The translations under genes and the position numbers were made by a program. A stretch of DNA of 61,686 bases, filler included, from Globobulimina sp. (taxonomy: Eukaryota): assembly GCA_003354225.1 (NCBI GenBank). It is 14 parts of 14 records of this genome, joined end to end, with 100 filler letters (N's around TTAATTAATTAA, not from the genome) between each part and the next. Parts side by side here need not be neighbours in the genome. Positions count along the whole stretch, not along the records: positions 52,975 to 57,283 come from PIVH01001370.1; 13 more parts are not named here. The stretch is one strand, 5' to 3'. Positions within the stretch are counted from its first letter, which is position 1; the number at the start of each line of letters is the position of its first letter. Of the stretch, positions 1-61,686 are shown in pieces. The notes beneath the pieces are model-generated. The model did no database searches and had not been told where the DNA came from. It saw nothing but the letters and a program-made list of their open reading frames with translations.

Positions 1-380
1 CTTGGTCGATCATCATATCACCACACAAAGCACATTGATTTGCAGCATATTTGAATAAATCCGCCTTAAAATTGCTAGCTTAGTAAACTTGATGAAAAAT
101 CATTATAAATATTTTAAAAATATAGCTGATTCCGGATGTTATATATTTAATAGTACAAAATGCAGTGATTTCCCTGTTGATTGGGTTCATCGTGTTGGTG
201 ATATATGCAATGTGTATTATAAGATCACAATATCAGTTGATATTTGTTAGGTATATATTTTGTTCGAACTAATCTGAGATCATATATATGATCGGATCAG
301 GCCGGTATATCCTATCAGAAACACTATGTGCACAAAAAAGATAATTTGCAAATATATAAACAAAGTGTCATTTCAAACTC

Positions 381-3300
381 TCATGAAAAGTCATTCACAG
401 TTCGTTTGGTGAAATAGGTTGTCGCAGTTAGTCTGACATAACCAATTTCCCTCAGATATTTACTTGATTTTGATCTGATTACTATAATCTTGATGCTTAA
501 CACATCTTTATTTATCAAATTAACATATCCTTTTTTCGAAATTAATACTATTTTATCGCCACAATATAACATGCCATGAAAACCAAATCTTTCATCTTTT
601 AATGAAATATAAAATGAACATCCACCCTTTTCAGATATTTCACCGATTGAACCAATCTGAAATATATCATCTTTCATTTTGTCATCAACATTATTCAACA
701 AATTATTATCATCCTTTTTTAATTTTGTTATCTTTTCTTTAACATCTTTTACTTTTTTTACTTTATTCATGATAGTATCTGTAAATGTATTTTGCTTTAA
801 CGTTAACGCTTTAATTTCTAAAATTAACTTTTGTCGTTTTTCTTCATTTTCTTCTAAAACATGCGTATTTGCTTCAAATCGCGCTTTTTGTGAAACTTGA
901 TTTACATTCATCAACATATCATTTTTCATATCTTGTCTTTTTAAATTATATTCAGATTCTTTTTCTTTTTCTGATATTTGAATATTTGCGATTATTTTCA
1001 TTTCTTTTTCTTCATATTCTTTTTCTAAAATTTCCATTTGTTCTTTTAAGTCCAGTGATAAGTTATTTTTTTCATCGTCCAATTCTTGCTGTTTTCGTAA
1101 CAGTTCATCTGTAATTTGTTTCTTTTTCAACTTTTTTTCATATTCTAATTTATTTTCTGCACTTTTTTTTAATTTATCTCTGTGTATTTCTCTCCATCGT
1201 TTTTGAAATGAAATGATCCAAAAAGTTGCAGCAAATTCAATCTTTCTATAATTCAGGTTCTGCATAAAAAGTTTTGTTTTACCGAATTGAATATCTTCTT
1301 CTTTTAAATGATACAGTTTAATTAATAATGATTTTAACGCTTTGGCTGATTTTCTCCATTCTTTTTTATCAATTAATTTATATATTAAATCTCTGTCTGT
1401 TTTATCTCTTAAAGCATAAATATTTTGATTAACAAAATCATCAAACGATATCTGAACGTCATAGCCACATCGTCTTAATTCTAAATATCCGAAAATACCA
1501 CCAAATCTTAATTGTTTTGATATCTTTTCGTGCTCAAATATGCCTGCTTTTTTATCATTATTTGGTTTAATACAACGAATAAAATGTGGTTTGGTTGCAT
1601 TTATTGATTTTATTAAATGTTGCAATGATTTTAGGAAGACAGTTCCAACGCATTTATTTGAGGATTTATGTTTTCGTGTCTTTGTGTCAGATTTTTGCGG
1701 ATTAAATAATACCTTCATTATTGATAAATCACTTTGTTGAAGCATGGTTGTTGTACATTGAGTCAAAGCATCCAAGTTTTTAGCAAAAAAACCATTAATT
1801 TCATATTTTACATTTCCTGCAAAGTGTATAATTTCAAATTGCATGTTGTTTTTTCTTACTTTATTATAATTCTGATGTGACGAATGTGTTTGATGTAATC
1901 TTGAAGCTAAACTCCGATCATTTCCCTTTGGCAATGTCACTTCATCCTGAATTAAACGAATAATTCCATTCTTTGCATTTTCCAACAAACTGCATACTTT
2001 ATCATTATTTGTAAATTCAATGTGTGATAAATCAATACCTTCTTCTTCATACACTCTAACTTCTCTATCCCAGCAATATCGTTGAAAGTGATTTTGAAGT
2101 TTTTCGTTACAAAAATTAATGCAAAACTGTTCAAACATATTTTTGTCAAATATTTCAAATCCAAAAATATCCAAAACTCCGATCATTTTAAAAGTTTTTA
2201 TTTTATGTTTGTTCCCATCATTTAAAGTTTGATTTATTTTTCTCACCAAAAAATTAAATAATTTATCATATATATCCTTACAAATTGAGTCTCTTGAATT
2301 TATACAACCATCTTTTTCCAAAGGTGTCGATGTTTCTTGTTTTTGGATTTTAACTGTGTACACATTTTAAGATAACAAACATAGCAAACAATCAAATATG
2401 TAATCTTAACTTGTTTTGGTTGTAATATGTTTCTCAAATTCTTTTACATTCAACCCCAAAAATTGAGCACCAAATTCCATGGCTTCTTTATTTTTAATTT
2501 TAACAATATCCCCACTTGTTTCATATTGAATGTTTCCCGAATGTAATATCCCTGATAATATAGAAAATATTTCATTAATTTCAGATTGTGCAAAGCCAAA
2601 TACTTCAAAAGCATTCAATAAAATCTCAAATTCTTTCTCATCATTTATATTTTCTACATTTATACATTTCCCACCATTTAAATAATTAAAATGAGTCAGC
2701 GAATGCGTGTTTAATTGAAATTTATTCAACCACTCATACTTCGTGCCATTCTTTGCAGATTTACATAAAAAATAAAATATATGATACGATCTTGCATTTA
2801 TTGCTTGATATGATATTCTTGATTTTTCTAATAAATAATTAATAATATTTGCTCCAACTAATTCATAATTATTGTTCGAATCAAATAACATTGTCATCCA
2901 TTTACCAAATCGTGAAGAATTATTATTTCGCAAAGTTTTCGCGTTTCCGAAAGCCTCCAAAATCGGGTTACTGCTCATTAATTTGTTTGATATTTCTTCG
3001 CCATTTGTATCGGTTAAACATTGTCTGCAATAAAAAGAAAGATATACAAACTATAAAATAAAAATGAAAAAGTAAAGAGAAATACATACAAAATCAATTT
3101 GGTCGTTTCCGTTTTGCCAGATCCAGACTCGCCGCTTATACAAACACTTTGATTCATTTTATTGTTTCGCAAATTGTAGAATGACACAGCAGCGATTTGA
3201 AAAGCGTGTGGTGGTAAACGTTGTATTTTAAATAATGACTGTTTGCATTTTGTATATATATTAATGTCGGTTGGTATTGCTTTAAATGGATTTATTGCAA

Positions 3301-3616
3301 CTTGAACATCACCCATTAATGTATAGATTTTGTCACTTTTATAACGTGCTTCTAATAAATACATAATTTCATCTTCAGTGACTCGGCCAATGTCTAATAA
3401 ATTATTTGGTAAAGTTCTTCCTTTCCATTTGGTTTGCATTGCAATCGAAGACGCTCCGTTTTTTGTGTCATTTTTTGTTTCTTTGTTTTTCGGCTTACTT
3501 TTTGCTTTTGATTTTATTTTCACATTTTTCGATACTTTTCCATTTGTTTTATTGTGCGGTTGTTTTTGTTTGCGCCTTTTGACTCTTTCCTTCTTTACAT
3601 TTCTTGATTTTGACAT
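381..3616 (-). CDS. Myosin heavy chain (about 1037 aa; 3 exons; introns 3025-3089 and 2354-2410)
   Basis: P-loop GESGSGKT, switch [10 protein letters not shown], switch II DIFGFE, plus [17 protein letters not shown] and GKTKLF. GT-AG splicing joins the three ORFs in frame (KLILQCLTD; TTKTIKIQ). One IQ-like segment ([10 protein letters not shown]), then a coiled coil. Confidence 0.95.
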
Positions 3617-3962
3617 TGTTTGTTACATTTCACATTTTGCCATTTAGTCGGTTGGAATATTCTAAATATAGATCATAATCATAATCACAATCATTATGCA
3701 GTAGCTGCATAATCATAATCACATTGAAGTAAAACTAATTTAACTCACTTAACATTTATCAACTCAATAAAAAACGTGATGTTTATAAACCACCAAATTC
3801 CAATACTTATATGTCGCTAAATAGTTGGCTAAATAGTTACTCATTTTCGTTTTTGTAATCAAATAGTCACTAAATAGTCGCATAGTGACTAATTATCCAA
3901 CCTGTGTATGCTCATCAGAATGTGCATCAAATATTTTATGAATACAGCTTTTTTGTTTCAGA

Positions 3963-4037
3963 TTTTCGTGTTTTTGTTTCAGATTTTTTCGGATTAAATA
4001 ATATCGAAGATTTCTTAGATAAATCACTTTGTTAAAG
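3963..4037 (+). repeat. Degenerate direct copy of myosin coding segment 1671-1742
   Basis: ttttcgtgtttttgtttcagattttttcggattaaataat...gataaatcactttgttaaag aligns with ttttcgtgtctttgtgtcagatttttgcggattaaataat...gataaatcactttgttgaag. Confidence 0.8.
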
Positions 4038-4318
4038 AAGCAGCAATAAATATAATAGCTTTAGCATTATTTGGTGATATAGCCGCTATTCCCATGGGCA
4101 TTAGGACCGTGGTTATTCCCTAACTATTTCTGTATGATATTATTGACAAAAAAATAAGACTGACATGAATCTATACTTGAAACATACGTGACTTTGTCAA
4201 CAAAAAAACCTCAGTTCAAAGTAGCTTTACAGCTACAATGATGGGCTGATTACGTGTCACTTTAAATCCATATAAAATTAAGATGAGTTCAGACGAGAAA
4301 AAGAGTAAACATGCGATT

Positions 4319-4418
4319 NNNNNNNNNNNNNNNNNNNNNNNNNNNNNNNNNNNNNNNNNNNNTTAATTAATTAANNNNNNNNNNNNNNNNNNNNNNNNNN
4401 NNNNNNNNNNNNNNNNNN
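4319..4418. other. Artificial contig linker N44-TTAATTAATTAA-N44 (first of 13; others start at 8737, 13155, 17572, 21988, 26404, 30818, 35230, 39642, 44054, 48465, 52875, 57284)
   Basis: Identical 100-nt spacer with stop codons in all six frames. Intervening contigs decrease monotonically in length from 4318 to 4303 bp. Confidence 0.99.
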
Positions 4419-4807
4419 GTCGTCTATGAGGTGAGAACCCTGATATTAAGATTTTCTCGAAGTGAGCTAGTCGTCGTTTACTTAGAAAATAGATAGAGTT
4501 TGCGTTTGGATACTCAAAGCAATTTAAAATCATTACCTCCAGACTTGTTGGTAAATATGTTTACGGCGGGATAATAGATTTTATTTTTAACACAAATTCA
4601 CCATTTTTCCAAAAACAAACTGCTCAAAAATTACAATTCAATCGAACTCTGATTATATCGGACATTTTATCGTAATATCATATTTATATTATACAAACAA
4701 CATACTGTTTCATACTGTTTCATACTTTATTTTTGCTGTTCCTTTTCCTTTTGCTGTTTATAAATAATATAATTATTATAATCCATGCCTTATTTTATCT
4801 CCTTATT

Positions 4808-6100
4808 TTATCTCGATCCAAATAAATGAAATTTGGTGAGGCAGGCAAAATTTGCGTGCATATTACATTCCGCAAAACGGGTTCGTTGACTGGGTAATAT
4901 AATGTCAAACACCTTTTTTATATCGCTTAACCTATATTGACTAGTGAACCAGTATATTTTTGTTTTTCTATTTCTTATTAGTTGTGATTCCAATTTGTTT
5001 TCCATGTATGTTAATATCGCAGCGGTATACTTATAGTCATCGCCATAATGAGCTCTCACAAACTCACAGTCTGCAAAGAGGGGACATTTATTTATTGCTA
5101 TTCTATCCGCCAATAATTTGTGTTTAAATCGAATCATTTTATTGAATACAATTTTTTTACTGATTTTATCACAGAATGGAGGCACTGTGTGTTGTGGCAG
5201 CAAATGAGGATTGGGATTTGCCCAACGTTCATCCAAACAATTATTCACATTATAAAACAAGCGGAATGCACTGAATGCGTTCACCAATTTATTACTACCA
5301 TCTGCATCAAATTCGTCATATTGCGATATATCAATCACAAATATTAATACGTGGATAAAATCACATAATAATTTGCTATAATCACTGTAATTATAATTAT
5401 GATATTTACAGCCTTGAATGTCCCAGAAATTATAAATATTTTGTTCAATATATGCATTATTGAAATAATCATTAAGCTCTTCTTCTGACTCCATGAGATG
5501 TGGAGTGGCATAAATTGCCATCTCCGGATTCAAAAATTCATTCACATAAAAATACTTTATTTTATACGACGTAATGATTGGTTTCGCACAAAATAATACC
5601 AACAAATTGATAATATCAACGGGCAAATTATATTTAATGTATCCTTTCACCAACAATTCATAATTAATTATATTATTACGTTCTGGATCTTGTTTATTTT
5701 GATAATCGCCCATTGTTGCCATTGATTTAACAATTTTCTGAATTTCCTTTTTTTGCATAAAACATAATTCTTTTGGTTTTGCGATTTGGTGAATTAAATT
5801 TAAATATTTATAGGATGAATAACCATGTTTTGAGACTAATGATGAATGCGTATATTCCCTCACTACAAATTCTTCATTTAGATTATATTTGTATTCTTTG
5901 AAACATTCCTTATCTTTAATCTCTTGATTGACATTATTTTGGTCATTGTACATATTTACCAGTCTCTGAATCACTTCTGTTTTACCGCATTTTGGTTCGC
6001 CTATGAATAATATATTTTGTTCACAGATTTTTTTTTTAATCTCTGCTGCCAATGCTTTTGGTTTTACTTTGTGTTGTTGAAAATGTATTGTATTACCCAT
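4808..6100 (-). CDS. Highly divergent heterotrimeric G-protein alpha-subunit-like protein (probable pseudo-GTPase)
   Basis: MG N-terminus, G1 ILFIGEPKCGKT and G3 FWDIQG. G-alpha-like segments VLIFVIDISQYDE, NKLVNAFSAF, VFNKM, KIYWFTS and DIKKVFD occur in the canonical order. Confidence 0.75.
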   Translation of the reverse strand: MGNTIHFQQHKVKPKALAAEIKKKICEQNILFIGEPKCGKTEVIQRLVNMYNDQNNVNQEIKDKECFKEYKYNLNEEFVVREYTHSSLVSKHGYSSYKYLNLIHQIAKPKELCFMQKKEIQKIVKSMATMGDYQNKQDPERNNIINYELLVKGYIKYNLPVDIINLLVLFCAKPIITSYKIKYFYVNEFLNPEMAIYATPHLMESEEELNDYFNNAYIEQNIYNFWDIQGCKYHNYNYSDYSKLLCDFIHVLIFVIDISQYDEFDADGSNKLVNAFSAFRLFYNVNNCLDERWANPNPHLLPQHTVPPFCDKISKKIVFNKMIRFKHKLLADRIAINKCPLFADCEFVRAHYGDDYKYTAAILTYMENKLESQLIRNRKTKIYWFTSQYRLSDIKKVFDIILPSQRTRFAECNMHANFACLTKFHLFGSR

Positions 6101-6176
6101 GTTGAATTTAAAAAACTTTGAAGACAGACAGAGTGACAGACAGTAGCAAAAACTCTAAAGTGACAGTGCAATATCC

Positions 6177-8736
6177 ATGGCAATCCGTTTTTTGTTGCTG
6201 TACATTTTTTCAATCATATTATGTTTCTGTAAACAATCATTGTCACCAGAAAGATGGGCAACTGTATCACGAACAGATGCAAACGCAAGCACTTTTTCCT
6301 TACCACAAACATCACCAACCTTTAATTTACCATCTTCCTTGTCCAACAATGGCACCATACCCATTGTAGCTTATTACCAGCACGAGATCCATATTATTGA
6401 TACATTTAATAATGTAACATACTACACCAACACGCAACAACTAAATGATTGGGCGGTCACTACAGACAAAGAAATACCATTCGTCCCATCTTATACATCT
6501 TACCCTGCATATTTACCGGGTGTCAATGGCACCGCCCTGACAGAAATTACCTCTTTTTTTAATGGCGCCTGTTATACATTTAAATGTTATACCCAAATCG
6601 ATGAATTTTTATATATTTTATATGATTTAGCTCCATATATTATCACATTTGATTTAAGTAAAAGAGAATTTTCAACCACAAGCATTCCGAGCACATACGC
6701 CGGATATTATTGTTTAACCAATAACGGCTCGCATATATTTGCCATTGGTGGCTTTGTAAACATTTTAATAATCTCTGATTTAGCCTCATCGTCCGTTACC
6801 GTCCAATATTCCGCAGATTACCTAGCCAACGATGCCGATTTACCGTCCACTTGTTCTATGGACAACAGCCAAGAAAATATATACATTATTAACGATTTTG
6901 CGATATTTAAGTATTCCCTCTCAAACGACCTATTATCAGTGATATATGACCGAGATTATTCTTTGCCGTACAATGAATATTTTTTATATGATATATATCC
7001 ATATCCCGTAATATCCACCGATGCCACCGATCAAAATATAATTTGGATCCAATCATTATTCGATAAAAAGATATATCCCTTATCCGCGGAAACAAATAAA
7101 TTTCTAACTTGCCGCGTGGATGGCACATCCATCAAAGACCCACATTCACACAACGCATTAGTGTATATCGGCGATTATGTGTTCAAAATGGGTGGAATTG
7201 ATTTTGCTAACTCGATTGCCGTAGTTCCAAAGGGTGACACTAGTTTTTCCTATCAGTGGGACCCAGATTTTATTGACAGTATAAGTTTGATTGAGACGCA
7301 GTTCACAGACCATAGGTTTGTGATCGCTGACTGGTACCATCCTTTTTATCCACTTGGCATAAATTACACGGAGGGATTGGCAGAATTAGGCGATGTGACG
7401 GATGGATACATCCAAATCGAGCTAACTTCATTAGATTTCGACGTGGAAAATATTTTCATCAATATCTTTTCTTCGGAAATCGCACTGAATGACAAAGAAT
7501 GTCGCGTTTGTGCTGATGGCGACTACCTTAATTTAGATGTGGCGTTTTGTTCTAATGCATATGTTTCCTGTTTGGAGGAGGGTTTACGCACTGATTTATG
7601 GGCAATACAGGATGGTATTATCCCACTTGTAAATGAAGATAATTTAATCGACGTGGCACAGTTATCATATTCCATTGAGGCAGCGAGTACAGCTGCGACT
7701 GTGCCAAACTCTGCGGATCCTTCATTTGTATGCAATTCGTTCCCTATTTACCCCGTCTATTTAGCTATAAATATCTCTTTGACGTCGCACGAGTTTGTTG
7801 ATAAATTTTATTTTGTTGTTGATTATGAATATCAATGCAATGGTTGCAGTGTGGCGGATTTTAATGATGAATTATACGCGTTTTCCTCTTCGATTACCAT
7901 CGAATCCGAAGCGTTGGGCGTCAGTGCTATGACAATGGACATAGTGAATCAGAGAAATTGCACCTTTACAGAGAATGGCATCGAATATGAATGTCAGAAC
8001 TATTCATTAGAGACCTTATCTGAGCTGTATTTCGACGGTGAATATGCCGTATCATTGTCGTCCAGCGACACATTTTTGGAAAGCAATCAGATTTTATTAA
8101 GTATATCACCGGAAGCCACTCTGTGCCGTGTGGGCAGTGGCTACGCATCAGAGACGAATTCCTGCCATTTGTGTTTGGACGGCACCTTTTCGATGCAATC
8201 TGACCTGCGGCCATGTATAAGTTGTTCCGGTTTGGATGGCGTGACTTGTGAGGGCAGCAACAGTGTGACCGTATCCTTTCGATATTGGCTCTCCGGATAT
8301 CGGCAATCCACTGATGAGTACATCACGTTATTCGAAATGAATAATAACTCCATCTCTGATGTCAGCAACGATGACATATTAATATCCCATATTTGCGGTT
8401 ACGGGCAATGTTGTGATGAAATAGATGGCTGTGGCTATTCAGAGAATTTCTACAAAAATGCGTTATGTTCCAACAACAGAGACATTACAAGTGCTATGTG
8501 CACGGCGTGCATTGCTGGCGATTACGAGCTATTATCCACCAATGATTGCGGGTTTGTGCCATTTCTGTATTTAATTTATTTCATATTCCATCCTTGCACT
8601 TAATTATTTTGCCAAATGTGAACAGTGATTGTGTGCATTACGACAATATGTATTATTTAATTGGCATTTTTGCCATTGCCTTTTGCTTAGTGTTATATTT
8701 ATCATTCTGCGATGCCAAGCCATTGGACATTATGCT
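6177..8736 (+). CDS. Secreted/membrane Cys-rich receptor-like protein, 3' partial (intron 8552-8625)
   Basis: Signal peptide MAIRFLLLYIFSIILCFC, Kelch-like blades (IFAIGG, VFKMGG), GCC2/GCC3-like repeat CHLCLDGTFS..CISC, motif CGYGQCC..C..CSNNR..MCTAC. The spliced exon gives a TM helix (YYLIGIFAIAFCLVLYLSF). Confidence 0.8.
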
Positions 8737-9099
8737 NNNNNNNNNNNNNNNNNNNNNNNNNNNNNNNNNNNNNNNNNNNNTTAATTAATTAANNNNNNNN
8801 NNNNNNNNNNNNNNNNNNNNNNNNNNNNNNNNNNNNTGAGCACCGCAAAGATTGCATTGATGACAGTGCAAAAGTTCGTTTCCCTCAAGAAATGAATTGA
8901 GTTTATAATGTTTGAGCAAATTGATCACAATCCATATACATAAAAAGTGTAAATAAAGAAAGTTCGCCATTGTCCAACTGAGTGATTCTTAATCTTGAGT
9001 GCAAGGATAAAATTCGAGCACTTTGCAGTCTCAGTCACATCCGAACAACATTGTCACTGTCACACACATCAACATTCAACACAATATCATACACAAACA

Positions 9100-10536
9100 A
9101 TGCTAAATAATCACAATAATACTTACGGATCGTACGCATCATTCAACAACAACAATTATGCGAATTTGCGTGCCAATACCAGCAATAATAAAAATAATAA
9201 ATTATCCTCTTCCAACACAATAAGCCATGCGACACGCATCGAACCCACCAATTTATCGTACAAAGATTTGTTACGCAAACACCAATTTACACCGCAATCA
9301 GGTGACAGTACGCCGCAATCTTCGCCCATGAAACAAGAGTTTGATAAACAATCGGCAATTTCCACCATGTCACCGTTGGAATTAGAGCGAGAATCATATC
9401 GCCTTCAGCCAATTATCGAAGAGCCCAAAAAATCTGTCTCTGGCTACCAATTATTTGCGAAATGGAAAAGAAAAGAAAAACCCGAAGAAATCGACAATAA
9501 ATATCCACAATCAAAGGCATTAAGCATTGCTTGGAGCGAACTCACAAAAATAGAGAAAGATGGATGGAATAAACACTCTGAACACGCTAAAATGCAATAC
9601 ATCCAACAAAAGGAATTATGGCTCAAATATGTCCACGACGCCAAGCGATTGGTTTGTGTTTTTGTGCATTTTGTTCAGTTTGAAACTGAAATTGAAAAAA
9701 AACGCGTTTTTCTGCAAAAACGTTATTATTTTTTCAGTTTGAAACTGAGTGAGATATCGGATTTAAACTGAAAAACATTATAAAAACACTTTTTTTTTAT
9801 TTTGAAGGGCATCCCCGTACCAACAAAAAGCGTGAAACCAATGATCCAACAAATAAAAATCAAGAATTTGTTGCATTTGATCCCCGATATTTCCAAATTT
9901 AACAAAGAGACTCAATTTATAATCAGCAAAGCCACGGAAATGTTTATACAGTTTTATGCGTCCAAAGCCATCGAAATCCAACAAAAAACAAAGGCAAACC
10001 CAGACGCAAAAGACACTGATAATATAATAACGCCGTTGCATTGTTTCGATGCGTTACAAACGAGCCATCAATTTAATTTTTTACGTGCAGTGACTGTGAA
10101 GCCATCCATGCACAGAAAAACTACAAAAAAACGCAAACGCATCAAAAAGGACACAAATCACAGTCAAAATGAGTTGGAATTGGCCGCACCAAAAAAGAAA
10201 AGGAGATTACACCATACACAAACTAGCCGAAATAACGAGGAATTGACCAATCGGATCATAACTAATCATGTGTCTACAGAGCATGGCCAATACCCATATC
10301 CGGGCTATCCCTCATATGTTAGCACCGGGAGTGGCGGCTATGGCACAGGTTTGGGAGTAGGCGCTGCGACGTATTATCAGCACAATGGAATGAACGCAGT
10401 GACCCCATTTTCAGGCATCTATCAGCCACCGAATCCATTTACAAATTATTCAGCAATGAATAGTGGCGTTACGGGTGTCAACAATACGCAGACACAAATT
10501 GTAAATGTACAGCAAATATTTGGATCGGATGAATGA
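9100..10536 (+). CDS. HMG-box plus NF-YC/CHRAC/DPB3-like histone-fold protein (intron 9652-9807)
   Basis: HMG box PKKSVSGYQLF..ALSIAWSELTKIEKDGW..AKMQY. A phase-0 GT-AG splice joins it to a histone fold (IKNLLHLIPDISKFNKETQFIISKATEMFIQFYASKA..ITPLHCFDALQTSHQFNFL). Confidence 0.8.
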
Positions 10537-10905
10537 TATTTTACTTCAAATAAAAAGAGAAACGGATGGAGTTATAAGATGTTGAAAGATATAAAATGTG
10601 GATTTCAAAGCTGTAGTGTAGAATATATGGATATCGGTGTTTGTAATTATAATGAACAGATTGTTTGTGCAATTGAGTGTAATTTAAAATTCTTCGCACA
10701 CACAATTTCTGCAACAATTTGATTTCTTCTCGTAGTCCAACAGGATCCTAGCATTCAGTCAGAAGCAACTGTACTAATTCTTTAGTTGGAATAGTCTGAG
10801 TTATCGACAGAAAGACATGAATTCACAAAACAACAATGTGTCTATTCAGACGGTTACCTTCTGATTCCTTAGCATTTTATTATTGTTTGTATTAATATGT
10901 AGGCG

Positions 10906-12807
10906 TTGAAAGGGAAGAGAAAATTAAATTGGATCCCTAAGCATCGACGTGGTAAAAACTATTATAACTCAAAACAGAAAGAGCGCGATGACATTAAGCA
11001 AAACAAAATTTATAATTCTAATGAAATGAAAGAAGAAAAGAAGCAAAACCCATTAAACCATATCAACATCAATATACACCAACAGCTGATGCAAGAAGGC
11101 GAAGCTGATGTTATTGAGGATGACCTCCTCTCCACTTTGTCAATTCAGACCGCTGTTTATCAAAATAATCGATATAAACAATACAATCATCGATATAATA
11201 ATAATTTTAATAGCAATACATTAAAAAGCATTACGTGGAGGGACAAAACTTATTCATGGCGGAAATTCCCAGATTCGAATGATTTGATAAAGAAAATGGC
11301 AGAAATTGAAAAATATGGAGTTCGTGATATTTTTACCCAACGTTCCGTATTCAAGAGATATGGAATAAAAATATTAGAAAAGGATTATTCTGGTCGATTC
11401 ATCGCATTGTACGAAGGAAATATCACTGATTTTATAGCGTGGTGTCATGCTTATTTGCATACCAATTTCAAATATCATTTAGATGTTTTTTCAAGATTGG
11501 ATTTATTCGGCACCTCTAAGGTTTGTGGTATTGATTTACAGAGAAATGCAAAATATGGATATGAAGTTATTTGGCGATTATGCTATTTTGGTTGGTCAGA
11601 TGGACTAAAATATATCATGGAAAAGTTAAAGATCAATCATATTAATGACAGTTTGGAATTGCTGGCCACTGTCTCACAAAACTTGCATGACGATATATTA
11701 AAATATTTGCTACTTCAAAATGATTTGTATCAGCCATTTGATATTAAAACTAGGAATATCAAAACACGTAAAGGCTGGGGAAAGAATATGAATACAACAC
11801 TATGGACCAAGGCTAGAAGCAGTTTAATTTCAGCAATAAAATCTGGAAAGGGATGGTTACATTGTTTAGAAAATATACATTATGCTGATGATATTATCCG
11901 TGCTGTGCATGGATGGGAGGATTCAGATGAAGAGAAACAAGAAAAACAACAAGAACAGGATATGGCATATTTAAATGAAGGGAATCAATTCAATCAAAAT
12001 CAAATGAATGAAATGATGCAACAATTAAACCATATTCAGTTAGAAAGAAATAAGATTAGATTGTCTCCATTATGTATTAAAAGTAGATTAGATTTGATCA
12101 ATGCAATAATTAACAAAACAAAATCTGTAGTATTTAAAATTGAGAGTTGTTATTATGGGCTATGTGTTGCCTCAGCATTGTATCATAGAAGTTTGCAGAA
12201 ACTCATTTTTTGGGCACCGCGCGCTGTCAAGGATTTGATTGATGGACATATTTTCGAACACGTGCCATACAAAAATACTGAATGGGGGTTATTGGGAATG
12301 CATAAAGTTTCAAAAAAACATTATTTGACTGTTTTGAAAATGAAACAAAAAGTTGAATTGAAGCAGTTATTGGTCTCAAATCATACAATCGATGATACAC
12401 AATTGTGGAAAATACAACAATTAAATATTTTGGGTGGGATTTGGATTAAGTTTATTAATAAAGCTGGATATAAATTAATTATTTCATGGAGAAAAGATTT
12501 TGATTGTAACCATATGCCATTGTTGCAGATATCAGATGAGGTGGATAAAGATGATCGATTGTGCAGAGATGTGTTTTCTGTAACAAATAATAATAGGGAT
12601 ACATTATACGGTGAATATTGTAGGAAATATAAACATATTAAAAATAACACAACTCCGTATAACAGAGAAACTATAGGAACTAAAATGAGCACTTATCAAT
12701 TTTGGAATCTTCCAGAGGAAAAAAATAAATTCCAATGTTATAAGCTCAGATTAAAAAATATAGCACAAATAATTGAACAATATAGTAATCGTCACATTAA
12801 CCAATAA
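10906..12807 (+). CDS. Hypothetical protein, possibly with degenerate ankyrin-like helices
   Basis: 633-codon ORF in AT-rich DNA. Segments LCYFGWSDGLKYIMEK and TVSQNLHDDILKYLL resemble ankyrin repeats. Start codon is uncertain. Confidence 0.6.
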   Translation: MKGKRKLNWIPKHRRGKNYYNSKQKERDDIKQNKIYNSNEMKEEKKQNPLNHININIHQQLMQEGEADVIEDDLLSTLSIQTAVYQNNRYKQYNHRYNNNFNSNTLKSITWRDKTYSWRKFPDSNDLIKKMAEIEKYGVRDIFTQRSVFKRYGIKILEKDYSGRFIALYEGNITDFIAWCHAYLHTNFKYHLDVFSRLDLFGTSKVCGIDLQRNAKYGYEVIWRLCYFGWSDGLKYIMEKLKINHINDSLELLATVSQNLHDDILKYLLLQNDLYQPFDIKTRNIKTRKGWGKNMNTTLWTKARSSLISAIKSGKGWLHCLENIHYADDIIRAVHGWEDSDEEKQEKQQEQDMAYLNEGNQFNQNQMNEMMQQLNHIQLERNKIRLSPLCIKSRLDLINAIINKTKSVVFKIESCYYGLCVASALYHRSLQKLIFWAPRAVKDLIDGHIFEHVPYKNTEWGLLGMHKVSKKHYLTVLKMKQKVELKQLLVSNHTIDDTQLWKIQQLNILGGIWIKFINKAGYKLIISWRKDFDCNHMPLLQISDEVDKDDRLCRDVFSVTNNNRDTLYGEYCRKYKHIKNNTTPYNRETIGTKMSTYQFWNLPEEKNKFQCYKLRLKNIAQIIEQYSNRHINQ

Positions 12808-13042
12808 CCATAAACATTTGTTGTTTAATAGATCTATTATGGAGTTTCAGTCAGGTAAATGGCTTTTTTTTTTGTATATAAATGCATTATTAACGTCTCA
12901 ATTTGAAACATGTCGATGTTTGTTTATCAATTTAATACAAGAAAAGAAAGTAAGTGAGGATCAACACTCTTACATTTTAAACACAAAACAAAACAAAACC
13001 TTTCTCAACTTTCTCGATCAGCAACAAGCACTTACTTTCATT

Positions 13043-13154
13043 ATGGGAATCACTGCCAAAGAATCTGCATCCCGTCCTCCACCAAATTACCATTGTCATA
13101 TTTGCAAATTGTGTGGTGATCACTGGATTATGCACTGCAATGATAATAAGAATA
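13043..13154 (+). CDS. Zinc-knuckle protein, 5' fragment
   Basis: MGITAKESASRPPPNYHCHICKLCGDHWIMHC matches the PPxxYxCxxC..HWIxxC knuckle (RBBP6/Mpe1-like). Cut by contig end. Confidence 0.7.
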
Positions 13155-13797
13155 NNNNNNNNNNNNNNNNNNNNNNNNNNNNNNNNNNNNNNNNNNNNTT
13201 AATTAATTAANNNNNNNNNNNNNNNNNNNNNNNNNNNNNNNNNNNNNNNNNNNNTGAATGTTTGCTTAATTTATAATTATCCTCAAAAGGCAATGATAAT
13301 TTGGAATGATATAAAACAACACGTAAATAATCCACATATTCCACATTTATTATTATTAAAATGTTTGATGGAAGGTAGGGATACTGCCCCATAACAGTAT
13401 GGTAGTGCCGCGTTATTATGGTGGTTCCGTACTAGGTAGGTGGTGTGTGCAAAGGCAATACACTTGGTGGGGACCGCGTGTGCAAAGATGCAATCCTTTG
13501 AGAATAATTTAATACTTACTGCGATATTACACATGTCCGATCCGACCATCACTGCTAAACTTCAATGTGGATTAGGAACTTGCTGCTGTTGTGTTTTTAT
13601 TTATTTCGCACTCAGTGTTTTCGCGTTATTGGATCAAATTGCAAGCAATGACACAGAAATTCACTGTAAACGTGAGTGATGACATTTTCAGAGTTTTTGA
13701 GAAGAAAATCAAAAACACACACATCTTACCATCCTTCACTGTCCTCCTTGACAAAAATACCAAACTTCATCGACAAAAACACCAAATTAAAATCGCA

Positions 13798-14298
13798 ATG
13801 ATGCTATTCGTGTTAATCATGACTGTCGTGTCCAATGTTCAATCAGGTGATAACTGCCCGGATTGCAATGGTTGGAGCGATTGTAAGAGAGAGTGGACAT
13901 GCGGCCCCACCTCATGGATAGGTTCAGCGACAGACGCCAAAAATATTTGTGCCACTTTCACGGGGATGACGTGCGCTGTCTGGAGGAGTTGTGGCTCTTT
14001 GTGTGTAGGGAAGGATTACAAATGCTGCGGGGCCCCACAAAGAAGCGACGTTATTACAGGACCACAGACTAACATTAACTTTGAAGACTATGTCGATGAT
14101 TACACTGAGCATTTCCATGGATACGACTACATTTTCCAGATCGTATACACGGTCATAGCCTTATTGGGCGTTTTGGCGGTTGTAAGTGTGTGGAACTCGG
14201 TCATGGCTTGTTATTGTTACGCATCAAAAAGCGCAAATTCGCAGAAATATTACAAAGTGCCTGTCAAATATGACTCAGAGGCACAGAGAGTTGAATGA
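13798..14298 (+). CDS. Small type-I membrane protein with a 10-Cys ectodomain
   Basis: Signal peptide MMLFVLIMTVVSNVQS, a Cys-rich domain of about 60 aa, TM helix IVYTVIALLGVLAVVSVW, tail KYYKVPVKYDSE. Confidence 0.75.
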   Translation: MMLFVLIMTVVSNVQSGDNCPDCNGWSDCKREWTCGPTSWIGSATDAKNICATFTGMTCAVWRSCGSLCVGKDYKCCGAPQRSDVITGPQTNINFEDYVDDYTEHFHGYDYIFQIVYTVIALLGVLAVVSVWNSVMACYCYASKSANSQKYYKVPVKYDSEAQRVE

Positions 14299-14615
14299 TT
14301 TTGAGAGTGAGTTTCGTTTCCCAAATTGATGGTGCTTGTATCGAATTTCTATGCAACAGAGAGGCGTTCAATTTAATTTGTTGATGGTGCCAGTATGAAT
14401 ATCTCTGTCCATAGAAGCGTTCAAATAAGAAACGAAGCCACACATTCACATATGTTTGATAATAATTTTCTTTTGTGTTTAATAATAATAAATATTTTTC
14501 TCGTTCATCTAATACACTGAAATCAATTTTAAATGTGCAATACGTTTCCAATTCTAAAAAATGCGACATTTAAAACCTTGCTAAGTTTTCTTTGGAAAAT
14601 CGCCAAACTAAGTCA

Positions 14616-16816
14616 ATGAACAATAATAGAAACCAAGGAGGATACAACCAACAATACAATGGCTCACAAATGAATTTCAATAACAACCAACCACCACCAA
14701 ATCAAGGCGGTGGACAAGGACAGGGTGGATACAATAATCCGCAACAATCATACGGTTCTCAAATGAATTTCAACCCACAACCAAACCAAGGTAACGGTGG
14801 AAACTTTGGTAGACCCAATCCTCAGCAATATAACAACCAATACGGTGGCCCAGGACCAGGACCACAACCACAACCAAACAATCCAAATCAATCACAAATG
14901 AATTTCAACAATCCAAACCAAGGGGGCTATGACAACAATAACCAACCACCACAGCAAAACAATCCACCTCCACAGCAACAGCAACAACAACAGCCGCCGC
15001 AACAGCCACAAGCACAGCCCTCAGAGCCACAAGAACCACTACAAGCACACGATGATAATTTCAAAGCCAAAGATGGCATGTTTTCCTACAACTCGCTCGG
15101 CAGCGGAGCCCCCGGTGGCAAACCCAAATGGAGCAAAAGCAAGAACCGCATCACCAATCCGCACCAACGCTTTGCCCGCATGGAGATTCGATGGGATATA
15201 TTCAGTGATTTTGCGGGTGGCGGAGGCCAACCACACCGTATCTTATTAAAACATATCCAAGACCCCGACAACGAGAGTACAGAGCGGTTGCTATACTTGG
15301 ACGGCAACGAAGTGGTGAATGAGATCAGCAAAGATTGCAAGTTTGAGCTAGACATCGGCGATGAGATAAGTGGCCAGGATGAGATCGATGTGGTCATCGA
15401 ACATAACCAGGAACTGACGCGTTATGACTATTTCCTGTATGTCAACGACGTGGAATACACTGAAAAGGTGACGCCGCACAGCAAGCGTACGGGTGGTATG
15501 AAGCAGACGTTGCGTACCAACGAAGTGAGCGCCAAAGAGTTGAAGAAGAAAGACAAGAAACGGTGGGAGGAACGCAACCAATTGAAAGTGAAAGAGGAGA
15601 AGCAAAAGAAGAAGAAAGTGAGGAAGAAGAACAAGAGGAAGAAGCAGCCGGTCCCAAAGATACAGAAAAAGGAGAAGAGGAAGAAAAAGAAAGACAAGGA
15701 TAAGCACAAAGGGAAGGAGAAGAAAGGTGGCTTTTTTGGCGGCTTTGGGAAGAAGAAGAAGAAAAATAAGGACAAGGCACAGCAGCCCAGACAAGCGGAG
15801 GAAGAGCCGTATGGTGGATGGAATAATGGACCGCCACAGGATTACGATCGAAACCAAGATTGGAATAATGGACCACCGCCACAGCAACAACCGGCGCAGG
15901 GACAGTATGGCAATGATCCACATTTGCAACAATCGCAGCAGCCGCAGGTGGACGATGCGTGGGAAGATACAGAGTCTGAATACGAGACAGACAGTGAGGA
16001 TGATGGGCCGCTTCAACAAGTACAACACAGTATGTTTTTTATAGTGTATGCTTTGAAACTGTATAGAAACGTTACTGAGTGTAAGGATAATTGTGTTTGT
16101 ATGCTTATGTGTATTGTGTAGATAATCAGCAACAGCAATATCAGCAGCAACCCCAACAATCTTTTTACGGACAGCAGAATCCACAGAATCAATACCAACA
16201 AAATGCAAATCCACAACAGTCGTTTTATGGACAGCAGACTCCACAGAATCAGTTTCAGCAACAACCGCAACAATCTTTTTATGGACAGCAGAATCCACAA
16301 AACCAATATCAGCAACAACAGGGACAGCAACAGTCATTTTATGGTCAACCCAATGCACAGAATCCACAGAACCAATTTCAACAAAATCCGCAACAGTCGT
16401 TTTATGGCAATAACCCGCAAAATCAATATCAACAACAACCACAGCAATCGTTTCATGGCCAAGGGCAGCAACAGCCAGATCTTCCGGGACCACCCGGACC
16501 ACGCAATGAAGCAGCAAATCAGAATCAAAATCAAATGGGATTTGTTGAGCAGGGAATGGAACGAATGGGTGTTAATAATCAAGCAAATAATAATCAACAG
16601 CCACAGCAGGATATGGATGATGGGGCACAGCCACAGGATAATGCCGATAATCCATATAATAATCAATATGGCCAACATCCACAGCCACATGGACGGGGAC
16701 AGGGCCATCATGGACATATGAGAAGTTCTAATCCTTCCGGTCTTTATAATAATGAGCCAGAGTTAAAACAAGCGGAAGAGAGCAGCAGTGAATATAGTAC
16801 TGAATCGGATAAGTGA
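14616..16816 (+). CDS. Q/N/P-rich low-complexity protein with a FAIM-like beta domain (intron 16030-16121)
   Basis: Domain IRWDI..HRILLKH..ERLLYLDGNEV..YDYFLYVNDVEY resembles FAIM1. Lys-rich tract. A GTATGT..TAG intron joins the two ORFs in frame. Confidence 0.8.
16140..16460 (+). repeat. Coding tandem repeat QQSF(Y/H)GQQNPQNQ(Y/F)QQ, about 6 copies
   Basis: Visible in ORF 16091-16816 as units of about 51-60 bp. Confidence 0.9.
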
Positions 16817-17380
16817 CATTACTGACATAGTTGTATTTGTTTGTTTGTACAAAATTGCTTCAAATCAATTTTTAGTTGTAAATGTAAAATAAATGTTTGT
16901 GTTGTATTTTGAATATTGATTAGAATTAGTAATTGTGTGGTTGTTGGGTTAATTTGTAATGAATTAACTATTGTTGCTGCATTCTTGTCCGCATTACTCT
17001 CTCGTAATTACAATTTGTCACACTTTTTGTATTTAGCTATTAATTTAGCAGAATTTTAAAATCTGCAATTACGAAAAAAAACATTTAGTGCTTTCAAATT
17101 TAAATTCGTGATTTGTTGTTTCTAATCCTAATTTAGGACCCTATTGTTGGGAGTATGACTTATGAAGAAAAAAACATTAATTTTATTATTATATGATGCA
17201 TCAAATTTTTCCTCGTCAAAACAATATTATATTCATGACATCTTATGAATGACAACATGCCCACTGTACATCATAAGATTATATCACCTGGCAATGATTG
17301 TTGCACTCGCAGAATATTTACAGATTTATTAATTTTAGTTCCTTTGCATACATGTATTCCATTGTTTGATATCACAGAAT

Positions 17381-17569
17381 TTACAGGATAAATATACATG
17401 TTATGTTTGCTGTGCTCGCATAATTAATTATGTAATAATATCTATCATTTCCATTTCCATAGTTTGTATAGCTATTTCCTTGTGAATTGGTACCACTTCG
17501 ATTACTTGATGATGAAGACGAGGATGAAGATGAATATGAACTTGATTTTGATGATTTTTTTTGTGACAT
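17381..17569 (-). CDS. Small Ser-rich protein or fragment (GTNSQGNSY..YYY)
   Basis: ATG-initiated ORF at the contig edge with a GTNSQGNxY motif seen in small low-complexity eukaryotic proteins. Structure unclear. Confidence 0.35.
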   Translation of the reverse strand: MSQKKSSKSSSYSSSSSSSSSSNRSGTNSQGNSYTNYGNGNDRYYYIINYASTANITCIFIL

Positions 17570-17996
17570 ATNNNNNNNNNNNNNNNNNNNNNNNNNNNNN
17601 NNNNNNNNNNNNNNNTTAATTAATTAANNNNNNNNNNNNNNNNNNNNNNNNNNNNNNNNNNNNNNNNNNNNGACCAAACACACAGCATTTGAATGATTTG
17701 TTTGTTTTGATTCTGTCTAAGATTGTTTGTTGTTTTAAGTTGTCCATTTTTATCACAATTATTATTTGGTTTTAAGTTAGTCAGTAAAGTTTTTTTTCTC
17801 TTTGCATTATTTATTGAAATATTATGTATTGTACAACTATCATTTGCTGACGGATCCTGGCATAGCAAATGATCAAATCAATCAATCAATCAAATCAATG
17901 ATATTTAAATAATTTTTAATTTTACAAACACAAAACAAAATAATCACAATAATGTAACAGAATAGCTATAGCTGAGTGATCATAAGATAATCAAAA

Positions 17997-19819
17997 CTAC
18001 TTTGCATACGGCTGCCAATGTTCAGCAACACTTACATCGATTTGCATGAGAGCAGCCAATCCACGCAATAGAAATACAGTTCTCATTACTAAATAATAAT
18101 TACCCGGCCAATAATTTACTTTATCTTTTTGTCTCAATTCATTCAAAAACTGATATGTTGACTTTCCTTCTCGAAACTCTAAATCTATTCGATCATATGA
18201 AAATATTGTAAACTTCGCTATGTATTCATTGTCCATTTTATCGGTTCTGACACCCATTTTCTTTGCTTGCTGTCCAATTATGTCAAGATTACGTGTTGCC
18301 AATGCCATATACAACTTACTCAAGTGATATATTTCTGTTGCACTCAAATATTTGAATTGGCCATAATCGATCAATCCCAGTCTGCCATCGGGCATCAACA
18401 GAATATTGCCAGGGTGCGGATCACCGTTAAAAGCGCCATTCACAAATATCTGATATCCATGCACCGCCAGCAATGTCTCTATGAAATGAAGCGCATCATT
18501 GACAATCGGCAAATCATAGGGAACATATGGCAACTTATCATGTGATGAACATAATGGTCTAAATATCCATGCAATTCAATAATTAAATATAAACGCAAGT
18601 GAATTAAATAAATATCTCCGAATATTCAACAAAACTCCGTAATATTTCATCGATATTTGCGGGGTAAAACTACCTTTATTATTTTCAAACATTTCCTGTC
18701 GTAAATCATTTAATGTGATCTCTTTATCATTGTGCGGATTGTGTGTATATAATGGATCATTATTTTTCTTTATCATTTCATAAATCTGTCTCAAACGTTT
18801 CAAATATTTGATCGATTATGGGATTGATCGATTATGGTCATTGTCAATACGTTTCTGGTACATAAGTGATTAATTGGTTGCGGCACACATACTTTATCCG
18901 CAAACACAGCATTCATATTTTTAAATGCTGTTCGCAGATTTTCAGCTTCGCGGAGATAGTCAAATTCCTTCAAAAATTGTGTCTCCATTTCTTGCAATGC
19001 TTCGGCTATGTCAATTTATATAAAATACAATTAAGAAATTAATGCATATTTGAATTTATATAAAATACCGATTGCAGGCTCTAAGAAAGAAACGAAAACG
19101 CGGATAGACTTTAAATCGATACCAAATACTTTTTCCATTTCAGGATATTGTATTTTGACACAAACTTCCATTTCGTGACTGATTCCATTTTGTGGCGATG
19201 CTCTTAATTTTGCATAATGTGCTTGTCCAATACTTGCTGCTCCAAGCGATTTTGCATCAAATTCGGAGAATATAACTTCTAAACTTTGACCTAACTCCGA
19301 TTCAATGACGTTTTTCACGTATTGAATATCTCGAGGCGGCACTCCATCCTTTGTTTATTGTAAAAACTATATTTATTTTGTCAAACAATTGGCGATGTAC
19401 AGTACTTGTAATATTCTCAGTTTATCGATCCAACATTTAGGCACTATGTCGGGTCGGGATGCAGCAAATTGCCCTGCTTTAACATATAATCCTTTTAATT
19501 GCAATATAACATCGAGTATAAATTGTGCATATTTGTCATGTAATTCTTCATATTTTTGATCCAATGTTTTGTTAGTTTTGAAGAATGGAATAAATGTCGG
19601 TTCATAAAGATATTTGTGTGTTAATTCAACAAATGTATAATGAGCGAGTACAGGAAATGCTTTGAGATAAAAATCACACTGTCTTCGGAATCCTTTATCA
19701 AAGGCGTATATTCCATATCCAATGCCAGTAATTACTGATGATCCAATAAATGCATATTTGATTACTTTTCTTGTTCGATGGAATCTTCCAATTGTTGTTC
19801 GTACAAATAAACGGTTCAT
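17997..19819 (-). pseudogene. ABC1/UbiB (ADCK-like) atypical kinase, disrupted
   Basis: GLYVKAGQ, LGAASIGQAH, VCVKIQYP, EFDYLREAEN, GDPHPGN and LIDYG motifs. Introns 19349-19405 and 19006-19068. Frameshifting insertion at 18808-18837 and in-frame TGA at 18576-18578. Confidence 0.8.
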
Positions 19820-19999
19820 TTCAGTTAGTTACTTCACTTCACTTCATCCAATATTACTTACTCAAATTATTAAATTATTAAAACTTACTCAAAAATCAGT
19901 ACTTATCGGAGAGTCATGGCACAACATATGCGTTTTTACAATTAATTTTAACCAATTGACAGATATTTCTGCATTGTTAATATCAAATACTTGCATTGA

Positions 20000-21919
20000 A
20001 TGGAATTATACAGTTACCACAGCAATAACAGACAACAACATTATAAATCCAAAAGTGCTGCTGCGGTGTTATCACATTCAAAAATAATCCCATTTCGACC
20101 ACGAACAGAAGCAACAACATGTACATCAAAGGTAATCCTACCACGACATATCGACAAACGACATTATAAAAACAGTAAAACTAATCTAATTAAACCATCA
20201 CAAAAGAAATCCAAAACCTCAAGAACTCGAAATCCAGCCAATCCTCCATATCCACCATACATTCGACTCCCCATTCAACACAACAAATATTGCTACAAAG
20301 TACCCACAAACACACCATATATTCACACACCACAAAAAGCACAAAACACTCACAAAAAAAGGCACAAAAACAATGATATCAACAATCAATTCCCCTCCTC
20401 ACCACCCTTATCATTGCGAGCCAATGCTGCCACAATATATCCATCGTTATCCTCCACCAACAGCGGCAACAGCAGCAACGATATGGACATGATCAGCAAC
20501 ATTGGTGTTCACAACATATCCATCTCAGAATCGTTAACTACATCGTCAATGATTAATTGTTCACTGCGAATGTTAGCCTCCGTCTCCTCCATAGCCTCAC
20601 TATCACAGTCACACAACACACACAATACCAATCACAACAACTTGACCAAACTAGGCATCCCCATCACATACATCCATTCCTTTGAGGCCTACTTTGGTGG
20701 CACCGCCATCCAGTTAGGGGGTGGTGGACAGGGATCCATCTACAAAATCAACCAAAGCCATGTGATAAAGTCATACAGTGCTACTTCGTTGGGGCTATAC
20801 CGTGAAATATTTGCATTGAAACATATATTGGGCAAAGATATCGAATTGTATATAGAAAAAAGAAAAAGCAAACACAGACAGGCTTTCATCAAATTTCCTC
20901 TCATTGGCGGCGAGAATCTGATGGAATACAGTCAGGATTTGATCAATAATAAGAAAACGAGTTTGCGTGAATGCCATTTGCAGGCATTATTCGCGCAGTT
21001 ATTTGTCAGTTTATATTCGTTGCATAGTCGGGGATTGATTCACAGAGACATTAAGATTGAAAATGTGATGGTGAAACAGGACGGAAGTATCGAGTTTATT
21101 GACTTTGGCCATGCCGTCTATATTGCAAAAGATTTAAATAGCGAAAGGTATAGAGATTATAAGTTTAAATGGATTAAGGGCACCACAGAGATATTCGGGA
21201 CAGACTGTGTGTTGTGTCCAGAGTTAAAGTATGCATTTTATGCGCCATCGTTAGGCATAGGACAATATATCACATATGGCACTGAAATCGATTTCTATTC
21301 TGTCGGAATAATGGGTATATTTTCTATATATTGTATTCTGTTGACATATATATTGAAAATGCTTAAATTGTAAGGTGTGGAAATCATTTATAATATATTT
21401 GATCATAGCTATCAGCATCATAAATGGATAAAATTACTAAAGAAAGACATCGCGAATAATGGCAACTTATCGGGCTTATCCGTCAAATGTTTGGCCTTTT
21501 TATTGGCTTTGATTGACACCAATCCCTCAAACAGACTCACAATGAGTGAGATATTAAGCCATCCATTCTTAACGGAAGAGGTGATCGACAAATTGGGCTA
21601 TGATAATTGGTACAGCAGCGACAGTCACAGTCACAGTGACATTGCCAGTATTTGCGAGCTCGATGATGCGGACATTCCTGATTTGCCATTGCAAAGCATA
21701 GAGATGATTGTCAAGGAAGAATTGATCAAACATAAAATCTCAATCATATGCAAAGTGTTACGGGATGGAAAGTTGTCATATTATCCACGCATACAACATT
21801 TAAATAAATTGATTGCTATCATTAAAGAATGTGGATTGGAAAAGGAGACATATCCACACATCGCATCCTTTGCCATGGCTCAATTTGAAACTGTGTTTGA
21901 TTTCCAATTGAAAAATTAA
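20000..21919 (+). CDS. Ser/Thr protein kinase with a long disordered N-terminus (intron 21315-21374)
   Basis: LGGGGQGSIY, VIK, HRDIKIEN, DFG, GT..LCPE, DFYSVG and NPSNRLT..HPFL. Confidence 0.9.
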
Positions 21920-22087
21920 AATCAAATCATACAAAACAATAATATTGAAAAAATAAACAGAAAAACAATATCTTTGCATAAGAAATTNNNNNNNNNNNNN
22001 NNNNNNNNNNNNNNNNNNNNNNNNNNNNNNNTTAATTAATTAANNNNNNNNNNNNNNNNNNNNNNNNNNNNNNNNNNNNNNNNNNNN

Positions 22088-25000
22088 AAAAAAGGGAAAA
22101 GTAATAAATATAAAAAAAAGAAAAAAAAAAGGAAGGAGAAAATCCCTGAGAAAGCCCAGGAGGACGAAAGGAAAGAAGCAATTCCAAAATATATCGATAA
22201 TATCAATGATTTGGCACTGGACATCGTGAAAAATTATTTAATTCCCATCCATCGATCGAGTAATAATGCGACCACACAAAACCAGGCACAATACGCGTTA
22301 CAGGAATTGTTAAATGTGTTGCAATGCAATTTGAATACACCAAATGAATACGTTAAGACCTGTGCCAATAATACAAATAAGTCATTATCGATATCGGTTC
22401 GTAATTGGCAACAATTCACAGAAGATATGCAAGAATTATTGCAACCGTGTTTGCGCTCTACATTTGTGATAAAATCGGAGAACGCCAATGATAAATCGGA
22501 CAAATTGAGCGAGGAAGACACAAAAAGAAAAAGCAAAACAAAGATGGATACAAATAACGATAAGGTCTTTTTAAATATAATGTATCAGCACGGAAGGATC
22601 AGTTTAGATCAATGGCTGTATAAATTTTGTAAATTGTTATTACTCAAAATTGAAGAAATGCACTTAGAGATTAAAAATGAATGCAAACAGCAGAATCATT
22701 CACGAAATCATAACTCAAAACGCAGGAAACAGTCCTTACGGAGCAGTAATTACAGCAAATATAAATTATTAGTTCAAGATAACGATAAAAAATTAAAAAC
22801 ATTTAAAGCATGTCTATGTGTAAAGAATCATACGTTTTTAACAACATATTTACTGCCATTTTTAGTGTATGAATTGTTAAAAAAAAAGGAATTTATTTGC
22901 ATTGTGATTAATGAGATCCGCGATGTGATTGAATACGAACATATCATCTTATCGCAACAAATACAATTATGTATCCACCGCATATTTTACTTATTTGATG
23001 TGTTAATGAGTTGGTATTACAAAGTCCCATCAGAGCTATCAACGACTTCTAAGTATAAGGACAGCGCAGAAGGAAAGGAGCGGCGATCCAAAGCAAGAAC
23101 AGAAATGTTGCAATTTAAAGCATTTTTCGATTTGTTGCCATATTTATCCTTATCCAAAGCAGCCAATATCTGCAAATCATACAGTCGGTCCATAAAATAT
23201 TTTGCCATTTATGTGTTTAGCAACAAATCGAAGAAGAAACTATTGCATAATAAAAAAAATGATAACGGCGGGAGAACCTTACCATTGTCAGTGATATCGA
23301 CGGGGCAATTAACTAAAAATGAGATTAACTTTTGGCAGAAAATCCAATCCGAAACCAGCGAAATCGATTCAATGCTCGGAATATCCGTATTTAGAATGGA
23401 CACAAATATACAACAACAAGCTCTTGACTTTGAAACCAATGGGAAATGGAATCGCGCATTAAATTGCTATGAACAAATATTGCAATGCACTCCGCATAAT
23501 ATTGACACTCACAAAAAATATCTCAAATGTTTGCTATATTTGGGACATTTTAGTGCTGTCATATCGCACGTAAAAGGCGTACAATATATTAAAAATATAA
23601 AAGAAAAACAATTGCAGTCAAACGCGAATCAATTGGCGAGATTACCGACATTGACCAATATGACAGCACACTCTCTGTCCACTGCCATTGTGGAGGTATC
23701 CAACGAGGATAATAATAACAACAACGAGTTTGATGATTTTTATATGTATTCCTCGCATATCCATCATAACCAACATGAGGAAGCAGAACAAGCAGAGAAT
23801 AACAACAGTAACACCAACCATGACATTATCGATAAATTGGCACTGTTTGGCATAGAGTCATCGTGGCGGTTACAACAATGGCAATTATTGGATGAGTTTA
23901 TAGAGAAATGCAATAAGAAGCAAATGGAGACAGAGTTTGAATGCAAGCTCGGAGATTGTTTATCGATTTTACACTTAAACCCCAAGTTTATGGATAATAA
24001 TTTAACATTAAAATTCAAGAAGGAAATAGACGCAGCGCGTTTGATTGTGATTAAAAAAATATCTTCGTGCTATATGGAGGGATATAATGCGGTTTATCCA
24101 TATTTGGCACAGTTGCATATGTTACAAGAAATAACTCATTACCAACACACATTTAACTGCAGCTTGGTGGACAACATCAGCAATGATTTGAACATATCAA
24201 TGTTCCCGCAAGAATATGACGGATTGGACGATGATTCCTCTTTTTTGCAGACCTCGGAACAGCAACAAAACCAATATATGAATGTGAATAACAGTTTCTT
24301 TTGGAACGAGCGATTGGATCGCACTGCGAATATATTATCGATTCGCGAGCCAATATTATCGCTGCGGCGCATTTTGTATTCACTGAAGAATCTGCAGCAG
24401 GAAGAGGCATATTGTTGGCTGCAGTTAGCAAAGGAAGCGAGATCACACAAACAATTATCACATGCGAATACGGCGCTGGTTTATGCGTCGAAAATTGGCG
24501 AAAACTTAGTTGTGCCATATATAAAATGGCAGGCTTTTTTAGAAAAAATAAAGTTAACATACAATCAGGGCGAAATACACAAATCTTTAATGAAAACGCA
24601 AAAAATATTGATTGATCATCAGCATATACACCAACATGTGCATAGGAAGAAGAATAAAAACAAAAAGAAAGATAAAACTAACAATAAACAGGAAATACCG
24701 TCTCAAATATTGTCAGAAATGAATGTATTAATCGCGGGTTGGATGAATGAAACCAATTCGTACGAATCATCTGTGATTATCAACAAATACAAAGCAGCGA
24801 TAACGCAACAACCACAATGTGAAGAGCCATACTTTAAATTTGCAACCTATTTGGACGAATTGTATGCGGTCAATGTGCGATCTGCAAAACAGCACTCCGT
24901 CGCTTTAAAGAGTCCACGCCGCGAACGCACTGTGTATGCCATTGACAGCCTTCTCATCGAAGGACAAATACCGTTATCCATAGCAATTAAGTATAAAATT

Positions 25001-26403
25001 CCAAATTTGTTATCGGAAATGTTGGAAAAATACTGCTTATCATTGACTTATGGACACAAACATGTATTTCGATCATTGCCCCGCTTAATTGAGTTATGGT
25101 GCAGAAATGGTCGAATATTGCACAAAATAACAATGCTTAAGAATGGAAATGGAAATAAGAACGGCAGCCAATCACTAAACAGACACGAACAGCGCTTAAT
25201 AAATTCGGTAGACATATCGCCATCGATTGGCGGTGACTGGTTGTCATATTTCAATGAGTGGTCCTCTGATTTGCCCGAATATCAATTTATGTGCATTTTG
25301 CCCATTATTACCTCGCGAATATTGGCGGATGCGAGCCACGTTCAGCAATTTATCGAAACCGTTTTAATTCGCTGTTTAAAGAAATATCCATCGCAGTTGT
25401 TATGGCATATTGCGTTGTTAATAAACTATAAACATTTGGAAAAAAGAACATCTCCAAAGAGAGTAAAAGCGGCCAAAAAAATTATACTTTATCTGCGAAA
25501 GCAGCATTCCTCAAATAATACTAAATTATTTGAAGAAATGACCTGTGTCTTATCCTCATTGATACAGTTTACACCGCTTATAAATCACAGCAAACATAAA
25601 AAGCACACAGCCATCAAATGTCCCTCGTATTTATTGAACGGGAATGGATTTGACATTGTTGTGCCAACCCAAATGAATCTGGAGCCTTCGCTGTCAAATA
25701 CGATTGGCACCGAATGTTACAGTTCCAGTCCGGTGCGGATACATAGATTTTGTGAGCAATTTGTGACAATGTCATCGCAAGCACAGCCAAAGAAAATCAG
25801 CTTGATTGGCACGGATGGATTGCAATATTCCTTTCTCATCAAACGAGAACAACGCGGCGATATGAGAAAAGACAGCCGATTGATGGAAGTTTGTGGTGTA
25901 ATTAACCGCTTATTTAATAACAACATTGAGTCAAGAAATAGGAACTTAAATTTGCACAATTACTCAGTAATATGCATGACGGAACAAATTGGTATGATTG
26001 AATGGGTGGAAAACGTATCGACGTTACGCAATTTATTGAATGAGACGTATACATTCGATAAGTTGCTAAACAGTGTCAGTGTCGGTGAAATGTTGAGTTT
26101 GCGAGACATGACAGAGGCACTAAGAAAGGCTTTGAGTAAGTTACAAGAAAGATTTACGACACACAAAACTTTAACGTCTTTGGCTTTGAGTGAATTATTT
26201 GAAAAGCAAATATTGGCACATTCGCCAGTCATATTTCATACATTTTTCATTCGGAATTGGATAAATTGCAACGAATGGTACAATGCGCGATTATTATACA
26301 CACGTTCATGTGCATCATGGTCGATTGTAGGATTTTATCGTGGCATTATGTGATAGGCATTTAGAGAATATATTAATTAATATTAAAACAGGTGAATGTA
26401 TAC
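22088..26403 (+). CDS. ATR: ATR/Mec1 PIKK kinase, internal fragment (FAT plus start of kinase domain), with frameshift at 26333-26336
   Basis: FAT-region motifs (ALNCYEQ, IREPILSLRR, YGHKHVFRSLPRLIELW), then MSSQAQPKKISLIGTDG..K..DMRKDSRLME. Removing one T gives GFIVALCDRHLENILINIKTGECI. Confidence 0.88.
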
Positions 26404-26640
26404 NNNNNNNNNNNNNNNNNNNNNNNNNNNNNNNNNNNNNNNNNNNNTTAATTAATTAANNNNNNNNNNNNNNNNNNNNNNNNNNNNNNNNNNNNNNNNN
26501 NNNGTGGTAATCGATGGGGTAGTCCAGTTTGTATTGTTAAACCAAAACCAAGATAACTAAATGACAAAACTTATAAGCAGCAAGCATTTGTTTTATATTT
26601 ATGATCATTTTCATCTCAATAATTACCAAATCATTTACGG

Positions 26641-28347
26641 CTAACATCCATTTAAGTAATATACTTGTCTCATTTGTTTTGAATCTTTATCTCTTGACAA
26701 GGCGATAAATATGGTATATTCCCTTGAATTCTCTTCACATCGCACTGCATTCAATTCAACATGAATACATTCCAATTTATTCAATTCCCATCTCTCTGAT
26801 AATAAAAACACTCTGGAATACCAATGCGTCACTTCCTTTTCTGGAGAAGTACTTAAACAAATCACATTTTTACCATTTTCAAACACACAGTCAAACCACA
26901 CAACCACTGCATCAATCACTGCTCCATCCTTTGTTCCAATTAAATCAAATTTTGACGTAAAATCCAAATCTTTATCTTTTGCAGTGTGCATATCCAATTT
27001 CTAAACAAAAACATAGCAATGCAGTACATTTTATACATATATACAATCATAACTGAGAAGAAATGTTAATTTAACTTTAAAGCAAACAGATTGCGTATAA
27101 ATATATTCAATCTCAATGTCGATGATCAATGGCTCTGATATTGGCTTTGGTCTTTTATACATTGCACTCATATCGATCCCATAACATTCCTTTTGCCAAA
27201 ACTTTAAATGCATCGAATCATAATCGAATCCCGCCATATATAATGCAGCGTTATTGGGGAATATTTGATTGATGTTCCATTTATCCCTTGCAAATAACAC
27301 CGAACTTAGCATTGATTCATATAATAAAAAATATCCCATCCATTCTGATATTATAACATCAACTTTCTCAATGCCATGCGGCAAACTCTTAATGTCTTCC
27401 AATTTATTTTGAATAACTGTTATTTTATTGTGAAAACCATTGTTTTTGATAATTATTTCTGCTTTTTTCGCAATATCAGACATATCGATAGCAATTACAT
27501 GCTTAGCACCTGCTTTTGCGGCAAATATGCTTAATACGCCAGTCCCACATCCTATATCCATTACGATTTTATCTTTAAACATTTCCATATTGCCAGTGCT
27601 AAGAATAAAATCTTTATACGCATTTGTTCGGATTTTATCTCTCAGCATCATTTCATGAACACTTATTCGCGAATATGAATCAAAATAATATCTATCAATA
27701 TCGATATCTTTTTCATCGTTAACATTTTCATTCTCTCGCAATTGATCCCCGTCCAATACAACGCGATGGAATGTTTTCTTCATTTCATTGATTTGATGAT
27801 TTAATTCTTGATTCATTTCAACCAAACAGTTATTTTCTTGTTGCAATGCATGTGTTGTAATTGATTCTGTTTCAATGAATTGTGTTAATTGTGAGATTTT
27901 ATTTGATATCTTGCAAAAATCACTTTGGTTATTTGTTGATTCATCAATTTTTTGACTGCATTTTTCATCGTCATTACAATTGTCAGTATTGGTATTATCA
28001 TTTTTATCCAGTTCAAATGAACAAAATAACAATGAATCATTCTCTAAAACAGGTTTATAATATTTATCATCTTTCAAAAATAATAACTGTGGCAATAATG
28101 ATAAAACTAATGTTTCCGGGTTTGTTTTATTTGCAATTTCCGAGCGAATGTAATTGATAAGTCTTATACATCCATATTGATCCAATTTGTGCAGTTTTTG
28201 AAATGCATAAAAATCAAAATTATAATTGTTTCTGGCATCTTCGATCAATTCTTTAATTGTATCAAACTTTTGGTTATTAAATAATCCAATTAATTCTTGG
28301 TCGTCTTCAGACCATTCAGAGTCTGAGTCTTCATCAAAAAACTCCAT
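26641..28347 (-). CDS. PRMT3: Type I protein arginine methyltransferase PRMT3-like (intron 27001-27075)
   Basis: N-terminal LDQYGCIRLINYIR and KPVLENDSLL; YFDSY, MLRDKIRT, DIGCGTG, ISEWMGYFLLYESML and a THW loop. Confidence 0.9.
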
Positions 28348-28476
28348 TTGAAAAGATTTAAAAGTTAGAAGATTTTTAAGTTGACAGTGAGGTGCAAGGA
28401 TTACGACGGAATTTTGAATAATTTTAAATAAAACTATATGTCGAGCTGTCATGTGTGGAACAATGATTTATTTTAA

Positions 28477-28793
28477 TTATCTTTGCATTCGCATGGAATT
28501 ATTATTATTTTTATTATTGTTTTGTTGTTTTTTTATTTTTAATTGTTGTACGACCTTTGCCAAAGCTTCAGGATTTACACCCATTTCACATAAATCAGTT
28601 AATATTTGTAATTGTTCTTTTGTTAATCCAGTATTCAATATTTGTGATATTTCATATAAAACTGTTTGTAAACAATCAATGAGAAAAAAATATTTGCGGA
28701 TGCAAGCAATCTATTCATATCTGCAATACCTTCCATCGTGGTTTGTTTATCATTCACTTCAGCGATACCAAATGTAGAACGAGTCGCCATCAT
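28477..28793 (-). CDS. MZT1: MOZART1/GIP1 gamma-tubulin complex component (82 aa; intron 28662-28729), absent from the ORF track
   Basis: Spliced product MMATRSTFGIAEVNDKQTTMEVLYEISQILNTGLTKEQLQILTDLCEMGVNPEALAKVVQQLK matches the MZT1 signature EISxxLNTGL..LCExGVNPEALA. Confidence 0.92.
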
Positions 28794-28824
28794 GGGCAGA
28801 AAATACAAGCGAAAACTCTCTCAG

Positions 28825-30817
28825 TTAGTTGTGTAAATTTAAATGAGACAATAACAGATTTGCATGGGTCATGCAGTTGTCATTTGACTTAAATCTCTTT
28901 GCCATCTTATTATAAACATTTATACCCAACAATTTATTTTCAAATTTTCTACATCCACTTAAAATGGCTAACCACATTGCATGGTATATTTCTTCAGTGT
29001 TACTCTCAAAATCGACAATAATATCATACGCATCATTCAAATAGTTTTTCCTTGCTAAGCAATCCACGATAGTTGTAACCACAATGCAATCATATTTCGC
29101 AAATATATTCTCAATATCATTCCATAGTTGCTTTGCTTCCTTAACATTATTATCACCATCGATATGATCAACACACGCGCAGTGCCCATACGTATTCAAT
29201 ATATCAATATAAGTTTGTCTGTTCGGATATAAATTCGTTTCCTTCCTCATCAAACCATATAATTCTTTTACTTTATGCAGTCCACCATTTCTGCCATAAG
29301 CATGCAACATGGCATTCCAAATCGTAATCTCACTCTCATAAATATTAGGTTCATACCTCCGTATCTCCTCAAACAATTCATCACATTTCTCCAAATATCC
29401 ACATTTGCCATACATATGGATTAAATTCATTTGAATCTGAATATCCATGGAACCTTGGTTCGAATGTTTAAATTGTTTGAAAAACTCTTCACTGATTTCC
29501 TTACCAACTTGCAATGACGCATCGTTGCCGCACGCTTGCAACACATAAAGATATGAACTCATATCTTTAGCCACGTTCATACTGTTAAATAATTCTAAGC
29601 ATTCACTGTTCATTTTATTAATACAGTACGCATTCAACATAACATTAATGGTCGTAATGTCTCTCTTTTCCTCCGCGATGGAATTAAATATATCCAATGC
29701 GGTGTCCATATCTTCGAAATGTGCATAAAATGATATCAATCTATTTTTTAATGCGATGTTATCCTCATTAATTTGAATGGAGTCAATGATTTTCGATCCA
29801 GCGTCAAAATCACCCAATTTTGTATACGCTTTAATGGCGAAGTTGTGTGACATTTCATTCTTATCCAAAGTGGTGGATTGGTACAATGCGACTGCATCAC
29901 CACTCCGATCATTATGAATATAGACCTGCATCATCATATTGATAGTAATGATATCCTTATCCTGCTCTGCGATGGAATTGAATATATTCAATGCATCGTC
30001 CACAGAGTTTGTATAACCACACGATTGTATGGCTATATTATGCGATATAACATCGGTAGCATCCATTTGTTTGTATAACTTGACACATTCTTCATGGAAA
30101 TTGTTATGACTGTAGGCGTTCATCATGGCATTCATAGTGGTCACATCCTTCTCATTATCCTGCATACAGTCAAACACATTATATGCGGCTGTAATGTTCG
30201 AACAAGCGCCATAAAAACCAATCAGTGTATTTTTAATCTGTAAGTCAACGCCATCCATTTCCAGCAAGTTATGGATCTGAGTTCCTTTTTCAATGTCACA
30301 TAAGTTGGCGCAGGCTTTTAATGCAATGTTGTGTGTGATGTCATTTCTTCGCAATGTAATACCGTCATATAATTGTATCAAATCTTGATATAAGTTATTA
30401 TTCAAATAGACAGTCAACATGGCATTAACTGCCACGATATCTTTATCATTGTCAGCAATGCAGTTAAAAATATGTAATGCTTGCTCGATATCACCAAAAT
30501 TGCCATAAAAATCAATCAATGCACTGGTGATATAGTTACTTTTGAATTGGTTCTCAATAATATGAGAGTGGATTGATTTTCCCCTCTCAAAATCTGACAA
30601 TTTTGTGCATGCTTTGAGACACAACGAATAAATAACGCCTGTTTTGGCAAACTTTGTGTCATTTGATGCCGTTAACTCATCATAGAGTTGCAAAGCTTGT
30701 TTGTTGTATTCATTACTGATTAACGCTTTCATCAAAGCTCCATAACTCACAATATCTTTATGTTTATCATCCATTCTATTGAACACATTCATAGCGGATT
30801 AAATTTCAAAGCAATCA
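28825..30817 (-). CDS. Pentatricopeptide-repeat protein, PLS-like with an E-domain-like C-terminus, 5' partial
   Basis: Repeated LIxFYGxxGDIxxAxxIFNxI..KDIxxxNAMLxxY triplets. Ends TTIVDCLARKNYLNDAY..WLAILSGCR..LLLSHL. Confidence 0.9.
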
Positions 30818-30917
30818 NNNNNNNNNNNNNNNNNNNNNNNNNNNNNNNNNNNNNNNNNNNNTTAATTAATTAANNNNNNNNNNNNNNNNNNNNNNNNNNN
30901 NNNNNNNNNNNNNNNNN

Positions 30918-32892
30918 GGTGATTGCATTCAGGACTATGAAATGTACTATCAACCAGCGGCCAAAGCATTGGGTGTTAGCAATGGAGAAGGCATCGCCTT
31001 TGCTGTCACGGATGAAAATTATATGTTGACCTTACAGGACATCGTACAAACTCCCATAATGGAGCAAGCAGATGGAAGCTACCATGGATTTGACTTTTGG
31101 TGGATTGATTGGTATATTTCTATTGTTTTTGTGTATGAATGTATTTGAATATATATTTATTTGCAGGCAACAGGGAGAAGAAACGGGCGTACATTATTCT
31201 ACAATGAATCCAACATTGATGCTGAACTATGTGCGGCATACAACCCATATTCGTCGGAATGAGAATATCCGCGGATTGGTGCTTGGTCGATATGGCGGAT
31301 ATGGTAACAATCGATATGGCGTTGGCTTTTCTGGCGATAATGGACATTCCTGGCAAATGCTACAATGGTTACCATATTTCACTGCAACGGCTGCCAATGT
31401 TGGTTATGAATGGTCGCATGATGTCAGGTCTTTGTCTGTGTGAATTGAGAGTGACTTTATTGACGATGTACACTGTACAGGTGATGGGGCAGAATAATGC
31501 CAATGATAAACACGAAGCAAATACGCGATGGATACAATTTGGTGCATTCTCTCCGGTTTTCCGCATACATGATCGAGGTCAGTTTACTTATATAGTTGTT
31601 TTATAATAGTTAATTATATTCATTTTTTGTTTTGGTGCGACAACAAAGGCGAAGGTGAAGGTGGCTGTGCCAATGATCGGAATGGATGCGAGCTCGTCGA
31701 CATATGGAGTCATCCATGGATGAATATTAAAATCGAACGTAAAGCATTGCAGCAAAGAGCAGAATTATTGCCGTATCTATACAATGCCTCATATGAGTTA
31801 TTTGCTGATGGCATTCAATTAACGCGGCCAATATATTACGAATATCCTTCGTTAGAGATGGCGTATTCAGCGACGTATGAATATTATTTAGGAAACAAAA
31901 TGATAATATCACCGGTGACCAATCCAAGTGGTGATGGCGGTGTATTTAATTTGTCCCAACAACGGGTATATTTGCCGCCCAATCAATATTTTTATGAAGC
32001 GCATTCAGGAAATTATTATTTGAATACTGATGCGTCGAAAGCAATGCTGCGTTGGTTTGATTTGTCTGAGATTCCGATATATGTGGTTGCGCCCTCTGTC
32101 ATTTCTGTGCAACCATTGGTTCGCGGCGCAAGTATCGGGCGAGCAAATGCCAATTCTTATCAACATTTGTTATGGGATATCTTCCCCAAACCGAGCATGG
32201 ACGACACAGACAGAGACAGAGAGACATTCATTGTGGAGGATGATGGCTACACTGCCGATTACTTGCAAAATATTAATGTGCGAACTGCGTTTAAATGGGA
32301 TTTTGATGAATCGAATAATAGATTTACTGCAACGATAACATCGTCGGGCAATTATAGCGGATTTGAGGCAAATAGAAAGTATTCGGTTAAGATACATAAT
32401 GTGTTGCCGGCTTCGTCAGTGAGTTGCAATGGCAATGCGTTGACATATAATAAATTGTATTATGATATGGCGCATTCTGAGTCGACCTATTTTTATGATG
32501 GGAGAGAAATGGCATTGGTGGCAAATTGTGCATCGACGAATGCCTTTGATAGCACGACTGTGACAATGCGTTTTGATAGGAATTGGATGAATGATTTGAA
32601 AGTTACCAATGGAATGAAAGGGAAAATAAACCGAGCAATAATTTGCAAACAAAGTTTGGATGAAGCGAATGTAAATTATGGTACAAGTCGAGCCAATTTG
32701 AGTGTGGCTGCCGGATATTCCATGTTGTTGGGTGCTGTTGGCGATGATGTGGATGCTGTGTTGTTGTATGTGAATGCATTTGAAGCTGTGTATAGCGGAG
32801 CTGTTAAAGAAGTGGAGGCCTTGAATGTGAATAATGTTGGACTCGCCAGACTCAATTATTGCATAACTTTGTTAAACACTATTTATCCATAA
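30918..32892 (+). CDS. Glycoside hydrolase family 31, 5' partial (introns 31112-31166, 31423-31480, 31578-31648)
   Basis: Nucleophile motif DFWWIDWQQG across a splice, plus RYGVGFSGD, WSHD, RWIQFGAFSPVFRIH, RAELLPYLY, RPIYYEYP and EDDG. Confidence 0.92.
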
Positions 32893-33016
32893 TTTAATTG
32901 ACAAATAATCAATAAATATTGAAGCAGGCATAATTTCTCAAAAATACAACTGCCAAACCAACACAGCACTTTGTTTTTGCATCAAGATAGAAGCATAGAG
33001 ATATAAGGAAGTCATA

Positions 33017-33553
33017 ATGCAAAATATTAAACTGGTAATAGTTGGTGACGGGGCTGTGGGTAAAACTTGCTGTTTAATTAGTTATACAACAAACACGTTT
33101 CCCAGCGAGTACATACCGACAGTATTCGATGAATACAGTGCCAATGTGATGATTGATGGTAAGCCAATCCAATTAGGTCTGTGGGATACTGCCGGGCAAT
33201 CCCACTATGATAGGTTGCGACCACTGTCATACCCACAAACTGATGTATTCCTCATTGCATATGACATCGCAAGAAAATCTTCATTCGATAATATCCGAAC
33301 AAAGTGGATTCCTGAGATACAACATCACACTCAAAATACCCCATTTTTGCTCATTGGAATGAAATCCGATTTAGAGCCACGACGGCAAGTAAAGGAAAAG
33401 GATGCAACTGCTTTATGCAAAGAGTTCAATGGATATAAAGCTATGGAATGTTCTGCATTGAAACAATCAAATTTGAAAAATTGTTTCGATGAAGCAATGA
33501 GAGCGGCATTGCAGCCAACAACAAAACGGAAGAAAGGCTGCAAAATATTGTGA
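33017..33553 (+). CDS. Rho-family (Rac-like) small GTPase
   Basis: [42 protein letters not shown] and CAAX box CKIL. Confidence 0.97.
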
Positions 33554-33555
33554 TT

Positions 33556-34140
33556 TTATTGAAAACAGTAATAACAAATGGCACAGATCAACAAGATTCC
33601 AATGCAGATATTGATTGTAAATACATTGTTGTCTTTTTTGTGTATTATTTGAGATTGAATGTGTGCAATTATGTAATCTTCCTGGTACCGACATTGTGTC
33701 TTTCTCGGCGACGTTCGTTGTTTGAAGACAATGCTAAAACGTTGGTTGTCACAGTTCGCAACTCGATGATATAATGATTTCAATGCTTTATTGCCATCAT
33801 TTAAGTATTCAACAGATCGCGACCAAAATAATATGGCATACTGGCGATGTTCATTGTGCTTTTTACCTTGTTTTTGCTTTAAATATTTGTGAATTAATAC
33901 TTCGATTCCGATCCAACACTTTAATTTTTCGTCAAACACTTCCAATGCGGGCTCATCCGTTATAATAATCATTGTCATCAATCCAGAGTCTTTATGCACA
34001 TTTCGCTTCATATCATAGAAACGCATGTTTTTGTTTTGTGAATGCGATAAATAATGAAAACAATCCAAACGCGATGATGAAATATAATTATTTGGCATAT
34101 ATGCGGAGTAACAGTTTTCTTTTTTTGCATTGTGGAAACA
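33556..34140 (-). pseudogene. 2OG-Fe(II) dioxygenase (IPNS-like) C-terminal part, 5' truncated
   Basis: HKDSGLMT (HxD), YHRV and RFS. The reading frame is closed just upstream of about 34146, where the retroelement 3' region begins. Confidence 0.65.
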
Positions 34141-35229
34141 ATAAATAGTTTAATTAAACAATAATAATACACTTGCACTGAAGAAAACAGTCAGAGTCAG
34201 ACATTAAAGAAAACAATGGCACTACTTTTAATACTTAAATCTGTTCACCAGCTGTGATTGAAACGGTCCCTGGTGAAGCAATGCCATGTAAAGAAGTGAT
34301 GAGAAATGAAAGAAAACCATGCCATAAATCTGACGGAAATCAATCAATATAGCAAATCCAAGCCATTCCAATGTAACAGCACATCATGGAGCAACTACAT
34401 ACAATACGGCATTAATCAACACATACGGCACAGCATTATTAAAACACCACTGATGACGCTATCATTGCGGCATTGTGTTTCATCAATACACCAATCAAAC
34501 GTTGCCGAATCTGATGCATCACATAAGAAAAAGGTTTGCTTTTAAAGTGAGCAATTCTATGACCGATAATTCTAAGGATGCTTTTTGATTCCATTCCCAT
34601 GGCACCCATCGTTTCTAGAACCAACGGACAAAAATCCAATCTATGTTGATATTTATCCAGTTTTTCTTGTTCTCGTTTTGCCGCCGTAGCGAGCCGCGTT
34701 TCAGATGCATGTTTGACATAAGTGTCTGCAAAAATATTTGTTACACTGACATCAAAGTAATAATCAATGCCATCTTCAAACGCAAACACTTTAATATCGC
34801 CCGGCACTTTATTATCAATGACAAAGTCATTCGCATCACGAAAGTCACCACGACTGTTCTGCGCCGCTATCATTTTGTCATAATCAAATTTTTGTTCTCT
34901 TTTTGTGGTGAACCCAGCATCTATAAATAACAAATTCCATTCATGACATAAAGCATTATGTCTTTTGATGACTTGCCCACCGTACGGACAATGTAATGAG
35001 TGCCATCCATATAAATCCATTATTTTCTGGCATTTCTGACATTTAAGTGGTTTGTTTGAAATTTTGCAGCCAAAATACAGTGACTTCAATAACCAAAATT
35101 CTTTGTTTGTGTATTTCATACCGTATATAGGATTTGGTATAATTGTGAGCCAGGAACTGGCACCATTGCAGGATATGGACTTTATTCGGGCTTTGTCATA
35201 TTGAGTAGCTGTATTATAAAAATCATTCA
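34140..35229 (-). mobile_element. Non-LTR retrotransposon 3' end with a restriction-like endonuclease (CRE/NeSL/R2-group); ORF ends at 34439
   Basis: GASSWLTIIP..EF, CCHC knuckle CQKC..HSLHC, RHN, PGD..DVSV..EQEKLDKY and FCPLVLETMG. RT domain lies beyond the contig end. The 3' boundary is inferred. Confidence 0.85.
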
Positions 35230-35741
35230 NNNNNNNNNNNNNNNNNNNNNNNNNNNNNNNNNNNNNNNNNNNNTTAATTAATTAANNNNNNNNNNNNNNN
35301 NNNNNNNNNNNNNNNNNNNNNNNNNNNNNTACCCCAATAAAAATCTGACTCTGAAGACCGGATGCTCTTGTTTCATATGTTGGTGATGTTACATCGATAC
35401 GTAAAAGGGGGTTATCTAACCAGTGTGGGGTTAGGTATCAAAAGTCATCGTTAACTTTTTTTCTCTCAGTTAGATAGAGAGCAATGACCTAAACAATGTC
35501 AAAATGCCTAAATCCAAAACAAAACAATGTTAATGTTAAAGACGTAAACAATGTCAGAATGGCTAAATCCAATTGTTCAAGTTCAACATGTTCAGCCATG
35601 ACTCCTTTGGAAACGTCAATAGTTTAGCTAGTGTACATGCATGTATTTGTTCATCGTTATTTGTTCCAAATTAATGTGTATATACTATATACAATTAAGA
35701 CTGATCCAAGTGATCCAACATCAGGCTGCCATTTTGTTGCT

Positions 35742-36908
35742 ATGCAAAGTATCAATAATAAATATTCATTGCAATCTATTTTAAAATGTAAAAATTATAT
35801 GCCGTTAAAACGGCTTTCAAAAACGTTGCAAGGTACTGTGTTTTGAATGACTCTGTAAAAAAATTAACAACGTTTTTGAAAACACAAATTAATTTAGGAT
35901 CAATCTGGAAAGTATCAGCAAATGAAGACAATACCAATAACAATACATTCATTGTCAAAGTAACAGATAAATCATTACATGATCAATCTGTAACATATTA
36001 CAATGGAAATAAAATATACATTCATGAAAACATTGTAAAAGAAATAAATATTTTAAAGTACTTATCTGTTAGAAATCCGCCAAATTCGTTGATCAAATTT
36101 ATAGACTGTTTCTGCGATGATTATAATTATTTTCTTGTAATGGAAGATGGTGGCGATTCTTTGTTCGATTTTACTAAACAATGTCATGAATTTATTAAAA
36201 TGGGTATGATTGATATAATTGAATGGCGTAGATTTTGTAAATTAGCAATGCAACAAATGGTAAATCTATTGGATTGGATGCATAATACGATGAAGTGTTG
36301 TCATTTGGATTTGAGTTTGGAGAACTTTACCATACAAAATATTCATGTTAAAATAATGATGAATGATACCAATAAAAAAATTATATTTTCAAATAATTTC
36401 CAGGTGAAATTGGTAGATTTCGGCCTTGCTGAAGGTATGATACATATTAAATTAATATGATTATATATATCATTTATATGACAGTATTTAAGGTAAAAAC
36501 AGATGGTCACATAGATTTTCGTTGCAATAAACATGTTTGGAAAAGGCAATACCAGGCACCAGAGGTTTATCGTAAAAAACATATATTCAATGCGGCGAGT
36601 GCTGACTGTTGGTCTTTAGCTGTATGCTGCTTTATGATGGTATGTGTGATGTGCTGTGCTGTGCTGTGATGTGTTAATAGTTTATATAATTATTAAAGTG
36701 CTTCGGATGCCAACCATTCCAAAAGCCATCACCCTCTGATGATTGCTTCAAATTGATTATGGATGGAAAGCTTATCAATTTATTGATGAGTTGGGATTTA
36801 ATTCAAAATGCTTCTGTAAATGTGTTAGATTTATTACTTCGATTATTTTGTTTAGAAAAATATCGATTAACAATAAGGCAAATCAAACAGCATAATGCTT
36901 TTAATTAG
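35742..36908 (+). CDS. Non-RD Ser/Thr kinase lacking a canonical Gly loop (introns 35833-35897, 36435-36484, 36640-36698)
   Basis: TLQGSIW, IVK, ENIVKEINIL, HLDLSLEN, DFGLAE, YQAPE and ADCWSL. The spliced last exon ends RLTIRQIKQHNAFN-stop. Confidence 0.88.
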
Positions 36909-37252
36909 TTAATATATTAATAATTTCTTTTCCCGTTTTGTGGTTCGATGAGAAATTGTTTGTTTGTGTGTTTGTGTGATTCTGCGTTTTTTTGTGGAAT
37001 GTTGGGGTGCTTTACATCTGATCTTTGTAAATGTTGAATATAACATTTATCAGAATTGCAATACACTACTTTGTGTGCATCAGATGGGTATATTATGCCT
37101 CTATTTCAAACTACAAATTAACGCCTCTTTTTTTTTAATTTGGAACTTTTTTTCTTTCTTTTTTTTTAATTCATGTAGTAGTCATGTATACAGTATACAT
37201 TTGTTCGTGAAATATTACATCAAGCGAATCAGATAAATGTTTGTGAACTAAA

Positions 37253-39243
37253 TCAGATATATTTTTGACACAACGAAAACAACTCATCCTCTGCCTCAAT
37301 ACTTTGCCATTTGGTATCCACAATTTTTGTTTGATTTTTATAAAAACGTAAAGATTGTATTTGCTCCAAATTAAGATTTACAAACAAAGCATATCCATCA
37401 AACATTTGTGATAATGCATTAAAACATGATTCAATAAAATCATAATTAGCCTCATACACTGAATAAAAGTTACATACAATCAGCACATCTTTGCTTGCAT
37501 TGTTTACAATATCATCAAATAGTCCATCATCAACACCCGCTTCTATGTCAATGATCTGTTTACTATACAAATAATCCATTGTATATTGTCGATATGAATA
37601 ATTTTCTAATTTATTGCATATATTTTCTGCAACAAATGATATATTGTCACAAATTGCATTGCAACCATTATCTGGTTTATATTTTAATTTATTTTCATTA
37701 AAAATAATATTTGCATAACTTATCAATGGCGGCGATTTAGCATCACCTTTTTCTAAACTTCGAATAAATTCTACCAACTTATCATAATTCTCATTATCTT
37801 CCTCATTTACATTATGATCATGCTCACATTTTTCATCACAATGACAGTGTTTTTGTAATTGATTATTTTGTATAAATTCAAATATTTTACGTTGTCCATC
37901 CATATTTTGAATAGAAACTGCTGGATACAATTCTTTTTGCCATACATTATTAAAAGCAATGCCTAAACATGTTCCATTCCGGAAATATTTAATTTGCTTC
38001 AACTCAAAATCTAACAAACAGCCAACAATATCACCTTCATTCCATTCTAAATGCTCATCAACATATTGAACGGGAATAATTCCAAATTTCTTATTCCGAT
38101 GCAAGTCAATCGACCACGAATGGTTATCGTCACCAATTCCGGCACCATTCTCTGAATCTGATACAAAATTATCATCGCCATAACCAATTTGCATTGCTAT
38201 TCCACCGTTTGAATTCATTTCAATCTCAAAATAATATTTATTACCTTTTTCTAAATCAATTCCTCGCAAGAAACAGGTTGCGAATCTATCATTTGATGTG
38301 ATTTTAATTCCATTGGCTACATTTTGCGCAGTTAGAAAACCATCCAATTCCCAACAACTATTATCAATGATAGGCGCAGTCGATATACATTTACAGTCAG
38401 CAAATTGTTTTTACTATAAATTAATGTTACACACTCACCATTCATTATTGATAAACCAATATGTAAATTGCCAAAATAATCAATATTTCCAAAAGCAATA
38501 CCAAGTGATACGCCATTTAAATAGTACTCCATCGAATTATCACTTAAATCCAAACAACATCCTAAAATATCGCCTGCTTTCCACGATAAATTGTGATTAA
38601 TTGCAACATAATTATTCGATTCTGCATCCATGTTATAATGATATAATTTATTATTTTTACAATTAAAAGCAAATGAATACTGATCAAAACCAACATGTTT
38701 CGTCGAATGGGAATCATTTGCAAAGCCAATGTTTATTAAATCATATTTATTCATTGAACATAAAAGCCGTATCTCATAATACCATTTCCCACCAAATGAA
38801 GATAACAAATTGAAGCCACATCGCACAGATAAACCACCACAACTTGCAATGCAATAACATCCATTATTTATTTTCTTACAAACGCCTTCATTCATAAAAA
38901 TTGCCTTTTCCATTGGTTCGTAAAACGCCGTTGTTTTTAATTCAATTTTTTCATCATCTCTTCCATCATTAGTTTGATGTTTGATGTTTTTTTGATGGAT
39001 TTGATATTGGCCAAATAAATTTTGGTTTATAAATTTAATTCTTGCATAAACATTGGAGCTTTTTTTCTTTAATTCGTACTTTCTTGAACTCTCTGCTCTC
39101 ATTGATTTAGGTGTGGCATTTCCGATTATTTCTTGCCATAAACATGCGTTCGAATCAATGATTCTATCAACTAATGATTCAACACTTATGCTTTTATCAA
39201 ATGTTTGGATTAATGAATCTAAGAGAACTGCTGACTGTGTCAT
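37253..39243 (-). CDS. Tandem SPRY-domain protein with a C-terminal degenerate thioredoxin-like fold; apparent frameshift near 38408-38412
   Basis: Two SPRY repeats (GKWYYEI..WKAGDILGCCLD..YYLNGVSLGIAF and NKYYFEI..WNEGDIVGCLLD..YFRNGTCLGIAF..LYPAVS). Adding one A to the A5 run joins the ORFs (YSKKQFADCKCISTAP). Confidence 0.8.
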
Positions 39244-39302
39244 GATTGAAATTAGAAAAACTTAATGTAATATCAAATATCGTTTAAAACTTAATTAATT
39301 AA

Positions 39303-39641
39303 ATGGCAACTCCTTCAGATGTGAAAGAACATGATGCGTTGAGTGACATGCATATGCACAATGAATCACCATTTGATTACCAGGAATACCATGACGACAG
39401 TGAATTAAATATATTTTTACAAAAAGAAGACTTATTATCATTAAAATCAGGATTAAGTCTGTCGCACATTAATTTATCCTATCTAAAACATGTAGAATTA
39501 TCATCATTAAATCAGCTCTGTGATAAATTAAAATTAGAAATAGGCTCAGCAACACGACTACAATTTACTAGGGCTGTTGTAAAGTTACATGATGCGACAT
39601 CACAATCACTTTCCTCCGCTAGGCCAAAAGGATCCGATTAC
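39303..39641 (+). CDS. SAM-like domain protein, 3' partial
   Basis: Helical pattern ELNIFLQKEDL..LSYLKHVELSSLNQLCDKLKL..RLQFTRAVVKL typical of SAM domains. Confidence 0.55.
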
Positions 39642-39918
39642 NNNNNNNNNNNNNNNNNNNNNNNNNNNNNNNNNNNNNNNNNNNNTTAATTAATTAANNN
39701 NNNNNNNNNNNNNNNNNNNNNNNNNNNNNNNNNNNNNNNNNTTTTCTCAGGTATTTTCTGCAGCTAATTTCTTCAGTCTAGTAACCATGGCAATGAATGA
39801 CCATGGCATGCAAGCTTACAGTTACAAAGATTCGTCCATTGCAAATCTCTCACAGGGATCGTTTTCAGGAAACGCGTTCAGGATTTTTACTTTTTATAAT
39901 AACCAAAAGACATTCAAC

Positions 39919-40968
39919 GTGCAAGGATGAGTGTTTGTGGATTTGCTATACTTGTTTTCTTGCATTTTTGACCTTTTCCAAATTATGTATCTATTGCAGT
40001 GGTCCGAAGGTCCGAAAACCTTAGTTTGTGCACTCAGACAAGCGAGAATAACATTGATATTAAATATAAAATCATCCAAAAAATATCATGGTAAATTCCG
40101 AAAATTTGATGTAAATCCCGAAAATTTGATGTAAATTCAGAATATCAGAGAAGTCACAGCCATGCTTGGCAATGGTTTTGTGCCTCGTCGAGCATGTCAG
40201 AGACTCATTGCGCACCGCTGTGTGTAAACACTCATCCTTGCACACTTTATTAAATATTACTTTCATCCCACAAAACAGTGCAAAAATCTTCAAAAGCCAA
40301 TGATTTTATTTGTTTCCACAGATATAATCCAATGAAAAAGTCAGGTATTTTTTGACGAGGTACTTTTTTGAACTCAGGTATCATTCCAACCCTGTTTCCC
40401 TTGCTTTATGCTTCAAAAGACAGTATAAAAAATGCAAATTTTTCAACCGATGAACCAACACTAATATACAACAATAAACCCACAAAAAACCCACCGCTTT
40501 AGGTTCCTTTTTCTCAAAAATATCAGGAAACATTCCAGATCCAATAAATCCATCCTTAACTAAAATCAATGAAATGAATGAAAATTTAAAAACAACAAAA
40601 GTGCAGAAAATCTTAACATTCACACGCATAAACCACTGCCTGATGAGGATGAAAATCAAATGATACAAATTATTGAAATTGATTGGGATGATATAGAAAC
40701 ATATGACACACATAACGATGATATAAAAAATAATAATCTGTGTATTAAAATAAATGCGTTCGGAATTGATAGTGATAGCGACGACGATGATAATGACGCA
40801 AAAATGAGCGAATTTGATGTAAATTCCGAATATTTGATGTAAATTCAGAATATCAGAGAAGTCACAGCCATGCTTGGCAATGGTTTTATGCCTCGTCGAG
40901 CATGTCAGAGACTCAATGCGCCGCTGTGTACATTCACCAAAGCAACCCATAAACACTCATCCTTGCAC
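39919..40968. mobile_element. MITE-like region with 18-bp inverted repeats
   Basis: gtgcaaggatgagtgttt at 39919-39936; its reverse complement aaacactcatccttgcac at 40226-40243 and 40951-40968. No coding capacity. Confidence 0.55.
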
Positions 40969-40980
40969 ACTTTATTAAAT
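40103..40980 (+). repeat. Direct repeat of about 150 bp (40103-40255 and 40811-40980)
   Basis: Near-identical aatttgatgtaaattcagaatatcagagaagtcacagccatgcttggcaatgg...aaacactcatccttgcacactttattaaat. Confidence 0.95.
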
Positions 40981-41378
40981 AGACGAGGCAAATAATTTCT
41001 CAAATCTTCGTGAGGGTTATCCACTTTCTTTTTTCTTAAATAATATCTTGAAAACTGCATTTCTCAGATCCCAATAAAACGGAGACTTGATTCACAATTC
41101 TTGGAGTGGATTTGGAGTCTGAGAAATAAATTGTCTCAATGTTATTGCTGTGCATGAGCAACGGCGTGATGGCTGTAGTTATTTAAGTATTTTGTGTATA
41201 CAGCGGTGTTGCTATGCTCTCGTCACCTTCGCACAAACATATGGAAACGGTCCGGAAAAAAAATAGCACCACATACGAAGTTTTGAATCTGATAAATTCC
41301 ATCAATTTGGCTATGGGATTGATATTGATAGTCACGTTTTGATTTTATTCCATGTCGGAGATAACGCTTTACATTTCA

Positions 41379-42498
41379 GATTTGTCATTGGATATTGTGT
41401 TTCCCAATGGATAACTGTCATTCCGATGAGATTACGATGCAGGAAAAGTAAAATATCAAAGCGCAAAATAATTATTGAAATGGTATCTCCATATAGTATT
41501 TGATTCTTTCCATTCATTTCATTTTGCGCGTAAATCATTTTATTGCTCTCTAATCGGTCAATAATATTACCATTATTTATTTTGTGGTCCTCCTTTTCGT
41601 CTTCCTCTTCCTCTGATGATTCATTGTCGGCGGAATGTGTTTGTTGTGCTGCTTTTATCCATACATCAATATGAAAGGGCACCACAGTTTTATCGCATTT
41701 GAGGCATAATTTATTAATGAAACAGGTGATGTCGTGGGTATATTTCGCGAATATGGTTCAGCCAAATCTTTGGTTTTTTAAATCTCGCAAAAAATGTTTT
41801 AACCGCAGCTGATATTATATTGCTTTTATATTTATCGTTTTTGGTCAAAGAGTGCACTAAATGTGATGTTTGAATCCAGTCAGCAATGGACAAATCGACG
41901 CGTGTTTTGGTTTTATGTGATATTCTGTTTATATAATTTATAATGTTTCTCCATAATTTTAACAACAAACCTGGATTAATGCGCCATACCGCCAATATCT
42001 CACGCCAGGATTTGAACCTGGATTCCATGCATAAAACAGTGCTCTACCAATTGAGCTACATGAGATTTATGCACCAACAAATCACCAACAACAAAATGAA
42101 TATGTTTTGTTGGTATATAGATCTAAAAGCTAATGCTGAGGTGTTCGATAAGATCAGTACCAAAAAAAAAAACCTTTTCGAACAGCAAAAAAAATCAGTA
42201 CTTATCGGAGAGCCCTAATGGAAGTCAATTCAAGCAAACGACGTCTAATCGATCAAAGTCAGTACGTAATCGATCCACATGGCATTTGGAACCGATTTGT
42301 CCATCATTATTACACAACAGTCACTCTACGCTCCTGAAAAATGTCTAAATGATCCAAATAAAATCTAAACAACATCAATACTATATGGAGATACCATTTC
42401 AATAATTATTTTGCGCTTTGGTATTTTACTTTTCCTGCATCGTAATCTCATCGGAATGACAGTTATCCATTGGGAAACACAATATCCAATGACAAATC
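41379..42498. repeat. 122-bp inverted repeat (41379-41500 / 42377-42498) enclosing about 876 bp
   Basis: The arms are reverse complements with one visible mismatch (aatactatatggagataccatttc...ccaatgacaaatc). Confidence 0.93.
41997..42065 (-). tRNA. tRNA-like element / tRNA pseudogene with an aberrant anticodon arm
   Basis: Minus strand reads TCTCATG TAGCTCAATTGGTAGAGC ACTGTTTTATGCATGGAAT CCAGG TTCAAAT CCTGG CGTGAGA. It has a 7-bp acceptor stem, an A-box/D arm and a perfect T arm/B-box; the anticodon plus variable region is 3-4 nt short. Confidence 0.75.
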
Positions 42499-42604
42499 CA
42501 AATGTAAACCATCATCATTCAATCTATGGAGTTTGAGCTTCGTTCTTATTCTAGCTAGTCCACGTGTCTAGTTATTTGTTCTTCATAAATGTTAAGGCCC
42601 AGAG

Positions 42605-43723
42605 TCAATGTTTAATAAACAACAACAAACTGAACACAAACAAGACAAGCACAGAATACAACCAGGCAGATATGCACATCCAAACAGAGATTTGCTGATA
42701 TTCTTGCTTCTCATCTTCCACAAATTGATAAATGACAATCCATTCTAAGAGCAATGTAAACAAGTATAACTTGGCATGAATTGTATTAACCTTACACTGT
42801 TTGACAATTAAATGATAATAGGTTTGATAAAATGCGTCAGTGGCGCCCATTGCAAGGTATGCTACTCTGCACATATTTAGCCAATGATTAGTTGGAATCC
42901 ACAAATATTTTTTAAGCATAAACGCATTATATTCGAATCCAGTAACAACCATTAAAACAAAGAGGATGCTATACCCATAGTTTTGAATATCCTTTTTGTG
43001 TTCAAACTTTAATTTTTTTAATTGTATGGTTTTTGTAACTTTGTTCCATATTTGACCGAATGAAACTGATTTGTATATCATTGACCATTCATACATTTCG
43101 AAATGAAATCTTTTTAAAATGGAGTGACCAATGAGTATTCCCAACAAATTACAGCCAAACACATCCATAAAGACTGAATCATACCAACACTCTGCAAATT
43201 CCGTATGAAATTCATCATTTATTCGTGATGATAAGAACTCCAAAACTTCCCAAAATGCCCCGCACATAAATGTCAAATATCCATTGCGCAGAACAATTGC
43301 ATAAACCATCCAACCGAGAAAGTGTGAAAGTTGGTAAATGTCAAATAATTTGGTTGACACACTTTTGATATCGAAATTATAGATATCGTTACAGTTGATT
43401 GCATGTCCTTTGATCATTGGCAATGGTTTATTCAAAGATTTGTCAAACAATGTGATTAACACTCGCTTGTTTTGAATTGTAGTAATAAATATCATTTGCA
43501 AAAAGAAGGTTATGTACAACAGTGACATTGCAATATGTATTTTCCCGATAATCTTGGTGTGGGACTGAGCAGGTAACGATACCAAAAAATAAAACGCAAT
43601 GATGAACGCCACTGATGATACGAGAGCACTCCATGAAATAACAAAATGTAAGGAGCAGCAATACCAAATGAAGGATCCAATCAATGTCACCTTTGCGACC
43701 AGTGCTGCATCTAACCGTAACAT
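42605..43723 (-). CDS. PTDSS: Phosphatidylserine synthase (base-exchange PSS family)
   Basis: SHFLGW, WEVLE, FAECWYDSVFMDVFGCN and EYNAFMLKKYLWIPTNHWLN..R; multiple TM helices. Confidence 0.92.
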   Translation of the reverse strand: MLRLDAALVAKVTLIGSFIWYCCSLHFVISWSALVSSVAFIIAFYFLVSLPAQSHTKIIGKIHIAMSLLYITFFLQMIFITTIQNKRVLITLFDKSLNKPLPMIKGHAINCNDIYNFDIKSVSTKLFDIYQLSHFLGWMVYAIVLRNGYLTFMCGAFWEVLEFLSSRINDEFHTEFAECWYDSVFMDVFGCNLLGILIGHSILKRFHFEMYEWSMIYKSVSFGQIWNKVTKTIQLKKLKFEHKKDIQNYGYSILFVLMVVTGFEYNAFMLKKYLWIPTNHWLNMCRVAYLAMGATDAFYQTYYHLIVKQCKVNTIHAKLYLFTLLLEWIVIYQFVEDEKQEYQQISVWMCISAWLYSVLVLFVFSLLLFIKH

Positions 43724-44153
43724 AATGAATCAATGAATCTAAGTATAGAACAGTGGTTGGAGTGAATACAATAATAGGATTGCTTATGCGATTATGAAAG
43801 CGCAGCTGAAATTTATTTTCTTTTGACGAAACAATGCATATGCACTGTCATATCCTATGCACACACACACACAAACCTATAAAACTGAAACTTGGTTATA
43901 ACAAGAATTTGTAGATAACAAAACCAAGATGAAATGTAAATATGAAAAATTAATAATAAACAAAAAACAAATGAATACACAAATTGGAATGAAACGCGCA
44001 GCAATAGCAAAAGTAATCAAAATAGATTCCAAACGATACCAAAAGTGCAGTTCNNNNNNNNNNNNNNNNNNNNNNNNNNNNNNNNNNNNNNNNNNNNTTA
44101 ATTAATTAANNNNNNNNNNNNNNNNNNNNNNNNNNNNNNNNNNNNNNNNNNNN

Positions 44154-44844
44154 GTTCTAAATACTGCATAGGACACGGAAACAACTGGTTCGCTCCGGTT
44201 TGATTATTCAACCTGAGCTTATTGGCAGTATTCTGGAGCACTGCGGTCCATTCATCAGCTAAATTCTTGTTGATATTGCTTAATTGCGGCATAATGTCAC
44301 TTAAATAACGAATAAAAATAGCATCAAATATGGAGCCATCCCCAGGATTGCCCGCTGTGCAGCCCTTGGCAGTCCAAATCCGTCCGAAGCCGTCCCTGTT
44401 ATCTGCAGTGTATTGGTTATAACTTTCCTGCAATATGCCAGTTAAGACATCATTATATTTGCCGGAATCAACCAACGACGTTAATATCACGCCTTGGTTA
44501 TAAGTATACACTCCGCCTGACACAGCGCAAGAAGTATAGTCCAAACCATCGCGGATTTGGTGATTGCTTTGAATCATTTTGCTCTGCGTCACAAACCAAG
44601 AGAGTGTGTCGTCAAAGTTATAGCCATATTTGGCGACACAAGTCTGAGTATAATAGGAAGAAAAGGACTTCCTTGCTTTGCTCAAAGCGTCTAAGAATAG
44701 CTCATTTGCTATGGCGTTCTTGTAAGGACAGCCACAATTACATGTCTTGCAGCCACTGTCTGTGTTACACCAAAGAATGCCCAAATTGGAACAGATTCGA
44801 GATGCTGAATTCTTAGAATTTGTATCCATTAGAGTGAAACTCAT
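44154..44844 (-). CDS. Glycoside hydrolase family 76 (alpha-1,6-mannanase-like), partial
   Basis: GILW, YKNAIANELFL, IRDGL, YTYNQGVIL and DGSIFDAIFIRYL. The catalytic DD motif and 5' exon were not found. Confidence 0.8.
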
Positions 44845-45476
44845 TTAATCCATGGATATTTTGCAATTTTTGAGAAGATTTGCGATATCTATTGATTGAG
44901 GAATAACTCTCTGGACAATGATAGATTGGGCCATGAATCCACACTGAATCCAGCAATAAGCCATTCTCATGGATCCCTAATACAGTCTCATGCATAACGG
45001 TCATTATTTGGTGCTGATCTAATACGGCCCAATAAATACCATTCAAAATCAAATGAATTATCCATAATGTCATTAAATCCAATGAAATATCTTTCGAAAT
45101 GCTATATAAATTTGTGTTTCTTGTTTGTAATTCTTTAAATTGTATAAACTCTTGTGTTGCCATGATATTTCTTCATTTCTTAAAGATTTTGCGCAGCAAA
45201 CAACTAAAAAAAGTTACAACTCTTTTGTTATGTTTACATCCTTTCGATATCGTTTCTCAACACAAAGAAATCAAAATGAATCTATAGTTTTGTACATTTA
45301 CAATGATAATCTAGACTTATTGGTATTGTTTATGCAAAGAAAGAGATGAAAGAAAGAATTAAAAATAAAATAAAAGTTATGAAAGAAAGCTTAATAATAC
45401 AACAATAATTCAACAGTAATATTAAACAATAATTCAACAGTAAATAATTCAGAAACAATACAACGAAGCTAGCTCA

Positions 45477-48464
45477 TTATTGAACATTATTAGAGCCTGC
45501 AGCTTCAGACATTCTCCATACTGCCTTATCTATTTTAATTTTGGTTCGAGGACATCGTTTCCATTCTCCACAGACACTTTTATTTTGACAGTTACTCCAA
45601 TGGTCACCAGATTTTAAATCAATACATGGACTACATTTGCAATCCAAATAGCGGCGATATATTACATTTGGTGAATGGATATTATATTCAAAGTAGTCAT
45701 TGATATCTTTTATTGGCGTACATACCACATCTTGATGGATATGATTGATTACATTGACTCCAATTGGTATAAATTTACGGGATGATATATGTTCATCAAT
45801 TAATTTAGTATGCAAATAACGAATAATGGTCATATCATATGTTTCAACTGATGGATCATAATATACTGCTCCAGCACTCACTCCTCGATTAACTTCACAT
45901 TTTATTGTTGAACCTTCTGAATCACAGAGCGACTTTCCATGTTGGGGACAAGTGAATGTCCAAAAAAGATTTTTCAATTTCAATCTTTTTTTGATGAATC
46001 CCAAACCAATAATAAAAGCAGAACAGCTAAACTCACCCCTATCACTATAGCCATAAAAGTTATGTAATTCGGAGTTTAACTGCTCTTTAAAAAATGTTTG
46101 CATATTTTTAATATGCTCCTCAACAACATACAATGCAGCAGCCCAATCATGCTGTGGATCAGATGAAAAATATGAAAATTGTAACTCTTTAGTATACATA
46201 TTTGGTTCATCATCACTCATTTCCTCATTATTATTAGGTTCAGCAGCAGTAACTCTATTATTTGTACAGCATAAAGAAATTCCATCTCGATTGCTCCATT
46301 GGCCTGCTGTTTTAATCATGGATTGAAGTTTAATATTATTAATATAATCAAAATGTGTTTGTGCAGTGTTTGGAGGGATATTAGTTTGTGATTTATCAAT
46401 CCAATCACGTCTAGTACGGTGGTTGTATATATATGTAATGTGGTGTTTGGAATATTTAATATATTCCTCCAAATATTTGGATTTCAAATCAGTCCAATTG
46501 ACACTGATTTTATGAATTCCATCATCATAATTATCGGAGTTTGAATTTTGATATTTTTTATGGTAATCATATTTAAATAATAAACCATTATTAACATTGA
46601 ATGACGAACAAAAATTACCACCAATAACTTTCTCTAAATATGCCGCTCCGCAATTAATATTATCACATTCAGATCGAAAACATTTTGAATCTGGATATAA
46701 TGAATGGTTATTTTTGCATGATATTTTTTTTATGAATTTAGTGGGTGTTAATTTAAATAAACCATTTAAAATTGGACATGTTTTGCAATCATGACAGTCA
46801 CATTTTTCATTTTTATTAATATTATTCGGGCATTGTTTTGTTCCGCAACTATGGTATTTGGGTGATGTTAAAATATTTTTCATCAATTTGGATATATTGG
46901 CCCAATTATGGTGAACTGAACAATGACTAAAATCTGAATCATCAACATGATAAATAAATATTGGTCTGATAGTAACGAACCATTTTTCAGACGGAATGGG
47001 TTTATTATACTTACTGCATATTAATTTTGTTGTTTTATGTGATTTCCATTCAGTATACACTGTGTTAAACGGAGCATAACAAATATGTTGGGGATGAATG
47101 ATTTTATTTTTATTTTTATCCGTTAAAATGCGTGTTTTTTTAGTATTCGGATTTGGATGGGTTGTTGTAAGCCAAAAATCTAATGCCCATTGGAACAGTT
47201 CAACAGGATATACCAATCTCACATTATTGACAACATTGCACAAAGAACGAGTATCACCGTTATTGAAACGTTTTTTTAATGACTTAATTTTGGAGTAATT
47301 TTTGTGTTGAAATGTAAATGGAGATAATTGCTTAATAATATCTGGATTTGCTATTGAACCATCGGGATTTAAACAACACAATGCTGATAATAATTGTTCC
47401 TTTAATTGCAAATCAGCGTCAGAATAATAGTTACGGATTACCCTCAATACACGGGCAATCTCATTAATTGTCAATATTTGTTCACCAATTGGAAATTGTG
47501 ATAATTTTGCAGGTAAATATTTATTTTTGGATATAATATTTAAAATATTTGTCACTGATTCTTCATTATTTTCACGTAATAATAATTTAGCAATTTCATT
47601 GGCAATTTGTTTCTGTTTGGTTGCACTATTTATTTTATTTAATGCAGGTTTAATATTTCGGCAGAATGCAGGTTTAATATTCCGGTAGAATTCATTTTCA
47701 ATTTTTTTTTTATTCCAATTGCAATTTGTTCCAGATAAAAATTCCACACATTCAGATAAAAAATCTTTTTTCGCACTAAGATGTTTTTTCGCCAATGCAA
47801 ATTGGTACAATTGTGCTTTAAACCAGCCATCATGTGAATACGAAGCTTGGTGTTCTGTGCCATGGAAATCTTCGGCGTGTAGCGGACTTTGGCTGCGACT
47901 AAATCTTTTTTAAGCAGAGAAAGAAATGTTAATTGAAAAAATAAATAAAAAGATATAATAAATTACTCAGTGTTTAATTTTTGTTTTTTTGCAGGTGGCT
48001 CTGTATCCGCATCATCACTACTAACGCCATCATGATTTGCATCTTCTTCGGACTCCATATTTTTTCTTTTTTTATTCTTTTCCATTGCATCCATTGCAGC
48101 CGCTGCTTCCTTCGCTTCTTGTCTTTGTTTCCAATTTTTATAATCATATTTTTCATCCAATCTCTCCTTAACAGCAATATATACCTTTTTAACAACAGGA
48201 TCCATTCCATACATTAATCCTAAATCATCATAGCTAAGCAATAATTTCCCTTTTTTATTATCCGGATTTTCCAATATCCCTTTATCAATCCGATAATATC
48301 TCCCTCCGTTATACTCTTTAAAAATAGAGTTTGCTGCAAAGCAAGCCCATAATCGCGGGATCCTGCCATAAATACGTCCGTTGACTAATTGTTTCATCGT
48401 TGTTTTGTTTGTTGTCAACCTGTCCATGACAATAAACAAAACATCCTGCTTTTTTTTATTTTTT
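45477..48464 (-). mobile_element. Sola-like (probably Sola2-type) DDD transposase gene, intron-containing (intron 47905-47966), 5' partial
   Basis: CSVHHN, HFDYINN, YSDRGEF, FTCPQHGKSLCDSEGSTIK and C-terminal RRYLDCKCSPC..C..GEW. Splicing fuses ORF 47963-48439 (NLS-like PPAKKQK) in frame. Confidence 0.72.
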
Positions 48465-48950
48465 NNNNNNNNNNNNNNNNNNNNNNNNNNNNNNNNNNNN
48501 NNNNNNNNTTAATTAATTAANNNNNNNNNNNNNNNNNNNNNNNNNNNNNNNNNNNNNNNNNNNNTAACGATGCAACACCAGTTGTTATAGCAAAGCAAGG
48601 CATTGCATATTTGAATACAGTGAGATCTGTTGTTTCTTTTACATTTACACTTTGCTCTTGTAACCATTTGAACAGCATTGTGAAGCTACAGCATCTGTGA
48701 CTTAAAAAGTGTGTTGAAAACTTTGTGTATACTAGTATCGTAATTGTGTAAATACTAACTATGCAAATTAGTGTAATTCAGTCGCATAACAACAAATTTC
48801 AATTAAATCTGGATACTTTGATTTTAATTCTAATAAAGCGATATAATCTGCATATGTTTCTACAACACATATTATTTTTGAAGTAAACACTAAACAGTGA
48901 ATAAACATCAGAAAATCCAGAAATACACGCTGCCCTTTTAATACTTGATA

Positions 48951-49545
48951 ATGGGCGCAGAAACTTCACATAAAATGAGTGTGATATCAAAGTCTGAATC
49001 ATATGGTCCATTCAATGAGATTGAAATGGATATAAGTTGGTTGTTCAACAACAAACAATTAAAATTCAAATTTATTTATGTTGATAAACATCCTAAAATG
49101 ATGGTATTTGAAACATTACCTCAATATGGGAATCATGCTGTGGTTTGTATTGATTTAGTGTATGAACAAAATGAACTACATCAAGATAAACCATTCAATG
49201 TTGTTAGATTTAAAGTATGCTTATTTTATATTTTTAGTTGTGTGTGACAAATATGTCATGTTACAGAGTCAAACATGGACACAAGTACAACGAACAATGA
49301 CTGAAGAAGGAGCACAAACATATAATTTAACCAAGCCATTAGGTACAATATTAACGTGGTGTTGTCAATATCAAGATGATAATCCATTCTATTCAAAAAG
49401 TACCAATAACTGCAGAAAATTTATGATGGAGTTATGTGGCGAAATTGAAGTAACATTTCCTGACAAAATGTTTATGGAGGATCAGTGGTACAGATGGAAT
49501 GCAGCAACGAAATCATCAAAGAATTCCGCATCCTTATTGGGATAA
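48951..49545 (+). CDS. Small N-myristoylated permuted papain-fold (PPPDE/NlpC-P60-like) protein (intron 49215-49266)
   Basis: MGAETS start. His in NHAVVCID precedes Y..TNNCRKF, the His-before-Cys order of permuted NlpC/P60 enzymes. Confidence 0.6.
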
Positions 49546-49817
49546 AATATTTTGTGTGATATTCGCTATGCAATGTTGTGTGAAATACTTTGCAAAAATT
49601 AAATATTAATGTCATTTGTATGACACAACTAATATAACAACCTTGAATTGAGTGGCAGTTGCACTTGTAGGTAACTCAAAAAGTGTGTTGAAAACAAAAA
49701 GGTAAAGATGAGTTCCGATAGATAACATCGCATGAATCGCATCGCCATTTCATATACAAACCTTGGAATATCTGAGTTTAGAAACGCTTGACCTGTGAAA
49801 ACAACTTAATTCCGAGC

Positions 49818-50352
49818 ATGGGTTTAGTTGAATCTTGTGGTGATGATGATTGCATGAACTGCTCAGACAAACAAAACGATACACGATGGAAAAAGAAACT
49901 GGTCGATGAATATAAACGACCTGCACTGGCAGCTGAGACACAAACTGCAGTGCCCAAACTAGAGCAAAACCAATGATGATGATAATGACACTGATGCGGT
50001 GGATGATGATTCTTTGGAGACAGACTCTTCAATGGAACCGTCAGAGAAAGAAGAGATTCAACATAGAAAACAAGAGACATTGCAGGCAGAAGAAATTGCA
50101 GCAATGGAAAAAGAACTGGATACAATGGAGAAACAAGCAACTTTTGGTGATATCGGTGATGATGATAATGAAGAAGGAGCTGATAATTTATTTCGATTTG
50201 CGTCAGAAAGTGATTGGAACAGAGATGCATTAATTAAGCAGAAAAAAGAAATGCAGGCTCATTTGGCGCATTTGGTTGAGTCTCATGTCTCAAAAAGCAA
50301 ATCGCCAAAAAATGACGAAATGCCGCCGTGCTCGACTTTTCTTCACGAATAA
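49818..50352 (+). pseudogene. Acidic hypothetical protein fragment with an apparent frameshift near 49960-49975
   Basis: Overlapping short ORFs in different frames (CGDDDCMNC..., then DDDSLETDSS...). No family recognised. Confidence 0.3.
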
Positions 50353-50711
50353 TCCATTGAAAAATGAAAAACATTTAACCACATTCTGACGCTGAAAATT
50401 AAACATAACCATTGTTATATAATTAATTTTGTTTATTATTGTATCCCAAATCAAACTGTTTTTGTTTGGTGTGCATCTGATTTTATATTTATTAATGTAC
50501 AGTTATTAAATGTTGAGGAGTTTATAAAGGTTTTAAATAACAATTCTTATTCTCATGGTAGATAGCACCCTGTTTAAGGTCTCAAATTTCAAATCGTCGA
50601 TCCGAAAACTTTGTTTGAAGTGATCTAGCCATCAGATCACGTACTGCCATTATTTTCGAACAAAGTAAATGATAAATTGAAGAAAGGAAAAAACTAATAT
50701 TATTATATATT

Positions 50712-52229
50712 TTACACATCAAAATTAGATGCAAATACAGGGATTCCTTTTTTATTCACATAGTTTGCAACATTATATGCAGTTTTTGGATTTGATACAA
50801 TAAAAACAGCCTCAGCGCCAAACTCCTTTGCTTTTTGAACAGTTAATAACGATAAATCAGGGTGTTTCTTTTTTGTGGTATCATATAATATAACATTTGG
50901 TAAAGGTATTAAAATATCGACAATAAATTGCGGATAATTATTTTTATGATCTCTGGCCACCCAAACTAACGATATTTGCACATCGAAATGTTTGGTATTA
51001 ACAACATACGGTATTAAGGGCGCAATGCCAGCCCCGGTGGCCAATGCAAACACTTTCCGCCACATAAATAGGCCTTGACTAAAATTCGGTGGCTTCACAC
51101 GATGGATCCAAAAATTAGTCTCATTTAATTCACCTTTTTTGGCATTCAATGTTAATTTTTTCGTAAAATCACCCAAATTCTTAATTAATACCAAAGAACG
51201 ATGACCTTTATCCTTATCAAATGGCAATGGCGTAATACCCATTACATGGAATTCCCTCCAATTGGTTGATAATTTGCATACAGAGCCCATAGGGGACCAT
51301 ATGTCAAATATGAATGCTGTGGATAGGCCGGACTTTGATGGTATAATTTCAACATTTTTACCGCGTATTTTATGAATCATAAGCCATGGATATAACGTCA
51401 ATGTAACCAAACCAATGGCAAATATTGATGGGGTGTTTGCTGTTAAATGTATGAATAATGCTATTCCATTATAATTTGATTCGTTGTATGCTTTTTTGTT
51501 TACAAAATAAATATGTGACACCAAGAAACATAATGATAACCAATTTAAATAACGATGTAGGACTTCAAATGAATTATGATAATAATACCTGAAACAGGGC
51601 GCAGCCGAAGTACATATTAACAGTAACAATGCCGGTAAGGCGAAAGCAGTGATTGTGATGCCATTAAATTGAAGATTTTCAGCCATAAATACATCATAAA
51701 AATATATTGCATTCCAAAGATATGCGGTGCCACCAAAGGAGACGTGCAGTCCGCCAATGCAGTCAAGTAAACGACTGGCGTGATATTTAAAATATGTATT
51801 CAAACAAAATAAATGTTTTATTGCGCCATAAACGAGCCATAGGAATAATCGGTCTCGAATTAATGCAGCAAAAAATACAGGACCTACCGCAAAGAAACCA
51901 AGTTCTGTTATCATACTATTGCTTGAACACCAGATACAAAACAGAACAATATTGGCAATAATGATTGGTATTTGCCATAACCAATAATGAACATATATTC
52001 GTATCGCATAACATCTACAAATATTAACTATGATCGCACCTCCTTTGAACTTTTCTGATTTGCCATTGGATACATTTGATACAACAAATGATGCACGTTC
52101 TTGCATACTGATGCTGACTTTATTTAAACGTTTCTCTAATTTATTATTTATTGCATACTGTTCAATCAATTTTTTGTTCAATATCTCGTTCTCTGCACGT
52201 AATTGCAATAATTCTTTCTCGTCAGCCAT
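50712..52229 (-). CDS. Membrane ferric-reductase-like flavoprotein (TM domain plus FNR-type NAD(P)-binding domain)
   Basis: GGLHVSFG, HNSFEVLHRYLNW, EFHVMG, GDFTKKL, ATGAGIAP and AEAVFIVSN..GIPVFASNFD; several TM helices. Confidence 0.8.
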   Translation of the reverse strand: MADEKELLQLRAENEILNKKLIEQYAINNKLEKRLNKVSISMQERASFVVSNVSNGKSEKFKGGAIIVNICRCYAIRIYVHYWLWQIPIIIANIVLFCIWCSSNSMITELGFFAVGPVFFAALIRDRLFLWLVYGAIKHLFCLNTYFKYHASRLLDCIGGLHVSFGGTAYLWNAIYFYDVFMAENLQFNGITITAFALPALLLLICTSAAPCFRYYYHNSFEVLHRYLNWLSLCFLVSHIYFVNKKAYNESNYNGIALFIHLTANTPSIFAIGLVTLTLYPWLMIHKIRGKNVEIIPSKSGLSTAFIFDIWSPMGSVCKLSTNWREFHVMGITPLPFDKDKGHRSLVLIKNLGDFTKKLTLNAKKGELNETNFWIHRVKPPNFSQGLFMWRKVFALATGAGIAPLIPYVVNTKHFDVQISLVWVARDHKNNYPQFIVDILIPLPNVILYDTTKKKHPDLSLLTVQKAKEFGAEAVFIVSNPKTAYNVANYVNKKGIPVFASNFDV

Positions 52230-52344
52230 TGTTCCGAAATATAAAGATAATATAAGCAGACTGTTTTCGTGTTTAAACTTTAATACTTAATGACTTAATA
52301 CTTAATGGGTGCGGTTAAAATTTGTTATTTAACTTTAGCATAGT

Positions 52345-52874
52345 ATGGGTGCGAAACATTCAAAAGCTGCAGCAGTGGCAACCCGACGTACAATTGATGG
52401 TGAATCACTACCGCGTGCAATATCCTTTTACATTGAGCAGCAAGCTGGAAAACATAATATTTATCTCCCATCTGATATTATTAGATTATGCATCAAATTT
52501 TGTAAATTCATCATTATGGATACTATTTTGTTTGAAAAAGAAGAAGGTGCACTATTTGAGCATTTGGAATCCAAAATCACAGTGAAAAGGAGAATGAGAA
52601 TGATTTATTGCCAATTGTTATATCAACATAATTTTATTGATATTGTTAGATTTGATATGAAAGGATTTGTTGCAACACTCGAGAATAAGTCAAATATATT
52701 AATTATATTTTGTAGCGAATTTAATCACATAATAAGTTTATTCATCACGCAAACCATTCACAAAAGGAATTGGGACTGCAACATGTCTGCGTTGTTATTG
52801 CGATCCCAATTTGAAAGAGAAAGAGAGGAATGTCAATGTCCAAAAGAATTAGTGTTCGATTACTACAATTTGGA
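52345..52874 (+). CDS. Degenerate TLDc-like protein, 3' partial
   Basis: MG start, LPSDIIRLC module, then MDTILFEKEE..LLYQ..GFVATLENKSNILIIFCSEFNHIISLF, paralleling the TLDc protein at 58975-59730. Confidence 0.6.
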
Positions 52875-52974
52875 NNNNNNNNNNNNNNNNNNNNNNNNNN
52901 NNNNNNNNNNNNNNNNNNTTAATTAATTAANNNNNNNNNNNNNNNNNNNNNNNNNNNNNNNNNNNNNNNNNNNN

Positions 52975-55900
52975 TTTGCTGAGGTGGTCGTTGTTGTTGA
53001 GGTGGTTTCCATTGTTGCTGCTGTTGAGGTGGTCGTTGTTGTTGAGGCGGTTTCCATTGTTGTTGCTGGGGTGGTCGATATTGTTGCTGAGGTGGTTGGT
53101 GTTGTTGTTGTTGTTGTTGTGACCATGGATTTTGAGGTGGTGGTGGTGCCCCCCATGGATTTTGTTGTTGTGGTGGTGCTCCCCATGGATCTTCGGGTGG
53201 TGGTTGTGCTCCGGTTAAACCAAATTGTCCCGCCACTTCTCCGGCTTGTCCAAGATGGTGAGCTACATCGGGTGCATCTGGCAGATCTACCCCTAACTGC
53301 CCCGCTACCCCTTGAGCCTTGCCATACGCGTCCTGCAGTACAGTATCACATACACAGTATTACACACAATATAATAGATATATATATATATATAACTTGT
53401 GCTTGTTGAGCTAAACCTTGTCCTTTCTCCATTAGCCCAGCAATACCTCCTTGTTGATCCACAAATCCTTTTGCTTTACTCATAAATCCTTTTAATTTCC
53501 CCCCAAGTCCACCCCCTTTCTTACTTTTAGCTTTACCTCCTCTTTTCTTCCTACCTCCCCTTTTTTTTCTAGCTCTTTTTGGCTTTCTCTTCCGTGACCT
53601 TTTTGGTTTCGATCTTCGTCTGCTTGATTTTCTTCTGCCACCGCCTCGTCTCTTTAATCTCCTTCTCAGTGAGCTAGAATATTCATTGTGATCTCCACCA
53701 AGCAAAGCCATGTCACCCTTTGCTGCCGATAATAAATACCTTCTTTCTTGCTTACGTTCAACCGGAACATAATCAGAACCTTAGCATGTAACATAATTTT
53801 GCAGCAATAATTGTATATGCAATATGCATAAATCATAACATATGTTTTTAAATTTTGCTGCAGTTTCTCCATTTTTTAAAAAGGTAATAATGAATTAAGG
53901 TTACTGTTGATTTTCAATTTGGATATATATGTTTGAAAAATGGAGAAACTACATATGTTATGATTTAATGTAAAGAATTGAGCACGAGATTGACAAACCG
54001 GAATTTGCTTCATTACCATCAGAATAATATTCATTATCATCGTAATAATATCCATTATCATCATAATAATATCCGTCATATTCATCGTCATATTCATCGT
54101 CATATTCATCGTCATATTCATCGTCATATTCATCGTCATATTCATCGTCATAATCTTCATCATAATAATACCCATCAACCTCATCGTCATATTCATCATC
54201 ATTCAAATCTTGTTGTTTTAAATCATCATAAAAATCAGCTACTTCTGCATCATACTCATAATAATTTCCCATATCTTCGTCTGCCGCAGATTTCCGTCTA
54301 CCAAAACCATCCGGTTTCACATTTTGCAGCACTTCCGTCCAAATCCATTGTGGCAGCCATGACGGTTTTTGCCGAGGCATTGATTTGGCAAATTGTCGGT
54401 ATTGATGCCATGGTATGCGATGTTTATGTTTTCTGTATGCAATCGGATTGTGGAACTTATGTCCTTTCATAGGATGATTAAATATCCGCCGTGGTGGTAC
54501 CGCTCGCAATCTCAATATGTGTACGTATGGTAAACGTTGCATCATATTACGGCCATTTGCATTTATATATGGTGGGGCAAACGGCATATTATCTAATGGA
54601 GGCAATGGGGATCTATATGCGTGTGGATAGTTCGTTGGTGGTTGTAATATGCGCACCGGGGCCATAAAAGAATCCATTACATTGACTAAGTTCAATAAAT
54701 CCGCTGGTCCTAAAATCTCGCTCTCTAAACATCATTTTGCAAGTAAGTAAAAAAAAAAACTTCACTGCAAAGCTTGCATGATCATGGCGTGTATACTTAA
54801 CTGTCTGCTTTGAGGGCAGGTTTACATGGATGTTTTTGTCGGCCATCATCATCATAATCGATGTACTGACAAATACAGAAATTATTCCTGCACTTCCGAA
54901 CCATTTTATACCCTCTATGTGTCACTATGTGTTTCGGTTTGAATTTGTTACGATCGTTCCATTCCTCATCATCAACGTCCAATATGTCATGGTTCACAGC
55001 CCAATGCATGGCTTGCAATGCATTTGTAGCGGCATGTTGTGTATCGAGATCATAATCAAATGCTTCCGTGGCTTTGTTGTTTTTATTCAATTCCTTGTAT
55101 TCATCCATCATGTCTTGGTATGCTGCGGATCGATAAAATGGTGATTTGTGATATTTATGTCGACCCACTTTCACATTTACACGCATACTCTGTCGCGGGT
55201 TGTCATTATGGGCCATGGTGGCACATATTTGCACAGATTGTAATGATTTACATTTTCGGGTAGCTCGAGTGGTATCTTCTGCTGCCTCATCGCGTGCGTT
55301 GATGTTACTGATTTCATTCCATTCTTTGTCTCCATTGAATGATAATAATAAATCTGCGAATTCAGCTTGTAACTGACTCAATAACTCTGTGTTAATTATT
55401 ATTGCAAAAAAAAAAAAAACAACAAAACCCGAACCGTTTTCAAAAACAAAATATCAGACCTTGAGTCTCTTCATATTGCTGTTCATAATAGTCACCATCC
55501 ACAGCATCATAAAAATCATTATCACCGAACTCCATTCCATAATATTCACTGAAATAATCATTGTAATATCCATCATCTTCATACCCACCTTCACCTTCAG
55601 CATCGTCATCGTCTTAAACAAAAAAAAGATTTTCACTTAAAAATCACTTACAAACATGTCATGACAGAGACTGTACCTGTATTTTGCTCATAATATCCAC
55701 CATAAGCATCATAATACACCTTATCCTCATCAGCGTAATCCACCAGCCTCCGCCTGAACGATTGTTCGTGTTGCTGTTCCTGTTCCTGTTCAGGTTCAGG
55801 CACAGGTAATTTTGGCTGTTTATCCAATTCCCTTAACCGCTCTAATTCAGCTTCTTCTTTCTCTTTGATGTACTGCTTCAATTCTTTCAATTCCTTTAAT

Positions 55901-57283
55901 TCCGCCCTTCGGTCCATTGCAACTTCATCCCCAAACCCTTGCCGTGGGTGTTCAGAATCATACCCATTCCCTTCATCATCATACTCACTCTGGTCATAGC
56001 CATATGGAACATCTTCTTCACTGCTTAATTGTCTTCGTTCCACGACAGATCTCAACGCATCTTGTTCATTATCATAATATCCATAATCATCATACCCATC
56101 ATCATCATCGTAATATCCATCATCATCATAATAATAATCATCACTGTCACTGTCATGCAATGCGTTTTGTAACTCATCCTCATCCTCATTATTATTATAA
56201 TAATACTCATCATACCCATACACATTGTAATACGTATCATCCATATCCTCATTACTGGCGGCGGCAAATCTAAATTGATAGTCATCATCGATTGCGTCAT
56301 GGTCAATGCATAGTTTATGTTGCACGCCAGGTATGGCCATGGAACATTTACTTAATTCGCCATTGGTTTCATCCCAATGAGCATCATTATCAAACTCAAA
56401 TTCATGTTCATCAAAATAATACATAAAGTCGCCATAACCATCATAAGCACGCAATACATCGCCATCAGCATCCTCAGCCATGTTATTATCATCCATCCTC
56501 GCATTAAATCCTGAGCCATAGTCACAATTTAAACACTTAAACAACGCCTCATCATCACCTATTTTATCGCGTGTCCACAACCAATATCCCAACATGTCAC
56601 CATATTCAACTATATATACAATGAATATTATTACAAATCCGTACAAAAAGCAATGTATACAATGTGCGAGGATAAAAAAATAAAAACTACACACATTCTG
56701 TATCAAAATCATAACCGTCATCCTCATCAAATATACCATCACCATCCACCTCACTTTCATCAGTTATAAAATCACCAAAATCATCGCTCATCGCATCCAC
56801 TGTATGGGAGCCTAAGTCGTCACCATCATCATACCCTTCCTCATCGTCACTAGCATGGCCATCTTGATCCTGTGCATCATCATCGTCACCATAATAATAT
56901 TCCCAATCTGCATCTGACATGGCATCATATGTCCGATGATCTGTATCATCGCTACTTTCATCATAATCATACATATCGCCACCATACGCATCATATTCAT
57001 ATCCCCTTTCCTTCATCGCCTGTGCTAACCGCCTGTGTACATACTCCCATCTATCGTCTATGTGCAATCTCCGTCGCACATTAAATGGATCCTTGGCGCC
57101 CGACATCTTCATCATTGTATAGGCCTCGTCATAGCCCATCTCATCGGGCACTTCTTCCATATTGGTCATTTTGCCCTGTTCAGCGATGTTGAGTGTACTG
57201 CCTTGTTGCTGTTGTTGCTGTCCTTGACCCGCACCATAACCTAACATATGCCCCATACCTGAGCCTCCGCCATAGCCTGGACT
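52975..57283 (-). CDS. Very large acidic D/E/Y-rich modular protein, 7 exons, partial at both ends (about 1240 aa visible)
   Basis: GT-AG introns 56610-56694, 55613-55676, 55387-55459, 54725(or 54710)-54801, 53780-53998 and 53333-53396 join all minus-strand ORFs of this contig in frame. Confidence 0.85.
54075..54152 (-). repeat. 12-bp coding tandem repeat encoding (YDDE)n
   Basis: tcatattcatcg repeated about 6 times. Confidence 0.95.
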
Positions 57284-57708
57284 NNNNNNNNNNNNNNNNN
57301 NNNNNNNNNNNNNNNNNNNNNNNNNNNTTAATTAATTAANNNNNNNNNNNNNNNNNNNNNNNNNNNNNNNNNNNNNNNNNNNNTTGGAAATCTGAGCGTG
57401 TAACCAGGTGAATAACACCATGGCGGTTTTGTGTTATTTAAGAAAGGACACAATTTATCCCATCCATCCATCGCCATCCATGTATACAATTTCATTCAAA
57501 TAATACTTTTTATACAGAAACCATGGTTTTCACTTTGTCAGACTTAATCCGACATGTTTCATTTGTCGATGAGTTCCGATATATGGTGAAGATGACAATT
57601 TAATTTTAGTGTAACTATTTAACAGATTTATAAAAACACGACGGATTTAGAATATATAGGGTTGTTTGTCTGTACATATGTACATGTGTTTGTACATAAA
57701 CAATATAG

Positions 57709-58914
57709 TTAATGATAATCACTATCATTAACAGTCATTTGTAAAGATGCTTGTTGCTTTGCTAACCTCTTTGCTTCATCCGCAAATCTTTTGGTTCTTC
57801 TGTTATTTATAACCACCAAAATAACCGCAACAATCACTACAACAAAAAATTCTTTATGGTCCAACAAAATCCCAAATTGCATCCCAATATATAAAAACAA
57901 GAATATTACAGTTTGAATAAATACATTCACAAATGCGTTTTCAGCCATCATTCGCTCATAAATTTGATATTCCAATCGTTTCAATTCATTTTTCGCCCCT
58001 AAACCTGCTATCTCATCCTCGTCATTTTCCTCATCCCCATCAATTGTAGAAGTAAAATCAACTTTGATTTGATACAATTTATCATGGATTGCAGGATGCG
58101 CTCGAATTAATCCATACACCCATTCAGACGTTTCGACTAAAAAAAACACAGCAATCGCTTTCTCAAACGCTTCAATAGAAGTTCTAGCCAACGCAATAAT
58201 AACTAATGATGCCATTGACCCCGTTAACCACACAATTAATTTAGTAATAGTCAATGTTACCGCCAGCCACTTTTGTTTATGGTAATATGGTAAATGCTTG
58301 GACAACGTCACTAATTTTCCAGTTTGATTTAATCCCTTAAATAGATATAAAACCATACAAACATCAGCCACTAACTGCGAAAATAACACAGATAAATCAA
58401 CATCATCTGGCTCTGTGGGGTCAGTGTCTAATAAAGTTAAATCTGCGTAGGAAATGTCCATTGTATAATTATACGTTGCGTTGAGTAGTGTGAAATCCAC
58501 CACACCGCTGTCTAAATATACTTGTGTTCCTTGACCTATTAAATTCGCAACAGCGAAATCTGTCGCGTCATTGTATAACACAAAGAAACCGCCAACTTGG
58601 ATTACTGTAATTAAGCATAAAAAGAAAGAAAATATTGCTTTGTCGCAAGGTGAAAATCGAGCTTGCCATATTGATTGAGGCCCTTTTTCGGTGGATACCA
58701 TTGTGGCTCTCAGGATTGCAAATGTGTTATAAATATCTTTTTTGATTTCTAAAGTTTGAACACCAGTTTCAATATCATTTTGTTCAGATGTAGCTGTTGT
58801 GTTTTGTTTCTCCTCTTTGTGGACTTCTGTGTTTATCGCGTTTCGCGGTGTAGGTTCGGTCTCTGTTTGTTGTGCTTCTAGTGTTGTTGTTGTTGTTTGT
58901 TCAATTTCTGACAT
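57709..58914 (-). CDS. Multi-pass membrane protein of unknown function
   Basis: 401-aa ATG ORF with about 6 hydrophobic segments and the motif AIAVFFLVETSEWVY. Confidence 0.75.
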   Translation of the reverse strand: MSEIEQTTTTTLEAQQTETEPTPRNAINTEVHKEEKQNTTATSEQNDIETGVQTLEIKKDIYNTFAILRATMVSTEKGPQSIWQARFSPCDKAIFSFFLCLITVIQVGGFFVLYNDATDFAVANLIGQGTQVYLDSGVVDFTLLNATYNYTMDISYADLTLLDTDPTEPDDVDLSVLFSQLVADVCMVLYLFKGLNQTGKLVTLSKHLPYYHKQKWLAVTLTITKLIVWLTGSMASLVIIALARTSIEAFEKAIAVFFLVETSEWVYGLIRAHPAIHDKLYQIKVDFTSTIDGDEENDEDEIAGLGAKNELKRLEYQIYERMMAENAFVNVFIQTVIFLFLYIGMQFGILLDHKEFFVVVIVAVILVVINNRRTKRFADEAKRLAKQQASLQMTVNDSDYH

Positions 58915-58974
58915 TGAATAAGTAGTATTTTACTTGTGAGTTGTGATTCAAGAGTTTTTTGAAAACTTAAAATA

Positions 58975-59730
58975 TCATTTTATGAGTGTAAATACTTCCA
59001 TTTCTCTGAGTTTGAATGGATATCTATAACTTGTTCCGACAATTGTCTTTCCAGCATTCAATTCATAGCTAGTACCTCCACTATCAACTACACAATTACT
59101 GCCTGCATTTATTGTCGCTGAATTCTTAACAACAACGGTAGTGTGTCCATCTCCGAAATATACAACAAATCCATATCTATCATAAGTGATTGCTTTGTGT
59201 TGGTGTCCTTCTCTCAATAGAAATATCTCAGGCTTCGTTGATGCAGTTCCTGATAATACAAATAAAAATGCATTTTCATCTCGTAAGTGCTTCCCAGTGT
59301 GACATTCAACACTTGAATATGCTCCAAATATATAATCATCCAATGATTGAAACAGGAATAAATATGGCGGATTTCCTTTTACTTTTCTATAAAAAACATC
59401 ATTGCCATCACCATCTCGACTCACTCTCAATAATAACCTCGCATTCTCCAATATTGTATGTGTCAGTCGTTGAGATAATAAATCCAATAAAACAATTTGT
59501 TGATCATCGTCAAGGATTTTCGAATCGAATATTTTTTGTAAATAATAGTAACGAAAACATAGTGAATGAATATCGATTGGAATCTGCAATGTTTTGTTCA
59601 GAAACGATTCGATTCGATGATTAAATCCGAAGACCAATAACTTTAACAAATCTTATATGAATCTAATGAATATGTTATCGAATTTAATGCATACATTTGT
59701 TTCATATTTCTGCAAATGTCTTGTCGTCAT
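58975..59730 (-). CDS. TLDc-domain protein (intron 59641-59694)
   Basis: LLLRVSRDG, YIFGAYS, DENAFLF, YFGDGH and FKLREMEVF. Spliced start MTTRHLQKYETN-LLVFGF. Confidence 0.9.
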
Positions 59731-59812
59731 GAGATGGCCAGTCAGTTCAGTGAAAAATTGAAAGCATCCTTGCACTCAGAAACACTAATCACACATTTTA
59801 CAATTTTATTAA

Positions 59813-60917
59813 TTAATAAGTACAAACACAAATGAATTGGACAACACCCGCCGGAACATAGGGCACAATGTCATGTTCCTTTGATGTGCAGACACTCTCT
59901 AAGGTCGAATGTATGGCGGTATACAATAATCTCTTGACATAATTTATAATCCTTTTATCAACGCGATACACAAAGCATTGATCCAATAATGTCCGCCCTT
60001 TATAATCAGTCCTATATAGTTGAGGGAAATTTTTCTGATCATTATCATTGTCACAGTTATTCAATAACAATTTGCTAATCTTAAAATTATTAATCTGCAC
60101 TGCAATCATTGTGCAACATTTTTGTCTGAAATTATAAATATTAATATTTGGTGTTGGCAGTGGATTTTCTTTCGATAACAACAAATGCGTCACATTATAA
60201 TGTCTCTTTGCCACTGCTTTCATCAACGGAGTGTATCCTTTGTTGTCCATTGAATTCAAATCGCATTTAAGATGTTTATAATTTATCAATAATTTAACAA
60301 TCTCAATATCGCCTTTATCGCAGGCGATGAAAATTGGTGTTTGGTTGTTCGTATTAGTTCGAACATTCACATCGCAAACTTGTTCATGGACGGCACAGTC
60401 AAGCAACAATTCAATGCAATATTTCCTGGATCGCTTCGTTGCTGCATATAACGCTGAAATGCCTTCGGGATTGTCGTTGTAATTTATATTTTTTATTTTT
60501 TTGGTCGAAAGTAGCAATTTTACAATGCGGCCGTATCCATTGGAACAAGCTTGAATTAATACAGATTTTTTATTTTTTTTATCAATACAATTTGGATCGG
60601 CACCGCGCGATAATAATTTTTGAACCATTGAGGTGCGGTTATTGTGAGCTGCTAACATCAATAATGTCCATTGCGATTTGCCATTACCTACTCCCTGATT
60701 GATACTTGGAAATGAGTCGATCAATAAATCAAAAGCACTTTCATCATTCTGATATATTGATGAAATTAATTGGAAATTTAGTTTAAATTCTGTGTGTTTG
60801 TTGGTTTAATTTTTAATATTATGATCGAGGGTATATATGCAGTATTGTCATACGTTCTGTTTGCTGTGTTTGCGTTATTTTTGCCTGGAAATATTGTCGT
60901 GTTCCTTGATGAGCCAT
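59813..60917 (-). CDS. Ankyrin-repeat protein (intron 60790-60853)
   Basis: TLLMLAA..GADPN, SALYAA, TPIFIAC..GDIEIVKLL and GYTPLMKAV. Spliced start MAHQGTRQYF. Confidence 0.92.
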
Positions 60918-61150
60918 GAGAAATTAACACGATTTTGTAACTCGTATTGTTGAAGAAATGATAAGCTACAAAGGTGTCTATTTGCAAAGATGTAGCTGTG
61001 GACTCTGGAGTTTTTACCTTTAATATTTTCAGAACAAGCATGGATGATTTCGAGGTGTCGGTAATTTCAAACTTCATCAAATTAAATAACAGAATTGAAA
61101 GTTATATTATAGGATCTTAATTCAGTTAATTGTTCCTCACATTCCAATCC

Positions 61151-61470
61151 TTATCCAGTACAAGTCCACAAATTTGGATCTTGAAAGTTATTCAAATGAA
61201 ACCAAGCATTTGCTCCATATTTCACTCCTTTATCAACTGCCTGTGCTTCGTGGTATGTCCTTACATCAATTTTGGAAGCATCTTCATCCAACACTGACGG
61301 CCACAATATAACACGCCCCAATTTGGGCATATTTGTAATGCCTAACTTAGGGAAACTTGTCCCACCGCCACTCTCCACATCCGATAGATACATAAACCAG
61401 GTCAATATACGAGGACCACACGGCATTCCCACTTGATTCGCCACATAATCATGATGCGTTTTATAATTAA
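61151..61470 (-). CDS. Prolyl 4-hydroxylase catalytic C-terminal part
   Basis: HHDY, RILTWFMYLSDVESGGGTSFP, PKLGRVILW and HEAQAVDKGVKYGANAW. The upstream exon was not identifiable. Confidence 0.85.
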
Positions 61471-61686
61471 TGAAATGGTATAAACTCACAAATCTAATAA
61501 TAAGTGAAGTTTAGATGGCTGATATAGAGGAACTATCCAGTGAGGCCAATTAATTTTTGTTTGTTTCTTGATAATTAGTTGTTATTTTTGCAATTAAATG
61601 AGACGGAAAATGAGAAATGATAAAATTAAATTAATCAATACAATGTGTGAGGTCAGAGAATTGATGTGTTGAGCACCTCCTGCCAT

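Follow-up and report, generated by a model that had tools for sequence, protein, structure and literature searches.

The described proteins closest to the one reported here come from diatoms. Silicanin-1 (Sin1) is predicted to be a type 1 membrane protein: behind its signal peptide come a short stretch with RRL at the end, a large lumenal domain with numerous Cys, one transmembrane helix and a short cytosolic tail. The lumenal domain is cleaved from the rest and becomes part of the silica (PMC5525289). Silicalemma-associated proteins (SAPs) combine a signal peptide and an RXL site with a low-complexity lumenal region, one transmembrane helix and a conserved cytoplasmic-tail segment, and their lumenal part stays in the mineral (PMC5647440). 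The same paper also mentions coral acid-rich and membrane-anchored skeletal matrix proteins. The repeat units of silaffin Sil1p end in RRIL or RRNL, which are lost on maturation (PMC4557024). Silaffin Sil1p, silacidins, cingulins and frustulins are polyprotein-like, with charged units bounded by RRIL/RRNL or RXL, and their processing releases highly charged peptides (PMC4557024 and PMC5647440).

For foraminifera, the literature searched dealt with transporters, carbonic anhydrases and moderately acidic proteins, and contained no dedicated very acidic foraminiferal matrix protein. The proteins reported from the Amphistegina lobifera test proteome contain at most 7.5% Asp and 8.4% Glu (PMC11648905). 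Here we describe a gene fragment from Globobulimina sp. that belongs to an undescribed family of very acidic, probably membrane-anchored foraminiferal proteins.

Gene structure and expression

The whole stretch of DNA that was analysed (the window; 61,686 nt) consists of 14 contigs of ~4.3 kb each, with N or spacer blocks between them. The contig at 52975-57283 carries a single minus-strand gene fragment, which was modelled by connecting seven long open segments via the shortest in-frame GT-AG introns. The model has seven exons, six GT-AG introns and 3727 coding bases (1242 codons), with no stop codon and both ends open, in agreement with a preliminary description in which six introns joined the contig into one ORF of more than 1200 aa. 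The features are listed in gene order:

56695..57283, minus strand: exon 1, aa 1-196, 5' end open, assigned from frame and model; Gly/Gln-rich start, conserved ~45-aa segment with VRRRL at its end (57065-57079), HRRL (57026-57037), beginning of the first Asp/Tyr-rich acidic block
56610..56694, minus strand: intron 1, 85 nt, GT-AG, phase 1
55677..56609, minus strand: exon 2, aa 197-507; Asp/Tyr-rich block, ERRQL (56026-56040), DRRAEL (55897-55914), Lys/Glu helical stretch, FRRRL (55744-55758)
56209-56695, minus strand: conserved 4-Cys region of exon 2, aa 197-330, spanning intron 1 so as to include the final base of exon 1
55613..55676, minus strand: intron 2, 64 nt, GT-AG, phase 1
55460..55612, minus strand: exon 3, aa 508-558; acidic Asp/Tyr/Gly cassette of 51 codons
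55387..55459, minus strand: intron 3, 73 nt, GT-AG, phase 1
54802..55386, minus strand: exon 4, aa 559-753; modules A and B
55142-55372, minus strand: module A of exon 4; helix, W-N-E-I, K-C-x8-C, strands
54803-55015, minus strand: module B of exon 4; E-W-N-D, K-C-x4-C-x-C, H-P-C
54725..54801, minus strand: intron 4, 77 nt, GT-AG, phase 1
53999..54724, minus strand: exon 5, aa 754-995
54300-54647, minus strand: conserved Pro/His/Arg-rich basic block of exon 5, ending in W-L-P-Q-W-I-W (54339-54359) and followed by a very acidic block that contains the YDDE repeat (54075-54155; 12-nt unit x7.6)
53780..53998, minus strand: intron 5, 219 nt, GT-AG, phase 1
53397..53779, minus strand: exon 6, aa 996-1123; ERRYL (53733-53747), LRRRL (53655-53669), Lys/Arg/Gly tract (53511-53666), Gly/Ala/Gln-rich stretch
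53333..53396, minus strand: intron 6, 64 nt, GT-AG, phase 0, predicted only
52975..53332, minus strand: exon 7, aa 1124-1242, 3' end open; Gly/Ala/Gln stretch, then Gln/Pro-rich tail with 30-nt and 45-nt repeats

All strings quoted in the preliminary description, including the DDYYYDDDGYYDDDD block, occur in the translation, as do the three Cys-paired modules, the Pro/His/Arg block, the Lys/Arg/Gly tract and the Gln/Pro tail that it named, its YDDE repeat (96% match) and its six RR-L sites (VRRRL, HRRL, ERRQL, FRRRL, ERRYL and LRRRL).

Runs X4, X6 and X7, produced by two studies distinct from that of X1, have contigs in which five of the six introns are precisely spliced out. Introns 1, 2, 4 and 5 were skipped exactly among these contigs, with CT..AC ends on the plus strand, at joints 56609>56695 (X4, X6 and X7), 55612>55677 (X4 and X6), 54724>54802 (X4, X6 and X7) and 53776>53996 (cut +3; X4 and X7), respectively. 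For intron 3, position 55386 is joined to 55460 in X6 record 15, a joint absent from the joints table; exon 3 sits between exons 2 and 4 in that record, and we infer its presence in X4 record 11 from the 156-nt unlisted middle part. Exon 1 is spliced to exon 2 in X4, X6 and X7, and overlapping or abutting spliced contigs chain exons 1 to 6, as expected of the one spliced transcript unit that had been proposed. Intron 6 had no spliced contig among the X runs; it was placed as the shortest in-frame GT-AG intron, and similarity to the relatives P0004 and P0003 carries on across the junction. Run X1 retains introns (intron 1 in record 8, and record 2 reads through intron 6), and therefore looks like DNA.

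Among the differences from relatives that were listed (there were 155 further ones), 29 of 40 were synonymous and 11 were not. Exonic indels comprised eight events or clusters, each a net multiple of 3; a length not divisible by 3 is seen in a single indel, of 2 nt, at position 54749 of X1 and within intron 4. The contig is rich in tandem repeats (14 repeat rows), and the contigs of all runs break at repeats. There is good support for the contig as the middle 1242 codons of a gene that is spliced and expressed.

Protein family and modular organization

Searches with phmmer and profiles covered 1.84 and 5.8 billion proteins. Exon 4 gave 15 phmmer matches at E<=1e-3 among the 1.84 billion representatives (best 1.6e-77), and the profile searches gave 17 near-length and 11 longer matches, all of them foraminiferal or unnamed proteins. 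The named sources were Nonionella stella, Bolivina argentea, Bulimina marginata and Elphidium margaritaceum, all four in the order Rotaliida, a restriction that may reflect which foraminifera are sequenced; a control search gauging database coverage returned nothing. The unnamed relatives come from ocean plankton catalogues ('merc' source), so the family is not tied to a single habitat. The family is undescribed in the family libraries and literature searched, and is apparently lineage-restricted, having been found only in foraminifera in these searches.

Colinearity of the Globobulimina protein with P0002, P0003 and P0004 extends from its VRRRL segment through to its Gln/Pro tail. The segment of exon 1 before RRRL corresponds to residues 385-433 of P0003 (tblastn E 1e-6, and alignment), and exon 2 gave tblastn matches of E 5e-35 to 7e-17, with invariant columns F65, C88, I92, H97, K98, C100 and A116 in its alignment (A2). 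In the exon 4 alignment (A1), W128, W142, C165, C170 and C172 are at least 90% conserved. A profile of the basic block of exon 5 scored the Globobulimina protein at 7e-23 and nine of ten relatives at 1e-7 to 4e-34, and exon 7 was aligned to the Pro/Thr/Gln-rich region of P0003 and P0004.

The protein has a net charge of -123 over its 1242 residues and is 13.7% Asp. All ten of its Cys residues lie in conserved modules and none in the disordered blocks. These data agree with the previously noted alternation of acidic blocks, Cys modules and basic blocks, and it is well supported that the external part is a modular polyampholyte. Its repeated unit runs from RR(x)L through an Asp/Glu/Tyr-rich disordered acidic block and a small, Cys-containing beta-rich module to a basic block of His, Arg, Lys and Pro with a Trp-rich motif at its end. 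An AlphaFold model of exon 4, of moderate quality (mean pLDDT 72, pTM 0.35), contained two beta-rich modules. Foldseek returned no match to this model at E<=1e-3, and its best VIA-align Z was 4.7, mostly over residues 1-78, against a usual background of 7-8. No Pfam family reached threshold for the seven exon translations and 15 relatives, and a PDB sequence search gave no match at E<=1. A calsequestrin-type lumenal Ca2+ buffer was rejected, no thioredoxin-like calsequestrin domain having been recognised in these Pfam and PDB searches.

Predicted topology

Within the fragment, neither a signal peptide nor a hydrophobic segment is seen by hydropathy; both termini lie off the contig. All five non-redundant Met-started relatives with the N-terminal module (P0002, P0003/P0039, P0005, P0022 and P0045) have a hydrophobic leader, called from a hydropathy window in four and by eye in P0045, rather than by SignalP or TMHMM. 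Small residues at -3/-1 are clear in three of the five leaders, with a conserved mature start directly after. The earlier suggestion that the signal peptide lies outside the contig is plausible on this basis.

At the other end, P0003, P0004, P0005, P0006/P0022 and P0007 each have one C-terminal 19-residue window of hydropathy 2.5-2.9 followed by Arg/Lys, and the same helix is seen in the sequence of P0039. In most homologues that extend to the C-terminus there is a single transmembrane helix, and the short cytoplasmic tail behind it is acidic, with acidic Ser-rich clusters. What the contig encodes therefore resembles part of a type I membrane protein, at odds with the free secreted polyprotein that had been envisaged, and with the leader and C-terminal helix of its relatives the encoded region would face the secretory lumen or the cell exterior. 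The signal peptide and membrane anchor of the Globobulimina gene are predicted from its relatives only; we regard identity, expression and topology, taken together, as highly probable. Long Pro/Thr/Gln-rich, mucin-like regions and Lys/Glu-rich helical regions were observed in the relatives between the modules and the membrane anchor.

Distribution of RR(x)L motifs

The motif RR.L occurs five times in the Globobulimina protein. By global shuffling 0.22 occurrences would be expected, by shuffling inside bins of 60 or 30 residues 0.55-0.58, and a count of five was reached in none of 5000 shuffles. It is also enriched in P0003 (3 versus 0.29 expected, p 0.0025), P0004 (2 versus 0.11 expected, p 0.005), P0002 (p 0.019) and P0022 (p 0.02). 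No enrichment was found in a more distant subfamily (P0005, 1 versus 0.70 expected; P0007, 0; P0006, p 0.08).

An RR(x)L/M motif lies no more than 120 residues upstream of the main module A in seven of eight non-redundant proteins (tail P ~4e-4 under a uniform placement model, uncorrected for relatedness). P0046 has none upstream of the module. The stretch between motif and module has a net charge of -4 to -43, and the residues that flank the motif vary. The sites are kept in homologues at four to five of six positions, the conservation that the preliminary description had required. HRRL falls in an insertion specific to the Globobulimina protein, P0003 has a non-RR sequence in place of ERRQL, and the counterpart of exon 6 in P0003 and P0004 likewise has a basic tract after RRRL. 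A motif that stays constant while its flanks vary, within disordered sequence, is more characteristic of a recognition site. Six RR(x)L sites stand at the borders of charged units, as in diatom RXL precursors. Cleavage behind every Leu would yield pieces with net charges of -87, -13, -54 and +32, as envisaged in the preliminary description, which had proposed oppositely charged products. The diatom parallel that it drew proved to be exact, given the RRIL/RRNL ends of Sil1p units (PMC4557024).

Discussion

The relatives of the Globobulimina protein share the outline of silicanin-1 (PMC5525289), with RRL or RRFL some 30-45 residues past the leader (at 62 in P0002, 68 in P0003, 69 in P0022 and 55 in P0045). 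However, Sin1 has 426 residues and is Asn/Gln-rich, whereas the foraminiferal family is Asp/Tyr-rich, 1300-2050 residues long and carries more than one RR(x)L site in its interior. Sin1 is associated with silica; any mineral here would be calcite. Cleavage and mineral association have been shown for Sin1 and would be putative for the family. SAPs resemble the relatives in signal peptide, RXL site and single transmembrane helix, but their low-complexity region is Ser-rich rather than Asp/Tyr-rich, and they are much smaller and without sequence similarity to the family. The RXL-processed diatom units are short and Lys/Ser-rich, without folded modules or a membrane anchor; the units here are long, alternate between acidic and basic, and contain Cys modules. 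Silicanin-1, SAPs and silaffin precursors are the closest putative analogues, by function and not by ancestry; sequence homology to diatom silicanin, silaffin or SAP proteins was rejected, every phmmer and profile match being foraminiferal or unnamed.

Two further comparisons lie outside the diatoms. Coral skeletal proteins are very Asp-rich and either secreted or type I membrane proteins, as in the foraminiferal family, and their ectodomain is incorporated into a CaCO3 skeleton; they are animal proteins with no detectable homology to the family, and we know of no RRxL code reported for them. Site-1 protease (S1P/SBT6.1) cuts a dibasic-plus-Leu motif in the Golgi lumen, membrane-bound precursors included, and its substrates, such as plant RALF and pectin methylesterase precursors, have RRXL/RXXL sites. 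Unlike these, the HRRL and GRRL-type sites here have no Arg at P4, which S1P prefers.

Our preferred reading, held tentatively and as a whole at slightly less than an even chance, is that of a membrane precursor cut at RR(x)L to build an extracellular organic layer. The protein would enter the ER and then the Golgi as a membrane protein, and the RR(x)L motifs would be recognition sites of a secretory-pathway endoprotease, by analogy with diatom RXL. Cleavage would detach strongly polyanionic, Asp/Tyr-rich pieces, together with one or more polycationic ones, from a stub left in the membrane. The acidic pieces would be high-capacity Ca2+ binders and would assemble with the basic blocks into an organic layer at the cell surface, most plausibly a template or lining for the rotaliid calcite test. 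The use of RR(x)L for proteolysis, considered by itself, falls just short of evenly balanced, and involvement in the test, or in the organic template of the test, is doubtful. Acidic low-complexity ectodomains are also found in proteins unrelated to mineral. None of six family motifs was present in the two supplements of the A. lobifera test proteome to which the search was limited (PMC11648905); this negative is weak, since the species differs and mass spectrometry recovers very acidic proteins poorly.

The same protein and topology could serve a purpose other than mineral, as a cell-surface or extracellular-matrix glycocalyx, or in adhesion of the pseudopodia or organic lining, in which acidic and mucin-like stretches would give hydration and stickiness and RR(x)L would mark ordinary proprotein maturation. 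This rather unlikely alternative draws on the mucin-like and helical stretches of the relatives, the A. lobifera supplements and the plankton-catalogue relatives. Nothing in the data separates it from the cleaved membrane precursor, although 13.7% Asp and named matches confined to calcareous Rotaliida lean weakly towards Ca2+ and the test. The charge of -123 would suit an uncut, membrane-tethered, high-capacity Ca2+ buffer in vacuoles or vesicles, with RR(x)L as a binding or structural motif that, for example, caps acidic blocks or pairs with them electrostatically. Acidic Ser-rich clusters such as those in the relatives' tails act in endosome and Golgi sorting in other systems, and the weakness or absence of RR.L in the distant subfamily argues against an indispensable cleavage code. 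However, the recognition-site character of the motif and the exact diatom RRxL parallel, which concerns cleavage (PMC4557024), speak against such a buffer, and we consider it unlikely.

Two other explanations depart further from the evidence. Acidic-basic alternation is common in nucleolar proteins, and a contig with neither signal peptide nor hydrophobic segment, carrying a Lys/Arg/Gly tract that resembles a nuclear signal, might encode a cytosolic or nuclear disordered protein whose Lys/Arg tract is an NLS, whose RxL docks cyclins and whose acidic tracts are histone-chaperone-like. Colinear relatives, however, put the region between a signal-like leader and a positive-inside C-terminal transmembrane helix, which disfavours this topology, and the confinement of conserved Cys to small modules fits disulfide-bonded extracellular domains; we judge it very improbable. 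The abundance of repeats, at which the contigs of all runs break, could indicate an open frame from low-complexity, strand-biased DNA or an assembly chimera rather than a gene. This reading is refuted by the spliced contigs that two other studies supplied, by the 29:11 split between synonymous and non-synonymous changes among the differences listed, by indels that keep the frame and by homologues down to E 1.6e-77; its likelihood is negligible.

A more far-reaching reading would place RR(x)L, as the rhizarian counterpart, beside the RXL of diatoms, the RxLR of oomycetes and the PEXEL/TEXEL of apicomplexans, making it a secretory-pathway cleavage code that is ancient and shared across SAR, and would at the same time make the family the long-sought organic template of rotaliid calcification. 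The membrane-anchored precursor would be delivered to the site of chamber formation and then cut, and polyanionic, possibly Tyr-sulfated, Ca2+-binding peptides and their polycationic partners would condense into the primary organic sheet. We regard this combination as improbable.

The family provides concrete candidates for the little-known molecular side of the organic sheet that templates foraminiferal calcite: large, expressed, extremely Asp/Tyr-rich proteins, apparently routed through the secretory pathway, whose RR(x)L motifs have the same form as the borders of silaffin units. Should it prove to have no part in the test, it would still add a modular family and novel small Cys domains to the known proteins. 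It also poses the question of whether RXL-type processing extends from stramenopiles and alveolates into Rhizaria.

A spliced and expressed gene fragment

The gene investigated here fills exactly one of the 14 contigs, of ~4.3 kb each, that are separated by N/spacer blocks in the window. These near-equal contigs (positions 1-61686, with N runs around the spacer ttaattaattaa at the joins) are unrelated and artificially joined, so that neighbourhood across the joins is without biological meaning. The following features are referred to below.

52975-57283, minus strand: gene fragment of seven exons and six introns, open at both ends
56695-57283, minus strand: exon 1, open at its 5' end
53999-56609, minus strand: exons 2 to 5
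54074-54164, within the gene: YDDE repeat
52975-53332, minus strand: exon 7, open at its 3' end

The minus strand has a series of seven long open segments, with the frame changing between them. Joined by the shortest in-frame GT-AG introns (85, 64, 73, 77, 219 and 64 nt), they give a coding sequence of 3727 bases and 1242 codons, with zero stops and both ends open. Introns 1-5 are of phase 1 throughout, and exons 2-5 (933, 153, 585 and 726 nt) are each divisible by three; given these phases and sizes, any one of exons 2-5 could be skipped without loss of frame.

Evidence for the gene came from contigs of four public sequencing runs (X1, X4, X6 and X7) placed on the window. The X1 contigs keep introns (records 2, 4, 5 and 8 cross introns 6, 4, 2 and 1, respectively), and X1 therefore behaves as DNA. 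Spliced forms were present in X4, which comes from a separate study and is near-identical in sequence, and in X6 and X7, which come from a third study and in which most aligned pieces are 90-99% alike; it should be noted that none of the runs with spliced contigs is catalogued as RNA, the kind of run being unknown or guessed. The joints 56609>56695, 55612>55677, 54724>54802 and 53776>53996 (the last with its cut shifted by +3) in X4, X6 and X7 correspond to introns 1, 2, 4 and 5, all four with CT..AC ends on the plus strand. Removal of intron 3 is seen in X6 record 15, where 55386 is joined to 55460, and exons 1 to 6 are chained by X4 records 12, 11, 10 and 9, which overlap or abut. The gene is expressed, and the exact removal of introns 1-5 in the X4, X6 and X7 contigs confirms the preliminary description, which had read the contig as one spliced gene fragment. 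No splicing of intron 6 was seen among the contigs of the four runs; this intron is predicted from the frame and from similarity to P0004 and P0003, two homologous proteins from our searches, that runs on across the junction.

Other joints called for a different reading. One X6 joint, 53178>53441 (CT..AG ends, intervening letters unknown), lies inside repeats and is at odds with the gene model. Long joints such as 54209>56118 were rejected as splicing, being seen in the DNA-like X1 too, and are read as cross-mapping between acidic repeats. An artefactual origin of the gene was also considered and rejected.

The reading frame of the gene is under selection. Synonymous changes account for 29 of 40 listed differences from relatives (155 further ones exist), and non-synonymous changes for the other 11. 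The exonic indel events or clusters (-3, +3, +1/-1, +7/+2, +12, +1/+2, -3 and +3) each net a multiple of three, and the sole 2-nt indel falls inside intron 4. The YDDE repeat consists of a 12-nt unit in 7.6 copies with a 96% match; an X7 contig skips 62 nt here and carries 14 other letters, a net loss of 48 nt or four units, and thus represents in-frame copy-number variation between relatives.

The genes on the other window contigs are ordinary eukaryotic ones, encoding a myosin motor, an ATR-like kinase, a PRMT3-like methyltransferase, a PPR protein, a phosphatidylserine synthase and ankyrin repeats. With five relatives as tblastn queries, no second family member was found on these 13 contigs. 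They also carry seven long open frames of 406-814 aa (4808-6154, 6159-8603, 10903-12807, 14574-16121, 45477-47909, 50712-52286 and 57709-58929), none of which matched a Pfam family at E<=1e-5.

An apparently foraminifer-specific protein family

Pfam searches of the seven exon translations recovered no family, the only match, to MtrE, staying below threshold (E 0.028; 14.2 bits where 26.6 were required), and 15 relatives likewise had no match at curated cut-offs. In a phmmer search of 1.84 billion cluster representatives, exon 4 matched 15 proteins at E<=1e-3, of which 10 also passed E<=1e-10 and four passed E<=1e-30. A profile of the exon 4 family alignment (A1, 13 sequences) matched 17 near-length and 11 longer proteins, with no Pfam domain in any. 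The named matches come only from Nonionella stella, Bolivina argentea, Bulimina marginata and Elphidium margaritaceum, all of the order Rotaliida, and the remainder are unnamed environmental or plankton-catalogue records; source descriptions read 'Uncharacterized protein' or are mere transcript or ORF identifiers. No publication on such a family came up in our search, and it is apparently undescribed and, on the sequence matches, specific to foraminifera.

The restriction to Rotaliida may be a sampling effect; the phosphatidylserine-synthase ORF of the window, used as a control for database coverage, had no match at E<=1e-20. About a dozen shorter relatives (the 'merc' matches P0009, P0015, P0027-P0036 and P0038) derive from an ocean plankton transcript catalogue, and so the family probably occurs in planktonic relatives too. 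Identical stretches are shared among the Nonionella and Bolivina proteins, which are isoforms taken from transcriptomes and are not independent. The 90%-identity cluster of P0039 mixes Nonionella stella and Bolivina argentea labels, as does that of P0006: either the family is strongly conserved between the two species or the transcriptomes are cross-contaminated. The Nonionella relatives P0002, P0003, P0004 and P0039 are mosaic-like, sharing identical stretches with whole blocks present or absent, which suggests cassette-exon alternative splicing or the mixing of paralogues during assembly.

An AlphaFold model of exon 4 built with A1 was of moderate quality (pLDDT 72, pTM 0.35); in it, module A consists of a helix and a four-stranded sheet, module B is beta-rich, and the linker is poorly predicted. 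The model had 0 Foldseek matches in the PDB at E<=1e-3, and the best VIA-align score among 48,161 chains was at background (Z 4.7; mainly residues 1-78 tested). Profile A1 had 0 matches among PDB sequences at E<=1, and nothing usable was obtained from the ESM Atlas. No known fold is recognized in the exon 4 model, a result that falls short of proof of a new fold. The conserved region of exon 2 (alignment of 8 sequences) was poorly predicted (mean pLDDT 51.5) and was left out of the fold searches.

Charge, domain order and predicted topology

All strings quoted from this protein in the preliminary description were found in the translated gene. Asp makes up 13.7% of the protein, Tyr 8.3%, Gly 8.2%, Glu 7.6% and Gln 7.3%. 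The net charge is -123, and 30-residue bins reach extremes of -20 (YDDE repeat) and +20 (Lys/Arg tract). Tyrosine sulfation prefers an acidic context without nearby Lys/Arg, and the tyrosine context here would fit this modification: 64 of the 103 Tyr residues have at least three Asp/Glu within five residues and zero Lys/Arg within three. All ten Cys residues lie inside conserved modules.

Colinearity of the window protein with Nonionella P0002, P0003 and P0004 stretches from the segment preceding VRRRL as far as the Gln/Pro tail. Profiles cut from A1 revealed the same repeating order of parts along all members of the family.

Repeating order of parts in the family
Part 1: RR(x)L motif
Part 2: Asp/Glu/Tyr acidic block
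Part 3: module A and/or B, small, with conserved Trp and Cys
Part 4: His/Arg/Lys/Pro basic block, ending in a Trp-rich motif of the Arg/Lys-Pro-x-Trp-Leu-Pro-x-x-x-Trp type
Part 5: another acidic block, and onward

Topology was called from hydropathy and inspection, with no dedicated predictors. A variable hydrophobic leader is present in all five non-redundant Met-started proteins with an N-terminal module (P0002, P0003/P0039, P0005, P0022 and P0045); its end obeys the -3/-1 small-residue rule in three of the five, and a conserved mature start follows directly. P0003, P0004, P0005, P0006/P0022, P0007 and P0039 have a single strongly hydrophobic C-terminal helix (best 19-residue hydropathy window 2.5-2.9; P0039 judged from its sequence by inspection), followed by Arg/Lys residues and a short tail bearing acidic Ser clusters. 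No such helix ends P0002 or P0045, the latter apparently incomplete, and P0046 is ambiguous at both ends. The leader and single helix lead us to infer that full-length relatives, of 1300-2050 residues, are type I membrane proteins. By comparison with them, the window fragment would represent the central portion of the lumenal or extracellular region, its own ends lying off the contig, and its entry into the ER is likely. The preliminary description had proposed a secreted precursor: the leaders of the relatives support secretory routing, and the membrane anchor speaks against a freely secreted form.

The short acidic Ser-rich tails of P0003, P0005, P0022, P0007 and P0039 are of two conserved types, one per subfamily, and their clusters, if cytoplasmic, may be sorting signals. 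Some 30-45 residues past the signal-like leader, P0002 (aa 62), P0003 (aa 68), P0022 (aa 69) and P0045 (aa 55) carry an RRL or RRFL, placed in the variable loop of the first module. In position, this early motif resembles the 'RXL domain' found after the signal peptide in diatom silicanin-1, as outlined in the consulted part of its description (PMC5525289).

Enrichment and conservation of RR(x)L motifs

The window protein has five RR.L motifs. Global shuffles predict 0.22 and local shuffles 0.55-0.58, and 0 of 5000 shuffles reached five; counting HRRL brings the RR(x)L sites to six. Conservation of these sites in homologues, on which the preliminary description had staked its reading, was borne out at several positions. 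The VRRRL site is kept along with the 45-residue segment upstream, as RRRM in the Nonionella proteins and RRRL in a duplicated copy in P0003. ERRQL has counterparts in P0002 (RRQL) and P0004 (RRRL) and is gone in P0003, DRRAEL has RRAxL counterparts in all, and FRRRL is conserved in both subfamilies. ERRYL and LRRRL together have a single counterpart, RRRL or RRL, where P0003, P0004 and P0002 pass from acidic to basic sequence. HRRL sits in an insertion specific to the window protein.

In seven of eight non-redundant proteins, the main module A is preceded, within 120 residues, by an RR(x)L/M motif (tail probability ~4e-4 under uniform placement, relatedness not corrected for). The stretch between motif and module has a net charge of -4 to -43, and the residues flanking the motif are variable. 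RR.L is significantly enriched in P0002, P0003, P0004 and P0022 and not in P0005, P0006 and P0007; this distribution indicates that the motif is mainly a trait of the window gene's subfamily, with one family-wide site.

Proposed function and comparison with diatom proteins

We hypothesize that the RR(x)L motifs are endoproteolytic sites in which the Leu may form part of the recognition, since a hydrophobic residue after the arginines is conserved. Similar motifs serve in cyclin docking, and a nuclear signal was also considered; both were rejected, as the external and disordered context of the motif excludes cytosolic readers such as cyclins. Across all the RR(x)L sites, R-x-L, the diatom motif, is the simplest common denominator. 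Cuts after Leu would yield products with net charges of -87 (aa 87-391), -13, -54 (aa 486-1011) and +32 (aa 1038 onward). Poly-Asp binds Ca2+ with low affinity and high capacity, in acidic matrix and store proteins. The basic blocks might pair with the acidic blocks, or with sulfated polysaccharides of the lining.

Published work on foraminiferal tests provides little direct comparison. In the part of the Amphistegina lobifera test proteome study consulted, proteins reach at most 7.5% Asp and 8.4% Glu, and six family motifs were absent from two of its supplements (PMC11648905). The portions seen of an Ammonia calcification transcriptome study discuss carbonic anhydrases with acidic low-complexity regions, and contain nothing resembling the window family (PMC10284544). 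Our literature search found no paper uniting foraminifera with RXL or silaffin.

The nearest parallels are with diatom proteins, in mechanism and not through common ancestry. According to the consulted part of its description, the type 1 membrane protein silicanin-1 has, besides its signal peptide, an RRL-terminated stretch, a single helix and a tail of 20 residues, and its lumenal Cys-containing domain becomes embedded in silica after being cleaved off (PMC5525289). The SAPs share this outline in the corresponding part of theirs (PMC5647440), and the repeat units of Sil1p are reported, in the section consulted, to end in RRIL or RRNL, which are absent from mature silaffins (PMC4557024). The cleaving protease of diatoms is likewise unknown in these portions of the three papers (PMC5525289, PMC5647440, PMC4557024). 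Phmmer and profile searches detected no sequence similarity between the silicanin-1, SAP or silaffin families and the window family, which is thus not a member of them.

By analogy, the family would be best described as a variant of the RXL-bounded, highly charged biomineralization precursors of the diatom type. A role in the test is a tentative proposal, and one that we would sooner expect to fail than to hold. The function we favour is that of a protein delivered by the membrane and matured by proteolysis, which would become a component of the extracellular organic layer that the test is built upon.
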